DNA of 64,000 bases from Candidatus Multivorans sp. (GTDB lineage: Bacteria > Acidobacteriota > Thermoanaerobaculia > Multivoradales > Multivoraceae), in NCBI GenBank assembly GCA_965247095.1, contig OZ251997.1:2272001-2336000 (forward strand), read 5' to 3'. The notes beneath the pieces are model-generated. The model had not been told where the DNA came from, did no database searches, and saw nothing but the letters and a program-made list of their open reading frames with translations. The position numbers were made by a program, and so were the translations under genes. Of this stretch, positions 1-64,000 are shown piece after piece (position 1 is the stretch's first letter; the number at the start of each line of letters is the position of its first letter).

Positions 1-2
1 GG

Positions 3-482
3 CGCCTGAGCGCCGAGCAGTTGGCCGACGCCGTCGCCCGCGCCACGGGCTCGCGGTTCGAGATCGACACCCTGCCCGAGGACTTCGACGCCACCGCCCT
101 GCCCGACCCCCACGTGATGACCGCGAGCATGGGCATCGAGGGCTTCCTCGACCTGTTCGGCAAGCCGGACCGCGAAACCGCCTGCGAGTGCGAGCGGAAG
201 ACGGAGATGAGCCTGCCCCAGGCGCTCAGCCTGCTCAACGGCGCCGTCATCGCCGACGCGATCGCCGACCCCGAGGGCCGGGTGGCGAATCTCGTGCTCT
301 CAGGAAGGGACAACGAGGAGCTGATCGCCGAGCTCTACCTCGCCGCCCTCGGCCGCCATCCGACCGACGACGAGGCCCAACTCGCCGAAGGCCACTTCGA
401 GACGGCAAGCAGCCGCACCGCCGCCGCCCAGGACCTGATGTGGGCGCTCCTCAACTCGAACGCCTTCCTCTTCAACTCGTAA
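3..482 (+). CDS. DUF1553 (PSD1)-domain protein, C-terminal part (open at window start)
   Basis: Frame open from the window start: RLSAEQLADA...FGKPDRETACECER...QALSLLNG...DLMWALLNSNAFLFN, typical DUF1553 C-terminal motifs; followed by a DUF1501 gene as usual. Confidence 0.85.
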   Translation, partial: RLSAEQLADAVARATGSRFEIDTLPEDFDATALPDPHVMTASMGIEGFLDLFGKPDRETACECERKTEMSLPQALSLLNGAVIADAIADPEGRVANLVLSGRDNEELIAELYLAALGRHPTDDEAQLAEGHFETASSRTAAAQDLMWALLNSNAFLFNS

Positions 483-499
483 GCTCTAGGAGCTCCGAC

Positions 500-1954
500 A
501 TGCTCGTGATCCCAGGAAAGTCCGGCCACACCTGCGATGGCCCGACCCGGCGGGAGTTCCTCCGCGTCGGCTCGCTCGGCATCTTCGGCATCTCGCTCAG
601 CCAGGCGCTGGCGCTCCGTGACGCGCACGCCGCCACCGCCGCGGCCGACGCGATTGGCGGCGGCGCCGGCTTCGACCGGGCGAAGTCCGTCATCCTGCTC
701 TTCCTCCAGGGCGGCCCGAGCCACATCGACATCTGGGATCCGAAGCCCGACGCGCCCACCAACATCCGCGGCGACTTCAGCGCCATCGACACCAAGGTGC
801 CCGGCATCCGGCTCTCCGAGACGATGCCGCTCCTGGCCGACCAGGTCGACAAGTGCACCCTGATCCGCTCGATGAGCTACACCCCGAAGGGGCTCTTCAA
901 CCACACCGCCGCGATCTACCAGATGCTCACCGGCTACCCGCCCGACCGCGTCTCGCCCTCGGGCCAGCTCGAACCGCCGAGCCCCGCCGACTTCCCCACT
1001 GCCGGCGCCCAAATCTCGAAGCTCAAGCCCCTCGACGATCCGATGCTTCCCTTCGTCGAGCTCCCGCGTCCGCTCCAGGAATCGAACGTAATCGGCAAGG
1101 GAGGCGCTGCCGGCTTCCTCGGCAAGGCTTACGACCCCTACCGGCTCTACCAGGATCCGAACCAGCCGATCGAGCTCAGCGATCTGGAACTGCGCAAGGA
1201 GACCTCCCCCGAACGCCTCGCCGGCCGCTTCGAGCTCCGCAAGGGCCTGAACGCCTCCATGCCCGACCTCGAAAAGGCAGTCGCCAATTCCGCGCTCGAC
1301 GAGTACTACGAGAAGGCCTACGACCTCGTGCTCTCCGGCAAGGCCCGCCAGGCCTTCGACCTCTCCAACGAGAACGACGACATGCGCGAGCGCTACGGCC
1401 GCAACACCTTCGGCCAGGGCGCGCTCATGGCCCGGCGACTGATCGAGGCCGGCACCCGCTTCGTGCAGCTCAACTGGCCCGCCGTCGCCAACGGCAACCC
1501 CGAGATCGACTCCTGGGACACCCACGCCGCCAACTTCGGCCCACTCCGCAACCTGCACTGCCCCGTCCTCGACCGAGCCCTATCGGCGCTGCTCTCCGAC
1601 ATGGACGACCGCGGCCTGCTCGACGAGACCCTCGTCGTCGCCGTCGGCGAGTTCGGCCGCTCTCCGCGCCTCGGCGTCAGCACCTCCGGCAACAGCAACT
1701 CCCCCGACGGCCGCGACCACTGGCCCTACTGCTACACCGCCCTGGTCGCCGGCGCCGGCGTCTCCCGCGGCCAGCTCTACGGCGAATCCGACGAGACCGG
1801 CTCCTCACCCCGCGAGAAGCCCGTCCACCCGAACGACCTGCTGGCGACCGTGTACCACACGCTCGGCATCGACCCGGCCATGGAGATCCTGAACCACCTG
1901 GATCAGCCGAGGGAGCTGGTCAAGGGCGAAGTGATTCGGGGTTTGTGGGGGTAG
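500..1954 (+). CDS. DUF1501 family protein (Tat-like signal)
   Basis: AGGAG upstream of ATG 500; TRREFLRVG twin-arginine-like motif; LFLQGGPSHIDIWDPKP, WDTH, GEFGRSP, GRDHWP motifs. Confidence 0.9.
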   Translation: MLVIPGKSGHTCDGPTRREFLRVGSLGIFGISLSQALALRDAHAATAAADAIGGGAGFDRAKSVILLFLQGGPSHIDIWDPKPDAPTNIRGDFSAIDTKVPGIRLSETMPLLADQVDKCTLIRSMSYTPKGLFNHTAAIYQMLTGYPPDRVSPSGQLEPPSPADFPTAGAQISKLKPLDDPMLPFVELPRPLQESNVIGKGGAAGFLGKAYDPYRLYQDPNQPIELSDLELRKETSPERLAGRFELRKGLNASMPDLEKAVANSALDEYYEKAYDLVLSGKARQAFDLSNENDDMRERYGRNTFGQGALMARRLIEAGTRFVQLNWPAVANGNPEIDSWDTHAANFGPLRNLHCPVLDRALSALLSDMDDRGLLDETLVVAVGEFGRSPRLGVSTSGNSNSPDGRDHWPYCYTALVAGAGVSRGQLYGESDETGSSPREKPVHPNDLLATVYHTLGIDPAMEILNHLDQPRELVKGEVIRGLWG

Positions 1955-2083
1955 GGCCCGTTCACCGTCGCGACGGCCCCACTCTCTCGATCCAGGCATT
2001 CCTCGCCGTCGTCAGGCGTCCCAGTGCCGCCCGGATCAAAGAGCGTGCGATCGGCTAGCCTCAGGTCAACGGAGGAAGACCGC

Positions 2084-2296
2084 ATGAGGCCAAACGAGAT
2101 CATCTTCGAGGTCACCGAAGCGTGTGAGGGCGGATACGACGCCAAGGCGCTCGGCTACAGCATCTTCACGGAAGGCGACGACTGGGAGGATCTGAAAGAG
2201 ATGGTCCGAGACGCAGTACTCTGCCACTTCGACGAAGAGAACGCTCCCAGGGTCATCCGGTTGCACCTCGTCACAGAGGAGGCCATCGCGGTATGA
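2084..2296 (+). CDS. hicB: HicB-like antitoxin (short form)
   Basis: GGAGG RBS; EIIFEVTEACEGGYDAKALGYSIFTEGDDWEDLKEMVRDAV matches the short HicB-fold family; directly upstream of hicA. Confidence 0.75.
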   Translation: MRPNEIIFEVTEACEGGYDAKALGYSIFTEGDDWEDLKEMVRDAVLCHFDEENAPRVIRLHLVTEEAIAV

Positions 2297-2302
2297 AGCG
2301 AT

Positions 2303-2551
2303 ATGAAGCTGCCTCGCGACCTCTCCGGTAGCGAGGCCGCAAAGCGGCTCCGCCGCCAGTACGGTTACCGCGTGACTCGAACCAGGGGCAGTCACATGAC
2401 CCTTGCCTTGACCGTCGGCGACAAGAGCCACACTGTGACCGTGCCTCGCCATCGGAATCTGCGAGTCGGAACCCTCAACGAGATCGTCGGCAGCGTCTCG
2501 GCGTTTCTTGGCTTGGCGAAGGGCGAGGTGCGTGAAGCACTCTTTCGGTGA
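2303..2551 (+). CDS. hicA: HicA family toxin
   Basis: MKLPRDLSG...GYRVTRTRGSH...VTVPRHRNLRVGTL; the GSH catalytic motif is present. Confidence 0.9.
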   Translation: MKLPRDLSGSEAAKRLRRQYGYRVTRTRGSHMTLALTVGDKSHTVTVPRHRNLRVGTLNEIVGSVSAFLGLAKGEVREALFR

Positions 2552-2558
2552 GACCGAA

Positions 2559-2947
2559 GTGGACCGGCGCCGGTTCTGAACGGCGACGGCGCCGTCAAGC
2601 ACCCCGGCCTCGACAACCACGGCATGGGCTCGCTCTTCGAGGAACTGATCCGGCGCTTCAACGAGGAGAACAACGAGGAAGCCGGCGAGCACTTCACGCC
2701 GCGCGACGCCGTCAAACTGATGGCGAACCTCGTCTTCCTGCCGGTCGCAGACCAGATTCGGTCCACGACATACACGCTCTACGATGGCGCCTGCGGCACC
2801 GGCGGCATCCTGACGGTGGCCGAAGACGTGCTGCAGTCGCTCGCCGCCGAGCGCGGGAAGCAGGTCTCCACGCACCTGTTCGGCCAAGAGATCAACGCCG
2901 AGACGGCAAGAAGGACATGAACGATCCCCGCTTTCGGATCGAGCACG
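2559..2947 (+). pseudogene. hsdM: Collapsed hsdM remnant (second copy, two internal deletions)
   Basis: GTGGAC start context like 4460; then sequence homologous to 4920-5259, then a jump to the equivalent of 5441 (GKKDM.DPRF.IEH); missing about 454 and 181 bp relative to the 4460 copy. Confidence 0.9.
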
Positions 2948-2996
2948 GGCATCTCGCATGGTCGGCAGCTCCGGCGTCGCGGGAACGCCGGCGCAG

Positions 2997-3025
2997 TTGA
3001 CACGGATCCCGTGTACACCTACCCT
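2997..3025 (+). promoter_or_regulatory. Sigma70-type promoter with overlapping palindromic operator (leaderless TA transcript)
   Basis: TTGACA(2997-3002)-17 bp-TACCCT(3020-3025), 6 nt before ATG 3032; palindrome ACACGG-ATC-CCGTGT at 3000-3014. Confidence 0.7.
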
Positions 3026-3031
3026 GTGTCC

Positions 3032-3256
3032 ATGAACGTCACACTCTCCATCGACGATCGGGTCGTCGCCGAGGCCCGGCGGATCGCCTCCGTTCGAGGA
3101 ACCAGTCTGAACCAACTCGTTCGGGACTACCTCAACGAGCTGACCCGAACTGACGACGCGGAAGCGGTGATCGCAAGGCTCAACGCGCTCTGGACCGAAG
3201 AGGACTACCGCTCGCAGGGGCCGTGGACGCGCGAGGAGCTGCATGAGCGGTCGTGA
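3032..3256 (+). CDS. Ribbon-helix-helix antitoxin (DUF6364-like)
   Basis: MNVTLSIDDRVVAEARRIA...TSLNQLVRDYL...WTREELHER; overlaps the PIN gene. Confidence 0.85.
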   Translation: MNVTLSIDDRVVAEARRIASVRGTSLNQLVRDYLNELTRTDDAEAVIARLNALWTEEDYRSQGPWTREELHERS

Positions 3257-3659
3257 GTTCCTTGACACGAACGTTCTGATCTACGCCCACGACGCCCGCG
3301 ACACGCGCAAGCGGACATGCGCCCGCGAGTTGATCCGCCGCCTCCTGCGCGAGCAGCGCGGGGTCCTCTCGTTGCAGGTCCTGCAGGAGTTCTTCGCTGC
3401 CGCCACACGAAAGCTGAGTATGAGCAGCGAGGACGCCCGACGCCGCATCATGCAGTACTCCCGATTCGACGTCGTGACCCTCGACACGGTCGATCTGATC
3501 GCGGCGGTCGATCTGCACCGGCTACATCAAGTGTCCATCTGGGACGCCCTCATCGTGCGGGCGGCGATCAACGGCGCCTGCACGACCCTGCACACCGAGG
3601 ACATGCAGGAAGGCTACGTCGTCGAGACGCTGACGCTCCGGAATCCGTTTCAGCCTTGA
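3243..3659 (+). CDS. vapC: PIN-domain (VapC) toxin
   Basis: FLDTNVLIYA, QVLQEF, SIWDALIV, TEDM acidic catalytic motifs. Confidence 0.9.
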   Translation: MSGREFLDTNVLIYAHDARDTRKRTCARELIRRLLREQRGVLSLQVLQEFFAAATRKLSMSSEDARRRIMQYSRFDVVTLDTVDLIAAVDLHRLHQVSIWDALIVRAAINGACTTLHTEDMQEGYVVETLTLRNPFQP

Positions 3660-3695
3660 CCGGCGACGCCGCGGTACGCCCGCAAGACCCTGAGG

Positions 3696-3724
3696 TTGCG
3701 TTGTAGCCGCGTTGAAGCTACATT
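3696..3724 (+). promoter_or_regulatory. Promoter with palindromic operator (leaderless TA transcript)
   Basis: TTGCGT(3696-3701)-17 bp-TACATT(3719-3724), 6 nt before ATG 3731; inverted repeat TGTAGC(3702-3707)...GCTACA(3717-3722). Confidence 0.65.
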
Positions 3725-3730
3725 GCGGCC

Positions 3731-4024
3731 ATGACGACCGTTGCTATTCGCGTGTTGAAGGACCGTCTAAGCGAGTACCTGCGCATCGCTCAGTCGGGCG
3801 AACGGGTCACCGTCACCAGCCGAGGAGCCCCCATCGTAGACCTCGTCCCTCACGCACCGCCAAACATGGACGCAGACGACGAGTTGTTGCGGCTGGCGCG
3901 GGCAGGAGAGGTACGTCTCGGCAGGCCGAACGCCACGGCGGCGTACACGCGCCCGCCAAGGGACCGGCAGTTGCCGCACCATGAAGTGATGGCGATCCTG
4001 GGCGCGGTCCGCGGCGACGGATGA
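3731..4024 (+). CDS. Phd/YefM family antitoxin
   Basis: MTTVAIRVLKDRLSEYLRIAQSGERVTVTSRGAPIVDLVP is a classic Phd N-terminus; ATGA overlap with the toxin. Confidence 0.9.
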   Translation: MTTVAIRVLKDRLSEYLRIAQSGERVTVTSRGAPIVDLVPHAPPNMDADDELLRLARAGEVRLGRPNATAAYTRPPRDRQLPHHEVMAILGAVRGDG

Positions 4025-4458
4025 CGCTCTATGCCGAGAGCAGCGCGGTCCTGTCCTGGCTGTTCGGCGAACCGCCCGGAGACGAAGCGCTCCGGCTACT
4101 GGCATCCGCGTCCACGGTCTTTGCCTCGGAGTTGACGCTCCTCGAGTGCGACCGCGCGATCCGCTGGGCAGAAGCGACCGGCCGGATGGACGCCCGTGAT
4201 GCCGAGGCGGCGCGCTTGCGACTCAAGTCCGAGACGGAGTCATGGAACGTCTTCCGGGTTGGAACCGTCATCATGGACCGCGCGCGCCGCCCCTTCCCAC
4301 GCGAGCCGGTGCGCGCGCTGGACGCGTTGCACCTGGCAACCGCGCTCCGAATCCGCGAGTTCCAGAGAGAGCTGCAAGTCCTCACTTTCGACCATCGCAT
4401 CCGGTCGAACGCCGTTGCCTTGGGGCTCGACATTCTGCCCGTGGACCGGAAGGACTGA
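4021..4458 (+). CDS. vapC: PIN-domain (VapC) toxin
   Basis: LYAESSAVL, LTLLEC, RALDALHLATA, LTFDHR. Confidence 0.88.
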   Translation: MTLYAESSAVLSWLFGEPPGDEALRLLASASTVFASELTLLECDRAIRWAEATGRMDARDAEAARLRLKSETESWNVFRVGTVIMDRARRPFPREPVRALDALHLATALRIREFQRELQVLTFDHRIRSNAVALGLDILPVDRKD

Positions 4459-4459
4459 A

Positions 4460-5968
4460 GTGGACAACGCCTCCCTGAGCTGGATCACGGGCTACATCTG
4501 GGGAATCGCCGACGATGTCCTGCGGGACCTCTTCGTACGCGGCAAGTACCGGGACGTCATCCTGCCGATGACTCTGCTCCGGCGGCTCGATGCCGTGCTG
4601 GAGCCGCGGAAGCAGCACGTCCTGAAGGTGAAGGCGAGCCTCGACGAACTCGGCATCGTGGACCAGGACGCCACCCTTCGAGAAGCTGCGAAGCAGGACT
4701 TCTACAACACGTCGAAGTACGCGTTGCGCGACCTTCGCTCCCGCGCCGGCCGGCAGCGCCTCCGAGCCGACTTCGAGGCCTGGCTCGAAGGCTTCTCCCC
4801 GAACGTCCAGACCATCCTGAACAACTTCGAGTTCCGCAACCAGATCCCGAAGCTATCGAGGGCCGATGCCCTTGGCACGCTGATCGAGAAGCTCACCTCG
4901 CCCGACATCAACCTGGGCCCGGCGCCGGTTCTGAACGGCGACGGCTCCGTGAAGCACCCCGGCCTCGACAACCACGGCATGGGCTCGCTCTTCGAGGAAC
5001 TCATTCGCCTCTTCAACGAGGAGAACAATGAGGAAGCCGGCGAGCACTTCACGCCGCGCGACGCCGTCAAACTGATGGCGAACCTCGTCTTCCTGCCGGT
5101 CGCAGACCAGATCCAGTCGGCAACGTACACGCTCTACGACGGCGCCTGCGGCACGGGCGGCATGCTGACCGTTGCCGAAGACGTCTTGCAGCAACTGGCC
5201 GCCGAACGCGGCAAGCAGGTCTCCACACACCTCTTCGGCCAGGAGATCAACTCGGAGACATACGCCATCTGCAAGGCCGACCTGCTGCTCAAGGGTGAAG
5301 GCCAAGCCGCCGACAACATCATCGGCGGGCCAGAACACTCCACGCTCTCGAACGATGCCTTCCCCACCCGCGAGTTCGACTTCATGCTCTCGAATCCCCC
5401 TTACGGCAAGAGCTGGAAGACGGACCTCCAGCGCATGGGCGGTAAGAAGGACATGCGCGATCCACGCTTCCTAATCGAGCACGACGGCAATCCCGAGTAC
5501 TCCCTGGTTACCCGCAGCAGCGACGGCCAGATGCTGTTCCTCGCCAACAAACTCTCGAAGATGAAGCAGGGGACTCCCCTCGGCAGCCGGATCGCCGAGG
5601 TCCACAACGGCAGCTCCCTCTTCACCGGCGACGCCGGGCAAGGGGAAAGCAACATCCGGCGCTGGATCATCGAGAACGATTGGCTGGAAGCCATCGTCGC
5701 CCTGCCGCTGAACATGTTCTACAACACCGGCATCGCCACCTACGTCTGGGTGCTCACGAACCGGAAGCCCGCCCACCGGCAGGGCAAGGTCCAACTCATC
5801 GACGCCACGAAGTGGTCCCAGCCGCTGCGCAAGAACCTCGGCAAGAAGAACTGCGAGCTCGGCGAAGCGGACATCGCCCGCACCTGCGACGCGACCGAGG
5901 GCCTCCTGGCCGAGATCATCGGCGGCATGGCGCCCGGTCCGCCCGAGGCTCGGACCCGCCGGGTTTAG
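4460..5968 (+). CDS. hsdM: Type I R-M methyltransferase HsdM, probably with a C-terminal internal deletion and in-frame run-on into the next PIN gene
   Basis: IWGIADDVLRD, GEHFTPRD, YDGACGTGGM (SAM binding), SNPPYG (catalytic), FYNTGIATY; jumps from IARTCDA directly to the terminal TEGLLAEIIG motif. Confidence 0.9.
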   Translation: MDNASLSWITGYIWGIADDVLRDLFVRGKYRDVILPMTLLRRLDAVLEPRKQHVLKVKASLDELGIVDQDATLREAAKQDFYNTSKYALRDLRSRAGRQRLRADFEAWLEGFSPNVQTILNNFEFRNQIPKLSRADALGTLIEKLTSPDINLGPAPVLNGDGSVKHPGLDNHGMGSLFEELIRLFNEENNEEAGEHFTPRDAVKLMANLVFLPVADQIQSATYTLYDGACGTGGMLTVAEDVLQQLAAERGKQVSTHLFGQEINSETYAICKADLLLKGEGQAADNIIGGPEHSTLSNDAFPTREFDFMLSNPPYGKSWKTDLQRMGGKKDMRDPRFLIEHDGNPEYSLVTRSSDGQMLFLANKLSKMKQGTPLGSRIAEVHNGSSLFTGDAGQGESNIRRWIIENDWLEAIVALPLNMFYNTGIATYVWVLTNRKPAHRQGKVQLIDATKWSQPLRKNLGKKNCELGEADIARTCDATEGLLAEIIGGMAPGPPEARTRRV

Positions 5969-6412
5969 GTCGACACCTCGGTGTTCGGCGGCTGCGAGGA
6001 CGAGGAGTTCCGGGCACCGTCGCGCCGGTTGTTCGAGCGGTTTCGGCAGGGTGAGTTGACACTGGTCTTCTCCCGCACCATCCTGGACGAGTTGAACCGG
6101 GCGCCGCGGCGCGTCAGAATGACGCTGGACGCGGTGCCTAACGAGCACAGGGAGTTCCTTGAGAGTTCGTCCGAGGTGGAGCTTCTCGCCGAGCGCTACG
6201 TCGCCCGCGGCGTTGTCGGACCGGCGATGCTGGAAGATGCTCTACACATCGCAGCCGCCACCCTCGCCGGCGCCGACCTGCTCGTCAGTTGGAACTTCAA
6301 GCACATCGTGAACGACCGCCGCATCCGCCTCGTCAGCGCCGTCAACCGAGAACTGGGGCACGAATCCCCGAACATCTGCACTCCATGGAGGCTTCTGGAA
6401 GATGACTCCTGA
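5927..6412 (+). pseudogene. PIN-domain toxin with in-frame TAG (5966-5968)
   Basis: MAPGPPEARTRRV*VDTSVFGGCEDEEF aligns with the paralog MFPAPPEQQTLRVYVDTSVFAGCEDEKF (TAC->TAG); DALHIAAA and SWNFKHIV follow. Confidence 0.85.
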
Positions 6413-6641
6413 CACAACAAGGAAGGGAAAGAAGGGGTTTGACTGCGTCGCCTTCCAACGCGAACAGCGGGATCGCATCAGCCGCATGCTGAATGCCATG
6501 ACCCGGGAAGAGCGAGTGGCTTGGCTATGCACCGTGGAGCCAACAGACCCGGTGCTGCGCCGCATCATGCAGGAGGCGCCGCGCGGCACTCTCCGCAAAG
6601 CCGGTGTTCCGCCGCCTCACTCCGAAGCCCGAAAGAGCTAA
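6402..6641 (+). CDS. Small FDCV-motif protein, putative PIN partner/antitoxin (copy 1)
   Basis: KKGFDCVAFQREQRDRI...M..EER..WL...TDPVLRR; overlaps the PIN end; paralogous to neighbours. Confidence 0.7.
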   Translation: MTPDTTRKGKKGFDCVAFQREQRDRISRMLNAMTREERVAWLCTVEPTDPVLRRIMQEAPRGTLRKAGVPPPHSEARKS

Positions 6642-6645
6642 GGGG

Positions 6646-6873
6646 ATGACTGCCAAGACCAAGAAGAAGGAGTTCGACTGCGTTGCCTTCCAGCGCGCGC
6701 AGCGGGACAAACTCGGCAAGAAGTTCGAGACCATGAGCAGCGGGGAGATCGCCGGCTGGATGCGCGACTACCGACCGACAGACCCGAAGCTACGGCGTCT
6801 GGTCGAGCGCCTGCTGGACCGCACCGCCAGCGAGCAGGACGTGCCCTCCCCGGGTCATCGTCTCCCGGCATGA
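6646..6873 (+). CDS. Small FDCV-motif protein (copy 2)
   Basis: AGGGG RBS; KKEFDCVAFQRAQRDKL...TDPKLRR. Confidence 0.7.
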   Translation: MTAKTKKKEFDCVAFQRAQRDKLGKKFETMSSGEIAGWMRDYRPTDPKLRRLVERLLDRTASEQDVPSPGHRLPA

Positions 6874-6918
6874 ACCGCTGGGCCGCCTGTTGGCGGCCGA
6901 ACAAGCCGAAGCGAAGAA

Positions 6919-7110
6919 ATGACGACCAAGGCCAAGAAGGACTACGACTGCGTGGAGTCCGTACGGGAGATCCGGGATCGCATCGGCGCCAAGATGGCCC
7001 GGATGTCCCGCGACGAGCGCGTGAAGTGGCTCAATACAAGGGAGTACTCTGACCCGATCCTCCGGCGATTCGCCGCCAGGCCCGAAGAAGCGCGAAGCAA
7101 CAACCCATAG
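6919..7110 (+). CDS. Small FDCV-motif protein (copy 3)
   Basis: KKDYDCVESVREIRDRI...MSRDERVKWL...SDPILRR. Confidence 0.7.
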   Translation: MTTKAKKDYDCVESVREIRDRIGAKMARMSRDERVKWLNTREYSDPILRRFAARPEEARSNNP

Positions 7111-7122
7111 GCGCTACGCCGC

Positions 7123-7959
7123 ATGTTCCCGGCTCCGCCCGAGCAACAGACGCTCCGCGTGTACGTCGACACCTCCGTGTTCGCCGGCTGCGAGGACGAG
7201 AAGTTCCGCACCGCGTCGCGGCGGTTGTTCGAGCGGTTCCGCGCTGGCGACATGACCCTCGTCCTGTCGGCGGTTACCACTGGCGAACTGGATACGGTGC
7301 CCGAAGCAGCCAGAGCCGTGCTCGGCACGGTGCCCCGGGAGCACACGGAGTTCCTGGAATCGTCGACGGAAGCCGAGCAACTCGCCGACCTCTACATCGA
7401 GGCAGGCGCGGTGGACGCCGCCATGCGGTCCGCCGCCCTGCACGTGGCCTTCGCCACGCTCGCAGGCGTCGACACGCTCGCGACGTGGAACTTCAAGCAC
7501 CTCCTGAACTTCTACCGCTTGCGCCGGTTCCACTGCGTCAACCGGGAGCTCGGACATCCCCATCTGGAGATCCACGAGGCCCAGGCCGTCCTGGGCGAGA
7601 ACATCGTCGACCCGAACAAGAAGGGCTTCGACTGCGTCGCCTTCCAGCGCGAGCAAAGGGACCGCATCAGCCGCCTGCTGAACTCCATGACCGAGGAGGA
7701 GCGGTCGGACTGGCTGTGCAACGTGGAGATCACGGACCCAATTCTCCGCCGCATCTGGGAGCGGTCGCCGCGCGGCACCCTCCGCAAGGCCGGGAATGAA
7801 CCCTCCAAACCCCAGGAAGGGGGCGCCATGACCGCGGGCCCCGACTGCGCGCGATGGTCATCGGCGATTCGCGCTTGCGGGTCACGGACGCCGCGCTCGC
7901 CGAGACCCCACTTCGGTTGGTTCAGTCTCCCGCTGTGCTCATGGTCGTCCGTGGAATGA
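7123..7959 (+). CDS. PIN toxin fused in frame to an FDCV-motif domain; runs on into the hsdS remnant
   Basis: VYVDTSVF, ALHVAFA, TWNFKHL, then without a stop KKGFDCVAFQREQRDRISR...PRGTLRKAG (close to the 6402 ORF); tail after about 7830 is probably read-through. Confidence 0.75.
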   Translation: MFPAPPEQQTLRVYVDTSVFAGCEDEKFRTASRRLFERFRAGDMTLVLSAVTTGELDTVPEAARAVLGTVPREHTEFLESSTEAEQLADLYIEAGAVDAAMRSAALHVAFATLAGVDTLATWNFKHLLNFYRLRRFHCVNRELGHPHLEIHEAQAVLGENIVDPNKKGFDCVAFQREQRDRISRLLNSMTEEERSDWLCNVEITDPILRRIWERSPRGTLRKAGNEPSKPQEGGAMTAGPDCARWSSAIRACGSRTPRSPRPHFGWFSLPLCSWSSVE

Positions 7960-8150
7960 TCCTTGCCCGCAGAGTGCCCATCGCCAGAACGACGGCGCCG
8001 GTAACGATCAACCAGGACATGAAGGCCCTTGCGCCCGGCCCCGCGCTCAACGCGGCCTACATGGCGTCGTTCCTCGATTGCGCTCACGACGGCCTCCTTC
8101 CCCTCATCGACGAAGCAGGGCACGGGACGCGCAGGCTTCCAACCGAGCGT
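7828..8150 (+). pseudogene. hsdS: hsdS remnant (target-recognition-domain fragment)
   Basis: ATG 7828 with GGAAGGGG RBS, then frameshifted VLMVVRGMILARRVPIA...TINQDMKAL...GHGTRRL, recognisable HsdS TRD motifs. Confidence 0.75.
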
Positions 8151-8202
8151 TGCCAACAGAAGCTGCGTTTCGGTGATACTGTGTGGCTGTGAGATCGTGC
8201 CC

Positions 8203-8493
8203 ATGAGGAACATCACCGTTTCCATCGACGACGAGACGTACCGGCGCTCCCGCGTCCGAGCTGCCGAGCTGGACACCTCCGTGTCAGCGCTCGTGCGCCG
8301 CTACCTCAACCGTCTGGCTCAGGGCAAGGGTCTGGATGGCGCAGCGGAAGTGGCCACGGCCGAGACGGAGCGGGAACGTCGCGAGCGCATGCTCTGGGAC
8401 GTGTTCGAGGACATCCGTGCAACGCGGCCGGGCTTCCGAGCCTCCGAGAATCTTCCTCGTGAGGCCCTCCACGACCGCGATGCGTTTCGTTGA
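8203..8493 (+). CDS. Ribbon-helix-helix antitoxin
   Basis: MRNITVSIDDETYRRSRVRAAELDTSVSALVRRYL...LPREALHDR; overlaps the PIN gene. Confidence 0.85.
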   Translation: MRNITVSIDDETYRRSRVRAAELDTSVSALVRRYLNRLAQGKGLDGAAEVATAETERERRERMLWDVFEDIRATRPGFRASENLPREALHDRDAFR

Positions 8494-8902
8494 CACGAAC
8501 GTCCTGATCTACGCGGCCAGCCCCTCTCCGGACGAGGCCGGGAAGCGGCGACGCGCACAGCAGCTACTGAGGGACGGGGACCTCGCCTTGTCGGTTCAAG
8601 TGCTGCAGGAGTTCTACTGGCAAGCGACCCACCGGAGGCGAGGGGATGCACTGACCCCCTCGCAGGCTCTTGGATTCATCGACTCGATCCGCGACTTTCC
8701 GGTTCAGGCCATAACGCAGGACGTGTTTCGGAACGCGGTTGCTCTCAGCCGACGCTTCCAGATCGCATACTGGGACGCAGCCATCCTCGCGGCGGCTCAA
8801 GCCTCCGGCTGCGATGCGGTCTACTCCGAAGACCTGAGCCACGAACAGGACTACGGCGGCATACGCGTCATCGACCCCTTTGGCGAGGCAGCCCGCCGAT
8901 GA
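8480..8902 (+). CDS. vapC: PIN-domain (VapC) toxin
   Basis: MRFVDTNVLIYA, QVLQEFY, YWDAAIL, YSEDL. Confidence 0.9.
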   Translation: MRFVDTNVLIYAASPSPDEAGKRRRAQQLLRDGDLALSVQVLQEFYWQATHRRRGDALTPSQALGFIDSIRDFPVQAITQDVFRNAVALSRRFQIAYWDAAILAAAQASGCDAVYSEDLSHEQDYGGIRVIDPFGEAARR

Positions 8903-9003
8903 CAACCGACACCTCCGAGCGCGGGCTCGAACGTTTCATCTGCAAGCACTGGATGTCCGAGACCGTCTTCAACCGCGCGTACGATCAGGCGGGGGCACCG
9001 TGA
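8899..9003 (+). pseudogene. hsdR: hsdR collapsed to 34 codons (N-terminus joined to C-terminus)
   Basis: MTTDTSERGLERFIC-KHWMSETVFNRAYDQAGAP*; the halves resemble the usual HsdR start (TDTSE.GLE) and end (W..DTVF..TY); ATGA and GTGA overlaps with both neighbours. Confidence 0.65.
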
Positions 9004-10229
9004 ACACACGCGCCATTCTCATCGGGCTGGCGCTCGGTCTGGGGCTCGGAATCGCCGCGTCCGCGACGGGGTCGCCCGCGCTGCTGCGGGCCGCCGAGGC
9101 GGTCGAGCCGCTCGGCCAGGTCTTCCTGCGCGCGATCCAGATGGTCGTCATCCCGTTGGTGGCGGCGGTCGTCTTCGTCGGGGTGGGCCGGATCGGCGAC
9201 CTGCGGAAGCTCGGCCGGCTGGGGGGACTGGCCGTGGGCTTCTTCTGGGCAACGACCCTGCCGGCGATCCTGATCGGAATGGGGGTGATGGGCTTCGCCC
9301 TCACGTTCACGGCGCCCGTAGCGCCGCCCACGCCCGCCGCGGATCTGGACGCCGCGACGCCGGGCATGGTCGACTTCCTGGTCAACCTCGTCCCTCGGAA
9401 TCCGGTCCAGGTCGCCGCCGACGGCGCCCTGCTCTCCCTCCTCATCTTCATCGTCCTCCTGGCCGCGGCGACGACCACCCTGCCGAGCGAGAAACAGCGG
9501 ACGCTGACGTCTTTCGCGGAGGCCCTCGGGGACGCTCTGACCAGGCTGATGAGCTGGATCCTGTGGACCGCGCCGGTGGGTGTCTTCGGTCTTGCGGCGC
9601 CGGTGATCGCGAAAACGGGGGCGGCGATGCTGCAGAACCTTGCCGTCTTCATCGTCGCCGTCGTGGTCGGCCTCTTCATCCTGAAGGGCCTCGTTCTCCT
9701 GCCCCTGGTCTGGATCCTGGGCGGCGTGCCGCCCGGGCGCTTCATCCGGGCGACCGTGGGCACATACACCGTGGGCTTCACCACGACGACGTCCGTGGGG
9801 ACACTGCCGATGATGCTGCAGGAGGCGAAGCAACTCGGCCTGTCCGAGCGCAAGTACACGCTGATCCTGCCGCTGGCGGCGTCGATCAACCGTCCGGGCA
9901 GCGCGCTGTTTCAGAGCGCGTCGCTCGTCTTCCTGGCCGCCATGTACGGCGTGCCGCTCGACGCGGGGCTGATCGCCGCGGCGGTGGTGGCGATCTTCCT
10001 CGCCGCGATGACGGTCGCTCCCGTGCCCAGCGCCAGCATCGTGTCGATGGCGCCAGCCCTGGACGTGGTGGGCGTTCCCCTGGCGGGACTCGGCATCCTG
10101 CTGGGGATCGACCGCGTACCCGACGTCTTCCGCTCCGCGGCCAACGTGATCGGCCACATGTGCGCCGCGACCACGGTCGACGCGATGACCCGTCGCGACG
10201 GCGAGGAGCCGGCCGGCCGAGCCGAGTAA
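9000..10229 (+). CDS. Dicarboxylate/amino acid:cation symporter (DAACS family)
   Basis: GQVFLRAIQMVVIPLV, FTTTTSVGTLP, LPLAASINRPGSA, GIDRVPDVFRSAANV; many hydrophobic segments. Confidence 0.92.
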   Translation: MNTRAILIGLALGLGLGIAASATGSPALLRAAEAVEPLGQVFLRAIQMVVIPLVAAVVFVGVGRIGDLRKLGRLGGLAVGFFWATTLPAILIGMGVMGFALTFTAPVAPPTPAADLDAATPGMVDFLVNLVPRNPVQVAADGALLSLLIFIVLLAAATTTLPSEKQRTLTSFAEALGDALTRLMSWILWTAPVGVFGLAAPVIAKTGAAMLQNLAVFIVAVVVGLFILKGLVLLPLVWILGGVPPGRFIRATVGTYTVGFTTTTSVGTLPMMLQEAKQLGLSERKYTLILPLAASINRPGSALFQSASLVFLAAMYGVPLDAGLIAAAVVAIFLAAMTVAPVPSASIVSMAPALDVVGVPLAGLGILLGIDRVPDVFRSAANVIGHMCAATTVDAMTRRDGEEPAGRAE

Positions 10230-10299
10230 CCACCCAAGAGCCGTTACCCTCTCGCTACCTGACGCAAGACGACCATCAGCCAAACCGGGAGGCTTCGCC

Positions 10300-12912
10300 A
10301 TGTTGAATCGACGCCAGTCCGCAAACCGCCTCGTGCTCCTCTCTCCGCTTGTCCTGGCGCTCGTCACCCATGGATGCACCGGCGGCGACTCCGACGACTA
10401 CCTGACGCCCGACCTGCGACAACGCGTCGAGGCGCTGAAGCTGGAGGCGCCTGAAAGCACCGACGACATCGCCGTCCTGTCCGACCGACTCGACACGCTG
10501 TGGCAGTGGGCGAACGCCTACTCGCTCACCGGTGGGCCAGTACCCGACGCCTTCCCTCAACTCCTCGCCAACGTGAATCGCACGCTGCGGGGAATCGGGG
10601 GCGGCGCCGTGGTCCCGACTGACTTCGTGCCCGAGTTCATCCGGCTCTACACCCGCGAGTTTCAGATCAAGGACGAGCACCCCGGCGCGATGGGCTCGCT
10701 ACGTTTCGACCCGCCCGGGCCCTTCCACGCAGGGGACCAGGTCGAGATCCGGCAGATCTACACGGTGGGCACGCTGGGCATGGCGGAGGGAGGCGGCCTC
10801 CTGGTCCGGGCCGCGCGGACCGGCATTCAGGCTGAAGACCCGGCGGGCCAGAACTACGTCACCGTCGAAAGCTCGAATCCAGACGCGACGCTGACCGCCA
10901 GCGACCCCTGGGACAACTGGCAGGGGATGCACTTCCGCTCTCGGTCCGGCCCGGTGCGCCCAGGCGTACCGCGCACCTTGATTCCGCTTCGCCTGAGCGG
11001 GGCGGCGCTCGACGAAGGCGACACGATCACGGTCACCTACGGCGACACCTCCGGCGGCGGACCCGGCTTTCGGCTCCAGGAATCGTCAAGCGACCAGGTG
11101 ATCCTGCACGTCTACGTCGACATCGAGGGCAAGGGCGACCTCTTCCGGCCGACCTGGCCATCGTTCGAGGTGCTGGGCCGCGACGAGGTCCGCTACGTCA
11201 ACACTGTCGCGCCCTCCATCGTCGCGCCGGACGAGCCCTTCACCCTCGCCGTCCGCGCCGAGGACCGGATGAAGAACCTCTCATCCGGCGTCATGCCCGC
11301 GCTCGAGGTTCTAGTCAACGGCGAGCCGTTCCGAAGCATCGCGGCCGGCAGTCCGGCGATCTCACTGCTCGAGGACGTGACCCTCGCCGAGCCCGGCGTC
11401 TACCGCTTCTCGGTGCAGAACGAGGACGGATCGATCCGCGCGACGAGCAATCCTGTCCGGGTCGAGGACGACCCGGCAAACCGCGTCTACTGGGGTGAGA
11501 CCCACGGCCACACCGCCTTCGCCGAGGGGCAGGGATCGCCAGACGGCTACTACCGGTTCGGGCGCGATGTGGCCCGGCTCGACTTCCTGAGCCTCTCCGA
11601 GCACGACATCTGGATGGACGACAGCGAGTGGCGGAAGCTGCAGGAGCTGGTCGAGGACTACCGGATCGAAGGCCAATTCACGACCATCCTCGGCTTCGAG
11701 TGGACCTCGCGGTCGCCGCTCGGCGGGCACCACAACGTCTTCTTCCGCGACACGCCGAGCCGCAGCCGAGTGCCCAATCAGAAGGCGCCCCTGCTCGACG
11801 AGTTGTACGCCGGACTCCGCCGCGAGAACAGCACCGACGACGTGCTGGTCATCCCGCACGCGCACCAGCCCGGCGACTGGACGAACAGCGATCCGGAGAT
11901 GGAACGCCTGGTCGAGATCCAGTCGGGCCACGGCACGTTCGACTGGTTCGGCAACAAGTACCTGCAGAACGGGTTCGAGGTCGGCTTCATCGGCGCGTCC
12001 GACAACCACAACGGACACCCCGGCTACTCCGGGATCGGCAACCGGCAGTTGGGCGGCCTGGCTGCCGTCATCGCGTCGGAGAACAACGCGGACGCGATCT
12101 TCACCGCGCTGCGCGATCGCGCCGCCTACGCCACGACCGGCGAACGAATCCTTCTCGAAGCGACACTGAACGGCGCCCGAATGGGAACGCGCCAGGACGA
12201 CGCCGAGGCGCGCCGGATCGACTGCCGGGTGAACGGGACGGCGCCCATCGATGCGATCGACGTGATCAAGAACGGCACGATCGTCTACACCAGGAGGTAC
12301 CTGGAGAGCGAGCTGTCCGAAGAGGCCCGGGTGCAGATCACGTTCGAGTCGTCGACCGAGATCCACAGCGAGCGCACGCCGCCTCGCGGCGGGCGGCCGT
12401 GGAAGGGCTCAATCCGCGTCGCCGGAGCAAGACTGATCGGGTACGACGATCCCTGGTTCACGCAGCCCGCGACCTATCGCGTCGCCCGCGCAACGGAGGA
12501 CCACAACCGGATCGACTTCGACTTCCCCACCCGCGGGCGCCCGAAGTCGCTGGTCCTCGAGTTGCGCGGCGCCAGCCCGGACACAGTGGTCACCGTCGAG
12601 ATGGAGACGACGACGGAGTCCCGCGGCTCGGGCGGCTACGTCCGCGTGCCCCAGGAACTGCCGGCGAACACGGTGCGCTTCCGCCTGGGCGATCTGAAGG
12701 GCCAGGTCGACCGCCGCGAGTATCAGGTGCTCGAGCACACGGATGCACTCTCCGCGCAGGTCGTGACCGAGGGGCAAGCTCTCGACCAGGACTTCAGCTT
12801 TGTCGATCAGGGTGACATTCGGCCCGGCGACTACTACTACCTGCGGGTGCGTCAGATCGACGGCAGCATGGCGTGGTCGAGCCCTTTCTGGGTGGGCGAA
12901 AGCTCCGGGTAG
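10300..12912 (+). CDS. Exported DUF3604/PHP-like metallohydrolase, probable lipoprotein
   Basis: Signal peptide with THGC lipobox; YWGETHGHT, SEHD, GFEWT, HHNV, GASDNH; C-terminal YYYLRVRQIDGSMAWSSPFW. Confidence 0.75.
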   Translation: MLNRRQSANRLVLLSPLVLALVTHGCTGGDSDDYLTPDLRQRVEALKLEAPESTDDIAVLSDRLDTLWQWANAYSLTGGPVPDAFPQLLANVNRTLRGIGGGAVVPTDFVPEFIRLYTREFQIKDEHPGAMGSLRFDPPGPFHAGDQVEIRQIYTVGTLGMAEGGGLLVRAARTGIQAEDPAGQNYVTVESSNPDATLTASDPWDNWQGMHFRSRSGPVRPGVPRTLIPLRLSGAALDEGDTITVTYGDTSGGGPGFRLQESSSDQVILHVYVDIEGKGDLFRPTWPSFEVLGRDEVRYVNTVAPSIVAPDEPFTLAVRAEDRMKNLSSGVMPALEVLVNGEPFRSIAAGSPAISLLEDVTLAEPGVYRFSVQNEDGSIRATSNPVRVEDDPANRVYWGETHGHTAFAEGQGSPDGYYRFGRDVARLDFLSLSEHDIWMDDSEWRKLQELVEDYRIEGQFTTILGFEWTSRSPLGGHHNVFFRDTPSRSRVPNQKAPLLDELYAGLRRENSTDDVLVIPHAHQPGDWTNSDPEMERLVEIQSGHGTFDWFGNKYLQNGFEVGFIGASDNHNGHPGYSGIGNRQLGGLAAVIASENNADAIFTALRDRAAYATTGERILLEATLNGARMGTRQDDAEARRIDCRVNGTAPIDAIDVIKNGTIVYTRRYLESELSEEARVQITFESSTEIHSERTPPRGGRPWKGSIRVAGARLIGYDDPWFTQPATYRVARATEDHNRIDFDFPTRGRPKSLVLELRGASPDTVVTVEMETTTESRGSGGYVRVPQELPANTVRFRLGDLKGQVDRREYQVLEHTDALSAQVVTEGQALDQDFSFVDQGDIRPGDYYYLRVRQIDGSMAWSSPFWVGESSG

Positions 12913-12945
12913 GCTCAATGGAACCCTAGAACAAGGAGATCCGAG

Positions 12946-14025
12946 ATGCGGAAGACCCTCGCGCTGTTTTCCCTGCTGCTCGTGTCGGGCGGCGGCGCCG
13001 TCACCGTGGCGGCCGCCGACGACATCCCCCGAACCGCCAGCGGCAAGCCCGACTTCACCGGCCGCTACGACATCCGCTCGTTGACGCCCTTCGAGCGCCG
13101 ACCTGAGCGCGGCGAGGAACTCGTACTCAGTCCGGAGGAGGCCGCCGAGGTCGAGGCCGTGCAGGCTCAGCGGGTCCTGGCCGGCGACGCGGCCAGTGCG
13201 CCGGATCGCCCGCCGCCGGAGAAGGGCGCCTTCATCGACCGGCAGAGCTACAACTACGCCTGGTTCGATCCGGGCCACACGATGTTCAAGATCGACGGGG
13301 ACTACCGCACGTCGGTGCTGACGAACCCGTCGAACGGACGATTGCCGCCGCTGACGGAGGCCGCGAAGGCCCGCCGTGCGTCCCTTCCGGTGTTCATCTG
13401 GATGCAGGACGACGGCACGGCATGGTGGCTGGAGACGGGCGACACGCCGTTCGACAGCCCCGACACGATGGTCCTGGGGGTGCGCTGCATCTACCAGCCG
13501 GTCGCTTCGATTCCGATCCGTTCGATCTCCTACAACAACCTGAAGACGATCGTGCAGACCGACGATCACCTGATCATCCACATCGAGTGGATGCACTGGA
13601 CGCGCGTCATTCGTATCGACTCCGAGCATGCGCCCTCCGACATCCGCTCCTACTCCGGCGACTCGATCGGCTCGTGGGACGGCGACACCCTGGTCGTCGA
13701 GACGACCAACTTCCGTCGTGAAGCAGCACCTCAGATGTTGCACGGTCGAGAGTCGGCGGGCGTGCCGCGCGGCGCGATGAAGGTCACCGAGCGCTTCAGC
13801 CCGATCGACGGCCAGTCTCTCCTCTACCAGTTCGAGGTCGAGGACGCGGAGTACACAGCGCCCTACGCCGGCGAGATGCCGTGGCCGAAGACGGACCAGT
13901 ACAACTACGAGTACGCCTGCCACGAGGGCAACTACTCGATGCTGGGCCAACTCAAGGGGGCGCGGCAGCTCGAAAAAGAGTGGATCGCGGCCGGCAAGCC
14001 GGTGAAGGACGAAAGCGGGGAGTAG
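12946..14025 (+). CDS. Secreted uncharacterised protein (PRTxxGKPD...GDSIGxWxGDTLVVETTNF...EYACHEGN family)
   Basis: AAGGAG RBS, signal peptide; paralogous to 41868-42965 and 43456-44277. Confidence 0.85.
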   Translation: MRKTLALFSLLLVSGGGAVTVAAADDIPRTASGKPDFTGRYDIRSLTPFERRPERGEELVLSPEEAAEVEAVQAQRVLAGDAASAPDRPPPEKGAFIDRQSYNYAWFDPGHTMFKIDGDYRTSVLTNPSNGRLPPLTEAAKARRASLPVFIWMQDDGTAWWLETGDTPFDSPDTMVLGVRCIYQPVASIPIRSISYNNLKTIVQTDDHLIIHIEWMHWTRVIRIDSEHAPSDIRSYSGDSIGSWDGDTLVVETTNFRREAAPQMLHGRESAGVPRGAMKVTERFSPIDGQSLLYQFEVEDAEYTAPYAGEMPWPKTDQYNYEYACHEGNYSMLGQLKGARQLEKEWIAAGKPVKDESGE

Positions 14026-14028
14026 CCC

Positions 14029-14886
14029 TCAGATCATGCTGTAGCCGGAGCCCTGGCGCTCCGTGCCGAGGCCCCGCGCCTTCTCGATCCAGCCGAACTC
14101 CTCCAGGATCGCCTGGCTGTACGTCACCCGGCCGGTGACGCGGTCGAGCGGTTCGGTGGCCAGTAGCAGGGCGGCCTCGGCCATGATCTCGACCGTTTCG
14201 GCCTCGTTCGGATCGCGGCCTTCCATCAGGCGGTGGTGGACGACGCCGGGTGTGGGCACGATCTGGGACGGGCTGTAGCAGGTCACCGAGATGCCGTGCT
14301 CGTAGACCTCGGAGGCGAGGCCCTGGGTGAAGCGCTCCAGGGCCGCCTTCTCGGCGCCGTAGAGGGAACCGCCGGCGAACTGCGGGCCGGTGTAGGGACC
14401 GCGGCCCGGGCCGATCGCGGCGCCCGAGGAGACGTTGACGATACTGCCGGTTCCGCGCTCGATCATCCCGGGCAGCACGAGCTTCGAGAGGTAGAACGGC
14501 GCGTGGAAGTTGACCGCGGTCGAGCGCATCCACTTGTTGATCGGAAAGTCCACGACGGGGATGAAGTAGGTCAGAGCCGCGTTGTTGACCAGCACGTCGA
14601 CCGGCCCCAGAGCATCGCGCACCTCGCCGACCAGCCGTTCGCAGTTGTTGTATTCGGACACGTCGCAGGCGAAGGCCGCCGCGTCGCCGCCGGCCGCCCG
14701 AATCTCCTCGATCGTCGTCTCGAGCGAACCGCCCAGGTAGTGAGCGCCCTCGGACACGGTACGCGCCGAGCAGGCGACGCGCGCGCCGTGCTCCGCGAAC
14801 AGTTCGGCGATCGCCTTGCCGATGCCGCGGCTCGCTCCGGTGACCAGGGCGACTTTGCCTTCGAGCTTCTTCTCTGCCTGTGTCAT
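14029..14886 (-). CDS. SDR family oxidoreductase
   Basis: TGASRGIG, NNA and YGAEK (YxxxK) motifs; AGGAGG upstream. Confidence 0.92.
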   Translation of the reverse strand: MTQAEKKLEGKVALVTGASRGIGKAIAELFAEHGARVACSARTVSEGAHYLGGSLETTIEEIRAAGGDAAAFACDVSEYNNCERLVGEVRDALGPVDVLVNNAALTYFIPVVDFPINKWMRSTAVNFHAPFYLSKLVLPGMIERGTGSIVNVSSGAAIGPGRGPYTGPQFAGGSLYGAEKAALERFTQGLASEVYEHGISVTCYSPSQIVPTPGVVHHRLMEGRDPNEAETVEIMAEAALLLATEPLDRVTGRVTYSQAILEEFGWIEKARGLGTERQGSGYSMI

Positions 14887-14900
14887 TCGGCTTCCCTCCT

Positions 14901-16397
14901 TCATCCGTCGTAGGCGTCTCGATACCGCTCGCGCAGCACCTTCTTCTGCACCTTCCCCATGGCGTTGCGAGGCAGCTCGTCGATCCAGTAGAAGCGGCGC
15001 GGGTGCTTGAATCGCGCCAGACCCGAGTCGAGCGCCGCGCGGAGCGTATCGTCGCTGACCGGCGCCTGCTCAGCGACCAGCACCGCCACGACCCCTTCGC
15101 CCAGGTCGGCGTGCGGCGCGCCGATCACGGCGCACTCCCGAACGCCCGCCACTTCGTCCAGGCGGTCCTCGACTTCCTTGGGGTAGACGTTGAAGCCGCC
15201 GGCGATGATCAGGTCCTTGCCCCGGCCGACCAGGGACACCCGGCCTTCGGCGTCGAGGCTGGCGAGGTCGCCGGAGACGAAGAAACCGTCGCCGCGCATC
15301 TCCTCGGCCGTCTTCTCCGGCAGCCCCCAGTAGCCGGGGAACAGGTTCGGGCCGCGGATCTCCAGCATGCCCACCTCGCCCGCAGGCAGTTCGGCGCCGC
15401 TCTCGTTCACGACCCGCACCTCGACGCCCGGCAGCGGAAAGCCGACCGTGCCCGCGATCCGCTCGCCGCGGAGCGGATTCGACGCGATCATTCCCGCTTC
15501 CGTCATCCCGTAGCGCTCCAGGATCCGGTGGCCGGTGCGAGCCTCGAAGTCGCTGAAGACGGCCTCGGTCAGCGGTGCCGAACCGGAAACGAACAGCCGG
15601 ATGTTCTCGCAGTCCGCGCTCCCGAAACCGGGCTCGGCCAGCAGCCGCGAGTAGAACGTCGGCACGCCCATCAGGACCGTCGCCTCGGGCAGCAGACGGC
15701 GCACCTCCGCAGCATCGAAGCTGGGCACAAAGAGCACCTTCGAGGCGTTGAGGAACGCCGTGTGAAGCGCCACGAACAAGCCGTGGACGTGGAAAATCGG
15801 CAGCGCGTGGAGCAGCACATCGCCCGGCTCGAAGCCCCAGATCTCGTGCAGGGAGAGCGCGTTCGAAGTCAGGTTCCCATGCGTGATCATCGCCCCCTTG
15901 GACCGACCCGTGGTGCCCGACGTGTAGCAGATGGCGGCCAGGTCGTCGTCGTCGCGGGGTTGGCTTGCCGGGTCGGGATCGAGAGTCTGCGCCTCGCGCC
16001 ACAGGGCGTCGATGCCGACGACCTCCGGCCCTTCCCCGGCCGCCCGGTCGTCCGCCGACGCGCCGCCACGCACCACCACCCGCGGTCCGGCGTCCCCAAC
16101 GAAGAACGCCACCTCACGCTCCGTGTAGGCGGTGTTCAAGGGCACGTAGACGCCGCCGCAGCGCAACACGCCCAGGTACAGCGCCACAGCCTCGACCGAC
16201 TTCGACACCTGGACCAGGACCCGGTCCCCCGGATCCACGCCGCGTCCACGCAGCGCCGCCGCGAACTGGGCCGACGCGCGATCCAGATCGCCGTAGCTCC
16301 ATTCCGTGTCCGTACCGCCGTCGCCTCCCAGCACGAGACTCGGGCGATCGACTGAGGGTTCGAAGCGTTCGCGGAGTAGGGCGAAGAGGTTCGTCAT
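14901..16397 (-). CDS. matB: Malonyl-CoA synthetase-like acyl-CoA ligase
   Basis: YTSGTTGRSKGAM, HALPIFHVHGLFVA, ILERYGMTE, LPRNAMGKVQK. Confidence 0.85.
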   Translation of the reverse strand: MTNLFALLRERFEPSVDRPSLVLGGDGGTDTEWSYGDLDRASAQFAAALRGRGVDPGDRVLVQVSKSVEAVALYLGVLRCGGVYVPLNTAYTEREVAFFVGDAGPRVVVRGGASADDRAAGEGPEVVGIDALWREAQTLDPDPASQPRDDDDLAAICYTSGTTGRSKGAMITHGNLTSNALSLHEIWGFEPGDVLLHALPIFHVHGLFVALHTAFLNASKVLFVPSFDAAEVRRLLPEATVLMGVPTFYSRLLAEPGFGSADCENIRLFVSGSAPLTEAVFSDFEARTGHRILERYGMTEAGMIASNPLRGERIAGTVGFPLPGVEVRVVNESGAELPAGEVGMLEIRGPNLFPGYWGLPEKTAEEMRGDGFFVSGDLASLDAEGRVSLVGRGKDLIIAGGFNVYPKEVEDRLDEVAGVRECAVIGAPHADLGEGVVAVLVAEQAPVSDDTLRAALDSGLARFKHPRRFYWIDELPRNAMGKVQKKVLRERYRDAYDG

Positions 16398-16454
16398 GAG
16401 AAACTGGTCGCGGTCGGAAGATCGTCGATCCTACGCGTGTTGCAGCCTTCGTCC

Positions 16455-17822
16455 ATGCCCCCGATCCGTGCGCCCCTCTGTTCCCGACGCCCCAGGGCGC
16501 TGCCCCTCATCGCCGCCCTCCTGGTGGCGGTTCTCACCGCCTGCACGGACGATCCGGTCGCCGAGACCCTGACGCTCGAGTTCTTCCCGGAGTCGGCGAA
16601 CGCGCCGAGTCCTGCCGGAGACGATGCCGCCGCCGCGCCGCCGGACCCCGGCGGCTACGTGCGAGTCGAGGCTCAGGTCGACATCCGGCGCCACATGATC
16701 CCGAAGGACAACTCGCTCATTGCGCGCCGCGTCAACGACCGTGTCGAAGCGCTGATGAACGAGTACGACCCCTGGCACATCCGGTTCGACCGCGTCTTCG
16801 AGCCGGTCGCCGACGGCGCCGAGTGGCGGCGGGCCGGAAGAGAACTCACCAGCTACCGTCGCTGGGCGCTGACGGCCGACCCGAACAGCGCGCTGCAGGA
16901 CTTCTTCGTCGACACCCCGATGCGGCCCGTCTTCGAGGTCTGGGACAACGAACGCCGGCTGCCCGATCAAAGGCGGCCGCCGCCCCAGACCGTCATCCTC
17001 GCGTTCGTGTTCGCGGGCGGCACCCGGGCGACGGCGGGCGAGTCGTCCACCGCCTACCGCGGCTTTCGCGACTTCGCGGCCGATGCCGCGCGCTACCAGC
17101 GACGCGTCGCGGCCCTGTGGAAGTACATGGACGAGAATCCGGGCCGCCGCTTTGAGACTCTGCGGGGACTGTTCGCCGCCGGCGAGGGCGAGGAACTGCC
17201 GGAGTCGCAGTTGATTGCACCACCGCGACAACTGGCGCCGTTTGCTGAGCAACCGCCGGTCCGCCGCGGTTCCGAGAGTCTCCCGCGGCTCCGCGACCTG
17301 GAGATCGAGCTGATCGAAAGGGTCGTCACCGCCGGCGAACCGCTGCTCAAGATCTTCGAAGTGCCGAAGGACGACTCCTTCACGCTGCAGGAGCTGTCGC
17401 GCCGGGTGTTCGACCCGTTCCCCGGCGTCGTCACCGCCAAGCCTGACGGCAGCGTCGTCGAAGCGGTCGGATTCGTCGAGGGCAGCGGCGGCTACCGCAT
17501 CCCCTCACTCGACCTCTGGAGCGCCTACCGGGCCCTGGACGGCCTGTTCGTGTCGCCCGATCCGCTCGTCTTTCTGCTCGAGACCCAGCAGGACGACTTC
17601 GGGTGCGACGAGGACGACGACGCCTGCAGGAACAACGCGCGGGTCGCCGCCTTCCTCCAGAGCGGGTCCTTTCGCGCCAGTCCGGGCTCCTCGACCCGGA
17701 TCCAGCAGGCGCTGGAGGCCGAACTGCGGCCCCTCGACGAGTACCGCCTGGTCTGGATCCGCGGCGGCGCCGACGAGAGCGCCGGCAAAGCCACTGCGGC
17801 CGACATCGAGACGGGCGAGTAG
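16455..17822 (+). CDS. Hypothetical lipoprotein
   Basis: Long ORF with genome-like codon usage; hydrophobic stretch ending in LTAC lipobox. Confidence 0.7.
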   Translation: MPPIRAPLCSRRPRALPLIAALLVAVLTACTDDPVAETLTLEFFPESANAPSPAGDDAAAAPPDPGGYVRVEAQVDIRRHMIPKDNSLIARRVNDRVEALMNEYDPWHIRFDRVFEPVADGAEWRRAGRELTSYRRWALTADPNSALQDFFVDTPMRPVFEVWDNERRLPDQRRPPPQTVILAFVFAGGTRATAGESSTAYRGFRDFAADAARYQRRVAALWKYMDENPGRRFETLRGLFAAGEGEELPESQLIAPPRQLAPFAEQPPVRRGSESLPRLRDLEIELIERVVTAGEPLLKIFEVPKDDSFTLQELSRRVFDPFPGVVTAKPDGSVVEAVGFVEGSGGYRIPSLDLWSAYRALDGLFVSPDPLVFLLETQQDDFGCDEDDDACRNNARVAAFLQSGSFRASPGSSTRIQQALEAELRPLDEYRLVWIRGGADESAGKATAADIETGE

Positions 17823-17933
17823 CCGCTCCGGGGCCGGTACAATCCGGCGCTGAGTTACGGAGCGCGAAGCGGAGGAGCCACGGTCTGCTGAATCAGGAAC
17901 CGCCGCGCAAGACCTGATCTTCACGAGGTGCCA

Positions 17934-19109
17934 ATGACCCGTTCGACCTTCATCCGACCCAACCTGTGTCTGTGCCGCGCCGCGGCGCTTCCGATTGCCG
18001 TTCTCCTGCTTCTGGCGGCCGCCGGTCCAGCCCCCGCGCAGCGGTCCTACCCCTACCCGCCCGACATGGAGGGAACGACCGCGGAGGTCTACCGCACCGT
18101 CGGCGATGTCGAACTGAACATCTACCTGTGCAACCCCGAGGGCCATTCGGCCGAGGACCAGCGACCCGCGATCGTGTTCTTCTTCGGCGGTGGCTGGCGT
18201 GCCGGTTCGCCGCAGCAGTTCCTGCCCCACTGCCGCTACCTCGCCGGGCGCGGCATGGTCGCCGCCGTGGCCGACTACCGGGTGGCCAGCCGCCACGGGG
18301 TGACGGCGAACGAGTGCGTCGAGGACGCGAAGAGCGCGGTCCGCTGGCTGCGGGCGAACGCGGACCGGCTCGGCATCGATCCGGACCGCATCGCCGCCGG
18401 CGGCGGCTCGGCGGGCGGCCACCTGGCCGCGGCCACCGCCACCCTGCCGGGCCACGATCCCGATCCCGACGGACCGAGCCCGGCCCCCAACGCCCTGGTC
18501 CTGTTCAATCCCGCGACCGTCCTGGCGCCGGTCGACGGCGGTCCGAAGCCCTCCGACGAGGAGCTCGAGCGGTTCGAAGCGCTCGCCAAGCGCGTCGGCG
18601 CGCCGGTCGAGTCGATGTCGCCCTACCACAATCTGCGGCCCGGGCTGCCTCCGACCATCCTCTTCCATGGCGACGCCGACGCCACTGTTCCCTTTAGCAC
18701 GGCAGACCAGTTCTGCCGCGGTATGCGGGCACACAAGGCCCGATGCGATCTCGTCATCTACCACGGCAAGGACCACGGCTTCTTCAACTTCGGCCGCGGC
18801 GAGGGCGACGAGAAGAACAAGATGTACGAGGACACCGTCTACCGGATGGACGGCTTTCTGTACTCCCTGGAATGGCTCGACCCCAAGCCGAACCCCGACG
18901 GCACGCCCGGGAAGCGCCTGACCTGGGAAGAGTCGCTCGGCAACGCACTCGGCAATCAGCGTCTCCCCGCAGCGGTCGGCGAGATCAAGGACGATCTGGA
19001 ACGCCGCGCCGCTACCGCGGCGGCCTCTGAAGACGCGGATAGCAACGGCGAAGAGTCGACCCCGCCTGACGGCAAACAGGTGGACAACGACGACGTCGAG
19101 CACGAGTGA
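17934..19109 (+). CDS. Secreted alpha/beta hydrolase (esterase)
   Basis: FFGGGW oxyanion loop, GGSAGGHLA nucleophile, HGDAD, HGFFN. Confidence 0.9.
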   Translation: MTRSTFIRPNLCLCRAAALPIAVLLLLAAAGPAPAQRSYPYPPDMEGTTAEVYRTVGDVELNIYLCNPEGHSAEDQRPAIVFFFGGGWRAGSPQQFLPHCRYLAGRGMVAAVADYRVASRHGVTANECVEDAKSAVRWLRANADRLGIDPDRIAAGGGSAGGHLAAATATLPGHDPDPDGPSPAPNALVLFNPATVLAPVDGGPKPSDEELERFEALAKRVGAPVESMSPYHNLRPGLPPTILFHGDADATVPFSTADQFCRGMRAHKARCDLVIYHGKDHGFFNFGRGEGDEKNKMYEDTVYRMDGFLYSLEWLDPKPNPDGTPGKRLTWEESLGNALGNQRLPAAVGEIKDDLERRAATAAASEDADSNGEESTPPDGKQVDNDDVEHE

Positions 19110-21130
19110 TCCCCGTCCCCACGATCGGCCGACGCTTCGGCTCCGCTGTCCTCGCCGCGTTCGGTATCGGAGCCGCGACCTTCGCCCAAACAGGGCCGAC
19201 GCCAAGAGCGGCCTCGTCCAGCCAAGCGGAAACCCAACCGACCGGCGAATGGCACAACTACGCCGCGGACAGCCGGAGCAGCAAGTACTCGCCGCTCGAC
19301 CAGATCGACAAGACGAACGTCCACCAACTCGAGATCGCCTGGCGCTGGAAGTCGATCGACTACGGCCTCGCCGCGCAGCATGAAGGCATTTTCCCGCCCT
19401 TCCTGTTCCAGAACACGCCGATGATGCGCGACGGCCGGGTGCTGGTGGCCACCGGCATCGGAGCGGCCGCGCTCGATCCGGCCAGCGGCGAGATCCTGTG
19501 GACCTATGACCCCTTCGAGGACGAGGCGCCCAGGAACATGGGGCGGCTCTCGGTGCGAGGCGGCGTGACCTGGAACGACGGGTCCACGCGGCGGCTGTTC
19601 TTTGTCGGCAACGGCCGGCTGACCGCGCTCGACGCGGACACCGGCGCCCGCGACCCGGAGTTCGGCGACGGCGGCCGGATCGACATGCTGGACGCGGGGC
19701 AAGGCGTCCGTCGCCGACAGTACTTCTGGACTTCCGCGCCCGTGGTCTGCGGCGACGTGATCGTGCTCGGCGAGTCGACGTCCGACGCCTGGTCGAGGCG
19801 CAACAACCCGCCGGGAATGATCCGCGGCTACGACGCGCGGTCCGGCGCACTGCGCTGGCGCTTCAACATCATCCCGGCGCCCGGCGAGTTCGGACACGAC
19901 ACCTGGGACAGCCCCGAAGCGGCCCAGGCCGGCGCCGCGAACGTCTGGACGTGGATGAGCTGCGACCAGGAACTCGGGATGGTCTACGCCGCCACCAGCA
20001 CCCCGAGCAACGACTGGTACGGCGGCCACCGCCCGGGCGAGGGCCTGTTCGCCGAGTCGATCCTCGCCCTCGACGCCGAGAGCGGCGAGCGGCGGTGGCA
20101 CTTCCAGGCCGTCCACCACGGCCTCTGGGACTTCGACTTCCCGGCCGCGCCCGTGCTCGCCGACATCGTCGTCGACGGCAAGGCGATCCGTGCTCTGGCG
20201 CAGCCTTCCAAGCAGGCGTTCCTCTATGTCTTCGACCGGGAGACCGGCGACCCGGCCTGGCCGATCGTCGAGTTGCCCGTGCCACCGTCCGAAGTGCCCG
20301 GCGAGCAGGCCTGGCCGACCCAGCCGCATCCGACCTGGCCGCTGCCCTACGACCTACAGGGACTCGCCATCGACGACCTGATCGACTTCACGCCCGAGCT
20401 GCGGGCGATGGCTCTCGAGTACGTGTCCCAGTACCGCATCGGCCCGATCTTCCAACCGCCGACGCTGATCGAGGGCGAGAACGCCAAACCAACGATCCAG
20501 GTTCCCGGGGCTGTCGGCGGCACCAACTGGAACGGCGCCGCCCTCGATCCGGAGACGAACGTGCTCTACCTGCCGTCCGTCACCGTGCCGGCGGTCCTGG
20601 GCCTTCGCCCGCCGCCCGACCCCGCGCGCTCCAACCTGCGCTACCGAGTCGACCTGAGCGAGGCCGACGGCTACGAATGGGCCACTCTGCCGAACGGCCT
20701 GCCGATCACGAAGCCGCCCTACGGTCGCCTCACCGCGATCGACCTCGACACCGGCGAGCACCTGTGGATGGTCCCGAACGGCGACGGTCCGCGCGATCAC
20801 CCCGCGCTCGCCCACCTCGACCTGCCACCGCTCGGCCAGCAGGGCCGGGTGTCCGCCCTGGTGACCAAGACCCTGGTCTTCCTGGCCGACGGCTCGGACG
20901 CGATGGTGGTCCAGCCGGCGGGCGCCGGCAGCCGGAAGTTCCGTGCCTACAACAAGACGAACGGCGAGGTCGTCAGGGAGCTGGACCTGCCGGCCGGCGT
21001 CAGCGGCGCGCCGATGACCTACCTCCACGAAGGCCGGCAGTACATCGTGATGGCGATCAGCGGAGTCGGTTTCGAGGGTGAGTTGCTGGCCCTGGCGCTG
21101 CCCGAATCACCGGCTGCCGCGGCGCCCTAG
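19106..21130 (+). CDS. PQQ-dependent dehydrogenase (glucose/quinate type, beta-propeller)
   Basis: YSPLDQIDKTNV, WHFQAVHHGLWDFD, GGTNWNGAA, PMTYLHEGRQYI. Confidence 0.9.
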   Translation: MIPVPTIGRRFGSAVLAAFGIGAATFAQTGPTPRAASSSQAETQPTGEWHNYAADSRSSKYSPLDQIDKTNVHQLEIAWRWKSIDYGLAAQHEGIFPPFLFQNTPMMRDGRVLVATGIGAAALDPASGEILWTYDPFEDEAPRNMGRLSVRGGVTWNDGSTRRLFFVGNGRLTALDADTGARDPEFGDGGRIDMLDAGQGVRRRQYFWTSAPVVCGDVIVLGESTSDAWSRRNNPPGMIRGYDARSGALRWRFNIIPAPGEFGHDTWDSPEAAQAGAANVWTWMSCDQELGMVYAATSTPSNDWYGGHRPGEGLFAESILALDAESGERRWHFQAVHHGLWDFDFPAAPVLADIVVDGKAIRALAQPSKQAFLYVFDRETGDPAWPIVELPVPPSEVPGEQAWPTQPHPTWPLPYDLQGLAIDDLIDFTPELRAMALEYVSQYRIGPIFQPPTLIEGENAKPTIQVPGAVGGTNWNGAALDPETNVLYLPSVTVPAVLGLRPPPDPARSNLRYRVDLSEADGYEWATLPNGLPITKPPYGRLTAIDLDTGEHLWMVPNGDGPRDHPALAHLDLPPLGQQGRVSALVTKTLVFLADGSDAMVVQPAGAGSRKFRAYNKTNGEVVRELDLPAGVSGAPMTYLHEGRQYIVMAISGVGFEGELLALALPESPAAAAP

Positions 21131-21145
21131 ACCCCCCAACGTCGA

Positions 21146-22588
21146 ATGAACTTGCGCGCCGTTTCCGGTCTGGTCGGGCGGCTCCTGTTGCTGCTCGCCG
21201 GCGCGCAGTTGATTCCATTCTTCTTCGCGCTCTGGCACGGCGCCGAGCGGCCCGCGGCAGCGCTCGGCGGCTCGCTGCTGGTCTGCGCCGCGGCCGGAGT
21301 GGCGGCTCACTGGTGGGGCAAACCGCACGAGAAGATCTACCGGCGCGAGGCGATCCTGGTCGTGGTCGGCGCCTACATCCTGGCGTCCTTCTTCGGCGCG
21401 CTTCCCTACCTGCTGAGCGGCGAGATCACGGATCCGATCGCGGCCCTGTTCGAGTCCGCCTCGGGCTTCACGACCACGGGCGCCTCGATCCTGACCGACA
21501 TCGAGCAACTGAGCGCCAGCATCCTGCTCTGGCGGAGCCTGACCCAGTGGCTGGGCGGCATGGGGATTCTGCTCCTGTTCGTCGCCCTGTTCCCAAGCCT
21601 GGGACCCGGCGCCCGCCTGCTCTACCGGCTGGAGGTCCCGGGACCGACCCAGGACATCATGCAGCCCCAGGTGCAAAAGACGGCGACCGTGCTCTGGCAG
21701 ATCTACGTCGGCCTGACAATCGCGCTCATTCTGCTCCTGCTGGCGGGCGGCGCCAGCCAGTATGAGGCCTTCTGCTACGCGCTGACGACCGTGTCCATCG
21801 GCGGTTTCGCGCCCCTGAACGCGAGTGTCGCCGCCTTCGACTCCGCCTTCATCGAGTGGACCGTCATCGTCTTCATGCTGATCGCCGGCATCAACTTCTC
21901 ACTGATCTTCGCGGTGCGTTCACGGCCCAGCCAGCTCTACCGGGACACCGAGTTCCGCGCCTACGCGTCGATCGCCGCGGTGCTGGTGGCGCTGGTCACG
22001 TTCGACCGCTGGCGCAGCACCGATCTGCCGTTCCTCGAGGCTTTGCGCGAGGCCGCCTTCAACTCGGTGTCGCTGATGACAACGACCGGCCACACGACCC
22101 GGGACTACGACTCCTGGAGCGATACCTCCCGCACCCTGCTGCTGCTGGCAATGTTCGTCGGCGGCTGCGCCGGCTCGACCGCGGGAGGGGTCAAGGTGGG
22201 CCGCTTGGTGATGACGCTGAAGATGGCGTTGCGCGAGGTGCAGCTCATGTTCAACCCGCGCCGCGTGCTGGCGCTGCGGGTCGGCAACCGGACGATCAGC
22301 GATCAGGTGGCGCGCAGCCTGGGCGGCTTCATGACCCTGTTCGCCTTCCTGTGGCTGGGCGTCGCCGCCACCCTCGCCGTCGCCGGCAACGACATGGTCA
22401 CTTCGCTGTCGTCGTCGCTGGCCTGCCTGTCGAATGTCGGCCCAGCGATGGGAGCGGCGGGGCCCAGTCTGAACTACAGCTTCTTCGCCGGCTGGGAGAA
22501 GCTGCTCCTGATCTTCCTGATGTGGCTGGGCCGGCTCGAGATCGTGGCCGTGGCGGCGATCTTCCTGCCCGTGTTCTGGCGGCGCTGA
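21146..22588 (+). CDS. trkH: Trk potassium uptake permease
   Basis: FESASGFTTTG, QWLGGMGI, MFVGGCAGSTAGGVK, LSNVGP, LMWLGRLE. Confidence 0.93.
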   Translation: MNLRAVSGLVGRLLLLLAGAQLIPFFFALWHGAERPAAALGGSLLVCAAAGVAAHWWGKPHEKIYRREAILVVVGAYILASFFGALPYLLSGEITDPIAALFESASGFTTTGASILTDIEQLSASILLWRSLTQWLGGMGILLLFVALFPSLGPGARLLYRLEVPGPTQDIMQPQVQKTATVLWQIYVGLTIALILLLLAGGASQYEAFCYALTTVSIGGFAPLNASVAAFDSAFIEWTVIVFMLIAGINFSLIFAVRSRPSQLYRDTEFRAYASIAAVLVALVTFDRWRSTDLPFLEALREAAFNSVSLMTTTGHTTRDYDSWSDTSRTLLLLAMFVGGCAGSTAGGVKVGRLVMTLKMALREVQLMFNPRRVLALRVGNRTISDQVARSLGGFMTLFAFLWLGVAATLAVAGNDMVTSLSSSLACLSNVGPAMGAAGPSLNYSFFAGWEKLLLIFLMWLGRLEIVAVAAIFLPVFWRR

Positions 22589-22599
22589 GCCCGGCAGTT

Positions 22600-23190
22600 C
22601 TACTCGACGCGGCAGACGTCGGTGAACTCCGGCCGCGGCAGCCGGGGGAAGAGACCCTCGGGATCGCCGTAGCCGATCGAACACAGGAAGTTGGAGCGCA
22701 CCGAAGTGCCCGCGAAGAACAGCTCGTCGCACTTCGCGTTGTCGAACCCCGACATCGGCCCGCAGTCGAGACCCAGCGAGCGCGCGGCGATCATGAAGTA
22801 GGCCCCCTGCAGGGTGGCGTTCCTGAACGCCGTCACTTCGGTCAGCGCCGCGTTGTTGCGGAACATGTCGGCCATGCCCGCGTCATGGGCGAAGAGCACG
22901 TCCATCTTCTCGAAGAAGGCGAGGTCGTAGGCCAGGATGGCGGTCACCGGCGCCTGCCGGATCTTGGCCTGGTTGCCGGGCATGGCAACGGACGCGACCC
23001 GCTCCTTCGCCTCCGCGCTGACCGCGAACACGACGCGCTGGGGCCAACTGTTGGCACTCGTCGGCCCCCACTTCATCAGGTCGTGGAGCTCCTGCAGCGT
23101 GTCCCTGGAGACCTCGCGCGGCAGCCATCTGTTCTGGCTGCGGGCGTCCCGAAACAGGACATCCATGCAAACGTCGGTGATCTTCGGCAT
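22600..23190 (-). CDS. rutE: Malonic semialdehyde reductase (RutE-like nitroreductase)
   Basis: LFRDARS, WGPTSAN, RNATLQGAY, GLDCGPMSGFD, LFPRLPR. Confidence 0.85.
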   Translation of the reverse strand: MPKITDVCMDVLFRDARSQNRWLPREVSRDTLQELHDLMKWGPTSANSWPQRVVFAVSAEAKERVASVAMPGNQAKIRQAPVTAILAYDLAFFEKMDVLFAHDAGMADMFRNNAALTEVTAFRNATLQGAYFMIAARSLGLDCGPMSGFDNAKCDELFFAGTSVRSNFLCSIGYGDPEGLFPRLPRPEFTDVCRVE

Positions 23191-23192
23191 GG

Positions 23193-23908
23193 CTACTCGG
23201 TCGCCACTACGCGCCGGAACAGCGACGCCAGGTGCGCCTGAGGCAGCGGCTTCGTCGCCAGCGACACGACCGCCGTCCACCCGATCGCGAACAGGCCGCC
23301 GAGCACCGCGCGCGCCAGTGTGCCGCCCAACCCGAGCATGCCCAGGGTGATGCCGAAGACGGAAGCGAAGCGAAGGAAGGTGAACCGCGACTTGTTGCCC
23401 TTGAGCGCCCAGATCTTGTTGCCGATGTGCGGCAGCAGCCCGAGCGGAATGTGCGCCAGGAGAACCGCGGCCTGCGACCACCAGGAGTGGTAGAGCGGCG
23501 TCGAGCGGTTGATCCAGCCGACCTGGTTCGGGTCCTGCTCCCGGATGTTCGAGATGATTCCACCCAGGCCGCCGTCCAGCCCGGCGCCGAACACGAACAG
23601 GACGATGACCAGCACCCCGATCAGCAGCATCAGGAAGCCCTGCACGCCGTCGGTGAGGATGTCCGCGTGGGCGCCGCCGAGAGCAGCGCCGCCGTCCCGT
23701 GCTCGTAGGCAAGACGCGGGAACCCGAGGAATGTCGCGCCGCTCGCGGTCGTTGCAGCGAATGCCAGGGCCAGGAAGAACGGTCCGTAGCCCGCCCGCGC
23801 GGTGGCGAAGTCCGCGTCGTGAACCCGGCGCCGGCCGATCAGCCCAAAGGCCAGCATGCCGCCCATGTAGACGACGAGAAACAGCCAGGACCAGACGATC
23901 AAGCTCAT
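23193..23908 (-). pseudogene. Sodium:solute symporter collapsed by internal deletions and frameshifted
   Basis: N-terminal ALAFAATTASGATFLGFP in one frame, GGAHADILTDGVQGFLM...LGLLPHI and terminal VSLATKP in another; about 240 codons versus about 500 usual for SSS. Confidence 0.8.
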
Positions 23909-24053
23909 CGCGGAATCGTAGACCGTACACCAGGAGGACGCGGAGAGCCAGAGCAACCTCTGTAGGAGAACGCGCCGATCCGGCCCCCCCCGTCGTCAGC
24001 GAAACCGGCGCCGGCCGGTCCCCGTACTGACTACGGGAGTCTTCCCGAAAGGA

Positions 24054-24896
24054 GTGATCACCTTGCACCAAGTCGCCACGTTCCGCACCGCCGTCGCGGG
24101 CCTGTTGCTCGCCAGCCTGCCCACTGCCGCTATTGCCGAAACGGTTCACATCCCGGCAGGCACGACCGTCTACTGCGTCCTCGACGAGAGCCTCTCCACG
24201 AAGAAGAAGTCGAGCCACTACGTCCGGCAGGGAGACCGCGTGCGGGCCAAGGTCGACGAGGACGTCCTCGTCGACGGCCACGTCGTGATCGAGGCCGGGA
24301 CGGTCGTCTGGTCGGAGGTCCGCCGGGCCAGACGCGCCAAGGTCGCCGGCATACGGGGTCGGCTCGAGGTCGAGGCCAATACCGTCACCGCCGTGGACAA
24401 CCAGTCGATCCGGCTCCTCGGCGGCTACGACCGTTCCGGCAAGGGCCGCTTCGCGGTCACCGCGGCGCTCACCGCAGCCGTCGCGTGGCCGTTCATCTTC
24501 ATCAAGGGCAAGCACGCACACCTGAGTCGCGGCGTCATCTTCGATGCCCAAACCGCGGCGCCAGTCGACGTGGAAGTCGGAGCACGCCCCGAGCTGCCGA
24601 TTCTTCGCGCCGACACGCCCGGCTTCGAGGTCGGCATCCCCTACGACAAGATCAATCCCGACGTCCGGCTCGCGATCCTGCCTCTGTGGTTCGACGGACT
24701 GGCAGCGGACACCGCAGAAGCCCACGTCATCGCGGTCAACGGCGAGAAGATCCGACGGCTCGAGATCCCCATCGTCGATGGCACGGGCGAGGTCGACTTC
24801 CAGGAGCTTGCCGAGCACTTCCGCCACGGCATGAACCGGTTCACCGTCGAGGTGGACGGCCAGACCGCGGACATCTTGCTGGAATTCGAGTTCTAG
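24054..24896 (+). CDS. Secreted hypothetical protein
   Basis: AAGGAG before GTG; signal peptide; IPAGT...V.EDV.VDGHVVIEAGT beta-rich module. Confidence 0.75.
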   Translation: MITLHQVATFRTAVAGLLLASLPTAAIAETVHIPAGTTVYCVLDESLSTKKKSSHYVRQGDRVRAKVDEDVLVDGHVVIEAGTVVWSEVRRARRAKVAGIRGRLEVEANTVTAVDNQSIRLLGGYDRSGKGRFAVTAALTAAVAWPFIFIKGKHAHLSRGVIFDAQTAAPVDVEVGARPELPILRADTPGFEVGIPYDKINPDVRLAILPLWFDGLAADTAEAHVIAVNGEKIRRLEIPIVDGTGEVDFQELAEHFRHGMNRFTVEVDGQTADILLEFEF

Positions 24897-24990
24897 GCAA
24901 GCGCATCAGAACTCTGAGGCACAGCGCTTCACATCCATTGTCGGCCTCCAGACCGCGCAACGAAGCGGTTTGCTCCGCTACTGTTCCGCC

Positions 24991-27309
24991 ATGCCAACGA
25001 TCACCCACCGACTATCCCTGTCCTGCCTTCTCGCCGGCCTCGTTGCGGTCTTCGCCCTCGCACCGGCGGCGGCGCAGAAGGAGCCGCTGGAGCTCAACCA
25101 CATCTACGGACCGGACGCGCTCGACTTCTCGCCCGACCTGCCGCGGATCCGCTGGTTGCCGGGGGGCCGCGACTACCTGCAGGCCGAAGACGACACGGAC
25201 GGCGCCGGCCGGTCCTGGACGTTCGTCGACGCGGCAACCGGAGATTCAGAGCCGTTCTACGACCCTGAGCCTCTGGCTGAGGCCCTGGAAGAACAACTCC
25301 GGCTGGACCGTGATGACGCCGCCTCCCGGGCCCGGCCGGGGTCGTTGCGCCTGTCGCCGTCGACCGATCGGCTTCTGCTCGAACTCGCCTCGGACCTGTT
25401 CGTGTGGGACTTCGACTCCGAGACGCTGACGCGGCTCACCCACGGTCCCGAGGACGAGGAACTGGCCCGGTTCTCCCCGGACGGCCGAAGCCTGGCCTTT
25501 GTACGCGACGCAGACCTGTACGTCATAGGCGTCGAAGGCGACGAAGTCCGCCTGACCACGGACGGCGGCGACGACACGCTGAACGGCAAGCTCGACTGGG
25601 TCTACCAGGAGGAGATCTACGGCCGCGGCAACTACCAGGCGCACTGGTGGAGTCCGGACAGCCGTCGCATCGCGTTCCTGCAGACCGACGAGCGGGACGT
25701 GCCCCGGTTCACGGTCGTCGACCATGTGCCCTACCGGCCGCCGCTCGAGGTCTATCCGTACCCGAAGGCCGGCGACGCGAATCCCCGCGTCCGACTCGGC
25801 GTGGCGTCGGCCGCGGGCGGCGACATCACCTGGATCGATCCGGGAATCTACGGGCACACCGAGATCCTGTTCGTGAACGTCGCGTTCTCGCCTGACGGCG
25901 ACGTCTGGTACCAGGTGCAGGATCGCCGGCAGACCTTCCTCGACCTGCACCGGGCCGATCCGGCCAGCGGCGAGTCACACCGGGTCCTGCGCGAGGAGTC
26001 CCACGCCTGGGTCAACCAACTCGGTCCGCCCCACTTTCTGGAAGGGGAGAACAGCCTGGAAGGGGAGAACAGCCTGGAAGGGGAGAACAGCCTGGAAGGG
26101 GAGAACGGCTTGGAAGGGGAGAACGGCCTCGACGACGGCGGCTTTCTCTGGTTCAGCGAGCGGACCGGCTTCCAGCACCTCTACCACTACGACGAGGACG
26201 GCAACCTGGTCAGTCCACTAACGGAAGGGCGCTGGGAAGTCCGCTCGCTCCACGCCGTCGACGAGGAAGCGGGCGCGGCCTACGTCTCCGGCACCTACCG
26301 CACCGCACTCGGCGCCGACGTGCTCCGCGTGGCTCTCGACGGCGCCGGCGCGACCCTGCTGACCGAGACGCCCGGCAGCCACCGCGGGAGCTTCCCCGAG
26401 GACGGCCCCATCGAGCATTGGATCGCCAGCTCAAGCGATCTCCACACACCGACCAAGATGACCCTTCGCCACGCCGACAACGGTGAAGCCGTGCGCGACC
26501 TCGGCGGCGGCGAGGTCCCGGATCTCGAACGGTTCGAGATCTCGACGCCGGAACTGCTGACGATCACCACGAGCGACGGCGTCGACCTGGCAGCGATGCT
26601 GATCCGGCCGCACGGCTTCGATCCCGAACGCGTCTACCCCGCCTGGATCCACGTCTACGGCGGACCGCACGCCCAGCAGGTGCGCGACGGCTGGCAGGGG
26701 TCGCGCGGCATGTGGTTCCAGTACCTCGCCCAGCAGGGCATCGTCGTCCTCGTGGTCGACAACCGGATCGCTTCGGGCAAGGGGGTCGAGTCGACCTGGC
26801 CCGTGTACAGGAACTTCGGCGAGCAGGAACTCGTCGACCTGGTGGAAGCGGTCGATTGGCTGGGCGCCAAGCCCTGGGTCGACGCGGCGCGGATCGGCCT
26901 CGACGGCTGGAGCTTCGGCGGCTACATGACGCTCTACGCGCTGACCCGTTCCGACCGCTTCCGGGCCGGCATCGCCGGCGGCAGCGTCGTCGATTGGCGC
27001 GCCTACGATTCGATCTACACCGAGCGCTACATGTCGACGCCGGACGACAACCCGGACGGCTACAAAGCCGCGTCCGTCCGCGAGAAGGCGGCGGACCTCC
27101 ACGGAGACCTGCTGCTCATCCACGGCACGATGGACGACAACGTCCACATGCAGAACACTCTCCAGATCGCCTGGGACCTGCAGAAAGCCGGCAAGCCGTT
27201 CGAGATGATGCTCTACCCGAAGTCACGCCACGGCGTGAGCGACCCCGAACTGTCGCTCCATCTGCGCGAGACGATGGCGCGCTTCATCCTGAAGACGATC
27301 GAGCCCTGA
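24991..27309 (+). CDS. S9B dipeptidyl peptidase IV family protein
   Basis: DWVYQEEI, YPKAG, GWSFGGY nucleophile, DDNVH, YPKSRH. Confidence 0.93.
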   Translation: MPTITHRLSLSCLLAGLVAVFALAPAAAQKEPLELNHIYGPDALDFSPDLPRIRWLPGGRDYLQAEDDTDGAGRSWTFVDAATGDSEPFYDPEPLAEALEEQLRLDRDDAASRARPGSLRLSPSTDRLLLELASDLFVWDFDSETLTRLTHGPEDEELARFSPDGRSLAFVRDADLYVIGVEGDEVRLTTDGGDDTLNGKLDWVYQEEIYGRGNYQAHWWSPDSRRIAFLQTDERDVPRFTVVDHVPYRPPLEVYPYPKAGDANPRVRLGVASAAGGDITWIDPGIYGHTEILFVNVAFSPDGDVWYQVQDRRQTFLDLHRADPASGESHRVLREESHAWVNQLGPPHFLEGENSLEGENSLEGENSLEGENGLEGENGLDDGGFLWFSERTGFQHLYHYDEDGNLVSPLTEGRWEVRSLHAVDEEAGAAYVSGTYRTALGADVLRVALDGAGATLLTETPGSHRGSFPEDGPIEHWIASSSDLHTPTKMTLRHADNGEAVRDLGGGEVPDLERFEISTPELLTITTSDGVDLAAMLIRPHGFDPERVYPAWIHVYGGPHAQQVRDGWQGSRGMWFQYLAQQGIVVLVVDNRIASGKGVESTWPVYRNFGEQELVDLVEAVDWLGAKPWVDAARIGLDGWSFGGYMTLYALTRSDRFRAGIAGGSVVDWRAYDSIYTERYMSTPDDNPDGYKAASVREKAADLHGDLLLIHGTMDDNVHMQNTLQIAWDLQKAGKPFEMMLYPKSRHGVSDPELSLHLRETMARFILKTIEP
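26038..26127 (+). repeat. In-frame 18-bp tandem repeat x5 (LEGENS/LEGENG)
   Basis: CTGGAAGGGGAGAACAGC x3, then two AACGGC variants. Confidence 0.97.
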
Positions 27310-27424
27310 AGACGATGTCCTGCTGCTAACCTCCGCCCGCTCTTCTCGTACAGGATCGGATGCAGCGCCCCGGCCGGGTTCACCCGCCCGGCGGCCGCGG
27401 CCCACCGTACTCAGTAACAGGCCC

Positions 27425-29683
27425 GTGCCGAGACCGAACCCCACTACTGCGGCAACCGCAGTTGCGCTCGCCCTTCTGGCGGCCATGCCGATCGCCGGGC
27501 TGCAGGACCAGGCCCTGAGCAACGAACGCCCAACCATGGCCGCGACCCGCGTCGACCAGGGCCCCACCGTCGATGGCGATCTCAGCGACCGCGTGTGGCA
27601 GCAGTCCGAGGTCGGCACGGACTTCATGCAGCACGAACCCCTCGACGGCGTGCCCGCGACCGAGCAGACCGAAGTCCGCGTCGTGTTCACGGACAGCACG
27701 ATCTACTTCGGCATCACCGCGTTCGACGCGAACCCGGACGCAATCATCGCCAAGGAGATGGAGCGGGACTCCCGCATCTTCCAGGACGACTCGCTCCTGC
27801 TGCTGCTCGACACCTTCCACGACCGCCGCAACGCCTACGCCTTCGAGACCAACCTGAACGGCGCCCGCACGGACACCCTGGTCACCGACGAGGGCCGCGA
27901 CCTGAACCTGGAATGGGACGGCATCTGGTCGGTGGCGTCGCGTCGAACCGCCTTCGGCTGGGCGGCCGAGATCGCGATCCCGATCTCGACGCTTCGCTTC
28001 GACCCGCAGGCCCGAGCCTGGGGCTTCAACGTCCAGCGCTACATCGCGCACAAGCGCGAGATGACGCACTGGTCCGGCCTGCCGCGCGAGGTCAGCACGC
28101 TGGGGCAGGCCGGTTCCCAGGTCCAGCCCGTCCATCGCGTCTCGATGGCCGGCGAACTGACCGGGCTGACCGGGATCTCGCAGGCGGCGCAGCTTCAGAT
28201 CAAGCCCTTCGCGGTCGGCAACCTGAGCGAGGACCCCCGGCTTGACGCCGATCCGATCTCGGACGGCGACGCCGGACTCGATCTCAAGTGGGGCGTGAGT
28301 CGTTCCCTGGCGCTCGATCTCACCTACAACACCGATTTCGCCGAGGTCGAGGTCGACCAACTGCAAACGAACCTGACCCGCTTCTCGCTCTACTTCCCCG
28401 AAAAGCGCGACTTCTTCCTGGAGAACGCCGGCATCTTCGACTTCGGTCCACCCCACCGCGAGTTCTTCCGCCCGCCCGTGCTCAAGGCGTTCTTCTCGCG
28501 CCGGGTCGGCCTCAACGATGGCCGGCAGGTACCGATCGACTGGGGCGCCCGGCTCACCGGCCGTTTGGGCGGCTGGAACCTCGGGGTGCTGCGGGTCGCC
28601 ACCGCCGGCATCGCGCAGGATGACGGCGACCTGCCCGCCAACGCCTTCACGGTCGCCCGGCTCAAGCGCAATCTGGGCCGGCGCTCGACAGTCGGCGCCA
28701 TCGTCACCGAGGCCGCGCCCGAGAACGAGGACGCGAACCGCGTCGTAGGCCTCGACTTCGACTACAAGCCCACGACGAAGCTGAGCCTCGGCGGCTTCTG
28801 GACCAGCAGCGGCTTGAGCGAAGAGCCGGAGGGCGCCGAGGCGAGCGACTCAGCCGACACCGGCGAAGCCGCCTACGGTGTCAACTTCGACTACCAGGGG
28901 CGGGCGCTGACGGCCTCGATCGACGCCCAGGAGATCGATGAGAACTACCGCCCGATGGCCGGCTTCCTGCTGCGCAAGAACGTCCGCCACCTGAATCCTC
29001 AGATCCAGTGGCTGCCGCGGATCGAGCGCGGCTTCATCCGTTCCTGGTTCACGGAGATCCGCTACGACTACTACGAGACGCTCGACGAGGGCGAGTTGGA
29101 GTCCAGCCGGCTGGAGATCTCGCCGATCGGCATGAGGACGACGACCGAGGACCGCTGGCGACTGGCCTACGTTGGCGAGGAGGAGAACCTGGTCGAACCG
29201 TTCGAGATCGCGTCCGGCATCGTCATCCCGCCCCGTCAGTACGAGTTCGACGGCGTCGAGCTCGCCATGTTCAGCAACCAGAGCCGCCTCATCGGCGTCC
29301 GGGGCCTGTTCGGCTGGGGCGACTTCTACGACGGCACCCGGACCTCGGTCCGCTTCACGTTCAACGTCCGCGCCTCAAAGCATGTGCAGACCGAGAGCCA
29401 ATGGATCTACAACGATGTCGAACTGCCCCAGGGCGCGTTCGACATCGGGCTGTTCAGCCAGCAGTTGGATCTCACCTTCACCCCCAACCTGCGGCTCAAC
29501 ACGATCGTCCAGTACAACGACGACTCCGAGGACCTGGGCCTGAACGTCCGCCTGCATTGGATCTACAAGCCTGGCTCCGACCTCTTCATCGTCTACAACG
29601 AGAACTGGATGGAGGGGGATCTGCAGCGGTTCAGCACGCACCGCCAGATCGCGGTCAAGTTCACCTACCTGATCCAGCCGTAG
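27425..29683 (+). CDS. CBM9-like/DUF5916 outer-membrane protein
   Basis: Signal peptide; DTFHDRRNAY, AEIAIP..LRF, NTDFAEVEVD, RFSLYFPEKRDFFLE; C-terminal AVKFTY barrel end. Confidence 0.85.
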   Translation: MPRPNPTTAATAVALALLAAMPIAGLQDQALSNERPTMAATRVDQGPTVDGDLSDRVWQQSEVGTDFMQHEPLDGVPATEQTEVRVVFTDSTIYFGITAFDANPDAIIAKEMERDSRIFQDDSLLLLLDTFHDRRNAYAFETNLNGARTDTLVTDEGRDLNLEWDGIWSVASRRTAFGWAAEIAIPISTLRFDPQARAWGFNVQRYIAHKREMTHWSGLPREVSTLGQAGSQVQPVHRVSMAGELTGLTGISQAAQLQIKPFAVGNLSEDPRLDADPISDGDAGLDLKWGVSRSLALDLTYNTDFAEVEVDQLQTNLTRFSLYFPEKRDFFLENAGIFDFGPPHREFFRPPVLKAFFSRRVGLNDGRQVPIDWGARLTGRLGGWNLGVLRVATAGIAQDDGDLPANAFTVARLKRNLGRRSTVGAIVTEAAPENEDANRVVGLDFDYKPTTKLSLGGFWTSSGLSEEPEGAEASDSADTGEAAYGVNFDYQGRALTASIDAQEIDENYRPMAGFLLRKNVRHLNPQIQWLPRIERGFIRSWFTEIRYDYYETLDEGELESSRLEISPIGMRTTTEDRWRLAYVGEEENLVEPFEIASGIVIPPRQYEFDGVELAMFSNQSRLIGVRGLFGWGDFYDGTRTSVRFTFNVRASKHVQTESQWIYNDVELPQGAFDIGLFSQQLDLTFTPNLRLNTIVQYNDDSEDLGLNVRLHWIYKPGSDLFIVYNENWMEGDLQRFSTHRQIAVKFTYLIQP

Positions 29684-29728
29684 CGCCGGACGTGCCCCGG
29701 GGTCGGCCGCTCGACCGGTCCGGGCCGA

Positions 29729-30208
29729 TCAGCCCCGCCAGGCCCGCAGGCTCAAGGCCAGCGTCGCGGTCGTGCCCCAACTGAGCCCCACGACCACGCC
29801 GGCGTCGAGAATCCCCCGCCACGGCTGGTCCAGCCGGTGGACGAGGACGATCAGGACCAGGACGCCGAGGGTTCCGAAGTAAACGCCGAGCCGCTCCCGC
29901 CGGTCGCCGCCGAAGTAGCCGGCCGCGAAGAGGGGCGCGAGAACGACGCGAGCCACCGTCGGGTTCGCGCGGATCGAGATCGACCGCTCCGCCACCCGCG
30001 GCGAGAAACGCAACTGGAATCCGCGCACGCCCTCCGACCACGCCATGAGGGGGATGATGGCCAGGAGCGCCGCCCAGTGATACCAGGCGAACGGGTGGTC
30101 AAAGGCGGCGATCGAGATCCTCCCCAGCCTGTAGATCGCCCACCCCAGCAGGCCGACGAGCCCAACCACCGCCCACACGCCGCCGGCCGTCCCGACGATC
30201 GGGCGCAT
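29729..30208 (-). CDS. Hypothetical membrane protein
   Basis: Several hydrophobic segments; WSEGVRGFQLRFSPR and QPWRGILDAGVVVGL. Confidence 0.75.
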   Translation of the reverse strand: MRPIVGTAGGVWAVVGLVGLLGWAIYRLGRISIAAFDHPFAWYHWAALLAIIPLMAWSEGVRGFQLRFSPRVAERSISIRANPTVARVVLAPLFAAGYFGGDRRERLGVYFGTLGVLVLIVLVHRLDQPWRGILDAGVVVGLSWGTTATLALSLRAWRG

Positions 30209-30263
30209 CGAGCCCCTGCCGGAACTCACGATCCGATCCGCCTGCGATTCGGCGAGCAGGCCT

Positions 30264-30614
30264 TCACTCGTCCGAGGCCAGATCCCGCCGGCCCCGGTCG
30301 CTGGCCAGGGCGGCGTGGTTCAGGATATTCCTGGCCATGGACGACGGCTGGCTGTCCGCGTTCGCGCGGTAGATCGCCGCGCGCGCCTCGTGCTTCACGT
30401 CGAGAAGGTGGCCGGCATCGAGCATCACCAGACCGTCGCCACTGTCGATCACGTAGAAGCCGGCGATGCCCTTGAAGCCGAGCAAATCCTCGGCGATGCG
30501 GCAGGAACCCGGGTAGTAGCGGTGGACCGGATGGTGCTCGAACTGGAGGTCCAGCTCGCCCCGCCACGCCTGCTCGGCAAGCGCAAGCAGGTCCGGATGC
30601 CCCTGGTCCTTCAT
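30264..30614 (-). pseudogene. MBL-fold (alkyl-sulfatase-like) hydrolase with the central part deleted
   Basis: N-terminal VIDSGDGLVMLDAG joined directly to C-terminal HEARAAIY...SSMARNI; no HxHxDH motif. Confidence 0.65.
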
Positions 30615-30915
30615 CGCCGCGGACGTTACCGCAGAACAAACAAGGGCCGGCGCTCGGCTTCTGGTTGTGGACCGGAACCACAATTCCGTCCAATAGAGAA
30701 AACTCTTGGCCTATCTACGTTCTTGAGCTAGACTCGCCGAGCTTGCACGGTGCCGCGAGGCAGGTGACCACCATTCCGGCTGTCGCCGCCATACGCTCAT
30801 AGCGGCCGCGACTCAGCTTCCCGAGACGTTCGTCACGTCACACCGTCTTCCGGGGAGCGACAGCACTGTTAGCCCGCGGCGCCAGCGGATTCAACGGGTC
30901 GAACACCCCACTGGT

Positions 30916-33900
30916 ATGCCAGAAGCGCAGAGCGAAAACCCCACCGGAACCTCACCCGCGACCAAGCCCTCGGGGCCGGCGCGCCGCAGGCGGCGCAGCC
31001 GCCCGCGCGCCAGGGCCCGCGGTGGACGTACCGTTGCGCTCCATCAACGGAGTGCATCCCACTTTCGGCCGGAAGATCGGGAAGAAGGACAGACCGTCTT
31101 CTCGAAGGGAGGCCTCAAGCTGGAGATCGAGGGCGCAAGTGCCCGGATAGCGATCGCTCCGCCGCCCGCCGGCGACGGCGCCGCCAACGTCGAACTCGAC
31201 TGGTCCAGGGTTCCGGACGAACGCATCCTCCATGCTGTCTGCGGCTGCGAACAGTTCGCTGCCGGCGCCGCCTGCGGCCACATCTGGGCATCGCTGCTGC
31301 AACTCGCCGCGAACCAACCGAAGAGCCAGCCGTCAGGATCCGGCCGTGTCTCGCTACGCAAGACGCGACCGCCGCAGGTGTCCATCCCGGGATCGGTCCT
31401 GAACGCGGTGCAGCCCGCGAGCGACGACCCGGAAGATACCTCCCGTCCGGTCCGCCGCTCGCGTCGAAGTCGCAACCGGCGGCGGCGAACCCCTGCAACA
31501 ACGAGCTGGCGTTCCGTTGTGGAGACAGTGCGCGAGGACATCGAACGGCAGGCTGAGCCGGTAGAGCCAGCGACTCCAAGAAACGCCCCGCCTCAGATCC
31601 AGCTCCTGCTCAACGCTGCCACCAGCCGCAACGCAGGCGGCCTGATGATCGACATCTTCGGACGCAAGCAGATCCCGCAGGGCGAGTTCGGCAAGTTGAA
31701 GCGGCTGAGCATCGACCACGAAAAGCTGGAAGAGTTGTTCGGACTGACAACAGACGACACCGTTCGTTCGGCGGGGAACGGAGTACTCCCGGGCGCCGGA
31801 CCGGCCATGGTCACCGCGCTACCGCCCGAAGTGCCGGCCCGCGCCAGCCGCAAGGGCAAGGGCGGCCGTGGCGGCCGCAACACCGGCCGCCCCCTCGTGC
31901 AACGGGTCTACGTGCCCATGAACTGGATCGGCCCCCTGCTACCACGGCTGAGCGCGGAGGGACACCTGTACTGGTGGGACGGCCGCTCACTCGGCGATCC
32001 ACGCGCGGTCACGATCGACGACGGCGAACCCTGGCGCCTTGGCCTGCAGTTGGAAATCGCGGCAGCCAGCCGGGTCCGGCTGCGCGGTCTGCTCAAGCGC
32101 GGCGACGAAACCGTACCGCTGAGTCGTGCCGCGCTCGTTCTGCCCTTCCCAAACGGCGACGGAACGGCCCCCGATGCCGGGTCGGGCGGGCAGGGCAACA
32201 TGCTGCTCCTGCTCGACGACGCCATCGGCCGGTTCCATCTCGATCCGCGGCGAGATCAACCCTGGTATGCGCTGCTCGGCAACAGCGGCGATCTCGTGAT
32301 CCCGGATGAAGACCTCGAAGCCGCGGTCACCAGCCTGCTGGAGCTGCCTTCGTTGCCGCCACTCGAGCTCCCGCAAGAGGTCTATCTGTCGGAGGAATCG
32401 CCCGTCCCTCAGCCTCGTCTGGCACTCGAGCCGGAGGACACTCCCGAGTGGATGAACCCTCAGCTCGAGGCCCGACTCTCGTTCGGCTACGGCGGCCTGA
32501 CCGTCGACGCGGGCGATCTGCGGTCCGCAGTCGTCGACTGGGAGGAGCACCGCTTCGTTCGCCGCAACCTGAAGACGGAGCAGGACGCGCTCGTCAGGCT
32601 GCTCGAGCTGGGCCTGAAGCCGGTCGCGTCGAAGAGCGGGCACAGCCTGGAACTCGAGCCGCGTGACCTGCCGGCGGTCGCGGAGCCGCTGCTCCTCGAG
32701 GGCTGGGAGGTCGAGGCCCACGGCGCCTCGATCCGATCGCCGAGTCCGCCGGCACTGCGTATCGAGAGCGGCGTCGACTGGTTCGAGCTCAGCGGACAGA
32801 TCGAGTTCGACGGCGATCAGATCGAGTTCTCGGAGATCCTCGCCGCGATCTTGGACGGTCGCCGGTCCGTCCAACTGGATGACGGCTCCAAGGGACTGCT
32901 CCCCGCGGCCTGGGTCGAGAACTACGGCTCGCTGAGTCAACTGGCACAGGACTCGAGCGAAGAGGGTCTGCGCTTCCTCCCTTCCCAGGCGTTACTCGTC
33001 GACGCGCTGCTGGCGGTCACGCCGCCGGTCAACGTGAGCAAGACCTTTGCCGAGCTGCGCGAGAAGCTGAGCACCTTCTCTTCGATCAAAGCCAAGAAGG
33101 AACCCCGCAGCTTCGTCGGCACGCTCCGTAGCTACCAACGGCTTGGCTTGGGCTGGCTCTGTTTCCTGCGCGAGTTCGGCCTCGGCGGCGTACTCGCCGA
33201 CGACATGGGGCTAGGCAAGACAATCCAGGCGCTGGCGTTTCTGCGCACGTTCCGCACAGCGTCGAAGACGACCAAGCTGCCCTATCTCGTCGTCGCGCCG
33301 CGCAGCCTCGTCTACAACTGGATCGACGAGGCCGCCCGCTTCACGCCCGACCTGAAGGTCCTCGAGTACGCGGGACGCGACCGCGAGAACCTCCGCGACG
33401 AGTTCAAGACTGCCGACGTCGTGGTCACGACCTACGGCACCGTGCGCCGCGACATCGGCTACCTGGCCACGGTCGAGTTCGACACCGTGATCCTGGACGA
33501 AGCACAGGCAATCAAGAACGCGGCCTCGCAGACCGCCAAGGCCTGCCGCCTGCTGGACGGCCAGAACCGTCTCGCCCTGACCGGCACGCCGATCGAGAAC
33601 CACCTCGGCGAACTGGGCTCGATCTTCGAGTTCCTCAACCCGGGGCTGCTCGGTCGACTGCCGGCGCTCGATGTGCTGGCCGGCGGCCGGGTGCCGAGCC
33701 AGCGAGAACTGGCGCTGGTCGCCAAGGGTCTGCGTCCGTTCATCCTTCGCCGCACCAAGGAGCAGGTGCTGCCCGATCTGCCCGCGAAAACAGAGCAGAT
33801 CCTGCAATGCACCCTGAACCCGAGGCAGCAGGAGCTCTACGACCAGCTCCGCGCGGGCTATCGCGACAGCCTGCTGCAGCAGGTCGAGGACAAGGGAGTC

Positions 33901-34503
33901 GCCGGATCGACCATGCAAGTGCTCGAGGCGCTGCTGCGGCTCCGCCAGGTGGCCTGCCACCCGGGCCTGATCGACGAGGCGTGGGAGGAAGCCGGCAGCG
34001 CCAAGCTCGAATCCCTGTTCGAGCAGGTCTCCGAAGTCCTCGACGAGGGCCACAAGTGCCTCGTCTTCTCGCAGTTCACGTCGCTTCTGGCTTACGTCCG
34101 CCGTCATCTCGAAGAGAAGGACGTGCCCTACGCCTACCTTGACGGCCAGACACGGAACCGGGGCGAAGTCGTTGAGCACTTCCAGACCGACCCGGACTGC
34201 AACATCTTCCTGATCAGCCTGAAGGCCGGCGGCGTCGGCCTGAACCTGACCGCGGCCGGCTACGTCTTCCTGCTCGACCCGTGGTGGAACCCGGCAGTGG
34301 AGGCGCAGGCGATCGATCGCACGCACCGCATCGGCCAGACCCAGCCCGTGTTCGCCTATCGCCTGATCGCGCGCGACACCGTCGAAGAGAAGATGCTCGA
34401 ACTGCAGCGCTCCAAGCGGAAGATCGCCGACGCGATCCTCGAAGGCGGCGGATCGTCCCTGCGCGATCTGACCGCTGACGATCTGCGGCTGCTGCTGAGC
34501 TGA
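30916..34503 (+). CDS. SWIM zinc finger-SNF2 family helicase
   Basis: CGC...CGH SWIM; LADDMGLGKT, DEAQ, TGTPIEN, SLKAGGVGLNL, QAIDRTHRIGQ. Confidence 0.93.
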   Translation: MPEAQSENPTGTSPATKPSGPARRRRRSRPRARARGGRTVALHQRSASHFRPEDREEGQTVFSKGGLKLEIEGASARIAIAPPPAGDGAANVELDWSRVPDERILHAVCGCEQFAAGAACGHIWASLLQLAANQPKSQPSGSGRVSLRKTRPPQVSIPGSVLNAVQPASDDPEDTSRPVRRSRRSRNRRRRTPATTSWRSVVETVREDIERQAEPVEPATPRNAPPQIQLLLNAATSRNAGGLMIDIFGRKQIPQGEFGKLKRLSIDHEKLEELFGLTTDDTVRSAGNGVLPGAGPAMVTALPPEVPARASRKGKGGRGGRNTGRPLVQRVYVPMNWIGPLLPRLSAEGHLYWWDGRSLGDPRAVTIDDGEPWRLGLQLEIAAASRVRLRGLLKRGDETVPLSRAALVLPFPNGDGTAPDAGSGGQGNMLLLLDDAIGRFHLDPRRDQPWYALLGNSGDLVIPDEDLEAAVTSLLELPSLPPLELPQEVYLSEESPVPQPRLALEPEDTPEWMNPQLEARLSFGYGGLTVDAGDLRSAVVDWEEHRFVRRNLKTEQDALVRLLELGLKPVASKSGHSLELEPRDLPAVAEPLLLEGWEVEAHGASIRSPSPPALRIESGVDWFELSGQIEFDGDQIEFSEILAAILDGRRSVQLDDGSKGLLPAAWVENYGSLSQLAQDSSEEGLRFLPSQALLVDALLAVTPPVNVSKTFAELREKLSTFSSIKAKKEPRSFVGTLRSYQRLGLGWLCFLREFGLGGVLADDMGLGKTIQALAFLRTFRTASKTTKLPYLVVAPRSLVYNWIDEAARFTPDLKVLEYAGRDRENLRDEFKTADVVVTTYGTVRRDIGYLATVEFDTVILDEAQAIKNAASQTAKACRLLDGQNRLALTGTPIENHLGELGSIFEFLNPGLLGRLPALDVLAGGRVPSQRELALVAKGLRPFILRRTKEQVLPDLPAKTEQILQCTLNPRQQELYDQLRAGYRDSLLQQVEDKGVAGSTMQVLEALLRLRQVACHPGLIDEAWEEAGSAKLESLFEQVSEVLDEGHKCLVFSQFTSLLAYVRRHLEEKDVPYAYLDGQTRNRGEVVEHFQTDPDCNIFLISLKAGGVGLNLTAAGYVFLLDPWWNPAVEAQAIDRTHRIGQTQPVFAYRLIARDTVEEKMLELQRSKRKIADAILEGGGSSLRDLTADDLRLLLS

Positions 34504-34528
34504 CGCGCCGCACATCGGCCTCCTGAAG

Positions 34529-34567
34529 AGGCCTTCGGAACCCGAATCCGGGTTCCGAAGGCCTTTT
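34529..34567 (+). terminator. Probable intrinsic terminator after the SNF2 gene
   Basis: Perfect 16-bp stem AGGCCTTCGGAACCCG / CGGGTTCCGAAGGCCT, loop AATC, short T tail. Confidence 0.75.
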
Positions 34568-34917
34568 CGCGTCTTAGTCAATGAACGCCGCCGCTGAACC
34601 CGCGGCGCACAACTTCGACGCACCGAAAGAACGATGACGCTCCTGAACTCCCCTCGCAACCCCCGCACACCGCTCCCGAACTCCCTCCCGGACTCCTTCC
34701 CGGACTCCTTCCGACATGAGCCGGGCGCCTACACCAGCAGCGTCTTGAGACTTCGACTCGCGGAGCCTCCCACCCGGACCCTTGAAGCACACCTCGCACA
34801 CGCGCTCCAGATGCTCGGCGCCCGTTCAGCGCCGCTCATCTCCATGCTGCGCTTCCAGGCCCGCCCTCGCCCCTCGGCCCACCGACATGCGAACTACGGT
34901 CACCAGGGGCGCCGGCC

Positions 34918-35424
34918 ATGAACCGCCGCCGAATCGCCATCGCGATCGTCGCTCTGGCCGTCCTCGGCCCTATCGGCGCTCTGTTCTGGTTCGAGTCCAG
35001 GCTCGAAGCAAGACTGTCTCAGCGACCCGAAGTCGGCATGGTGTTCCCCGCCCTGCCGGGCCTCGCCGATGGCGAGTCCCTGCCGGCCTCTCCGGGCCGG
35101 CTTCGGGTCGTTACTTTCGCCAAGGCCGGCTGCGGCAACTGCGACCGCACGATCGCCACGTTCCGGCGACTCGCGGCGGACGGTGAGCACGACCTCGACC
35201 TGATCGCGGTCGTCGCGGCCGCTGAAACGACCGGCCTCGACGACACGGCCACTCTGCGCTCGATCGCCGACCCCGACGCCTCGGTATCCAAGCGCTTCGG
35301 CGTGATCCACGTGCCGCTCGTCTTTCTGGTCGACGAGCACTCCCGCGTCCAGGCCGTCACAACCGGCGAACGGCCCGAGGCCGCTTGGCGCTCCTTTCTG
35401 GGAATCGAGAACGATGCGCTCTGA
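34918..35424 (+). CDS. Membrane-anchored thioredoxin-fold (TlpA/ResA-like) redoxin
   Basis: N-terminal TM; CGNC; FGVIHVPLVFLVD cis-Pro loop. Confidence 0.8.
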   Translation: MNRRRIAIAIVALAVLGPIGALFWFESRLEARLSQRPEVGMVFPALPGLADGESLPASPGRLRVVTFAKAGCGNCDRTIATFRRLAADGEHDLDLIAVVAAAETTGLDDTATLRSIADPDASVSKRFGVIHVPLVFLVDEHSRVQAVTTGERPEAAWRSFLGIENDAL

Positions 35425-35965
35425 TCCGTCTGATACGGCCCGCCGTCGACGGTTGGCTGCCGCCGGGCTCATCCTCGCCACCGGCCTCGTTGCGGTCGCC
35501 GTCCGCGCTGTCGGACCCACCCTGGACCGCCTTTCCTGGGCAACCTCCACCGACCCATCGGCGCCGGGACCCGGCCAGATCGTTCGGCAACAGAAGCGCT
35601 CCGACTGCGGCCCGGCCGCACTCAAGATGATCCTCGATCACTACGGCGTCACCGGCATCACGCTCGCCGAGCTGGAGGTCGCCACCGGCACCGGCCCGGA
35701 CGGCACCAGCATGCTCGCCTTGAAGAAGACCGCCGAGCAAAGCGGTCTCGCCAGCCAGGGCCTCCGCCTGCCGGTGGAGCGGCTGTACGACATCCCGATG
35801 CCCGCGATCGCCCATGTCCACGGCGATCACTTCGTCGTCATTCGCAGCGCCGGCGAGGAACTGGTCATCGACGACCCGTCCCTGGGCCGCCTGCGCATGA
35901 GCGCCCGAACATTCGAACGCTCCTGGGACGGCGTCGTCCTCGCCTTCACCGGAGGGACCCACTGA
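35414..35965 (+). CDS. Stand-alone C39 family cysteine peptidase with N-terminal membrane anchor/signal
   Basis: QQKRSDCGPAALKMIL, GTSMLAL, DHFVV, IDDPS (Q, C, H, D residues); RRRR plus hydrophobic helix; no ABC domains. Confidence 0.9.
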   Translation: MRSDPSDTARRRRLAAAGLILATGLVAVAVRAVGPTLDRLSWATSTDPSAPGPGQIVRQQKRSDCGPAALKMILDHYGVTGITLAELEVATGTGPDGTSMLALKKTAEQSGLASQGLRLPVERLYDIPMPAIAHVHGDHFVVIRSAGEELVIDDPSLGRLRMSARTFERSWDGVVLAFTGGTH

Positions 35966-36154
35966 TTCCGCGGACGGAACGAAACCCGTCCATTTCACCA
36001 AAAACCCGTAACAACTCCAAAAGGGAGCACAACCATCAAACACTCATCCAAACGCGCCGTCGGACCGATTCCCGGCGTCGCCTCTTCGACGAACCCACAC
36101 ACCATGAATCACCACGTCCCCTTCACACACACAACACCGAAAGGACGCCCCTCC

Positions 36155-36475
36155 ATGAAAACGCGTATCGCCCTCCTGTCCGGACTTCTGACTCTCGCCG
36201 CCGGCGCCGCCCTTGCGACTCCGACGACACAGAGCGTGACGGCAGCCGACCAGGACCAGGACCAGGTCCTGACCGCCTGGGATGGCGACTGGGCCATTCC
36301 CGCGGCCGCCTACTCCCTCAGCGTTCCGACGACTGAGCAAGAGCCCATCGAACTCGCCGTCTACTGGCCCTGCGGCTGCATACCCCTTCCCGGCTGTCCG
36401 TTCCCGATGCCCTGGCCCGGCGGCCCGATCTTCAGTCCGTTCCCACTCCCGGACTCCTGCAAGTGCCCGTTCTAA
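36155..36475 (+). CDS. Secreted small protein with Cys/Pro-rich C-terminus (putative peptide precursor)
   Basis: AAGGA RBS; signal peptide; acidic spacer; YWPCGCIPLPGCPFPMPWPGGPIFSPFPLPDSCKCPF. Confidence 0.7.
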   Translation: MKTRIALLSGLLTLAAGAALATPTTQSVTAADQDQDQVLTAWDGDWAIPAAAYSLSVPTTEQEPIELAVYWPCGCIPLPGCPFPMPWPGGPIFSPFPLPDSCKCPF

Positions 36476-36525
36476 ACCCCTTCCGCCACGGCGCTTCCAC
36501 ACCAATCCCCAACCAACCCAACTCA

Positions 36526-36864
36526 ATGATCAACGTACACAAACGTGCCGGCGCCATATTGCTCACTCTCGCCGCCCTCGCAGCGTCGCCAGCCGGTTCG
36601 GCTGTCGCGACGTTCGGCTCGGTATTCACCCCAGCACCCCTGGCACCGGCGGCAACACCGGAAGACACCATCAGGCCGTTGGCCGAGGCTGTCGTCTTGC
36701 AGACCGCGACCCTCGACGCCGTAACCGGCGCCATCAACTGGGGCAAGGTCGCTTGCTGGACAGGCGTCGTCGGCGTTGCGGTCGGCGCCAGTCTGGTGGG
36801 GAGTCCCGGCCTCGGTGCCGGCGCATCCGCTGCGATGGCGATCGCCTGCCTGAGTATCTACTAA
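36526..36864 (+). CDS. Bacteriocin-like precursor A (signal + pro-region + GA site + two-Cys core)
   Basis: ...LQTATLDAVTGA|INWGKVACWTGVVGVAVGASLVGSPGLGAGASAAMAIACLSIY. Confidence 0.75.
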   Translation: MINVHKRAGAILLTLAALAASPAGSAVATFGSVFTPAPLAPAATPEDTIRPLAEAVVLQTATLDAVTGAINWGKVACWTGVVGVAVGASLVGSPGLGAGASAAMAIACLSIY

Positions 36865-36917
36865 TGCCAGCAGTCCCTCGCATTCCTTTCTCTACAACCC
36901 AAGCCTAGGATTCTCTC

Positions 36918-37235
36918 ATGAAACAACTTACAACCACCATCGCCTGTCTATCGCTACTGGCAGGAGTGCTCGCAGTTACCCCAAACGCTCAGCTCGGCGA
37001 CCCGGACCAAACTCCTTCGGAGTCGTCCCTCACGAGATTCGCAGACATCGCGCCCGACGGAATCAAACCGATCACCGACTGGGAAGCCGCCACGGTCACC
37101 GGCACTGGCTGGAGATCCGATTTCTGGTGCGGCGCGGCCGTCGGCGCCGGTTTTGTCTTGTCGGCGACCGGTGTCTTGACGCCCGTCGGAGTTGGTTTGG
37201 CCGCCGCGGGAATCTACTGCGCTCTGTACCTGTAG
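36918..37235 (+). CDS. Bacteriocin-like precursor B
   Basis: Signal peptide; ...ITDWEAATVTGT|GWRSDFWCGAAVGAGFVLSATGVLTPVGVGLAAAGIYCALYL. Confidence 0.75.
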   Translation: MKQLTTTIACLSLLAGVLAVTPNAQLGDPDQTPSESSLTRFADIAPDGIKPITDWEAATVTGTGWRSDFWCGAAVGAGFVLSATGVLTPVGVGLAAAGIYCALYL

Positions 37236-37324
37236 CGAGTCAGCGCTGATCTTCGCTACTCACCACTTCACGGGGAAGTCCCCACTCCCTTTCATCCATG
37301 TACTCGTAAAGGAGAATCAAACAA

Positions 37325-37624
37325 ATGAAGTTGCTGGCAATTGCACTCACCATCGCTCTCGTCTTCTCGGGGGCCGCCACTGCAGCGTCCACCACACTGG
37401 ACGTGCGGAACATCTCTCCGTCTTCCTCAATCCAGGAGGTCGTCCTTCTCGACGACGTCCTGCTGGATGTCACCAGAGGCGGCCTCAACCGGGTCGCGTG
37501 CATCGGCGTGGCCATCGGTCTCGGACTGGGTGGGCTCGTGGCCGGTGCAGTCACAGGGGGCGTTGGTTGGGCTCTGGCCGGAGCATACGCTCCGGCTGTT
37601 GGAGCCTTGCTGTGCTCGCTCTGA
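37325..37624 (+). CDS. Bacteriocin-like precursor C
   Basis: AAGGAG RBS; signal peptide; ...LDDVLLDVTRGG|LNRVACIGVAIGLGLGGLVAGAVTGGVGWALAGAYAPAVGALLCSL. Confidence 0.8.
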   Translation: MKLLAIALTIALVFSGAATAASTTLDVRNISPSSSIQEVVLLDDVLLDVTRGGLNRVACIGVAIGLGLGGLVAGAVTGGVGWALAGAYAPAVGALLCSL

Positions 37625-37819
37625 CTTGAGCAGGATCGGTTAAGGAATGTCACTGGGGAAGGACTCGATGGCTGTGTTGACGCGGGAAAGGAAGCGGTTG
37701 ACAGCTCGGCTGCACTCTAGGACCGCGGCAAGCCAGCCAAATGAGAGTGCGGTGGCTCTCCGCCGTGCTCGTTTCTCATCGCCCCACTCCCATCGGGTCC
37801 TTCGCCAGAGCCCTCGGCT

Positions 37820-37949
37820 GCGGCTCGACGGGGTCATCTTGACTCCGTCGAGCCGCTTCCACGCAAAGTTGGCTTGCTCACCCAAGAGGGTCGGGCCAAT
37901 AGCCGCAAGGATGTTTGACGGACGCTACAGGTGCGGAGTAGCGTCCGTC
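37820..37949. other. Two strong intergenic hairpins
   Basis: 17-bp stem with one G-T pair at 37820-37856; perfect 12-bp stem GACGGACGCTAC/GTAGCGTCCGTC at 37917-37949. Confidence 0.7.
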
Positions 37950-38157
37950 TGTTGGTCGTCAGAGGCGCAGTGGGCCTGCGAGCCGGACCCCCTGCTAGAC
38001 CTAGCCGTCGCCCCTGGGCTTAGGGTCGCTCCCTTCGTCAGGCGAGTCTGCGGGGGGTCTCGTTTGCCCTGTGCAGTGCGGCCGATTCGGCCCGCCACCA
38101 GTCCAGGTGCCGGCGCACCTTCACCGAAAGCCGGCTAGAGCGAACGCGAAGGACTCG

Positions 38158-39771
38158 ATGGCGACGTTGACGAACCCGGGCAGCCGAGTGGACCTGCTGC
38201 TGACCCTTGCACGGCTGTCGTTCCCGGACGCCGTGCGGAGGGCCAACCAACCGGTGGCGGTGGCGATCCTGATCGCCGTCCTGTTTCTGGTGTCCGCGAC
38301 CGTCGCCACACTGGGCCTTCTGCCCGTTCTCTTCACGATCGAGAGTGACGGCCTGCGGCGGAATCTGTTGAACCTGATCGCCTGCTCCATCACGGCACTC
38401 GGGCTGCTCGCCCAGGTGGCGCTTCGAGCGCCGGTCACGTGGCTGCTCGATCTGGAGGACCTGCTGCGGCTGCCGGTGGGTTTTCGAGACCTGTACGGAC
38501 TCCGTCTCGCGCTGAGCACGATCGGGTACTGGCTGCTCGTTCTCGGTCCCGCCGGCGCCTATCTCACGGTCATGAGGTCGGGAGGGGTCGCTGGAGTGCC
38601 GGTCACGTTGCTGGGCATCCTGAGTCTGGTCTGGATCTTCGGCCGTCTGGCGGCGATCCTGTCGCTTCTGGCCCACCGTTGGGTCGAAGGTGCGCTCGGC
38701 ACACTGGCCATGCTGGTGATCATGGCGCTCGGCCAACTCGCGCTCCTCGTCGGCGCAATGGCCTTCGGAGGAGAGCTCGATTCCGAGGGAGTCACTCAGA
38801 CAATCGAAGCTTCCGCGGTTCTCGGCGGTCTCGGCTACACGCCGCCGGGGCTTGTCGCCGGCATCGTCCACGAACCGGGCTGGTCGGCGCCGAATCTGGC
38901 GAGATTCGCAAGTCTGCTCGCCGTTCTCGGCGTCTTGATCGTGCTGGAGAACCGGCTCCTTCTTCGCCGCTACCTCGATCGGCCCGGTGGTGACCGCCGC
39001 ACCGCTTCCGGAGTACTGCCTCTGGCGCGGATGCTCCGCGGGTCGCGCCGCCTCACTCCCTTGGGCGCTCTCACCATGCTCGAGACGGAATGCCTGTTGC
39101 GCCTCAAACCGGCGCGCATGGTTCTGGCAATCATGGCCGCCTTCGCCCTGGTCTGGGTGCCTACCCTTGCCGGTCTCGCGGTGGGTCTGGCTGGGATCTA
39201 CGTTGTGGCTCTGCACGAGTTCCGGGTGCGGAAGCAACCCCCGACCTGCTACGTATGGCGGGAATCGCTCACCCTTCCCCTCTCCGTTCAGCGGATCTTC
39301 CGGGCGCCCGGCCGTGCGCCCAACGTGGTGATCGCCTTGCTTGTCGCGTTCATCTTCGGCCTGACGCCGCTCGACTGGTTCGGGTGGCCATTCTTCCTCG
39401 TCGCGTCCTGCCTGATGCTCGCCAGCATCGTGCTGGGCACAGCCGCATACGGCCTGATCCAGCTCTACTGGCCTCAACGGAGTGCGGGGCTCACCGACAG
39501 CCCGAACAGCTCGAAGTTCGGGGCCTCTCTACTGCTTCCACAGTTGGCCTTTGGCCCGGCCTTCCTCTCGTTCCTCTTGTACGTGCTCTACGAAGGGCAG
39601 CGCGTCAGCCCGCTGACTGCCGGCCTCATCGCGATTGCCGTGCTACTCCTCGCAGCCGCGGCCGCATACGCCTCGCGCCGGTGGCAGGCACGCATCCTCA
39701 AGGCCCGCGGCCGCGAACTCCTCCTCGACAACCCCGCCGAAGACCCTCCGAAGCCATCGAGCCCCCCCTGA
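38158..39771 (+). CDS. Multi-TM membrane protein, probable ABC-2-type permease
   Basis: More than 10 hydrophobic segments in two halves, each with an L.LP motif (LLRLPV, LTLPLS); directly upstream of an ABC ATPase. Confidence 0.75.
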   Translation: MATLTNPGSRVDLLLTLARLSFPDAVRRANQPVAVAILIAVLFLVSATVATLGLLPVLFTIESDGLRRNLLNLIACSITALGLLAQVALRAPVTWLLDLEDLLRLPVGFRDLYGLRLALSTIGYWLLVLGPAGAYLTVMRSGGVAGVPVTLLGILSLVWIFGRLAAILSLLAHRWVEGALGTLAMLVIMALGQLALLVGAMAFGGELDSEGVTQTIEASAVLGGLGYTPPGLVAGIVHEPGWSAPNLARFASLLAVLGVLIVLENRLLLRRYLDRPGGDRRTASGVLPLARMLRGSRRLTPLGALTMLETECLLRLKPARMVLAIMAAFALVWVPTLAGLAVGLAGIYVVALHEFRVRKQPPTCYVWRESLTLPLSVQRIFRAPGRAPNVVIALLVAFIFGLTPLDWFGWPFFLVASCLMLASIVLGTAAYGLIQLYWPQRSAGLTDSPNSSKFGASLLLPQLAFGPAFLSFLLYVLYEGQRVSPLTAGLIAIAVLLLAAAAAYASRRWQARILKARGRELLLDNPAEDPPKPSSPP

Positions 39772-39802
39772 CCACCCACAACCACAAGGAACCCCTGAAC
39801 CA

Positions 39803-40591
39803 ATGGAAGCAATCAAGGCAGACAATCTGACCCGGTCCTTCGGCGGCAACGTCGTCGTCGACGGCGTGGATCTCGATGTCCAGGAGGGTCAGATCCTGGG
39901 TTTCGTCGGTCCCAACGGGGCGGGCAAGACGACGACCTGGTCGATGCTGACCGGGCTGCTCCAACCCACGAGCGGCACGGTCCGACTGCTGGGCAAGCCG
40001 GTCGACGTGAACGACACGGAGCTCAAGCAGCAGCTCGGCATTGTGCCGGACCAGAGCATCCTGTTCGAGAGCCTGACCGGCGAGGAGCTGCTGTTGGCGT
40101 ACGCCCGCATCTACGGCCTGAGCCGCGAAGACGCCGGGCAACGAACCGACGAGGCACTCGCGGTCTTCGACCTCGAAGACGCCGCCAAGCGACCGATCAC
40201 GACCTACTCCCACGGCATGAGAAAGAAGATCCGCCTGGCGGCGTCGACCCTTCACGCGCCGCGGGTTCTGTTTCTCGACGAGCCGTTCGAGGGCATGGAC
40301 GCCCTCAGCGCCCGCACCGTCATGTCGATCCTGCAGCAGATGGCCGAGCAGGACGGCGTGGCCGTGTTCCTGACGTCCCACATGCTCGACTACGTCGAAC
40401 GCGTGTCGACCCATCTCGCCGTCATCAGGGACGGCAAGGTTCTCCTGTCCTGTTCCCGGGAGGAGTTCCGCGAGCTGCCCGACGCCGAGGGAGAAGACGG
40501 CGCCGGCCGGCTCGAGAACCTCATCCTCAGCATCTCCAAACGCGAGAGGTTCTCCCGCCTCTCGTGGATCGGCAACAGGAGCAAGACATGA
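39803..40591 (+). CDS. ABC transporter ATP-binding protein
   Basis: GPNGAGKT, YSHGMRKK, FLDEPFEG, TSH. Confidence 0.95.
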   Translation: MEAIKADNLTRSFGGNVVVDGVDLDVQEGQILGFVGPNGAGKTTTWSMLTGLLQPTSGTVRLLGKPVDVNDTELKQQLGIVPDQSILFESLTGEELLLAYARIYGLSREDAGQRTDEALAVFDLEDAAKRPITTYSHGMRKKIRLAASTLHAPRVLFLDEPFEGMDALSARTVMSILQQMAEQDGVAVFLTSHMLDYVERVSTHLAVIRDGKVLLSCSREEFRELPDAEGEDGAGRLENLILSISKRERFSRLSWIGNRSKT

Positions 40592-41364
40592 CCGAGCATC
40601 CGAACACAACTGACCAGGAGCAGCAGGCCCCTCCCACGGCCGTCGAGCCACACGGGCCCCAAGGATGGTCGGCCGCCCTGATCGCGCTTGTCACCTCCCC
40701 GCAGAGGAGCTTCGAGATCATCCGTCACCGCGCACCGTGGCTCGGCGTCCTGGTCCTGCTCGTGGCGAGCGCGGCCTCCCTCAACCTTCTGGCGACGCCG
40801 TTTGGCCTTCAAGCCGCGCGTGCCCAACTCACGGAGGTGCTCGCCGATCCGCAACAGGTCGACGCCATCGTGTCCGAGGCCGAGCAGACGGCTGCCGCGA
40901 GATGGTGGCTGACTCTCGGAACCGGCGTTGTCACGATGATCTTCAGACTGGCCATACAGACCCTGTTCGTCTGGATCCTGGCGACCGCCCTCCGCGGGCG
41001 CGCCCGCTTCGTGCAGGCCCTCTCGCTGATGGTGTACGTCAACCTGATCACGCACCTCCAGCAGTGGGCGAACTTCCTTCTCCTTCACGTGAGAGGGATG
41101 GACGCGATCCGGTCTCTGCAGGATCTGCAGACGCCCATGGGGCTCGACCTGCTGTTGACCGGCGAAGGCGCGCTCCTGAACGCGGTCTACGCGAGCGTCA
41201 ACCCGTTCACGATCTGGTTCCTGGCGCTGCTCGGCCTGGGCTCCGCGGCGGTTCTCCGCCTGCCCCAACGGGCCGGCTGGGTACTTGCGGGCATCTACTG
41301 GGCGGCTTCAACTGTCCTCTCGGCCGGTGTCGCCGGCGTGATGGCCCGTCTCCTGCCCACCTAG
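40588..41364 (+). CDS. Yip1 family membrane protein
   Basis: LVTSPQRSFEII...PW, ARFVQALSL, NPFTIW...LG; about 5 TM segments; ATGA overlap with the ATPase. Confidence 0.8.
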   Translation: MTEHPNTTDQEQQAPPTAVEPHGPQGWSAALIALVTSPQRSFEIIRHRAPWLGVLVLLVASAASLNLLATPFGLQAARAQLTEVLADPQQVDAIVSEAEQTAAARWWLTLGTGVVTMIFRLAIQTLFVWILATALRGRARFVQALSLMVYVNLITHLQQWANFLLLHVRGMDAIRSLQDLQTPMGLDLLLTGEGALLNAVYASVNPFTIWFLALLGLGSAAVLRLPQRAGWVLAGIYWAASTVLSAGVAGVMARLLPT

Positions 41365-41422
41365 CGCGGCAGAACTACCGGAGGCCGGCGCTTCGCGCCG
41401 GATGCGGGCAGGATGCCCGCGT
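41361..41422. repeat. REP-like dispersed palindromic repeat, copy 1
   Basis: 60/62 identical to 60275-60336; hairpins CCGGCGC-TTC-GCGCCGG and GCGGGCA-GGA-TGCCCGC. Confidence 0.9.
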
Positions 41423-41867
41423 GCCATCCGTGCGCCCGATGACGGGCGCACGGAGTGGTTGCGTGTGGCGCGGGTACGCACCAGTTTCGAGATCGTCCGC
41501 GAGCGCCAGCCACAGGCCGCACCGTCAGTCCCCCCATCTCGTAGCACCTCAAATTCGTTTGACGCCTACAGACCGACGCGGTAACTTCGCCTCAGTTGGT
41601 CGTCGACGGCGTAGGGGGCCTGCGAGCCGGGTCCTCTGCTGAATACAAAAGCCGATACAAGGCGCAGGGTCGCTCCCCGTGCTCGGCGAATAGGCAGGCG
41701 TACGTGCCCACTGTGCATGGCGACCAACAAGGCCCGGCGCCATTCACTGCCCTGGAGCCTGCATCTCCACAAGGGGCAGGCTTGGGCAACGAGCCCGAAG
41801 CGGCCCAAGTCGGTGTTGCTGGTATAACGGGAGTTCCCACCAGGTGCAGTCAAGGAGGAGAGACACG

Positions 41868-42965
41868 ATGCAGCGCAACCTTCGTCCAGGCGCCGCGGCG
41901 GCAGCCGCAATCGTCTTCCTCGCGGCGTCGGCCGCGATAGCCGCCGAGGACGACGCGACCCCGCGCACGGCCTCGGGGCGCGCGGACTTCACCGGCAACT
42001 ACGATGTCGCGACGCTGACGCCGCTCAACCGGCCGCAGAAGTTCGGCGACAACCTGTTCCTGACGCCGGAGCAGGCAAACGGGATCGTCGAAAGGGAGCG
42101 GGAGCGGGTATCCGCGCGGGCAGCCAAGCGGCAGATCACCGAGGCGCCCCCACCGGGCGGAGCGCCGCCGATCGGCCTCGGCGACGAGTTCCGCGAGACC
42201 AGCGGCGCCGGCAACGTCGGCGGCTACAACAACTTCTGGACCGACCGCGGCAGCGACGTGTTCTCCATCGACGGCAAGTTCAGGACGTCGATCATCACCG
42301 ACCCGACGAACGGGCGGATGCCGGCCCTGACCGCGGAGACGATGCAACGGATGTCCGAGCGGCGCGGACGGCGGCGCGGCAACGACGGCAGCGCCTGGTG
42401 GCTCGACGTCGAGGGTCCCGGCCCCTACGACGGGCCGGAGTCCCTGGGCGTTCCCGAACGCTGCCTGATCGGCTTCGGCTCCACCGGTGGTCCGCCGATG
42501 CTGCCCGTCCTCTACAACAACGCCAAGCGGATCGTGCAGACCGAAGATCACCTGATGATCCTGGTCGAGATGGTTCACGACGCGCGGATCGTCCGCATCG
42601 GCGGCGAGCACATCCCCGAGGACGAACGCCGCTGGCTGGGAGACTCGATCGGCTGGTGGGAAGGGGACACCCTGGTGGTCGAGACGACGAACTTCACCGA
42701 CGGGCCGGCGCTCTTCCTCGCCTCGCGGAACCTAAAGGTCACCGAGCGGTTCACCCGTCAGGGCGAGGACCTCCTGTACGGCTTCACGATCGAGGATCCC
42801 ACGGTGTGGACCGCGCCATGGAGCGGCGAGTACCTGTGGCCCGGCACTCCGGCCAAGGTGTACGAGTACGCCTGCCACGAGGGGAACTACGCCATGGGCG
42901 GGATTCTCAAGGGGGCGCGGCTGCTGGAGGACGAGAAGAGGGCCGCGGCCTCCGGCGGCGAGTAG
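41868..42965 (+). CDS. Secreted uncharacterised protein (EYACHEGN family), paralog of 12946
   Basis: AGGAGGAG RBS; TG-N-TATAAC extended -10-like element near 41820-41828; GDSIGWWEGDTLVVETTNF; YEYACHEGN. Confidence 0.87.
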   Translation: MQRNLRPGAAAAAAIVFLAASAAIAAEDDATPRTASGRADFTGNYDVATLTPLNRPQKFGDNLFLTPEQANGIVERERERVSARAAKRQITEAPPPGGAPPIGLGDEFRETSGAGNVGGYNNFWTDRGSDVFSIDGKFRTSIITDPTNGRMPALTAETMQRMSERRGRRRGNDGSAWWLDVEGPGPYDGPESLGVPERCLIGFGSTGGPPMLPVLYNNAKRIVQTEDHLMILVEMVHDARIVRIGGEHIPEDERRWLGDSIGWWEGDTLVVETTNFTDGPALFLASRNLKVTERFTRQGEDLLYGFTIEDPTVWTAPWSGEYLWPGTPAKVYEYACHEGNYAMGGILKGARLLEDEKRAAASGGE

Positions 42966-42986
42966 ACGACCTGGTTGGAGACGGCG

Positions 42987-43421
42987 CTATCGGCCCGGCG
43001 GCTCGGTCGCGTCGCGACCGTCGCGCGGCGCACCGGTACCGGACGAGCCCATGAACAGCTTGCGACCGTCGGGGAAGGTCAGGTCACGGCCGTTCGCCTT
43101 GTTCGAGCCGTCCTTCGCCCGGTAGCCGTCGACCACGATCTCGGTGCCAGGCAGAAGCGACTTCTTTGAGAAGCCCCGGCGTGCCAGCGTGTTCGGCGTA
43201 CCACCCTCGACCATCCAGACTGAAGTGGAGCCGTCGTCGTTCGTGACCTCGATGTGAATCCAGGCGTGGGGGTTGATCCACTCCATCTTGGTCACCGTGC
43301 CGCGCAACTGAAGCGGCCGGTCGGCGTCGAACTCAGCCGAGAAGGCGTGGTGCGCGGCGAGGGGTATGGCGAGCACCAGGGCCACGCCAGCGGCCAGTAG
43401 AGCAACTCGCTTGAACTTCAT
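42987..43421 (-). CDS. DUF6152 family secreted protein
   Basis: Signal peptide then AHHAFSAEFD; GTVTKMEWINPH; W..EGGTPN. Confidence 0.8.
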   Translation of the reverse strand: MKFKRVALLAAGVALVLAIPLAAHHAFSAEFDADRPLQLRGTVTKMEWINPHAWIHIEVTNDDGSTSVWMVEGGTPNTLARRGFSKKSLLPGTEIVVDGYRAKDGSNKANGRDLTFPDGRKLFMGSSGTGAPRDGRDATEPPGR

Positions 43422-43455
43422 CGTTGGTTCTCCTCTTCGACGTACGGCTTGGGTG

Positions 43456-44277
43456 CTACGGACTCGAGTCTGCGCCCTTGCGCAGGTGCCCGTACATCAG
43501 CTCTTCGGCAAACTCGACGCACTTGAACTCCAGGAGCTGCATGTTCGGGTCGATTCGGCGGTAGAGCGGCAGGCTGATCTTCCAGGGCTCGCTGTAGACG
43601 TTCTCGTCGGTGATCGTGGCCTCGTACTGCAGGTGATACGGGCTCATTGCAGTCCAGCGCTCCTCGACGTGGATCGCATCCGTATGGTGGTTGCCACTCG
43701 AGTCGAGCCAGGTGTCGGGCACCTGGCTGGTCACGTCGACCACCAGGGTCTCCCCTTCCCAGCGCCCGCGCGAGTGCCCCATCCAGGCATCGAAGGGGGC
43801 CTCGAAGTCGGGCCGGTTCATGTAGATCACCCGGCTGGCGCTGGCGAACTCGTATGCGATCAGGATGTGATCCGGCGTCTGGACGATCTGGAACGGGAAG
43901 GGCAGGTAGTTGGCGCGAGGGATGCCCGCCATGTAGCACTTGACCGCCGGGTCGAGTTCCAGCCAGTTCTCGCGGTTCTGGTTCCGCAGTTCGAGCGCAT
44001 CCGGCAGGTACGGGATCTTCCCGCCTTCGACCACTCCGAGCCCGCCCGGGATGGCGCCCAGCGCGCCCATCTCGACCACCGGTCCATGGCGGGCCGCATG
44101 GGCCTCGATGTCCCAGTGCGTCGCGCCCAGGGCCTGCCAGATCCCGTTCAGATCAGGTTTGCCGTCGTGCGTGCGGGGCGCCGTGTAGTCCGCACCTTGC
44201 GCCGCGACGGGCGCAGCCGCCAGGACGACCGCCACCAGGACTGCAACCGCCGTTCGTTCGATGAGACTCCGCTTCAT
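43456..44277 (-). CDS. Secreted uncharacterised protein (same family as 12946/41868)
   Basis: PRTHDGKPDLNGIWQ, DPAVKC..GIPR, MGHSRGRWEGETLVVD, EFKCVE. Confidence 0.85.
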   Translation of the reverse strand: MKRSLIERTAVAVLVAVVLAAAPVAAQGADYTAPRTHDGKPDLNGIWQALGATHWDIEAHAARHGPVVEMGALGAIPGGLGVVEGGKIPYLPDALELRNQNRENWLELDPAVKCYMAGIPRANYLPFPFQIVQTPDHILIAYEFASASRVIYMNRPDFEAPFDAWMGHSRGRWEGETLVVDVTSQVPDTWLDSSGNHHTDAIHVEERWTAMSPYHLQYEATITDENVYSEPWKISLPLYRRIDPNMQLLEFKCVEFAEELMYGHLRKGADSSP

Positions 44278-44436
44278 CAGACTCCCTTTCCTGTCGCCCC
44301 AGAATTCCTCGTACCTCAGCATTCCGGCCCAGCCCATCCTCGCCGGGACGCCACGCCGAAGAACTCGCTCCGCGTCGTTCTGCGTCGCCGCCTCCCGGCC
44401 CGGAAGCAGTGAGGATAGCAGCCGGTAGAGCGGTGG

Positions 44437-45964
44437 GTGTCGGCGCTCCTCGGCCCGATCCGCGAGGACATCGTCCTTCGCGAGTCCATCGACGTGCGGT
44501 TGATCAGCCTCGACGCCGTTGTCACCGATTCTTCCGACCGGCCGGTCACCGGCTTGACCAGGGATGACTTCGAGCTGAAGGTCGACGGAGAACCGGTCGA
44601 GATCCTGAGCGTGTCGGCAGCCGAGGACAGGCCTCCGCAACCAACAGCGCACCGCCTCTCTGGCCGTGCGCGAGGCGTTGCGGCTGATGGCCGCCAAGGG
44701 CGCCCGCTACCGGCTCGGCGAGGCGTCGCTCGCCAGCGTAGAAGCGAACCTCCGCAGCTACGGCGAAGCCCTGCGACTCGACACCCTGCAAACCCTCCGC
44801 GCGGTGCGCTCCCTCGTCGAGGCTCTCGCCTTTGTCCCGGGCCGCAAGGCAGTCCTGTTCGTGAGCGACGGCCTCCCCCGCTATCCACTCGACGGCGCCG
44901 CTAAGACGATGTACGACCGGCTCGCGGGTGACTCGCGGCAATTGGAGGGCGACGAGTTGATGCGCGATCCGGGCTCGCTCGATCTCCACGATCGCAATCA
45001 CCGCCCCTTCGGGGTCGACCGCGCCGACCGCATGGGCCGGCCAACGGGCATCGTGCAGGTCGACGACGGCGGCGCGATGTCCTTCCAGACCCTGGCCGCC
45101 GAGTTGAGCTGCGGGCACGCCTTCGATCAGCTCGCCGCGCTGGCAAACACCCACCGGGTCACCTTCTATCCGCTCAAGCCGCCGGTCGCCGACCCGTCGA
45201 TCAGCGGTCTGGGCGAAAGCGCCGCCGGCCGCGGTTCGATCGTCGAGCTGTCGGACGTGCGCTCCGGCCTGGAGAGCCTGGCCGGCTTGACCGGCGGCCT
45301 GTCGTTCACGGCGGAGACCGGCGTCGGCGAGTTCCTCCAGTTGACCCGGACCGACATCTCGACCTACTAGTCGCTTTCCTTCGCACCGCCGGACTCGATG
45401 GGCGATACCGGCATTCGCGAGGTCACACTCCGGGTGCGGAAGCGGTCCGGGGCCCGGCACGGCAGGCTGCGCTACCGCACCAGCTACGTGCCGGTGACGA
45501 TCCAGCAGAACCTCGCCAGTCGCGCCTGGGGCACGCTGCTGTTCGGCTGGGAGGAGAACTCGCACGGCATGGAGGTCGAGATCGGCCGGGTCGCCGGCGC
45601 CGAGACGGGCGGAGACGATGGACAGACGCTGCTTGAGGTTGTCGCCAGCCTACCGATCGGCGAGCTGGAACTCGCATCGACGCGGGCTGCCCGCAACCCC
45701 GTCGCCAGCGGCGCCTACCGCGTCGTGCTCCAGGTCCAGCGCGACGACGGCAGCCGGATGCAGCCCCAGCACTTCGACTTCGAACTCCACGTGCCGGTCG
45801 CCGAACTCGAGACCGCCCAAGGCCCGTACATCGCGGTCCGCAGCGGCCTGCTCCTGGCGCCGGGAAGCTACCGCCTGGCGGTCGGCCTCTGGGAGGAGAA
45901 CAGCGGACGCTCGTCCTTCGTGGTGCGGGAACTGTCGGTCCAGCCGGACCCGAGCGTCGCCTGA
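44437..45964 (+). pseudogene. Acidobacterial VWA-domain protein, degraded (deletion/frameshift plus in-frame TAG 45368-45370)
   Basis: VVTD...PVTGLTRDDFELKVDG, then in another frame VPGRKAVLFVSDGL...LA..TGG...STY*SLSF...VTLRV...RYRTSY. Confidence 0.8.
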
Positions 45965-45993
45965 GATAGCCCGCGACACGCCACGGGGCTCAG

Positions 45994-48942
45994 TCAGCGG
46001 CGCCCCGCGCCCTTGCGCGGCGGCCGTCTCTGTACGCTGTCGAGCAGCTTCTCCAACCGGTCGCGCTCCCCCTCGCGAAGACGGCGGTTCTGACCCGCGG
46101 GTCGACGTTCGATGAGCTGATCGAGCTCCATGAGCCAGTCCAGGTCCTCCCGCACCTCCCCTTCCGCCAGCGGCGCGGCCTTCTCCCACAGGCCGGCGTA
46201 GCGGAGCACCCGCAGTGCAGCCCGGTGGGCGCCGGCCTGCCGGTAGGCGTCGGCCGCATCGAGGGGACGCCCCTGCGCCTCGCGGAACCGGCCCAACCGG
46301 CGCAGGTCCGGCGAAACCGACTCCAGGAGTGACTCGGCCCGACCCCACCGCTGCCTGCGTTGCGCCGGGGTCTCCCCCGCCGGCGCCGCCTGAAGTAGCG
46401 CGTCGAAGGCGGACCGGCGGAGCAACCGCGACCTGGCTTCCGCATCCCCGACGAAGAAGGTGAGCTTCAGCCACGCCTCAAGGTCGGCGTCAGCCAGCTC
46501 CGCGGCCAGGACCGGGTCCTCGGATGCTGTCTCGAGTCCCCGGCGCAGCGCCTGGGCCGCCGGCAGCAACGCTTCCCGCAGCCACTCCGGGCTCGATGAT
46601 TCGCCCTGCCCAAGCTCGCGGGCTGCTTCAAGCAGGGCGAAGGGCGGCGACTGCCGGTCGGCGGACCAGGACTCGAGTTCGGTCAGAGCCCGGGCTTCCA
46701 GGTCCGAATCCCGGCTCCGCGTCTCGATGGTCTGCATCGCGGTGCGGAACACGGCCTCCCGATCGACGCCCCTGGGCGCACCTCCAACCAGCAGGCGGGC
46801 CGCCGTGGCGAGCATCGTCGCCCGCGCTTCCGCGCGGACCGTTCGGTCCGACACTCCGTTCGGCAAATCCGGATCCCCCAGCAGACGCAGTGCCTGGCAG
46901 GCGCGCTGCCAGGCCCGGTCGGGCACCGAGTCGATGAATACCCGAGCGTCGTTGACGCACACGAGGACTCGTTCCTCAGGCGAAGCATCGGTACGGACCA
47001 GATGGCCAACGAGGTCGGACGCATCGAACGGTGCCGGGTTGCCCAGGAGTTCGCGACTGCGTGCCGTTTCCTCATCGCCGGCTTCGACGTCCAGGAAAGC
47101 CAGCGTCTCGGTCGCCCGGCTGAGCGCTACCCGCAGGTGATCGATCTCTGTCCGGCGCACGTGTTGGTCGATCTCTCCATCGCGTCGCAGGTCCCGGTCC
47201 TCCGGCGCCAGACCCGACAGCAGCCGGCCCGGATCAAGCACACACACCGACTGGTACTCGAGACCCTTGGTCTCCGCCGGCGTGAGCACACTCTCGCGGA
47301 GACGCTCGGGAAGCCACTCCGGGATGTCGTCCTGCGCCGTCAGCACGACCGCGCCGTCCGCATCCCGAAGTCGTTCCACGAGCTTGACCGCCTGGGACCG
47401 CTTTGCGACCGCGACGTGAAGCAGGTACGCATCGACGTGCTGCGCGCCGCTCTGGCGGCGCTGCTTGGTCGGACGGGCGTGCTTGGCGATGTCGTCGTAG
47501 AGGTGGGTAGCCCGATCGACGACCTGCGCGATCCCGCTCGGACAGCGCAGATGTTCCTCGAGATCGAAGGCTCTGGGCGGGGAGAGACGACGCGCCAGCA
47601 GGTCGCTCAGCGGCCCCCACTCGAACCCGGTCGGCCGTACCGTCTGGCCGGAATCGCCCGCCATCAGCAACCGGGGCGTCCGTTTCCGGCGGCGGCCAAC
47701 GGCCAGGCAGTAGTCCACCACCACGGCTGACTCCAACAGGGTCAGGTCCTGGATCTCGTCGACTACGACCTGATCGAACCGATCGAGACCGTCGGGAACG
47801 AAACCTCCCCGAAGCCTCTCGATCGCACGCCCAGCCGCCACCAACTCGGGAAAGACCTGTCGAACGCCCTCCCCCGGCAAGGTCTTGGCTACGCGGAGCA
47901 GCGCCTTCGCAGCCTGGGTCCCCACACCGTCGCGTCTTCCCCTCAGTTCCAGGTACGCCGGGTCGCTCAGACGCGCCAGTCCGTCACCCGGGGAGTCGGG
48001 CGCGATATCCGCGACCGCCCGACCATGGAGAACGGCGCGCAGCTCCGCGTGCAGAGCGTTCCGCCGGCGCGCCCACGGTCCGTAGACATTCCGTCCGAGC
48101 CGGCCCAGCATCCGGTGGAAGCGGTCGCGGCTGGCCGCAAGGGGTTCTCTTGCGACATCGGCGCCGCAGATCTCGCCGACGAAGGTCGTGAAGTCCAGCG
48201 TGTCCACGTGGACATCGCTCGGCGCAAACGAAACGAAGTTCTCCTCGGCCTGCTGCCTCAGGGCCCGCGACCAGGTCAGGTAGAGGATCCGCTCGCCCCT
48301 ACGCGCTTCAACCGCCCGCCAGAGCGCCGTGGTCTTGCCGGAACCGGGTCGGCCGCGGATCAGCCGGACCGCATTCCGATCCTCCACGAACCGCACCTGA
48401 GCGTCGGTCCACGGACGGCCGGCAATGTCGTCACCCAGATCAGGCGCCGTCACAAGCGCCAGGTAGTCGTCGAGATCTCCCGCGGTCAGAGGCGCGTGGT
48501 CGTCGTGGTGCCGGACCGCCCGAACCAGGATGGCCCGCTCGGGCAGCTCCAGGTCCGTGACCGGCGGGCTGCCCCGCGGCGTCCACCACAGGTAGTACTG
48601 CATGCCGCCGGCGCCGCCGAGCGGCGAGCGCCGCCACCCCCGGTTGACGTCCCTGCAGCCCTTGACGACCGTGGTGCGCCCCTGGGCCGCGAGGTGCCTG
48701 AGCACCAGTCCAAGCCGCTTGTAGAGGTGGGGCCATTCACGAAGCTGGTCCGAGACTCCCGGATGAAGCCAGAGACGGTGCCGGAGTTCCCCAAACTCCA
48801 GGTCTTCCGGATGGGGGATCTCTCGGTCCAGGCCGCGCTTCACCCGCGAATCGTAGCCGGGCGCGACTCGACCGTCCTGCTCGGTAGCAGGCGCCCAGTC
48901 GGCGGACGACCACGCGGAGTCGGTCAACTCGCCCGCTGCCAC
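45994..48942 (-). CDS. Superfamily 1 (UvrD-like) helicase with N-terminal RelE-like region and C-terminal helical repeats
   Basis: GRPGSGKT, VVDEIQD, AGDSGQ, KGLEY, VALSRA; start may be GTG 48843. Confidence 0.85.
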   Translation of the reverse strand: MAAGELTDSAWSSADWAPATEQDGRVAPGYDSRVKRGLDREIPHPEDLEFGELRHRLWLHPGVSDQLREWPHLYKRLGLVLRHLAAQGRTTVVKGCRDVNRGWRRSPLGGAGGMQYYLWWTPRGSPPVTDLELPERAILVRAVRHHDDHAPLTAGDLDDYLALVTAPDLGDDIAGRPWTDAQVRFVEDRNAVRLIRGRPGSGKTTALWRAVEARRGERILYLTWSRALRQQAEENFVSFAPSDVHVDTLDFTTFVGEICGADVAREPLAASRDRFHRMLGRLGRNVYGPWARRRNALHAELRAVLHGRAVADIAPDSPGDGLARLSDPAYLELRGRRDGVGTQAAKALLRVAKTLPGEGVRQVFPELVAAGRAIERLRGGFVPDGLDRFDQVVVDEIQDLTLLESAVVVDYCLAVGRRRKRTPRLLMAGDSGQTVRPTGFEWGPLSDLLARRLSPPRAFDLEEHLRCPSGIAQVVDRATHLYDDIAKHARPTKQRRQSGAQHVDAYLLHVAVAKRSQAVKLVERLRDADGAVVLTAQDDIPEWLPERLRESVLTPAETKGLEYQSVCVLDPGRLLSGLAPEDRDLRRDGEIDQHVRRTEIDHLRVALSRATETLAFLDVEAGDEETARSRELLGNPAPFDASDLVGHLVRTDASPEERVLVCVNDARVFIDSVPDRAWQRACQALRLLGDPDLPNGVSDRTVRAEARATMLATAARLLVGGAPRGVDREAVFRTAMQTIETRSRDSDLEARALTELESWSADRQSPPFALLEAARELGQGESSSPEWLREALLPAAQALRRGLETASEDPVLAAELADADLEAWLKLTFFVGDAEARSRLLRRSAFDALLQAAPAGETPAQRRQRWGRAESLLESVSPDLRRLGRFREAQGRPLDAADAYRQAGAHRAALRVLRYAGLWEKAAPLAEGEVREDLDWLMELDQLIERRPAGQNRRLREGERDRLEKLLDSVQRRPPRKGAGRR

Positions 48943-49391
48943 GCCCAGAGCACCGCCGCCGAGAAGATGATCGTTGGGAAGATCTTCATCGCGGCATGGT
49001 GAGCGAGCGCGAAATCGATCTGCCGTACCGGCAGTCCGAACCGCTCACCTATCGAGCGGTGTGCGATTCCATAGGTGTTGTTCCGCAGGCCGAGTAAAAA
49101 GCCGACGATCACCAGGCACCAGAAGATGCCGAAGAGACCGCCCGTTTGTGCCAGCGGTGCGAGGAACACTCCAGGGTTGGGAGGCTCCTCATGGGCGGCG
49201 CCTTTCTTCTTCTCGGCATGGTCCTGGTCGGGGCCACGGCAGCGACCTTCGAGGTGGAAGACGACCTGCTGCGGCGGAACGCTCGCTCCTTGGAACCCCG
49301 CCGCCAGTTGTCCAGCAGGACGGTCGGCAACACTGCCCGACAGTCGCTCAGCGCACCCATCGGGCGATCTTAGTCGTGCCAACCGACGCAC
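48924..49391 (-). CDS. Possible small membrane protein or remnant
   Basis: Only the C-terminal half looks protein-like (two hydrophobic segments); start uncertain. Confidence 0.3.
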   Translation of the reverse strand: MRRLARLRSPDGCAERLSGSVADRPAGQLAAGFQGASVPPQQVVFHLEGRCRGPDQDHAEKKKGAAHEEPPNPGVFLAPLAQTGGLFGIFWCLVIVGFLLGLRNNTYGIAHRSIGERFGLPVRQIDFALAHHAAMKIFPTIIFSAAVLWAWQRAS

Positions 49392-49553
49392 CCGGCGAGC
49401 GTCCAGGACCTTTGTCGGCGGCGCCCCGCGACACCTCGACCCCGGACTCGGACCCCACCCGGCGCCGCGATAGTCTGCCCTTTCGTTCTGCCCCTACTGA
49501 CCCGCCAGACAGGCGCCCTCATTCGAGGGGGCCTCAGGTCGCAGGAGACTACG

Positions 49554-50591
49554 ATGTCCACACGCATGTTGCTGCTCGCTCTCGGCTGTGCCGGCGCCGC
49601 CGGATTCCTCGGCGCCGCGGGTCACGCCAAGACCTCCGACACGATGGCCGCGGCCGCGAACAATCTGCTCGCGTCGCTCGACGCCGACCAGCGCACAACC
49701 GTGATGCTCGACTTCAATGCCGCCGAGCGCGTCGACTGGCACTTCATCCCCAAGGAGCGCAAAGGCCTGTCGATGCTCGATATGAGCCCGGACCAGCACC
49801 ACCTCGTCCACGCCCTGCTCAGCGCCTCGCTGAGCCGCACGGGATACGGCAAGACGGCGACCGTGATGAGCCTGGAGGCCGTGCTGCGGAAGCTCGAAGA
49901 GGCGGCAGGCGGGAACCCCTTCACGTCAATGCGGGATCCGCTCCGCTACCACGTGACCTTCTTCGGCGCACCCAGCGAAGACGGCGACTGGGCATGGAGC
50001 TTCGAGGGGCACCACGTCTCCCTGAACTTCACCGTCGTCGCCGGAGACGCGACCGCCTCCACACCCCTGTTCCTGGGCGCCAACCCGCACCGGGTGCCCA
50101 GCGGCCCGCGCGAGGGTCTACGCGCCCTGGGACGCGAGGAGGATCTCGCCCGGACGCTGCTCGAATCCCTAAACGACGACCAGCGCAAGAAGGCGATGCT
50201 CGGCGACGAGGCGCCGCGCGACATCTTCAGTTCGAACCAACCGCGGGTGGAACGCCAGGTGCCAAGAGGCGTACCGGCGAGCGCCCTCAGCGAAGAGCAG
50301 CGCGAGTTGCTCGACGCCCTGATCGACGAGTACGCGGGGAACGTTCCCCCCGACCTGGCCGCCAAGCGCCGCGCTCAGGTCAAGGCCGCAGGCAACGCGA
50401 TCCACTTCGCCTGGATGGGGCCGGACGAACCCGGCGCGCCGCACTACTACCGCGTGCAGGCGCCGGACTTCGTCATCGAGTACGACAACGTCCAGAACGC
50501 CGCCAACCACAGCCACACGGTGTGGCGCGACTTCGACGGCGACTTCGGCCGCGACCTCCTCGCCGAGCACCATCGCGACTACAAGCACTGA
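49554..50591 (+). CDS. DUF3500 family secreted protein
   Basis: AGGAG RBS; WHFIPKERKG, FEGHHVSLNFT, TPLFLGANP, IEYDNVQNAANHSHTVWRD..GDFG. Confidence 0.88.
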   Translation: MSTRMLLLALGCAGAAGFLGAAGHAKTSDTMAAAANNLLASLDADQRTTVMLDFNAAERVDWHFIPKERKGLSMLDMSPDQHHLVHALLSASLSRTGYGKTATVMSLEAVLRKLEEAAGGNPFTSMRDPLRYHVTFFGAPSEDGDWAWSFEGHHVSLNFTVVAGDATASTPLFLGANPHRVPSGPREGLRALGREEDLARTLLESLNDDQRKKAMLGDEAPRDIFSSNQPRVERQVPRGVPASALSEEQRELLDALIDEYAGNVPPDLAAKRRAQVKAAGNAIHFAWMGPDEPGAPHYYRVQAPDFVIEYDNVQNAANHSHTVWRDFDGDFGRDLLAEHHRDYKH

Positions 50592-50602
50592 GGCGGCCGC
50601 CA

Positions 50603-50800
50603 AACAAGATCTGCATAACTGACGCTCGCTTATGCTGGAGTTATGAGGATCTTCTTCTTCTGGATCTTGGGAAAAACAAGATCCTCATAACTTCCTCCAA
50701 AAGAACGCTCCGTTATGAGGATCTTGTTTTGCGGGATTGCCGGAGCAACAAGATCCACATAACTCCCCCATAAGGATGCTCGAGTTATGGGGATCTTTGT
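50603..50800. repeat. Array of six 18-bp repeats in alternating orientation with exact 18-bp spacers
   Basis: Consensus AACAAGATCCTCATAACT forward at 50603, 50675, 50747 and reverse at 50639, 50711, 50783. Confidence 0.95.
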
Positions 50801-50834
50801 TGCTTGTCGTTCCTCGGCACGCCAACAGGCCGCC

Positions 50835-52430
50835 TCACTCGACGCCCGCCCGAACGTACCGCGTGCCGCGCCGCTCGCCGCGACGTTCCAGGCGGCCGCT
50901 CGCAACGAGCCGCGCAAGCACGGCCAGCGCCTGCGGGCGGCTAAGTCTCGTCCGTTCCCGCAGGATCGCGTTGGTCACCGGGGTCTTTCGCGCCATCTTC
51001 AGCACGAGGGCGTCAACCTCCGCGACGCTGAGGTGTGCGTGGCTCCGTTCCAGGTCGCTGCTGATCCGGTACGCGGCGCCGCCGCGCACACCCTCCTGCA
51101 CCAGCAGGCCCGCGTCGCGAAGCCGCTGGAGTACGCCGCGGGAAGCAAGCGCATCGACGCCGAGGATGTCCCTTGCCCGCGCGTTGGTCAGCCGCTCCCC
51201 GCGCGCCGCAACCACCAACAGGAGACGATCCTTGGGCTGCAACTCGCCCTGCTGCTCGAGTTCATGGACCCAGGCTCTCTCCTCCTTCGTCACCGTCGCT
51301 TCCAGCCACAGGGTGACGGCTACCGACCGACCGGCGCCCGGTTCCGAGAACTCGGGCGACCGCAGCAGGTTCGCCGCCATCTCGTCCTCCATCACGTCGA
51401 CACCGCGCCCGGCGTCTTCGGCCAAGCCGAATCGCCGGAGAGCAGCAATCACGGCCTGATTCCGCGCCGCGTTCTGCTCACGCATGTTCTCGATCGTCAC
51501 CGGCTCCGGCAGCCCGCCAGGAGAGGTGACGATCACGCAGTTCGGTCGAATCTCGACCCGCACGGAGGCGCCATGCACCTCGTAGGAGCGGTGCGCGACA
51601 GCGTTGGCGATCGCCTCTCGCACAACCTTCTCGGGTAGGCGCGAAAGCTCGTGCCTGTAGAGGCCGGGCACGACCAAGTCGAAGCCGATCTCCCGCATCA
51701 CGATCTCCGTCGTCCTCTCGACCTGGGTCGGCAACGGGCCGGCAACCTCCTCCCTGCGGTCGTAGGCGTCGCCCTCGTCGCGGTAACGGAAGATCTCGAC
51801 GAGAGCCTTGCCGAGAAACTGCTTCGGCTCGGTCGTCAGGTAGAGCACGCCCGCGACCGTCAACCGACCGTCGTCGGTGGCGAAGCCCTGCTCCCGGAGG
51901 CGATCCTTCAGCCCCTCGTCGCCCCAGCCCCAAACCCGGGCCAATCCACTCAACAGCCCGGTATCGGCTTCCGCAAGCGGGACCGCCGTGTCGGTGCGCT
52001 CGAAGCTCTGCAAGAAACGCGCAGCCACGAGTTCCGACAGGGCGCGGCCGACCAGCGGCCTGTTGGAGGCACCCCTCCGCGCCAATACCCGGCCGTCGGA
52101 AGTCTGGGAGACGCCCTCTTCTCGTCGATGCACCGAGAGGACGACGACCATACGGTCATCGACGCCAAGCTCCTGGATCTCGTAGCGACCCGGATCGTGA
52201 AGATTCGCCACGACCTGGTGCAGCCGTGCATCGCGCTCACCGTTCGGACTCGCGCCCTTGACGCTGCCGTCGTCGCGTACGCCGATCAGGACCACGCCGC
52301 CGTCGGCGTTCGAGAAGGCGACCACGGCCTGACCGATCCTGTCGGCCGACAGGCCCTCCTTGAACTCGACATAGGTGCCTTCGCCGCGCACATCGGCGCC
52401 GAACTCGCGCTCAAACTCGCTAGCGGTCAA
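50835..52430 (-). CDS. AlbA_2 (Schlafen-like) + HATPase_c_4 + wHTH protein
   Basis: EGTYVEFKE, AFSNADGGVVLIGVRDDG, REAIANAVAHRSY, SPGGLP, RN..IA, GRGV, two C-terminal wHTH-like segments; start uncertain (TTG 52430 or ATG 52520). Confidence 0.88.
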   Translation of the reverse strand: MTASEFEREFGADVRGEGTYVEFKEGLSADRIGQAVVAFSNADGGVVLIGVRDDGSVKGASPNGERDARLHQVVANLHDPGRYEIQELGVDDRMVVVLSVHRREEGVSQTSDGRVLARRGASNRPLVGRALSELVAARFLQSFERTDTAVPLAEADTGLLSGLARVWGWGDEGLKDRLREQGFATDDGRLTVAGVLYLTTEPKQFLGKALVEIFRYRDEGDAYDRREEVAGPLPTQVERTTEIVMREIGFDLVVPGLYRHELSRLPEKVVREAIANAVAHRSYEVHGASVRVEIRPNCVIVTSPGGLPEPVTIENMREQNAARNQAVIAALRRFGLAEDAGRGVDVMEDEMAANLLRSPEFSEPGAGRSVAVTLWLEATVTKEERAWVHELEQQGELQPKDRLLLVVAARGERLTNARARDILGVDALASRGVLQRLRDAGLLVQEGVRGGAAYRISSDLERSHAHLSVAEVDALVLKMARKTPVTNAILRERTRLSRPQALAVLARLVASGRLERRGERRGTRYVRAGVE

Positions 52431-52470
52431 AGAGGACGGTCGAGGCCGTGGGCAACGGGGGTGGAACAGG

Positions 52471-52602
52471 GGATATGACGAACTTCTTCTCGCTCTAGTC
52501 ACGGAATCCAAGTCTGTCATAACTCTCTCGGCCCGTCTCGACACAATCTCAAAAACCCTCACAACTTGGACATATCGGAACGGGAATTACGAGGATCTTG
52601 TC
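52471..52602. repeat. Degenerate copies of the same 18-bp repeat on the other side of the AlbA_2 gene
   Basis: Reverse 52471 (13/18), forward 52507, forward 52549 (12/18), reverse 52585 (15/18); each pair keeps the 18-bp spacer. Confidence 0.7.
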
Positions 52603-52844
52603 CTAGGAGGGTGCGCGGCAGAAACTGGGTGCGCCGGCGCCCCCGCCGGCTTCTGAGAGACACGCGCCGCGAAGCGGCGACGACACTGCCGCGCTAGCCC
52701 CGCCAGGAGAACACCGTCGCTTCGCCCCGGCCGGAACGTACCGCGGTTCGGGAGGCTCCCTGTGGCGCCCGGCACGGACCGGTAGGACAAGCGCATGTCC
52801 GGACAGGTTGCTAGGGTTGCGCCCCCAACGACTTAGGAGGCGCC

Positions 52845-53867
52845 ATGCCAGCACCCAAGCCCGGCACGGCCGAGTGGCTTGCCCAGGTCCAGGAAGAAAC
52901 GGTCGATCCCAGCCGGCGGATCGTCGATCCGCACCATCACCTGTGGCGCCGCCCGACCGGCGACTACCTGCTCGAGAATCTGTGGGGCGACACCGAGGCG
53001 GTCGGCGCCGACGGCGAGAGCCACAACATCGAGAAGACGGTGTTCGTCGAGTGCCGGGCCTGCTACCGCGAGGACGGTCCGGAGCACCTGCGGTGCATCG
53101 GTGAGACCGAGTTCGTGGCCGAGATCGCCGCCGCCTCCGCCGAGGGCGACGGCGCCACGATCGCCGGCATCGTCAGCCACGCGAACCTGACCCTGGGCGA
53201 AGGCGTCGCGGAAGTGCTCGACGCGCACGAAGAGGCCGGCAACGGACTGTTCCGCGGCATCCGCCACAGCGGCGCCCGCGACCCGCACCCCGAAGCGCTG
53301 CGCATTGCCGGCCGGGCGCCCGAGGGCCTGTACGCCCGCGACGACTTCCGCCGTGGCATGAAGGTGCTGGGCGACCGCGGCCTGACCTTCGACGCCTGGC
53401 ACTACCACCACCAGAACCGCGACTTCGCCGCCCTGGCGCGCGCCGTGCCGGAAACGACGATGATCCTCGATCACTTCGGCACGCCCCTCGGCGTCGGCCC
53501 CTACGCCGACAAGCGAGACGAGATCTTCGAGCGCTGGAAGCGCGACATCGCGGAGATCGCGGAATGCCCGAACGTGGTCGCCAAGATCGGTGGCCTGGCG
53601 ATGCCGGACAACGGCTTCGGCTGGAACGAGCGCGCCACGCCGGCCACGTCCGATGAACTCGTCGCCGCCCAGCGCCGCTACTACCTGCACACGATCGAGT
53701 GCTTCGGTCCCGAGCGCTGCATGTTCGAGAGCAACTTCCCGGTCGACAAGCTCTCGATCCCCTACCACGCGATGGCCAACGGCCTGAAGAAGATTGCGGC
53801 CGAGTTCACAGACGACGAGCAGGACGCGATGTTCTACCGCACGGCAGAGCGGGTCTACTCGTTGTGA
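52845..53867 (+). CDS. Amidohydrolase family protein (Amidohydro_2)
   Basis: VDPHHHLW, FRGIR, ILDHFG, MFESNFPVDK, TAERVY. Confidence 0.92.
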   Translation: MPAPKPGTAEWLAQVQEETVDPSRRIVDPHHHLWRRPTGDYLLENLWGDTEAVGADGESHNIEKTVFVECRACYREDGPEHLRCIGETEFVAEIAAASAEGDGATIAGIVSHANLTLGEGVAEVLDAHEEAGNGLFRGIRHSGARDPHPEALRIAGRAPEGLYARDDFRRGMKVLGDRGLTFDAWHYHHQNRDFAALARAVPETTMILDHFGTPLGVGPYADKRDEIFERWKRDIAEIAECPNVVAKIGGLAMPDNGFGWNERATPATSDELVAAQRRYYLHTIECFGPERCMFESNFPVDKLSIPYHAMANGLKKIAAEFTDDEQDAMFYRTAERVYSL

Positions 53868-55306
53868 AGCCACTCCAGGCTGCCGTCTGCGGCCTTCTGG
53901 CCGCTACGTGCGCCTGGAGCCAGACTCAGGAGCCGGCCGCAGGCGAGCCGCCGGCACGGCGCTGGACCACTCTCGAACGGCTTTCCCTGGAACGGCTCGC
54001 GGCCGCTCACGCCGATGTCCAACGGCTGCGCGAGGCGGTTCGACCGCCGGCGCCGCTCCCCGCGCTCAACGACTTCCGCGGCATCTTCCACGCTCACGCC
54101 GGCGACTCGGCTCACACCGCCGGCACACCGGAGGAGATCCTCCGCGACGCAAGGCGCATCGGCGTCGACGTGATCTTTCTCTCCGACCACCACCGGCCAC
54201 CCCAGGACTTCATGGACAGTTGGCGCGGCATCCATGACGGCGTCCTGTTCGTCCCCGGCTCGGAGGCGCACGGCTTCCTGATCCACCCCGAGGCTTCGGT
54301 CGCCGCGCACATGGACAGTGACGCCGCGAGCCTGCTGCGCGAGGTCAATCGAGGCGCCGGCATGGCCTTCCTGTCCCACATCGAGGAGCGGGTCGATCAT
54401 CCGATGGACGGCTTGACCGGCATGGAGATCTACAACCGCCATGCCGACGCGCTCGACGACGGCGATTCGATGCGCGCCCTGGTCGCCTGGATCATCGACC
54501 CGGACCAATCGCGCACCCTCGCCCAGTCTGTCGAACTCTACCCCGAGGAGGTGTTCGGCGCCCAGTTCGACTACCCCGCCCTGTACCTGGAGAAGTGGGA
54601 CCGCGAAACCGCCCGGCGCCAGGTCGTCGGCGTCAACGCGAGCGACTGCCACCACAACCAGGTCTTCGTCGTGATCAAGGTCGACGACAACTCCGTCCGC
54701 GTCGGCACGATCGTCGACGACCCCGACGAGATGACGGTCTTCCACGCCGACGACTGGCCGCGACTCCCCGAACTCGTCCGCGGCCACCAACCCGGAGACA
54801 CCGTCGGCCGCTACGATCTCGACCCGTACTGGGTCTCGATGCGGAACTCGACCACCCACATCCTGGCCACGGAACTCACCGAGGAGGCAATCCGCTCCGC
54901 CGTCGCCGCCGGCCACGTCTACGTCGCGCACGATTGGCTGGCCGATCCGACGGGCTTCTCCTTCTACGTCGCAGAAGGGGAAGCACCGGCCGACTCACAG
55001 ACGCCACGGCCCATCGCCATCATGGGCGACGAGTGGACCCGGAAAGCCGGAGCCGAGGCCTACCTGAGAGCACACTTTCCCCTCCCGGTCTACATCCGCC
55101 TCCTCCGCAACCGTAACGAAGTCGCCGCCACCGAAGCACGATCGTTCGAACATCGCCTCGATCAGCCCGGCGTCTACAGGATCGAAGCCTGGCTCGAAGT
55201 CGACGGCGAGTGGCGAACCTGGATCTACTCGAATCCGGTGTACGTCAGTCAAGGCCCGCCCTTCTTGCACGCACGAGCACCTGCTCCCGCCGTTGGCCTT
55301 CGGTAG
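53864..55306 (+). CDS. Secreted PHP-domain metallohydrolase
   Basis: GTGA overlap; HAH..DSAH, LSDH, GMEIYN, SDCHHN, WIYSNPVY. Confidence 0.8.
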   Translation: MKPLQAAVCGLLAATCAWSQTQEPAAGEPPARRWTTLERLSLERLAAAHADVQRLREAVRPPAPLPALNDFRGIFHAHAGDSAHTAGTPEEILRDARRIGVDVIFLSDHHRPPQDFMDSWRGIHDGVLFVPGSEAHGFLIHPEASVAAHMDSDAASLLREVNRGAGMAFLSHIEERVDHPMDGLTGMEIYNRHADALDDGDSMRALVAWIIDPDQSRTLAQSVELYPEEVFGAQFDYPALYLEKWDRETARRQVVGVNASDCHHNQVFVVIKVDDNSVRVGTIVDDPDEMTVFHADDWPRLPELVRGHQPGDTVGRYDLDPYWVSMRNSTTHILATELTEEAIRSAVAAGHVYVAHDWLADPTGFSFYVAEGEAPADSQTPRPIAIMGDEWTRKAGAEAYLRAHFPLPVYIRLLRNRNEVAATEARSFEHRLDQPGVYRIEAWLEVDGEWRTWIYSNPVYVSQGPPFLHARAPAPAVGLR

Positions 55307-55940
55307 CCAGAGGCAGAGGCTCCAGTGCCGCGATCGCTTCGCCTCTCTCCGACTGGCTGACCTGCCACTGATCGCACTGGTTCTGAAGTCCCAACCAGAA
55401 GTCGGCACCTACCCAGGTCACGCGTTCCATACGCAACGCGAAGTCTGCAGTGACGGCCTCTTCACCTCGTAGGACCGCGCGTAACAACACCGTGGAAACA
55501 CCGAGGCGTTCGGCGAACTCCTCTTCGGTTAACCCCAACCCCTCCAGAAACAACTTGCCAAGCAACCCGCCCGGATGGGGTGGCGGACCGGCTGGCCGTT
55601 CGCACCGCCGGCTCGCTCGAACCGGCACCCCGACCGTTCGGCCTTCCTTGCCGGCAAGCTCCAACGGTTCGGGCGCTCCGGCACCGACGGCATAGGCGTA
55701 GACCTCCAGCGGATGTTGCCGCCATCGCTTCCGGGGCAGGTAGAACAAGCCCAGGATCAGGTAGCACAGGTAGTACGGCAGCACCCAACACCGCCGGCAC
55801 TGGTACCAGTGGTAGTGCTCATGCGCGACTGTTGCTGGTGTCCTTCGCCCCCGCCGGTACAGGATGAACGGCCAGAGCATGATCACTGCGATCCAAGGCG
55901 GAACGAACCGCGTCTCGATCTCGATGGGCTTCCGAAACAC
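55245..55940 (-). CDS. HExxH peptidase-like domain fused to HigA-type HTH antitoxin
   Basis: TVAHEHYHWYQ...HPLEVYAY, then PPHPGGLL...LGLTEEEFAERLGVS...VTADFALR...ADFWLGLQ. Confidence 0.7.
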   Translation of the reverse strand: MFRKPIEIETRFVPPWIAVIMLWPFILYRRGRRTPATVAHEHYHWYQCRRCWVLPYYLCYLILGLFYLPRKRWRQHPLEVYAYAVGAGAPEPLELAGKEGRTVGVPVRASRRCERPAGPPPHPGGLLGKLFLEGLGLTEEEFAERLGVSTVLLRAVLRGEEAVTADFALRMERVTWVGADFWLGLQNQCDQWQVSQSERGEAIAALEPLPLATEGQRREQVLVRARRAGLD

Positions 55941-55998
55941 AGCATCCCCCCGCGTCTGCGTTCATGATCCGTTCTGTCGTCCTTACCGCCTCAAGAAT

Positions 55999-57918
55999 CT
56001 ATAACAGAGAAGACCGGAGGCCGGGGCAAGCCGCCGGCATCCGACAGCCTCTCTCTACGTGCGCCGGCCTTCTGGCCGGCGTCCGCCCAGTCCCAACCGC
56101 GTTCCACTGCACCGGTACTTCGCCGTACCTCGTGCGGATGTATTTCTCCGTGTCGTCGGCCGAGAGCTTCACGGTTCCGGGGCCGCTGCGCACGAAGAAG
56201 TCGCCACCTGCTGTGGTCTCGATGCCCTTCCAAGCGAGATAGACCGGCTCCGGACTGCGACGACAACTCACGACACACACGCTCTCGCCGTCGACGATCT
56301 GCATCTTGGGATCGATGCAGGTGCCGGCACGGTCTCCGAGACCGTTACGAACCACCTGGGCGAGGTGGCGCATGAATTTGTCGTCGTTGTCGAGACGGTC
56401 ATGGTCGATGCCCACAATCGACCCGTCGTCCGCCACGCCGAGCAACAGATCGCCGCCCTCGGTATTGAGGAAGGCGGCAATCGTCTTCAGGGCGGCGTGG
56501 GTGATGCGCGCGTCGTCCTTGCGGTCCTCCCTGAGGTTCCAGCGCAGCGTGGACTTGAACTCCAGGGTTGCCGATTCACCGCCCTTGATCAGCTCTACGG
56601 CGCTGCGGTGGCCGCGGAGATAGAGGTCAAAGAGGTAGTTCTTGAGGGGCGCCCCCAAAACGCGGTCGTCCGTGATGCGCTTGTAGAGATCGAAGTTCAA
56701 ATCGACGATCTCCTGAATCGCCTGATCGACCTTGTGGTCGAAGGTCAACCGGACGTTGTCGCGGGTGTTCACTCGCGCGGCGGCGTCCAGCCCGGCGTCG
56801 TCTTCGAGCCTTCCCATCATCTGGCCGAGGGTGAGGCGGCTGTCATCACCGAGATCGATCCCGAAGCGGTCGTTCAGCTCGGCGACAATTCGCGACAGCA
56901 TCTCTATCTCTTCCTCTGCCTGCTTCTGCGGGTCCTTGGCGCGGATGGGGTCGAGCACGCCCGCCCGACGGGAAGGACCGATCTTGCCGCTGCTCGTCTC
57001 CTGGATGCGGTACGACTCCATGTCGATGTTCTGCTGGACCTCGCGCGGCAGTTCCTCCTGATCGACAGTTAGCAGGCGGCGCGCGTACCGCGCAAAGGCG
57101 TACAGCTTCTCCAGATCGGTGTCGGCGAAGGTCAACACCTGGGAAAGAAAGCCATAGAGCCGCACATAGTCGATGAGGCGCCCGCGGAACTCTCTCCGCT
57201 CGTCCTCATGGAGCTCCTTGAACCGCTTGACGACAGGCGCGAGCACTGCATAGAGCCGATCCTGTTGGACTCCCTCCTTGAAGTAGGCCGCGGCAAAGGC
57301 GTCGACGTCGGCAGATGTGTACACCGGCACCGACTCGAGGTGCGTCTGGACTTCGTAAAGCAAATTCGGATCGGTCGCTTCCGACAGCAGCGTCGTCTCG
57401 TAGTAGCTTTCGAACGCCTTTCTGATGTCGTCCGCCTCATTGGCGAAGTCGAGCACCATCGTGCCCTGTTTCTCGGGATGGGTGCGATTGAGCCGCGACA
57501 GGGTCTGCACGGCATTCACGCCGCCCAGCATCTTGTCCACGTACATGGTGTGCAGCAGCGGCTGGTCGGGGCCCTCGAAGGTCTTGGCCGTCTGTAGCTC
57601 CGAGAACCCGTTCATGCCGGGCTCGGTGTAGGACTTGCCGCCGTCTTCCACCGTGCCGGAGAAGGCAACCACCGCCTTGAACGGGTAGCCCTGCTCGGCC
57701 ATGTAGGCATCCACGGCCAGCTTTTAGCGCACCGTGTGCAGGCGGGAGCGAGTGACGATCATCGCCTTCGCCTTGCCGCCGATCTGGTTCTGCACCTGCT
57801 TGGCGAAGTGCTCGACCATGATGCGCATCTTGGTGTCGATGGCATGCGGGTGGAGTTCGACGAACGACTTGAGCAGATAGGTGGCCTTGCGCTTGTCGTA
57901 CCGGGGATCGTTCTCGAC
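55999..57918 (-). pseudogene. hsdR: hsdR C-terminal half fused to an AlbA_2 domain; 5' part removed at IS4, internal TAA and small deletion
   Basis: GGKAKAMIVTRSRLH.VR*K (TAA 57724-57726), VAFSG, QPLLHTMYVDK, VQTLSRLNR, VLDFAN; then ESATLEFKSTLRW...IAAFLNTEGGDLLLGVADDG. Confidence 0.88.
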
Positions 57919-59194
57919 CAGTGCTGTCCCACAAACGGAGGGTCAGGATGGGTCTGAATCGTGCCCTGTCGTATGATTGGTTTTCACACAAAGCCAATGA
58001 CGGCAAGGAGATCCAGACCCATGGCGCACAATGGTACCGTACTCGGTCAGTTCCTCAAGCTGGTGTCGAGACATGAGTTCGAGCGGGAGGCGGGAAGGCA
58101 CCACAGGGGACGCAAGCTGCGCTCGATGAGCCGCTGGAGCCAGTTCGTAGCGATGGCGACGGCCCAGCTTTCCGGGCGGTGCAGCCTGCGCGACATCGTG
58201 TCGAACCTGGACGCGCAGGCTCACAAGCTCTACCACCTTGGCGTGGGCCGGGTGGCCCGGTCGTCGCTGGCGCGCGTCAACGAGAAGCAGCCCTCCGGTC
58301 TCTACGAGGCGTTGTTCGGTCGTTTGCTGGCGCGATGCCGTACGACGGCGCCGGGGCACGGGTTCCGGTTCCACAACAAGCTGTTCTCGCTGGATGCGAC
58401 GTACGTGGACCTGTGCCTGGAGCTGTTTCCGTGGGCGCAGTACCGCACGACGAAGGGGGCGCTGAAGCTCCACGTGGGGCTGGACCACGAAGGCTTTCTG
58501 CCGGCGTTCCTGCAAGTCACGGACGGCAAGGGGTCGGACGTTGAGGTGGCGCGGTCCCTTCGTCTGCCGAAGGGAAGCATCGTCGCTGCGGACCGGCTGT
58601 ACCTCGACTTCGAGTGGCTGAAATCCCTTGATGCACAAGGGGTTTTCCTGGTCACCCGCCTGAAGCGCAAGGTCAAGTACGCGGTTCGGGAGCGGCGCTC
58701 GTTCGCTCGCGGCCGGGGCGTGACGTCGGACCAGACCATCGAGCTGACCAGCGTCAAGGGGCGCAAGCGGTGCCCGATTCCGTTGCGTCGGGTCGGCTAT
58801 CGCGACCCGGAGACGGGCCGGCACTACAAGTTCCTGACCAACAACTTCAGCCTCGCTCCGAAGACCATCGCGGCCATCTACAAGCAGCGTTGGCAGATCG
58901 AGACCTTCTTCAAGTGGATCAAGCAGAACCTGCGCATCAAGAGCTTCGTCGGCGCCTCGCCCAACGCGGTCATGACGCAGATCTGGATCGCCGTGTGCGT
59001 CCATCTCCTGCTCGCCTACCTGAAGTTCGTCAACAAGATGTCCTGGACCATGAGCGAAATCCTGCGCCTTCTGCAACTCAACCTGTTCGACCGAAGATCG
59101 CTGCTGGACCTCTTCGAACCTCCGAGCGGACCACCCGACCCGAACAACACGAGAACTCAACTCGCTCTACTCTGAAGTTTGTGGGACAGCAATG
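57919..59194 (+). mobile_element. IS4 family insertion sequence
   Basis: Terminal inverted repeats CAGTGCTGTCCCACAAAC (57919-57936) and GTTTGTGGGACAGCAATG (59177-59194), 17/18 match; no flanking direct repeat seen. Confidence 0.92.
58021..59175 (+). CDS. IS4 family DDE transposase (DUF4372 N-terminus)
   Basis: SLDAT, KLHVG, ADRLY, YKQRWQIETFFKWIKQNL (YREK motif). Confidence 0.95.
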   Translation: MAHNGTVLGQFLKLVSRHEFEREAGRHHRGRKLRSMSRWSQFVAMATAQLSGRCSLRDIVSNLDAQAHKLYHLGVGRVARSSLARVNEKQPSGLYEALFGRLLARCRTTAPGHGFRFHNKLFSLDATYVDLCLELFPWAQYRTTKGALKLHVGLDHEGFLPAFLQVTDGKGSDVEVARSLRLPKGSIVAADRLYLDFEWLKSLDAQGVFLVTRLKRKVKYAVRERRSFARGRGVTSDQTIELTSVKGRKRCPIPLRRVGYRDPETGRHYKFLTNNFSLAPKTIAAIYKQRWQIETFFKWIKQNLRIKSFVGASPNAVMTQIWIAVCVHLLLAYLKFVNKMSWTMSEILRLLQLNLFDRRSLLDLFEPPSGPPDPNNTRTQLALL

Positions 59195-59379
59195 GTTCCT
59201 TTCAGCGCCTCCGTCAAGCGATAGGAATAGCCAAGTAGTCGCCGAAGAACGTCCTGTCTCAACGCCCGTTTGGCGCGTCTTCTGTCGAGGCAACTGATCA
59301 CACACGCGACCGTGACGCCTACGACCAAGCCTGAGATGATCGACGACAGTAACGGGACGACCCACGAGTAGTTTGCCAT
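59195..59379 (-). pseudogene. Small single-TM protein truncated by the IS4 end
   Basis: AGGAGAGG RBS; MANYSWVVPLLSSIISGLVVGV...; ORF runs into the IS inverted repeat. Confidence 0.55.
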
Positions 59380-59503
59380 GTCCTCTCCTGACTAACTCAA
59401 ACCCAACTGATCGCGACCGCCGGTCACCTCGCCATGCATGCGCATGATGTCAAGCACAGCACTGCCGTGGCGAATCCCCCACCCGAACACAGTCAGCGCT
59501 CCT

Positions 59504-59896
59504 TCATCTAGTCACCGCGCCGACGGCCGCGCCCAGAGCCTGATCGAAGGTCCGAACCTCTCGCACGCCGCGGCGACGACAACTTGCGAGATAGCAAAGA
59601 TCCCGGGCTCCCAGGGCGGGATGCTGTTCGTGGAGCGGCCGCGCCAGGGTCACATCCTCCTCCTCGAGCGGCCACACCTCCACTCGCGCTCTGGAGATTA
59701 GAGCCAGAGCGCGGTCGAGCGTCCGCTATCGCGCCACGGGCAGATAGGCGTGCGCCAACTCTTGGATCACTTCCGCCGAGGTGCACAGCGGCGTCTCGTT
59801 CCGGATGCTCTCCGCAAAGAACTCCCGGGCGGTGTCCCTCAGGGGATGCTGCCGGCCCACCGCGTACATGAAGACGTTCGTGTCGACGAAGATCAC
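59504..59896 (-). pseudogene. vapC: PIN (VapC) toxin with in-frame TAG (59726-59728)
   Basis: IFVDTNVFMYA...EVIQE...LPVAR*RTLD...ARDLCYLAS...TFDQAL; the frame continues to TGA 59504. Confidence 0.85.
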
Positions 59897-60168
59897 GTAG
59901 TGGAGGCGCCCCGCCCGCGGGATTCCTCGATCACCGTCAGGTGCTCGCCCCAGTCCGGTTCGGCGCCGGCGCCTTCCAGCTCGTCGCACCGCTGGAAGAA
60001 CTCTTCAAGATCGTCTGCCGACTCGAAGGCTTGAGGACGCTGCTGCGCTGTAAGACGCTGGCGAGCCGCCTTCCTAAGCCACGCGCTCAAGGTCATGCCC
60101 TCCTGCTTAGCCTGGTGGACGAATCTGTCTCGATCATCGTCAGGGATCAGGAGCTGTACTCGGGCCAT
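59893..60168 (-). CDS. RHH-type antitoxin
   Basis: MARVQLLIPDDDRDRFVHQAKQEGMTLSAWLRKAA; GTGA overlap with PIN. Confidence 0.8.
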   Translation of the reverse strand: MARVQLLIPDDDRDRFVHQAKQEGMTLSAWLRKAARQRLTAQQRPQAFESADDLEEFFQRCDELEGAGAEPDWGEHLTVIEESRGRGASTT

Positions 60169-60195
60169 GTCTCTACCGACTCTTTCGGGATCAGC

Positions 60196-60216
60196 GTGTG
60201 TATGCACCTTACACAC
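60196..60216. promoter_or_regulatory. Palindromic operator upstream of the TA pair
   Basis: GTGTGTA-N7-TACACAC. Confidence 0.55.
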
Positions 60217-60274
60217 CCCACTTGTGCTCGTCTACCTCCGAACCCCGACAGAGAGAGCACCCGACCGCAAGCTG

Positions 60275-60336
60275 CTAGCGCGGCAGAACTCCCAGAGGCC
60301 GGCGCTTCGCGCCGGATGCGGGCAGGATGCCCGCGT
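60275..60336. repeat. REP-like dispersed palindromic repeat, copy 2
   Basis: 60/62 identical to 41361-41422. Confidence 0.9.
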
Positions 60337-60463
60337 TCCCAGGTCAGATCGTTCTACCGCGCAAGCTGTTAGCACTGCCCGTTCGTCGGCCGACGACCTC
60401 CAGCCTTCTCCGGCGCCACACCGACGCCGCTGCGCCGCCGCACCGGCCCTCCGGCGCAGACCG

Positions 60464-61738
60464 CTAGTTGGCCCCGCTCTCCTCGGTGTACCGCCGCAGC
60501 TCGGCGCGGCCGACGACGAGGTGATGGACCTCGTCCGGGCCGTCCGCGATGCGCAGCGTCCGCTGGCCGGTGTACATCTCGGCAAGAGGTGTCCACTGGG
60601 AGATGCCGGTGGCGCCGTGGATCTGGATCGCCTGGTCGATGATCTGACAGGTGCGCTCCGGGACCATCGCTTTGACGGCATGGACCCACACCCTCGCCTC
60701 GCGGTTGCCGAGCACGTCCATCGCCTTGGCGGCCCGCAGGACCATGAGACGCATCGCCTCGATGTCGATGCGGGCGCGCGACACCACCTCGATGTTCTTG
60801 CCAAGCTGGATGATCGGCCGGCCGAAGGCCTCCCGGGACATGCCGCGCTTGACCATCAGGTCGAGGGCCTTCTCGGCCTGGCCCACCGACCGCATGCAGT
60901 GGTGGATGCGGCCCGGACCCAGGCGAAGCTGGGAAATCTCGAAACCGCGGCCCTCGCCCAGCAGGATGTTCTCCTTCGGCACGCGCACGTTGTCGAGCTT
61001 GATGTGCATGTGGCCGTGCGGCGCGTGGTCGTGCCCGAAGACCGTCATCGGTCCCAGGACGTTCACTCCCGGGGTGTCCATCGGCACCAGGATCTGGGAC
61101 TGCTGGCGGTGGGCCGGCCCGCCCGGGCTGGTCTTGACCATGCAGATCATGATCTTGCAGCGCGGGTCGCCGGCGCCGGAGATGTAGTACTTCTCGCCGT
61201 CGATCACCCACTCGTCGCCGTCGAGGGTCGCGCGGGTGCCGATGTTCTTCGCGTCGGACGAAGCCAGGTTCGGCTCCGTCATCCCGAAGCAGGAGCGGAT
61301 CTCGCCGTTCAGCAGGGGCTCGAGCCACTTCTCCTTCTGCTCCGGCGTGCCGACGCGCTCGAGCACCTCCATGTTGCCGGTATCCGGGGCGCTGCAGTTC
61401 AGACACTGCGAGGCGAGCGGGTTCTTGCCCAGTTCCTGCGCGAGGTAGGCGTAGTCGAGGTTCTTGAGACCCTGGCCCGTCTCCGCATCCGGCAGGAAGA
61501 AGTTCCACAGGCCCATCGATCGGGCCTTCTCCTTGGCGCCGTCGAGCAGCTCCAACTGCCCCTCGCCGTAGCTCCAGCGATCCTCCCGGCCCTCGCCGCG
61601 GCGGTAGTACTCCTCCGTGATCGGATCCACATAGTCGGCGATGAAGCTCTTGACCTTGGCCAGAAGCGGCTTGGCCTTCTCGGACATCGAGAGGTTGTAC
61701 AGTTCGGCGTCGATACCGAACGGGTCGAGATCGGGCAT
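60464..61738 (-). CDS. Acyl-CoA dehydrogenase
   Basis: NCSAPDTGNMEVL, MTEPNLASSDA, RLGPGRIHHCMR, QIHGATG, IADGPDEVH. Confidence 0.95.
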   Translation of the reverse strand: MPDLDPFGIDAELYNLSMSEKAKPLLAKVKSFIADYVDPITEEYYRRGEGREDRWSYGEGQLELLDGAKEKARSMGLWNFFLPDAETGQGLKNLDYAYLAQELGKNPLASQCLNCSAPDTGNMEVLERVGTPEQKEKWLEPLLNGEIRSCFGMTEPNLASSDAKNIGTRATLDGDEWVIDGEKYYISGAGDPRCKIMICMVKTSPGGPAHRQQSQILVPMDTPGVNVLGPMTVFGHDHAPHGHMHIKLDNVRVPKENILLGEGRGFEISQLRLGPGRIHHCMRSVGQAEKALDLMVKRGMSREAFGRPIIQLGKNIEVVSRARIDIEAMRLMVLRAAKAMDVLGNREARVWVHAVKAMVPERTCQIIDQAIQIHGATGISQWTPLAEMYTGQRTLRIADGPDEVHHLVVGRAELRRYTEESGAN

Positions 61739-62117
61739 GGCTCGGTTGCTCCTTACCCCACGGATGAGGGCGCTTGAGGGGGTTTGTGGTGTGAAACGGG
61801 CAAGCTATCGCAGCTTGCCCCCCGCCGCCACACTCTGAGCGCTGGGCCGGCGCCAGGCCGGCGCAGGCCTCCCCGGCCAGGGTTCAAGAACCTGTCCGAA
61901 AAACCCTCTCCTGGATCCAACGCTCCGAAGGGCAGCTCACCCGGCCAGGGCAAGAACGCCTGACACGGGTGCGCCCGCCGGCCGTCAGATCGCACCAAAG
62001 CCGCACGGAAGCGTCGCTGAGGACCCTGACCGTCGCTTCGTCCGGCGCCCGTTACGTCCGCTGGCATCCGGCTTGCTCAACCATCGCGCGCCCCATTGCC
62101 AGAGGAGAACCTCCGCA

Positions 62118-64000
62118 ATGTCACAATTCCAACCACTTCACCGCATAGCCGGTTCAGGCCTGAGCCGAACCGCCGTCCTAGGACTATGCGCGGCCCTCGC
62201 GCTCACCCTGCTGGCCGCGCCGGCAGCGGCTCAACTCACCGGCCGGCTCGCCGGCCAGGTCATGGATGCCGACGGAGCGCCGCTTCCTGGAGCGACCGTC
62301 ACCGTCAACTCACCCAATTTGATGGGCTCGCGCACCGAGTTCACCGACGCTGAGGGCGATTTCAGCTTCCGCACCCTGCCCCCCGGCGTCTACACCATCC
62401 AGGCCGAGCTCGAGGGCTTCGTTCCGCAGCAGCGCAGCGAGGTCGAAGTCCGCCTCAGCCGGGTCACCGAGATCCGGTTCTCGATGGCTCTGGGCGAGTT
62501 CAGCGAGGAGGTGACGGTGGTCGCGGAGACGCCCGTGGTCGACCCCGAACAGGTGTCGACCTCGCAGACCTTCGGCGTGGAGTACCTGAAGAAGGCCTCC
62601 ATCGGCTCGGCGAATCGCAGCTACCAGAGTGTCCTGACGCAGGCCGCGGGGGTCGCCGGCGGCGGCAACCCGAACGTGTACGGCTCCACCCTCGGCGAGA
62701 ACGCCTTCTACATCGACGGCATCGACTCGACCGACCCCGTCACCGCGACCTTCAACATCAACCTGAACTTCGACACGATCCAGGAGATCAACCTCGAGAC
62801 CGGCGGCTTCGAGGCCCGCTATGGCCGCGCCACCGGCGGCTTCGTCAACGTGGTCACGAAGTCCGGCGGCAACGAGTTCTCGGGCACCGTGGACGTCCGC
62901 TACCGGGACACCGACTTCAACACGAGCGGCGATCACTTCGACAAGGACGAGAACATCGTCGAGTTCCGGGAAACCGGCGCCACCCTCGGCGGCCCGTTCA
63001 CCCGCGACAAACTCTGGTTCTACGCGGCAGCAAACCCGGTGCGTTCGAAGTCGACGCCCACCGAGTCGCCGGCCACGCGGGACTTCGACGGCACGAACCT
63101 GATGGGCAAGGTCACTTGGCAGGCCAGGCCGGAGTGGCAGATCGTGGGCCGCTTCATCAACGAGGACGCAACGATCAGCAACGCAAACGCCGGACGCTCC
63201 GTCGCCGTCGAAGCGGCTCGCTTCCAGGAGCAACCGAAGAGCATCTTCAGCCTGGAGGCGCTCGCGCTCCCGACACCGAGCCTGCAGTGGCACATCAACG
63301 CCGCGTCCGTCAGGGGCGAACTGAACTCGTTCCCCCAGAGCGGCGACTTCGACACGATCGGGCACGTCGACACGTTCGGCGACGGTTCCAGGACGGTGAA
63401 CTACACGAATCAGCAGTTCTCGGGCCGTGACCGCGACGAACTCAGCACGAACCTTGCCTGGTTCACGGACGGCATGGCCGGAGACCACGAACTTCGCGTG
63501 GGCGTCGACTACGCCGACATCTTCTTCCGCAGCCAGAACAACACCACCGGCGGCGGCTACTCGTTCGGAGACCGCTTCGGACAGCCCTACACGTTGCTCT
63601 TCTCGCCCATCGAGGCGCCGGCCGAAAACGAAGGCACTCTGCTCACGACCTACGTGCAGGACACCTGGCGAGTGAACCCCAACCTGACCATCAAGCTGGG
63701 GCTGCGCAGCGACCAGGTGGCGTTTACCAACGATGTCGGCCAGGAAGTGGCGGACATGTCCAAGCTGCAGCCGCGATTCGGAGTCGCCTGGGACATCAAC
63801 GGCGACGCGAAGACGGTGGCACGGGCGAGTTGGGGACGCTTCATGCACCCCAACGCCCTTACGCTGCCGAGCTTTGCGAGGGTCAACCGGCTTCCGACCG
63901 TCCGTTGGCTTTCCTGTTCGACCTTCAGGGCCAGCCTCGGCGTGAACTGCCGGGATCAGTACCCCGGCGAGCGGACAGTCGGCGGCTTGACTGTGTCGAA
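62118..64000 (+). CDS. TonB-dependent receptor with N-terminal carboxypeptidase-regulatory-like domain (runs off window end)
   Basis: GAGGAG RBS; signal peptide; LPGATVTV, LPPGVY, FYIDGID, GGFEARYGRATGG..NVVTKSGGN, YVQDTWRV, QPRFGVAWD. Confidence 0.92.
   Translation, partial: MSQFQPLHRIAGSGLSRTAVLGLCAALALTLLAAPAAAQLTGRLAGQVMDADGAPLPGATVTVNSPNLMGSRTEFTDAEGDFSFRTLPPGVYTIQAELEGFVPQQRSEVEVRLSRVTEIRFSMALGEFSEEVTVVAETPVVDPEQVSTSQTFGVEYLKKASIGSANRSYQSVLTQAAGVAGGGNPNVYGSTLGENAFYIDGIDSTDPVTATFNINLNFDTIQEINLETGGFEARYGRATGGFVNVVTKSGGNEFSGTVDVRYRDTDFNTSGDHFDKDENIVEFRETGATLGGPFTRDKLWFYAAANPVRSKSTPTESPATRDFDGTNLMGKVTWQARPEWQIVGRFINEDATISNANAGRSVAVEAARFQEQPKSIFSLEALALPTPSLQWHINAASVRGELNSFPQSGDFDTIGHVDTFGDGSRTVNYTNQQFSGRDRDELSTNLAWFTDGMAGDHELRVGVDYADIFFRSQNNTTGGGYSFGDRFGQPYTLLFSPIEAPAENEGTLLTTYVQDTWRVNPNLTIKLGLRSDQVAFTNDVGQEVADMSKLQPRFGVAWDINGDAKTVARASWGRFMHPNALTLPSFARVNRLPTVRWLSCSTFRASLGVNCRDQYPGERTVGGLTVS

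Follow-up and report, generated by a model that had tools for sequence, protein, structure and literature searches.

Introduction

Toxin-antitoxin (TA) genes within type I restriction-modification (R-M) operons are already known from published work. Type I R-M systems "frequently contained embedded genes" in the survey of Payne, Hughes, Fineran, and Jackson, who report 3,568 cassette combinations (bioRxiv 10.1101/2024.01.29.577857); the main text of that preprint has 0 occurrences of the word "recombination." PIN nucleases are transcriptionally coupled to hsdM, hsdS, and hsdR (Matelska et al., NAR 2017, PMC5499597). The EcoprrI type IC locus houses the RNase gene for PrrC, which has a functional link to the R-M enzyme, and activation of PrrC by a phage anti-restriction peptide was shown experimentally (PMC12707154). 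In the tvr locus of Streptococcus pneumoniae, a phd-doc-like pair, tvrAT, is located between hsdM and hsdR and was proposed to stabilize the locus (PMC6265443). TgvAB, which are GmrSD-type enzymes, are embedded in the type I R-M cluster of Vibrio cholerae VPI-2 (PMC11411939). Here, we describe a locus of this kind with an unusual degree of erosion.

Results

We analyzed a 64,000-nucleotide stretch of DNA (the window) in which positions 2084 to 9003 carry, in order, hicB-like/hicA, hsdM', RHH/PIN, Phd/PIN, a truncated hsdM, PIN*, three FDCV open reading frames (ORFs), PIN::FDCV, hsdS', RHH/PIN, and hsdR', with every feature on the plus strand. Domain searches and comparison with relatives agreed with the gene order from hicBA to hsdR' given in the initial annotation. 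The left border is the 3' end of a DUF1501 gene (1352 to 1954, PF07394), and the right border is a gene of the sodium:dicarboxylate symporter (SDF transporter) family (9000 to 10229, PF00375). The DUF1501 flank is 90 to 91% identical in nucleotide sequence to L001 (1 to 601) and L002 (6357 to 8302), with L061 (1 to 76) also syntenic, and the SDF flank is 91 to 96% identical to L002 (19301 to 20508) and L001 (21028 to 21434). These three relatives, all metagenome-assembled genomes, carry an island with different cargo between the same two genes, the syntenic islands spanning about 7, 11, and 20 kb. Positions 1955 to 8999 are probably a decaying defense island at a conserved chromosomal site. 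The host organism is close to Thermoanaerobaculia metagenome-assembled genomes.

The hsd genes are reduced to remnants. The hsdM' pseudogene scrap (2552 to 2947) consists of a start context and two inner hsdM pieces, with 2561 to 2904 matching hsdM 4916 to 5259 (90.7% nucleotide identity) and 2904 to 2947 matching hsdM 5440 to 5483 (84%); its deletions of 454 nt and ∼180 nt are both out of frame. The truncated hsdM (4460 to 5926, GTG start) encodes HsdM_N and N6_Mtase domains, covers positions 3 to 443 of the 661 in the PADLOC model MTase_I PDLC03029, and is 90% identical in amino acid sequence to L001. It is missing 168 codons found in relatives (504 nt, in frame), and the junction at ∼5892/5893 reads CDA followed by TEGLL with the microhomology GACGC. 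The hsdS' remnant (7828 to 8156) has an ATGACC start context followed by 104 inner codons, and 7845 to 8156 correspond to residues 282 to 385 of the 482 in L001 HsdS (86.5% identity). The hsdR' remnant (8899 to 9003), identified by tblastn to the HsdR termini of L001 and L002, has 34 codons in frame, comprising the first 15 to 16 and the last ∼18 codons of an HsdR of ∼1,000 amino acids. Relative to L002, it has lost 2,901 nt in frame at the microhomology CAAG, counted as one deletion, although this 2.9-kb loss may represent several events. L001 and L002 have both hsdS (1.45 kb) and hsdR (3.0 kb) at full length, while the L061 contig stops inside hsdR.

The deletion junctions (2551/2552, ∼5892, 7830 to 7845, ∼8147 to 8200, 8940 to 8946, and 9000) were mapped to the base level, with microhomologies GACGC, CAAG, and TGAAC, and the surviving hsd ends are 6 to 54 nt long. 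The hsd gene interiors were lost by ordinary deletions between repeats of 4 to 7 nt. With hsdM lacking 168 codons, hsdS reduced to 104 of ∼480 codons, and hsdR to ∼33 of ∼1,000, restriction-modification at this locus is predicted to be dead. Comparison with relatives upheld the initial claim that all the R-M genes had been internally deleted within a surviving M-S-R order; "internal deletion" describes the losses correctly, except that the hsdM gap is near the 3' end and is not central.

We considered whether the remnants might still work, with the truncated HsdM as an orphan methyltransferase or regulator and the hsdR' and hsdS' ORFs as translational couplers that hand ribosomes on from the TA genes to what lies downstream, the SDF transporter gene among them. 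The lengths lost from hsdM and hsdR are both divisible by three, the start of hsdR' shares bases with the PIN3 stop (ATGA) and its stop shares bases with the transporter GTG at 9000 (GTGA), HsdM still has its catalytic NPPY region, and the sole terminator-like site is inside hicA, with none between genes. The exact in-frame losses and the double overlap of hsdR' are not predicted by simple erosion and may reflect selection for translational coupling. However, methylation by type I enzymes requires HsdS, the window has no specificity subunit, and the 168 C-terminal residues missing from HsdM are found in all relatives examined. Both hsdM' deletions shift the frame, and two in-frame events of four or five are within chance expectation, so we regard working remnants as quite improbable.

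It is still far less probable that the structure is an artifact of a chimeric or collapsed metagenomic contig. The lineage is apparently uncultured, its nearest records are all metagenome-assembled genomes, and internal repeats of 70 to 91% identity could mislead an assembler. Such repeats are nevertheless too divergent to collapse, the junctions lie at microhomologies with reading frames and start/stop overlaps kept, the independent assemblies of L001, L002, and L061 share the flanks, gene order, and many junctions, and a PIN::FDCV protein with 97% identity is encoded on another contig.

The TA genes present the opposite picture from the gutted R-M genes. The HicA toxin (2303 to 2551, 82 amino acids, PF07927, E value of 9.6e-9) is intact and shares 65% amino acid identity with L003 HicA (dN/dS, 0.23). 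Directly 5' is a HicB-like candidate antitoxin (2084 to 2296, 70 amino acids) that is 43 to 83% identical to HicA-adjoining ORFs in 11 relatives. It had no match in Pfam or PDB sequences, and its AF2 model (pLDDT of 83, beta3-alpha-beta topology) had no Foldseek match at an E value of ≤1e-3, so the HicB family label is unproven. RHH-type antitoxin 1 (3032 to 3256; DUF6364, E value of 5e-8; weak VapB_antitoxin) most likely starts at 3032, a correction to the earlier call. A TTGACA (2997) and a 6+6 palindrome (3000 to 3014) were seen by eye 5' of this gene, where the promoter scan found no site. Its partner, VapC-type PIN toxin 1 (3243 to 3659, 138 amino acids, PF01850, E value of 1.1e-13), is intact. 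L001, L002, and L061 all lack a close copy (best, 38%), which makes it cargo specific to the window.

The Phd/YefM-type antitoxin (3731 to 4024, PF02604, TIGR01552) is 78% and 73% identical in amino acid sequence to the L001 and L061 proteins at the same place 5' of hsdM (dN/dS, 0.18 to 0.23). The intact VapC-type PIN toxin 2 that follows (4021 to 4458, 145 amino acids, PF01850, E value of 6.8e-11) is 70% and 69% identical to the same two relatives, and its stop is 1 nt 5' of the hsdM GTG. RHH-type antitoxin 2 (8203 to 8493, 96 amino acids; FitA-like RHH, RHH_1, and DUF6364, all weak) is 65% identical to pre-hsdR copies in L020, L003, and L061. The intact VapC-type PIN toxin 3 (8480 to 8902, 140 amino acids, PF01850, E value of 2.3e-12), whose start is now placed most likely at 8480, has counterparts at the matching place in L020 (68% amino acid identity) and L061 (63%). 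The TA ORFs are open, with dN/dS values of 0.10 to 0.45 against orthologues, in keeping with the earlier statement that most TA genes are intact. The predicted TA-like pairs, namely hicB-like/hicA, the two RHH/VapC pairs, Phd/VapC, and PIN::FDCV, retain conserved open frames.

PIN* (5927 to 6412, weak PIN_3 match) is a PIN domain whose native form is an in-frame fusion to HsdM. Its start is corrected to the ATG at 5927, in frame with hsdM, and it is cut off by a TAG at codon 14 (5966 to 5968), where L001 has Tyr. PIN* is 90% identical in amino acid sequence to the PIN part of the 818-amino-acid HsdM::PIN of L001, and the PIN fold of a relative's HsdM::PIN is VapC-like by structure prediction and Foldseek. 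Three small ORFs follow: FDCV1 (6402 to 6641, 79 amino acids, 85 to 87% identical to L001 copies), FDCV2 (6646 to 6873, 75 amino acids, 77% identical to L001 12652 to 12888, belonging to alignment A3), and FDCV3 (6919 to 7110, 63 amino acids, 73% identical to L002 12438 to 12617 and 68% to L001 1880 to 2059). FDCV1 has no family in Pfam, NCBIfam, or PADLOC, PADLOC-DB v2.0.0 has no model for PIN-FDCV, and the FDCV family comprises 983 representative clusters.

The PIN::FDCV fusion (7123 to 7959) has lost its native stop; the native part ends at ∼7827, and the ORF, contrary to the earlier call, continues 43 codons into hsdS'. It has 76 homologues in the database, mostly of 234 to 360 amino acids, with >90% query coverage, at least 60 proteins join PIN and FDCV in one chain, and P0019, the 235-amino-acid protein on another contig, is the 97% identical copy; the fusion is a genuine native architecture. 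Its AF2 model has a pLDDT of 73.9, and the best Foldseek matches are VapC structures (probability, 1.0). Models of the PIN-FDCV complex scored 0.86, 0.86, and 0.83 versus 0.00 for the best of three controls; 116 of the 157 solved complexes attained that mark, as did 2 of the 215 mismatched pairs, counts that hold only roughly here because we used our own alignments. The runs had at least 92% of contacts in common with a partner pLDDT of at least 78, and the predicted interface spans PIN residues 673 to 679, including the invariant Asp. PIN-FDCV thus behaves like a toxin-inhibitor pair in which FDCV is predicted to cover the PIN active site. The sole nonsense mutation is in PIN*, whose three FDCV partners remain open, and L039 has lost the PIN toxin and kept the RHH; in both, the toxin decays first, as one expects of TA modules. 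By the family libraries and literature searched, the recurrent HsdM::PIN fusion and the small unannotated FDCV partner both appear to be new.

HicA and VapC end at the same hsdM start context, as first noticed in the initial annotation. The sequence GACYGAAGTGGAC occurs exactly twice in the 64 kb, at 2552 and 4453 (0.00 expected from 100 shuffles), and the 13-mer at 2552 to 2564 matches that at 4453 to 4465. The copy 5' of hsdM' contains the last sense codon of vapC and its mutated stop (TGA changed to CGA), and therefore hsdM' once had the same vapC neighbor. HicA would then have come to adjoin hsdM' by deletion or rearrangement and not by capture at a conserved arm. The segment hicBA-hsdM'-RHH1/PIN1 is absent from L061, and the window, L001, and L023 each have a partial hsdM duplicate 5' of hsdM.

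We surveyed 80 relatives' loci to place the operon in its family. HsdM is 75 to 90% identical across many phyla and archaea and is also found on plasmids, with an annotated RefSeq plasmid having a matching layout. The operon belongs to a type I R-M family that is highly conserved and has spread horizontally. At 53 of 72 loci, the gap between hsdM and hsdS (M-S) is longer than 300 bp, as is that between hsdS and hsdR (S-R) at 43 of 61. M-S cargo includes GmrSD (13 loci), HicA (5), and PIN-FDCV (∼10), as well as SIR2+HerA, ThsB-TIR, OLD, Fic, and DUF1016; S-R cargo includes DarT/Macro (DarTG), SLFN_AlbA_2, M78+DUF4411, DUF433/DUF5615, RHH/PIN, and HEPN/MNT. Relatives therefore do not carry identical cargo, and both junctions are hypervariable across the 80 loci. 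Other loci show hsd decay too: full M+S+R is present in only 46 of the 80, and hsdR is internally truncated in 5.

This variability bears on the proposal that conserved hsd ends serve as homology arms to capture, swap, and stack TA modules, forming an integrase-free array on a hollowed hsd scaffold. Since HsdM is conserved across phyla and plasmids, long conserved DNA flanks each junction in intact operons, and M-S cargo has a high turnover, its class changing 39 times on the HsdM tree (73 labeled tips). In the sister genomes L039 and L020, flanks of 91 to 93% identity enclose a cleanly swapped M-S cargo, with homology stopping within the last ∼10 codons of hsdM and restarting ∼30 nt 5' of hsdS, and L039 retains hicBA remnants stacked beside the new PIN-FDCV. 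The M-S region of the window is a mosaic of units found apart in L001, L002, and L061, and upstream partial hsdM copies are the expected trace of a single crossover with incoming hsdM-bearing DNA.

Against the proposal, the 39 changes are fewer than in every one of 300 label shuffles (mean, 48.7; minimum, 43), so M-S cargo shows phylogenetic signal. Phd/PIN-hsdM is common to the window, L001, and L061, and RHH/PIN-hsdR is common to at least five loci; in the window's own clade, cargo was inherited together with the hsd genes. The domain search found no integrase genes in the island, every repeat in the window is gene paralogy with none attC-like, and the promoter scan found no common promoter architecture across the island cassettes. 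The shared 13-mer marks common descent and deletion rather than a reusable arm, and insertion sequence (IS) elements in six loci (L001, L010, L011, L014, L057, and L065) provide an alternative means of rearrangement. Ends of 6 to 54 nt are too short to be efficient homology arms in RecA-dependent recombination, and therefore the hollowed state cannot be a working scaffold. Cassette swapping within conserved hsd frames thus holds for relatives, but at this locus an array that captures cassettes in integron-like fashion is not supported; overall, the proposal has partial support, and we consider it unlikely.

The simpler alternative raised at the outset, that TA genes were kept while R-M genes decayed, fits the window best. 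We estimate a probability of about three in four that the locus is a worn type I R-M operon whose enzyme genes were gutted and whose habitual TA cargo was kept. The ancestor would have been an hsdM-hsdS-hsdR operon with embedded genes at three places (pre-hsdM, M-S, and S-R). The cargo stacking would be older than the decay and would represent the family's exchange of junction cargo, probably by recombination in full-length conserved hsd genes. Once the R-M genes were released from selection, deletions would have removed them, and deletions entering TA genes would not have been tolerated or fixed, either because a cell that loses an antitoxin dies or because the pairs bring some benefit, leaving only the extreme hsd ends that abut or overlap TA genes. 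By our own arithmetic, four deletions of the observed sizes placed randomly miss all TA genes with a P value of ∼0.003, a figure that rests on a hypothetical ancestor built from relatives with assumed lengths. We infer the selective reason for TA retention and the order of events. Addiction by chromosomal TA pairs is debated, and the embedded phd-doc-like pair of pneumococcal tvr is described as having no addiction phenotype (PMC6265443).

Discussion

The locus resembles the embedded systems of type I R-M, BREX, DISARM, and Hma (10.1101/2024.01.29.577857) in having extra cassettes between subunit genes, and our survey of 80 relatives agrees. It differs from the systems as presented there in that the host R-M genes are gutted and nearly all of the cargo consists of small TA-like pairs. 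Like tvr, it has a TA-like pair in a type I R-M locus, but in tvr a tyrosine recombinase is present and the target-recognition domains of hsdS are shuffled (PMC6265443), whereas the window lacks both a recombinase and an intact hsdS. TgvAB also represent cargo between type I R-M genes (PMC11411939); the window has TA-like cargo without GmrSD, while GmrSD_N proteins are at the M-S junction in 13 of the 80 surveyed loci. As in integrons, several small cassettes with a common orientation are stacked at one fixed site in the chromosome and vary between relatives. Unlike in integrons, there is no intI, attI, or attC, and the cassettes bring their own partners, at least one with an apparent promoter/operator of its own.

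The PIN pairs are VapBC-like, with PIN toxins that have conserved acidic residues, small upstream RHH or Phd partners, stop/start overlaps, and matches to VapC structures at a probability of 1.0. PIN-FDCV departs from VapBC in that the partner is downstream or C-terminally fused and has no known DNA-binding fold or family model. The linkage to R-M genes resembles that of the PIN-like toxins of Matelska et al., but section 17 of PMC5499597 does not mention a covalent HsdM::PIN or an FDCV-type partner. PrrC, as described in PMC12707154, is a separate protein and an anticodon nuclease of the ABC-ATPase type, whereas the family found here, known from sequence, has a PIN domain fused to HsdM; by analogy, PrrC offers a model for what HsdM::PIN might do.

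Gene content of the island

Six-frame ORFs, Pfam, NCBIfam, PADLOC, and self-comparison confirmed, on the forward strand, the gene order that the initial annotation had proposed for the island between the DUF1501 and SDF-transporter genes. The left part consists of a HicB-like ORF (2084 to 2296), HicA (2303 to 2551; PF07927), an hsdM scrap recognized by self-comparison with hsdM (hsdM'; 2552 to 2947), RHH1/PIN1 (3032 to 3256 and 3243 to 3659; DUF6364 and PF01850), and Phd/PIN2 (3731 to 4024 and 4021 to 4458; TIGR01552 and PF01850). Then come hsdM, from a GTG at 4460 to 5926, and PIN*, a PIN ORF from an ATG at 5927 to 6412 that lies in the hsdM frame and is interrupted by a TAG at 5966 to 5968. 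Three small FDCV ORFs (6402 to 6641, 6646 to 6873, and 6919 to 7110), a PIN::FDCV fusion (7123 to 7959), an hsdS scrap (hsdS'; 7828 to 8156), RHH2/PIN3 (8203 to 8493 and 8480 to 8902; a weak RHH match and PF01850), and a 34-codon hsdR remnant (hsdR'; 8899 to 9003) complete the order. By the positions of the remnants, the non-hsd genes sit between hsd pieces in the same orientation, an embedded-cassette layout. The island has a G+C content of ∼65%, versus 68 to 70% in the flanks. A scan of 1900 to 9200 found no promoter-like site where 0.6 were expected and 2 terminator-like sites where 5.2 were expected, numbers that are uninformative for this GC-rich lineage. The hsdR' ORF overlaps both of its neighbors, the PIN3 stop at its start (ATGA) and the SDF transporter GTG (at 9000) at its stop (GTGA), an arrangement in which translation of a housekeeping transporter gene may have become coupled to the remnant operon.

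Relatives of the locus

We scanned for relatives of the HsdM protein in one genome per species and examined the best 80 of 596 confirmed relatives. These best 80 share 75 to 90% protein identity with HsdM and span Acidobacteriota, Latescibacterota, Gemmatimonadota, Planctomycetota, Pseudomonadota, Chloroflexota, Deinococcota, and even Methanosarcina. The family also occurs on plasmids (93 records, 60 to 80% identity), and the annotation of Meiothermus pMtWR-220 reads hsdM-DUF262-hsdS-DUF4433-macro-AAA-DUF4276-hsdR.

The order M, S, R was kept in all 80 loci, and the genes were commonly separated: an M-S gap of more than 300 bp was present in 53 of the 72 loci with an identified hsdS, and an S-R gap of that size was present in 43 of the 61 loci with both genes. 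Analysis of 129 M-S ORFs with Pfam and tblastn identified GmrSD in 13 loci, HicA in 5, and PIN-FDCV in about 10, along with Fic, DUF1016/YhcG, SIR2+HerA, ThsB-TIR/SLOG, OLD-type, Mrr, ParE, and transposases. The 118 S-R ORFs encoded DarT and/or Macro, SLFN_AlbA_2+HATPase_c_4 (7 loci), HTH-M78+DUF4411, DUF433, DUF5615, RHH/PIN, HEPN/MNT, HigB, AAA_21, ApeA, and C5-methylase+Vsr. Upstream of hsdM, the 66 ORFs scanned were mostly housekeeping genes, marking the island edge; Phd/PIN lies upstream of hsdM in loci L001, L061, and L044, and RHH/PIN does so in L019. Full-length M, S, and R were present in only 46 of the 80 loci, and hsdR was internally shortened in 5.

Three of the 80 relatives (L001, L002, and L061) occupy the same chromosomal site as the island. 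Both flanks are common to the window, L001, and L002 (90 to 96% nucleotide identity), and L061 shares the left flank. The interval from DUF1501 to SDF measures ∼7 kb in the window, ∼11 kb in L002, and ∼20 kb in L001, and hsdS (1.45 kb) and hsdR (3.0 kb) are whole in the latter two. The left 8.6 kb of L001 (602 to 9235) resembles a second, older unit that insertion sequences have broken up: besides a decayed hsdM'::PIN and FDCV genes, it contains three IS-type transposase or integrase genes and genes for a PIN_12 protein and an HSDR_N-domain protein.

Damage to the hsd genes

We mapped the deletions in the island against these comparator loci. hsdM lacks 168 codons at CDA|TEGLL, in frame and beside a GACGC repeat, leaving a 502-amino-acid (aa) HsdM where the HsdM-frame ORFs of intact relatives have ∼640 to 820 aa. 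The product covers positions 3 to 443 of the 661 in the PADLOC MTase_I model, and the C-terminal region that joins HsdS was not found at full length in the window. hsdS' retains an ATGACC start context and residues 282 to 385 of 482, a single piece in place of the two target-recognition domains of HsdS, and the 64-kb window contains no other hsdS. In hsdR', the first 15 or 16 and last ∼18 codons are joined by an in-frame loss of 2,901 nucleotides (nt) at CAAG, and the HsdR nuclease and helicase motor are absent from the 34 codons that are left. The hsdR stop is joined to the transporter start at TGAAC, where the window is 2,070 nt shorter than L001 and 469 nt shorter than L002. hsdM' comprises the start context, 115 codons with 90.7% nucleotide identity to the hsdM of the window, and 15 more codons, and the two deletions between its pieces shift the frame. 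PIN* has 90% aa identity to the L001 copy and carries a Tyr-to-stop change. The earlier observation of gutted hsd genes with toxin-antitoxin (TA) genes between them was borne out. Judged from their sequences, HsdM, HsdS, and HsdR each fall short of what a working enzyme requires, and the type I R-M system of the window would be nonfunctional.

A second intact type I system in the window was excluded, the sole other HsdR-like piece being a 35%-identical C-terminal half at 56629 to 57918. It belongs to an ORF on the reverse strand (55999 to 57918) whose N-terminal part is 35% identical to HsdR residues 540 to 991 and whose C terminus is a Schlafen/AlbA_2 domain; this ORF adjoins a DDE transposase gene (57961 to 59175, forward strand) and is a second, unrelated type I remnant. 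A SLFN_AlbA_2+HATPase_c_4 protein stands alone at 50835 to 52562 (reverse strand), with the same architecture as the S-R junction filler of the seven related loci. At 59618 to 59890 (reverse strand), there is a weak PIN-like stretch (30% identity to PIN1 over 96 residues) whose first codons show a 29- to 31-nt DNA match to the starts of PIN1 and PIN3. On the forward strand, 34634 to 37624 encodes Redoxin-like and Peptidase_C39 proteins followed by four small ORFs (99 to 133 aa) without a Pfam family and could be a peptide-export or bacteriocin-type cluster. Outside the window, the HsdM ORF of L061 ends (2846 to 2883) in GGMALGPPKELDDDR, as if here, too, a near-total internal deletion had spared only the few codons at each end of a PIN gene.

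Persistence of the toxin-antitoxin genes

All three PIN toxins (3243 to 3659, 4021 to 4458, and 8480 to 8902) scored above gathering for PF01850, and their translations, read directly, contain the D/E...E...D...D acidic positions. A small antitoxin gene lies upstream of each of these putative VapBC toxins with a gene overlap of 4 to 14 nt. The Phd match to TIGR01552 was above its cutoff, and the RHH-type matches were below gathering except for DUF6364 in RHH1. We regard 3032 to 3659, 3731 to 4458, and 8203 to 8902 as three candidate VapBC type II pairs.

The HicA domain was clear (PF07927, 35.7 bits; cutoff, 27). HicB antitoxins have a partial RNase H fold, most often accompanied by a DNA-binding domain. 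The 70-aa HicB-like ORF is without a DNA-binding domain and gave no Pfam match even at an E value of ≤5, no hit in a PDB sequence search, and no Foldseek match at an E value of ≤1e-3 when its model (pLDDT 83) was the query. Its predicted structure has a beta3-alpha-beta topology, which we take to be compatible with a HicB N-domain.

Comparison of the TA-like ORFs with their orthologues gave dN/dS values of 0.10 to 0.45, with 0.10 for hsdM and 0.08 to 0.22 for the hsd scraps. Since even the scraps have such low values, the hsd damage is recent relative to the divergence. Random placement of the 504-, 826-, 294-, and 2,901-nt deletions on a hypothetical 9.9-kb ancestor would miss every TA gene with a P value of ∼0.003.

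The hsdM start contexts

Within the 64 kb, the motif GACYGAAGTGGAC is found at 2552 and 4453 and nowhere else (0.00 expected). L061 has the same 13-mer before hsdM (GACTGAAGTGGAC), and L001 has nearly the same one (ACCTGAAGTGGAC); the final sense codon of the upstream vapC and its TGA lie within it. The copy before hsdM', GAC CGA A GTG GAC, is this same vapC tail with a mutated stop, and hsdM' therefore formerly stood behind the same vapC; it follows that a later deletion or rearrangement brought hicA up against hsdM'. The hicBA genes of relatives are found downstream of hsdM rather than ahead of it. We rejected hicA-hsdS junctions as the source of the context after hicA, as those of L003, L015, and L020 have TGATGTGATGGCC and not the 13-mer. 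A 1.7-kb segment of the window, 1960 to 3689 (hicBA-hsdM'-RHH1/PIN1), is absent from L061. Partial hsdM duplicates lie upstream of hsdM in the window, L001, and L023, a locus in a Planctomycetaceae genome where HsdM_N and N6_Mtase fragments (9340 to 9898) directly precede an intact hsdM.

Exchange of cargo

We mapped the M-S cargo class onto a FastTree HsdM tree of 81 rows. Across 73 labelled tips, the class required 39 changes, where the possible minimum was 16 and 300 shuffles all gave more (mean, 48.7; minimum, 43); the count is indicative only, with 15 of 78 branches starred and a coarse label that used the first cargo gene and pooled 8 unknowns. On that indicative footing, M-S cargo is partly inherited and often replaced.

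Two sister genomes preserve such a replacement. Loci L039 and L020 are 91 to 93% identical through the flanks and hsdM and have unrelated DNA from the codons after ETEGL to ∼30 nt before hsdS. The swapped segment holds hicBA in L020; in L039 it encodes an HsdM-fused PIN and an FDCV protein, and hicBA is reduced to remnants. At the S-R junction, L039 (16347 to 16644) has kept the RHH gene before hsdR and lost the ∼370-nt PIN toxin found in L020 (16195 to 16903), which is a case of toxin-first decay. Units that are combined in the M-S region of the window occur separately in the comparators: PIN, FDCV1, and FDCV2 in L001; FDCV3 in L002 and on the left side of the L001 island; and PIN::FDCV in L061. 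Because of the changes on the tree, the L039/L020 swap, this mosaic M-S region, and the partial hsdM duplicates, we favor exchange at the family level by recombination within intact, conserved hsd genes. Flank dS values were 0.27 to 0.32 for the window against L002, the only usable flank comparison since indels spoiled the L001 flank alignments, which were excluded; island-gene dS values against L001 were 0.29 to 0.93. The contrast between flank and island is suggestive of allelic replacement, not decisive.

The initial annotation had viewed the hsd gene ends as homology arms for TA cassettes in an integrase-free, integron-like array. We infer that the homology-arm idea holds for intact members of the family but not for the hollowed remnant in the window. 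The integron analogy failed its defining tests: the island yielded neither an intI integrase, with no integrase domain detected by Pfam among its ORFs, nor repeats that are attC-like or bound cassettes in some other way, every repeat being paralogous coding sequence. Several relatives carry IS elements.

The HsdM::PIN fusion and the FDCV family

At least six of the 80 loci encode an HsdM::PIN fusion: in L001, L002, L010, L013, and L021 (812 to 819 aa), and also in L039, the PIN after hsdM continues in the hsdM frame without a stop. The PIN part as query found 18 database clusters with HsdM_N, N6_Mtase, and PIN, 17 of them of 815 to 871 aa and one of 450 aa. In the window, the TAG severs this link.

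The PIN::FDCV protein has 76 homologues, most of 234 to 360 aa. One of them, at 97% identity, ends at 235 aa, and so the copy in the window has lost its stop. Another homologue, P0044 (334 aa), has an FDCV-PIN-FDCV architecture in which the small domain flanks the nuclease on both sides. The AlphaFold model of PIN::FDCV (pLDDT 73.9, with 80 to 93 in the PIN part; pTM 0.61) matched solved VapC structures with a probability of 1.0 and TM scores of up to 0.68 on the target. FDCV itself has no family in Pfam, NCBIfam, or PADLOC, and we found no solved or named relative. For PIN-FDCV, these three databases gave nothing beyond a subthreshold PIN_3 match, and the ESM Atlas gave only "hypothetical protein" clusters. 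An FDCV profile recovered 983 representative clusters at an E value of ≤1e-3 and 110 at ≤1e-10.

The L001 PIN domain and its neighboring FDCV protein were predicted to form a complex, with scores of 0.86, 0.86, and 0.83 (best control, 0.00). Of 157 solved complexes, 116 reached this mark, as did 2 of 215 mismatched pairs; these counts are approximate here since our own alignments were used. At least 92% of contacts were common to the runs, the partner pLDDT was ≥78, and the predicted interface included residues 673 to 679, with the invariant Asp, and 779 and 780. VapBC complexes have already been solved, and likeness on the PIN side may contribute part of this confidence. The modelling supports an inhibitory role of FDCV toward the PIN nuclease but does not demonstrate it. 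Our full-text searches brought up no publication listed as describing the HsdM::PIN fusion or the FDCV family, although supplementary figures and tables of the papers cited below may include cases.

Interpretation and relation to known systems

Our preferred reading of the locus is that a type I R-M operon from a cargo-carrying family has died and been worn down to the edges of persisting TA-like genes. This finding is ordinary in kind: embedded genes and R-M-coupled PIN toxins have been published, and pseudogene erosion is routine. A 2024 preprint by Payne et al. (10.1101/2024.01.29.577857) describes genes embedded in type I R-M loci and speaks of "guilt by embedding," a report on V. cholerae TgvAB (PMC11411939) places GmrSD-type genes in a type I R-M cluster, a PIN superfamily survey (PMC5499597) includes hsd-coupled PIN toxins in nonconserved arrangements, and a study of the pneumococcal tvr locus (PMC6265443) describes an embedded phd-doc-like pair without an addiction phenotype. 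What the present site adds is a natural series of gain, stacking, and decay of a defense operon at one chromosomal position in three to four related genomes; this series supports the idea that TA pairs survive longer than the systems carrying them. The base-level cassette swap in sister genomes, which took place within a conserved hsd frame, makes the mechanism of embedding directly testable.

Two unannotated building blocks, the HsdM::PIN fusion (18 clusters) and its FDCV partner (983 representative clusters), are the by-products of greatest interest, and the second is predicted to cover the PIN active site. We considered a joint reading in which this R-M family serves as an exchangeable carrier frame, with cargo swapped within hsd genes, and HsdM::PIN/FDCV serves as a suicide guard; we give it a tentative probability of roughly one in five. 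A VapC-like PIN nuclease, fused covalently to the methyltransferase C terminus, would be restrained by small FDCV proteins. A phage that disabled or dismantled the R-M complex would free the tethered nuclease from inhibition, and the infection would be aborted. The window would then hold a disarmed copy with a stop at the joint, surplus inhibitors, and a self-inhibited, single-chain PIN::FDCV version.

A known likeness is PrrC, which an EcoSal Plus review (PMC12707154) describes as embedded in EcoprrI and which aborts infection through a different protein. Should HsdM::PIN prove to be an abortive-infection switch tethered to R-M, the PrrC principle would have a second, independent example. A PrrC-like guard has its nuclease physically associated with a type I enzyme, and in the sequences of the relatives the in-frame HsdM::PIN ORFs provide such an association.

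Follow-up and report, generated by a model that had tools for sequence, protein, structure and literature searches.

The closest described relatives of the system analyzed here include the peptidase-containing ABC transporters (PCAT/AMS: PCAT1, LahT, ComA), in which a C39 peptidase is fused to the exporter, with their double-glycine-leader class II bacteriocins and peptides. In the bacteroidetocin clusters of Bacteroidetes, the N-terminal double-glycine (GG) leader of a 42-aa Cys-containing peptide is cut by a fused peptidase-ABC transporter, and the cluster includes a thiol oxidoreductase and a 5-TM protein (PMC6671954). A periplasmic C39 peptidase is not itself new, since FapD, from the Pseudomonas functional amyloid system, was shown to be active in the periplasm and to need its catalytic Cys, although its substrate and cleavage site are unknown and Fap proteins lack canonical GG leaders (PMC5557850). 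Moreover, in Bacillus the Sec-exported, processed toxin SDP is counteracted by YknWXYZ, which protects the producer (PMC4887032).

Here we analyzed a locus of an uncultured acidobacterium (Candidatus Multivorans sp., assembly GCA_965247095.1), located in a 64,000-nt stretch of contig OZ251997.1 (positions 2,272,001 to 2,336,000 of the forward strand), hereafter the window. A sequence-only reading had proposed that three small ORFs of this locus encode precursors with a Sec-like signal peptide and an internal double-glycine-like site, matured outside the cytoplasm by a free, membrane-anchored C39 peptidase; our analysis confirmed the observation and supported this interpretation. All nine genes lie on the + strand where that reading placed them, although the permease starts at 38158, the ATPase at 39803 and precursor A at 36526. 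The features of the locus are as follows.

34918..35424 (+), membrane-anchored thioredoxin-fold redoxin (TlpA/ResA-like) with a CGNC motif.
35414..35965 (+), stand-alone C39 cysteine peptidase with an N-terminal RRRR plus a membrane anchor, catalytic Cys65 and His139.
36155..36475 (+), signal-peptide ORF with a Pro/Cys-rich C-terminus (...WPCGCIPLPGCPFPMPWP...) and no GG-type site, of uncertain membership in the system.
36526..36864 (+), precursor A: signal peptide, spacer, leader ...ATLDAVTGA, then a 43-aa Gly/Ala-rich core with Cys 8 and 39.
36918..37235 (+), precursor B: signal peptide, acidic spacer, leader ...ITDWEAATVTGT, then a 42-aa core with Cys 8 and 38.
37325..37624 (+), precursor C: signal peptide, spacer, leader ...VVLLDDVLLDVTRGG, then a 46-aa core with Cys 6 and 44.
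37745..37780 (+), terminator-like hairpin with a T-rich tail after the peptide genes.
37905..38157 (+), conserved non-coding element ahead of the permease, with a 12-bp perfect inverted repeat, GACGGACGCTAC...GTAGCGTCCGTC; probably a regulatory leader or operator of the transporter operon.
38158..39771 (+), polytopic permease of 537 aa with about 10-12 hydrophobic helices, probably the membrane subunit of an ABC-2-type exporter.
39803..40591 (+), ABC ATPase of the DrrA/ABC-2 subfamily.
40564..41364 (+), Yip1-family membrane protein (YknW-like).

Pfam searches assigned Redoxin to the first gene (29.1 bits, cut-off 26.6), Peptidase_C39 (PF03412) to the second (110.5 bits, cut-off 22), ABC_tran (PF00005, 104.9 bits) to the ATPase and Yip1 (PF04893, 37.6 bits, cut-off 28.6) to the last one, while none of the four small ORFs or the permease matched any family (0 of 5). 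The C39 peptidase is the only PF03412 hit in the genome; C65 is at least 90% conserved, H139 and D153/D154 are invariant in our alignment (A1), and its nearest solved relatives are the GG-leader proteases LahT150 (6mpz), PCAT1 (4ry2) and ComA (3k8u), at 68-78 bits. The CGNC motif of the redoxin is present in 49 of 50 orthologous hits. Using NCBIfam, the ATPase scored 217.5 bits with TIGR01188 drrA (cut-off 312), 137 bits with the lantibiotic-protection family TIGR03740 and 108 bits with PmtA, and its translation from 39803 was checked; the Yip1 protein scored 74.4 bits with YknW_fam, below its cut-off of 110.

The permease had no NCBIfam hit either, although its Atlas neighbours score 0.95-0.97 in clusters where 10-45% of members carry PF16962 ABC_export, PF09847 12TM_1 or PF16949. 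Its AF2 model is all-helical (pLDDT 72), and fold matches were only weak: a mycobacterial ABC efflux pump (8k1n, E 0.08), then NosY and Wzm. The non-coding element ahead of it has no Rfam match; it is present in 36 loci with about 74-94% DNA identity over about 255 nt (86-94% in most), and it stays this conserved even where the permease protein is only 43-46% identical. The hairpin, with an 11-pair stem, is the best of 13 terminator-like sites in the region. An RNA-library contig covers 37409-37786 with 2 differences; its stop at 37786 is only a weak hint of termination because contigs cannot show transcript ends.

We next examined the architecture of the small ORFs with a site-finder, which reproduced exactly the three sites (LDAVTGA, AATVTGT and LLDVTRGG) and cysteine positions given by the sequence-only reading. 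Of 44,057 stop-to-stop ORFs of at least 55 codons in the 4.6-Mb genome, 673 of them signal-peptide-like and small, only 3 showed the full architecture, and they are exactly precursors A, B and C, beside the single C39 gene. Since the filter was tuned on this family, the informative part is the zero background elsewhere. As a strand control, we compared the ORFs lying between C39 and the permease in 47 related acidobacterial loci: 127 of 616 + strand ORFs are signal-peptide-like and 82 of those have a GG site, while on the - strand the figures are 15 of 651 and 0. The fourth small ORF has no Pfam or NCBIfam hit and a best Atlas score of only 0.76, although 36 such ORFs follow C39 directly in the related loci and an SD-like site precedes its ATG.

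In the window plus the 47 loci, 87 of 93 candidate ORFs scored as having GG-type sites, two of which are atypical, being a 57-aa peptide (8899-9072 of locus L021) with an N-terminal GG leader and no signal peptide, and an IS-truncated one in locus L031. Among 86 distinct leader-plus-core sequences, positions that were not scored are strongly conserved, with Asp/Glu at -10 in 59 and Ala at -6 in 51, whereas the scored positions show Leu at -12 in 53 and Leu at -7 in 65. At -1 there are G 34, A 29, T 17, S 5 and R 1; in orthologues of precursor B this column alternates among A, T, S and G. Of note, G-T at -2/-1 (17 of 86) seems to be unusual for C39 sites. In alignment A3, precursor C shows L47, C59 and C97 invariant and G52 at least 90% conserved. 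Leader-plus-core fragments hit PF10439 Bacteriocin_IIc at 19.5, 16.3 and 12.8 bits (cut-off 27.1), the last of these being precursor C, and TIGR01847 at 15.6 and 14.7 bits (cut-off 15.7), all of them below the cut-offs.

The signal peptides appear to be translated. An SD-like 4-mer was found in 67 of 78 distinct start contexts against a background of 0.10, and 71 of 78 start with ATG. dN/dS values were 0.44-0.74 for the signal peptide, with codon position 2 the least variable, 0.61-1.01 for the spacer, 0.26-0.68 for the leader and 0.32-0.67 for the core, indicating purifying selection on the signal-peptide region. Regarding topology, 18 of 20 C39 homologues have a single N-terminal hydrophobic segment with 3-8 Lys/Arg before it and 1-2 after it, the other two being short entries of 135 and 138 aa. 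In the window copy the anchor lies at residues 15-33, with K/R counts of 5 before and 1 after, and the redoxin has one hydrophobic segment at residues 6-24 preceded by RRR, so both domains should face the periplasm.

To further explore the relationship between enzyme and peptides, we built a complex model of C39 residues 50-183 with precursor C residues 23-66. The model scored 0.71 against 0.01 for the best of 3 controls, a mark reached by 58 of 80 solved complexes and 2 of 110 mismatched pairs, although these counts hold only roughly here because our own alignments were used. The runs agree in at least 66% of contacts, the partner's pLDDT is at least 55, and the interface covers peptide residues 36-55 and C39 residues 62-66 and 137-140, placing the leader and the GG on the catalytic Cys65/His139 region. 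However, similar complexes have been solved, including PCAT-substrate structures, and the pass may reflect likeness rather than binding.

The full set is syntenic in 35 of the 47 related loci, 43 of 47 carry at least one such peptide, and the redoxin sits immediately upstream of C39 in 42 of 47; many of these loci are close kin, thus the counts are not independent. Importantly, of 8 more distant bacteriocin-type free C39 loci in other acidobacterial families, 7 have 1-2 such peptides, one of them with a redoxin as well. The peptide cassettes are hypervariable and come in fixed pairs (families B+C, D+E and F+G): B co-occurs with family C in 22 loci, orthologues of precursor A are present in 7 loci, and the D+E pair always comes with an extra permease type, in 6 of 6 loci, which is in none of the other loci. 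Intriguingly, permease and Yip1 identities are bimodal across loci, while redoxin, C39 and the ATPase stay at 80-99%.

Our preferred explanation, held with moderate confidence and resting on computation alone, with the topology, cleavage, disulfide, pairing, transporter role and any killing activity all inferred, is that this is a locus for small, membrane-active, bacteriocin-like peptides that mature outside the cytoplasm. In this proposal each precursor of about 100 aa would be exported by Sec, leaving a fast-evolving acidic spacer, a classical 12-15-residue double-glycine leader and a 42-52-aa Gly/Ala-rich core, which probably forms a helical hairpin in or on the inner membrane; this hairpin is only suggested, since the AF2 model of the precursor has low confidence (pLDDT 57.6). 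The redoxin would handle the two cysteines that bracket the core, most simply by closing the open end of the hairpin with a disulfide, although TlpA-like redoxins tend to be reductants and it might instead keep the catalytic Cys of C39 reduced. The periplasm-facing C39 peptidase would then cut after G-G/A/T/S, the peptides come in fixed pairs as in two-peptide bacteriocins, and the separately transcribed permease/ABC ATPase/Yip1 module may remove the hydrophobic product from the producer's membrane, giving self-protection, release, or both. No outer-membrane or periplasmic-adaptor component lies in the locus, and release from a diderm cell is unexplained by this reading.

A possible but less likely alternative is that the maturation route is the same, but the products are small integral-membrane or signalling peptides used by the cell itself, the ABC/Yip1 module handling or positioning them rather than giving immunity. 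The lack of an outer-membrane export component is consistent with this view, as are the length and hydrophobicity of the cores (mean Kyte-Doolittle 1.0-2.0), enough to stay in the inner membrane, and the fixed chromosomal position of the locus in a whole genus, between the same flanking genes, like a housekeeping trait; moreover, other periplasmic C39 systems (Fap, Fil) build fibres, not toxins (PMC5557850). However, hypervariable cassettes with paired paralogues and matching permease types next to conserved enzymes are the pattern of competition loci, the leader and core show sub-threshold likeness to class II bacteriocin families, the ATPase is nearest to resistance and immunity-type ABC-2 ATPases, and the Yip1 protein is YknW-like.

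It is unlikely that the C39 peptidase acts on something else, such as the Pro/Cys-rich ORF, the permease or a distant substrate, the GG-like motif not being a cleavage site. The substrate of FapD, the best-studied periplasmic C39, is still unknown, and the Pro/Cys-rich ORF is the most constant neighbour of C39; nevertheless, the motif keeps the full spacing of GG leaders (-12, -10, -7, -4, -2, -1) across at least 8 unrelated core families, it recurs next to distant free C39 genes, and the complex model, with the caveats given above, places it on the active site.

Classical cytoplasmic processing, with translation starting at an internal codon just before the GG leader, an untranslated upstream "signal peptide" and a C39 domain facing the cytoplasm, is also unlikely. 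In a genome of 67% G+C long open frames arise easily, 37 of 86 peptides have an in-frame ATG, GTG or TTG 12-30 codons before the site, and the 57-aa relative in L021 has a plain N-terminal leader. However, 49 of 86 have no such start, only 3 have ATG and only 2 have an SD-like site, in contrast with the upstream starts; the selection on the signal-peptide region and the K/R distribution around the C39 anchor also argue against it, and the genome has no PCAT-type exporter, with only one PF03412 hit. Finally, membership of the Fap/Fil-type fibre systems is improbable, because although the C39 protein hits NCBIfam C39_FapD (NF058616, 51.6 bits) and pilus_FilB (NF050078, 27.9 bits), and FilB-like loci in the same phylum also place a GG-type leader behind a signal peptide, both scores are far below their cut-offs of 330 and 475, the best NCBIfam hit is to the C39 domain of bacteriocin exporters (87.9 bits), no neighbour shows barrel or repeat-rich subunit features, and the substrates here are 42-52-aa hydrophobic peptides, not fibre subunits.

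We found no description of this logic in the literature searched, and the comparison with known systems shows where the locus departs from each of them. It shares with the PCAT systems the protease fold and catalytic residues, the leader spacing ending in G-G/A/S and Gly-rich cores of 40-50 aa, often with two Cys; however, the peptidase is a free protein of 183 aa with an N-terminal anchor that predicts an outward-facing domain, there is no fused exporter anywhere in the genome, the leader is internal, behind a Sec signal peptide and a spacer, and the linked transporter is an ABC-2-type three-part module, not a type I exporter. With bacteroidetocins it shares a Gram-negative producer, a GG leader, mature peptides of about 42 aa with cysteines, a dedicated thiol oxidoreductase thought to make the disulfides and a multi-TM accessory protein, while bacteroidetocins have no Sec signal peptide, no free C39 and no ABC-2/Yip1 module (PMC6671954). 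FapD and FilB-type peptidases are free C39 enzymes working in the periplasm on Sec-exported partners, as is inferred here, but the partners here are short hydrophobic peptides with canonical leaders, plus a redoxin and an ABC module, and there is no outer-membrane channel.

The SDP system of Bacillus works alike in outline, as the Sec-exported SdpC pro-protein appears to be trimmed after export to a hydrophobic disulfide-containing peptide of about 42 aa, and a Yip1-family protein (YknW) with an ABC transporter protects the producer (PMC4887032); nevertheless, its processing enzymes seem to be unrelated, with no C39 and no GG leader, and YknXYZ is probably a MacB/FtsX-type pump with an adaptor, whereas this locus has an ABC-2-type pump. 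Lastly, two-peptide (class IIb) bacteriocins such as lactococcin G and plantaricins, to which only weak NCBIfam hits were obtained (NF038034 and TIGR03949), would likewise consist of two different GxxxG-rich peptides of 30-50 aa encoded side by side and always occurring together, as families B+C, D+E and F+G do here, although class IIb peptides appear to have N-terminal GG leaders, to be exported by PCATs and usually to lack the bracketing disulfide.

The window, of about 67% G+C, lies in a single-contig genome of 4.6 Mb that is 98.96% complete; the record titles of the 47 related loci compared here name Acidobacteriota MAGs ('Candidatus Multivorans', Thermoanaerobaculia and Holophagales), and a literature search for 'Candidatus Multivorans' or 'Multivoraceae' found no papers. 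The genes of the cluster, all on the + strand, are the following:
34918-35424, +, redoxin (Pfam Redoxin, 29.1 bits, cut-off 26.6)
35414-35965, +, C39 peptidase (PF03412, 110.5 bits over residues 55-179, cut-off 22)
36155-36475, +, the first of four small ORFs, with a signal peptide and a Pro/Cys-rich tail; the other three are the peptide precursors A, B and C
38158 (start, judged from orthologues), +, polytopic permease
39803-40591, +, ABC ATPase
40564-41364, +, Yip1 protein (37.6 bits, cut-off 28.6)

None of the four small ORFs, nor the permease, matched any Pfam or NCBIfam model. The flanking genes, a SNF2/SWIM helicase upstream and secreted proteins of unknown function plus a DUF6152 protein downstream, look unrelated to the cluster. 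The ORF at 36155-36475 has a PFPxPWP-like tail with 2 or 4 Cys but no GG-type site; 36 copies follow C39 in the related loci, it has no family hit and its best Atlas score was 0.76, which is no lead.

To examine the peptide precursors we used a site-finder which looks 2-12 residues upstream of the first late cysteine for G at -2, G/A/S/T at -1, and hydrophobic residues at -4, -7 and -12. It reproduced exactly the three sites and cysteine positions claimed by the sequence-only reading, namely TGA with Cys 8/39, TGT with Cys 8/38 and RGG with Cys 6/44. The whole filter (a signal-peptide-like start, a site score of at least 8, a core of 28-62 aa, at least 2 Cys with the last near the C-terminus, and a hydrophobic core) was then run over both strands of the genome. 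Of 44,057 stop-to-stop ORFs of at least 55 codons, 673 are signal-peptide-like and small, and 3 have the full architecture; these are exactly the three window ORFs, which lie beside the only PF03412 hit in the genome. The filter was tuned on this family, thus what counts is the empty background. In the related loci, the interval between C39 and the permease gave 127 of 616 signal-peptide-like ORFs on the + strand, 82 of them with a GG site, while the - strand gave 15 of 651 and 0, respectively.

The N-terminal signal peptides appear to be translated. Of 78 distinct start contexts, 67 have an SD-like 4-mer at -16 to -5, against a background of 0.10 in the same DNA, and 71 start with ATG. We also considered a classical reading with an N-terminal leader, internal start and cytoplasmic processing, which would need a start 12-30 codons before the site; however, only 37 of 86 distinct peptides have any ATG, GTG or TTG there, and of those 3 have ATG and 2 have an SD-like site. 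Across orthologues of three families (22, 20 and 7 distinct genes) the signal-peptide region has a dN/dS of 0.44-0.74 with codon position 2 the least variable, as expected if hydrophobicity is selected; the spacer evolves almost neutrally (0.61-1.01) but stays in frame, while the leader displays values of 0.26-0.68 and the core of 0.32-0.67. The internal-start reading was rejected on these results together with the predicted orientation of C39 (see below).

The internal motif has the spacing of a classical double-glycine leader. Over 86 distinct leader-plus-core sequences from the window and the 47 loci, Leu is found at -12 in 53, Asp/Glu at -10 in 59, Leu at -7 in 65, Ala at -6 in 51, Thr/Val/Ile at -4 in 62 and Gly at -2 in all 86, although this last position was scored and its count is circular; positions -10, -11 and -6 were not part of the score. 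At -1 there are G 34, A 29, T 17, S 5 and R 1. The unusual G-T site of precursor B occupies the same alignment column as G-A, G-S and G-G in its orthologues, and paralogous loci carry textbook versions such as LSDEELAAVSGG and LTDAQLATVIGG. With the signal peptide and spacer removed, leader-plus-core fragments hit Pfam Bacteriocin_IIc (PF10439) at 19.5, 16.3 and 12.8 bits (cut-off 27.1) and NCBIfam bacteriocin_sig (TIGR01847) at 15.6 and 14.7 bits (cut-off 15.7), all below the cut-offs, a result that shows likeness and not membership; full-length ORFs gave no hit.

Six of the 93 candidates failed the score, and two of the 87 that passed are atypical. One is a 57-aa ORF (8899-9072 of the related locus L021) which has a plain N-terminal GG leader (...LAVVTGG) and a two-Cys core but no signal peptide, being either a counter-example or a 5'-truncated remnant. 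The other belongs to locus L031, in which two near-identical 242-aa transposase-like ORFs (9734-10462 and 14017-14745) truncate a family-C precursor and split the permease.

Both enzymes are predicted to face outward. The redoxin has RRR followed by one anchor at residues 6-24, and its CxxC is CGNC in 49 of 50 hits. In the case of C39, 18 of 20 homologues have one hydrophobic segment near the N-terminus, with 3-8 Lys/Arg before it and 1-2 after it and no second segment, the other two being N-terminally short database entries of 135 and 138 aa; by the positive-inside rule both domains should sit in the periplasm. In the C39 alignment of 20 sequences Cys65 is at least 90% conserved and His139, Asp153 and Asp154 are invariant. 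The nearest solved relatives are genuine leader peptidases, LahT150 (6mpz) at 78.4 bits and then PCAT1 and ComA.

A complex model of C39 residues 50-183 with precursor C residues 23-66 scored 0.71, against 0.01 for the best of three controls, a mark reached by 58 of 80 solved complexes and by 2 of 110 mismatched pairs, although these counts hold only roughly because our own alignments were used. The runs agree in at least 66% of contacts and the partner's pLDDT is at least 55. The interface is formed by peptide residues 36-55, which is the leader through core residue +2, against C39 residues 62-66 and 137-140, which include Cys65 and His139. Complexes of this kind have been solved, so the pass shows likeness and does not show that this pair binds.

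We next compared the related loci. SNF2, redoxin and C39 are shared by 39 of 47, of which 35 have the full set through permease, ATPase and Yip1 and the other 4 are cut by contig ends or, in L031, by insertion sequences; three further loci (L042, L045 and L046) are a paralogous set in which Yip1 precedes the ATPase. At least one peptide of this type is present in 43 of 47 loci. The enzymes and the ATPase stay at 64-99% identity in the 39 syntenic loci, while the interval between C39 and the permease varies from 1.5 to 6 kb and holds at least eight unrelated core families. Intriguingly, these families (lettered as the precursors) come in fixed pairs, B with C in 22 loci, D with E in 6 and F with G in 4, with A added to B and C in 6 of the related loci and in the window as well. 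The pair D+E, a four-Cys/two-Cys peptide pair, always brings a second permease type, in 6 of 6 loci and in none of the others (L002 9944-11566 and its counterparts in L010, L013, L020, L023 and L032); this divergent paralogue, 28-32% identical to the window's permease, lies between the peptides and the main permease. Identities to the window copy are bimodal, 43-46% or 64-84% for the permease and 45-59% or 96-97% for Yip1. This is the behaviour of cassettes made of peptides plus cognate membrane proteins, although the loci are kin and the counts are not independent.

Outside the genus we scanned 401 acidobacterial genomes, of which 88 had a C39 hit (one of them is unpublished and contributes only to this tally). 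The strong family is confined to the window's genus, in 9 of 9 genomes including the window's own, and most other hits are PCAT-sized. Of 8 free, anchor-bearing C39 genes in other families, 7 (L058/L088, L059, L062, L063, L064, L065 and L086) are followed by one or two ORFs with a signal peptide, a GG-type site and a Gly/Ala-rich core bracketed by Cys, while L060/L087 has only a probably frameshifted remnant; L062 also has the redoxin. In a library of 1.84 billion cluster representatives, which gives no context or taxonomy, 131 of the 150 best hits are 300 aa or shorter; 96 of those have an N-terminal hydrophobic segment before the catalytic Cys, 10 have none, and 25 are truncated or were not parsed, thus the enzyme class is large.

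The ATPase is of the DrrA/ABC-2 type, with TIGR01188 at 217.5 bits (below its cut-off of 312), lantibiotic-protection TIGR03740 at 137 bits and PmtA at 108 bits. The permease has about 10 hydrophobic segments by a crude scan, and its Atlas neighbours score 0.95-0.97, in clusters where 10-45% of members carry PF16962, PF09847 or PF16949. Its AF2 model is all-helical with pLDDT 72; the fold search found nothing at E of 0.001 or better, the matches being weak only (a mycobacterial ABC efflux pump at E 0.08, then NosY and Wzm). The Yip1 protein is nearest to the YknW family but below its cut-off (74.4 bits against 110).

A terminator-like hairpin and a strongly conserved non-coding element suggest that the transporter is a separate transcription unit. 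The other features are:
37745-37770, terminator-like hairpin
37905-38157, non-coding element of about 255 nt directly upstream of the permease
41592-41640, weaker second copy of the element, downstream of Yip1
37656-37685 and 38147-38175, repeat of the permease's ribosome-binding site and first codons

The element has about 74-94% DNA identity in 36 loci (86-94% in most), even where the permease protein is only 43-46% identical, and begins with a 12-bp perfect inverted repeat that overlaps a TTGACG hexamer. The related copy lies ahead of the next conserved secreted-protein gene; its 49-nt core is 82% identical, and in other loci the match extends up to 190 nt at 67-69%. The element is single-copy elsewhere in the genome. 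No Rfam family was found in 34500-41600 apart from a chance-level ROSE_3 hit at E 0.28, the single-sequence fold has a z-score of -1.65, and RNAalifold gave 57 pairs of which only 6 have compensatory change; an RNA structure is therefore not shown, and there is too little variation to test a fold. A promoter scan gave 0 sigma-70-like sites in the region, which is uninformative for this phylum. Of note, the permease's ribosome-binding site and first codons (GAAGGACTCGATGGC...GTTGACG) are repeated about 490 nt upstream, just after the last peptide gene, which could be a footprint of cassette exchange or duplication.

In one metatranscriptomic library, contigs match the peptide region, one of 379 nt covering 37409-37786 with 2 differences. 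This is a weak hint of expression, because DNA can be present in such libraries. Only contigs were available, and stretches without RNA cover mean nothing. The peaks at 39891-39937 are Walker-motif matches from other organisms, and the joints that go back (41256 to 37951, and 41303 to 37904) fit the second copy of the conserved element downstream of Yip1 in relatives and are not evidence of a circle.

Taken together, the feature is real, and its architecture and maturation logic are well supported by computation, although the topology and the cleavage are inferred, and the chemistry and the biological role are not shown. We propose that the precursors undergo Sec export and signal-peptidase cleavage, as inferred from the signal peptides, and that the hydrophobic core sits in or on the inner membrane as a hairpin; the AF2 model of precursor C has helices at 41-77 and 80-98 with a break at the conserved TGG, but its pLDDT of 57.6 is too low to use beyond secondary structure. 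The two bracketing cysteines would be joined by the anchored redoxin or, alternatively, the redoxin keeps the protease's catalytic thiol reduced; the genome has 3 DSBA-family hits but 0 DsbB and 0 VKOR, which is suggestive at most and does not settle which way the redoxin works. The anchored C39 would cut after the GG-type site, and the ABC-2/Yip1 module would clear the product from the producer's membrane. Passage across the outer membrane is unexplained, because no adaptor or channel gene is present. In this regard, a different free C39 gene in the loci L041 and L044 (around 3000-8900) is followed by a signal-peptide precursor with LTDAQLATVIGG and a hydrophilic 48-aa core with two Cys; in L044 it lies directly after a long frame that holds an AcrB-type RND transporter and an ABC ATPase domain, hinting at export from the periplasm by another route.

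A broader reading is possible, although we put it forward only tentatively: a widespread, undescribed extracytoplasmic branch of double-glycine peptide maturation in Gram-negative bacteria, in which two-peptide, disulfide-stapled helical-hairpin toxins enter the inner membrane through Sec, are cut and stapled at the periplasmic face by a membrane-anchored C39 peptidase and its partner redoxin, and are then extracted by a cognate ABC-2/Yip1 machine whose permease is swapped together with the peptide pair. In this view the same code, a second leader behind the signal peptide, would also serve the Fap/Fil fibre systems, giving periplasmic C39 peptidases their long-missing recognition sequence. 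In four loci of other Acidobacteriota (L081, L082, L083 and L085), FilB/FapD-like free C39 peptidases with cleavable signal peptides (112-123 bits to the FilB model, below its cut-off, for the two scanned, L081 and L085) each sit next to a secreted protein of 133-179 aa whose signal peptide is followed by a GG-type leader, for example ...LTDAELDSIHAGG in L085, thus the code may serve fibre systems as well; a PDB sequence search with the secreted protein of L081 gave 0 hits.

Double-glycine leaders are textbook cytoplasmic export tags, read by the peptidase domain of the exporter that carries the peptide out. If our reading holds, here the tag is read on the other side of the membrane and is separated from transport. 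This would define a class of bacteriocin-like loci that current miners, which look for N-terminal leaders and PCATs, should miss, and would offer periplasmic C39 peptidases a concrete and testable substrate code; it would also offer a simple protease and tag pair for periplasmic peptide release.

Each part of the system has a precedent. What we did not find in print, in full-text searches that did not reach subscription journals or supplementary files (PMC5557850, PMC3482391, PMC3223724, PMC8939145, PMC6671954), is the combination of a canonical GG leader placed behind a Sec signal peptide and a free, outward-facing C39 peptidase in a bacteriocin-like peptide locus. GG leaders and C39 domains are known in PCATs, in which the C39 domain is fused to the N-terminus of a 6-TM ABC exporter with a nucleotide-binding domain; here the open frame is 219 aa and the protein 183 aa. 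In class II bacteriocins the double-glycine leader is the N-terminus of the precursor, whereas here, with the exception of the 57-aa relative, it starts 37-68 residues from the N-terminus, behind a signal peptide. A periplasmic, catalytically required C39 is found in the Fap system, whose authors state that the substrate is unclear, that Fap proteins lack canonical C39 sequences and that this class is uncharacterised (PMC5557850); membership of our C39 in the FapD and FilB families (NF058616, NF050078) was rejected, with 51.6 bits against a cut-off of 330 and 27.9 bits against 475, respectively. The redoxin has the Redoxin domain, the CxxC motif and the N-terminal anchor of TlpA/ResA-like extracytoplasmic thiol-disulfide oxidoreductases, and thiol oxidoreductases occur in bacteroidetocin clusters (PMC6671954). 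Finally, YknWXYZ protects Bacillus against the Sec-exported, processed toxin SDP (PMC4887032); in that system the YknW-family protein is accompanied by a MacB/FtsX-type permease and an adaptor, while in the present locus the permease has no FtsX/MacB hit and no adaptor gene is present.
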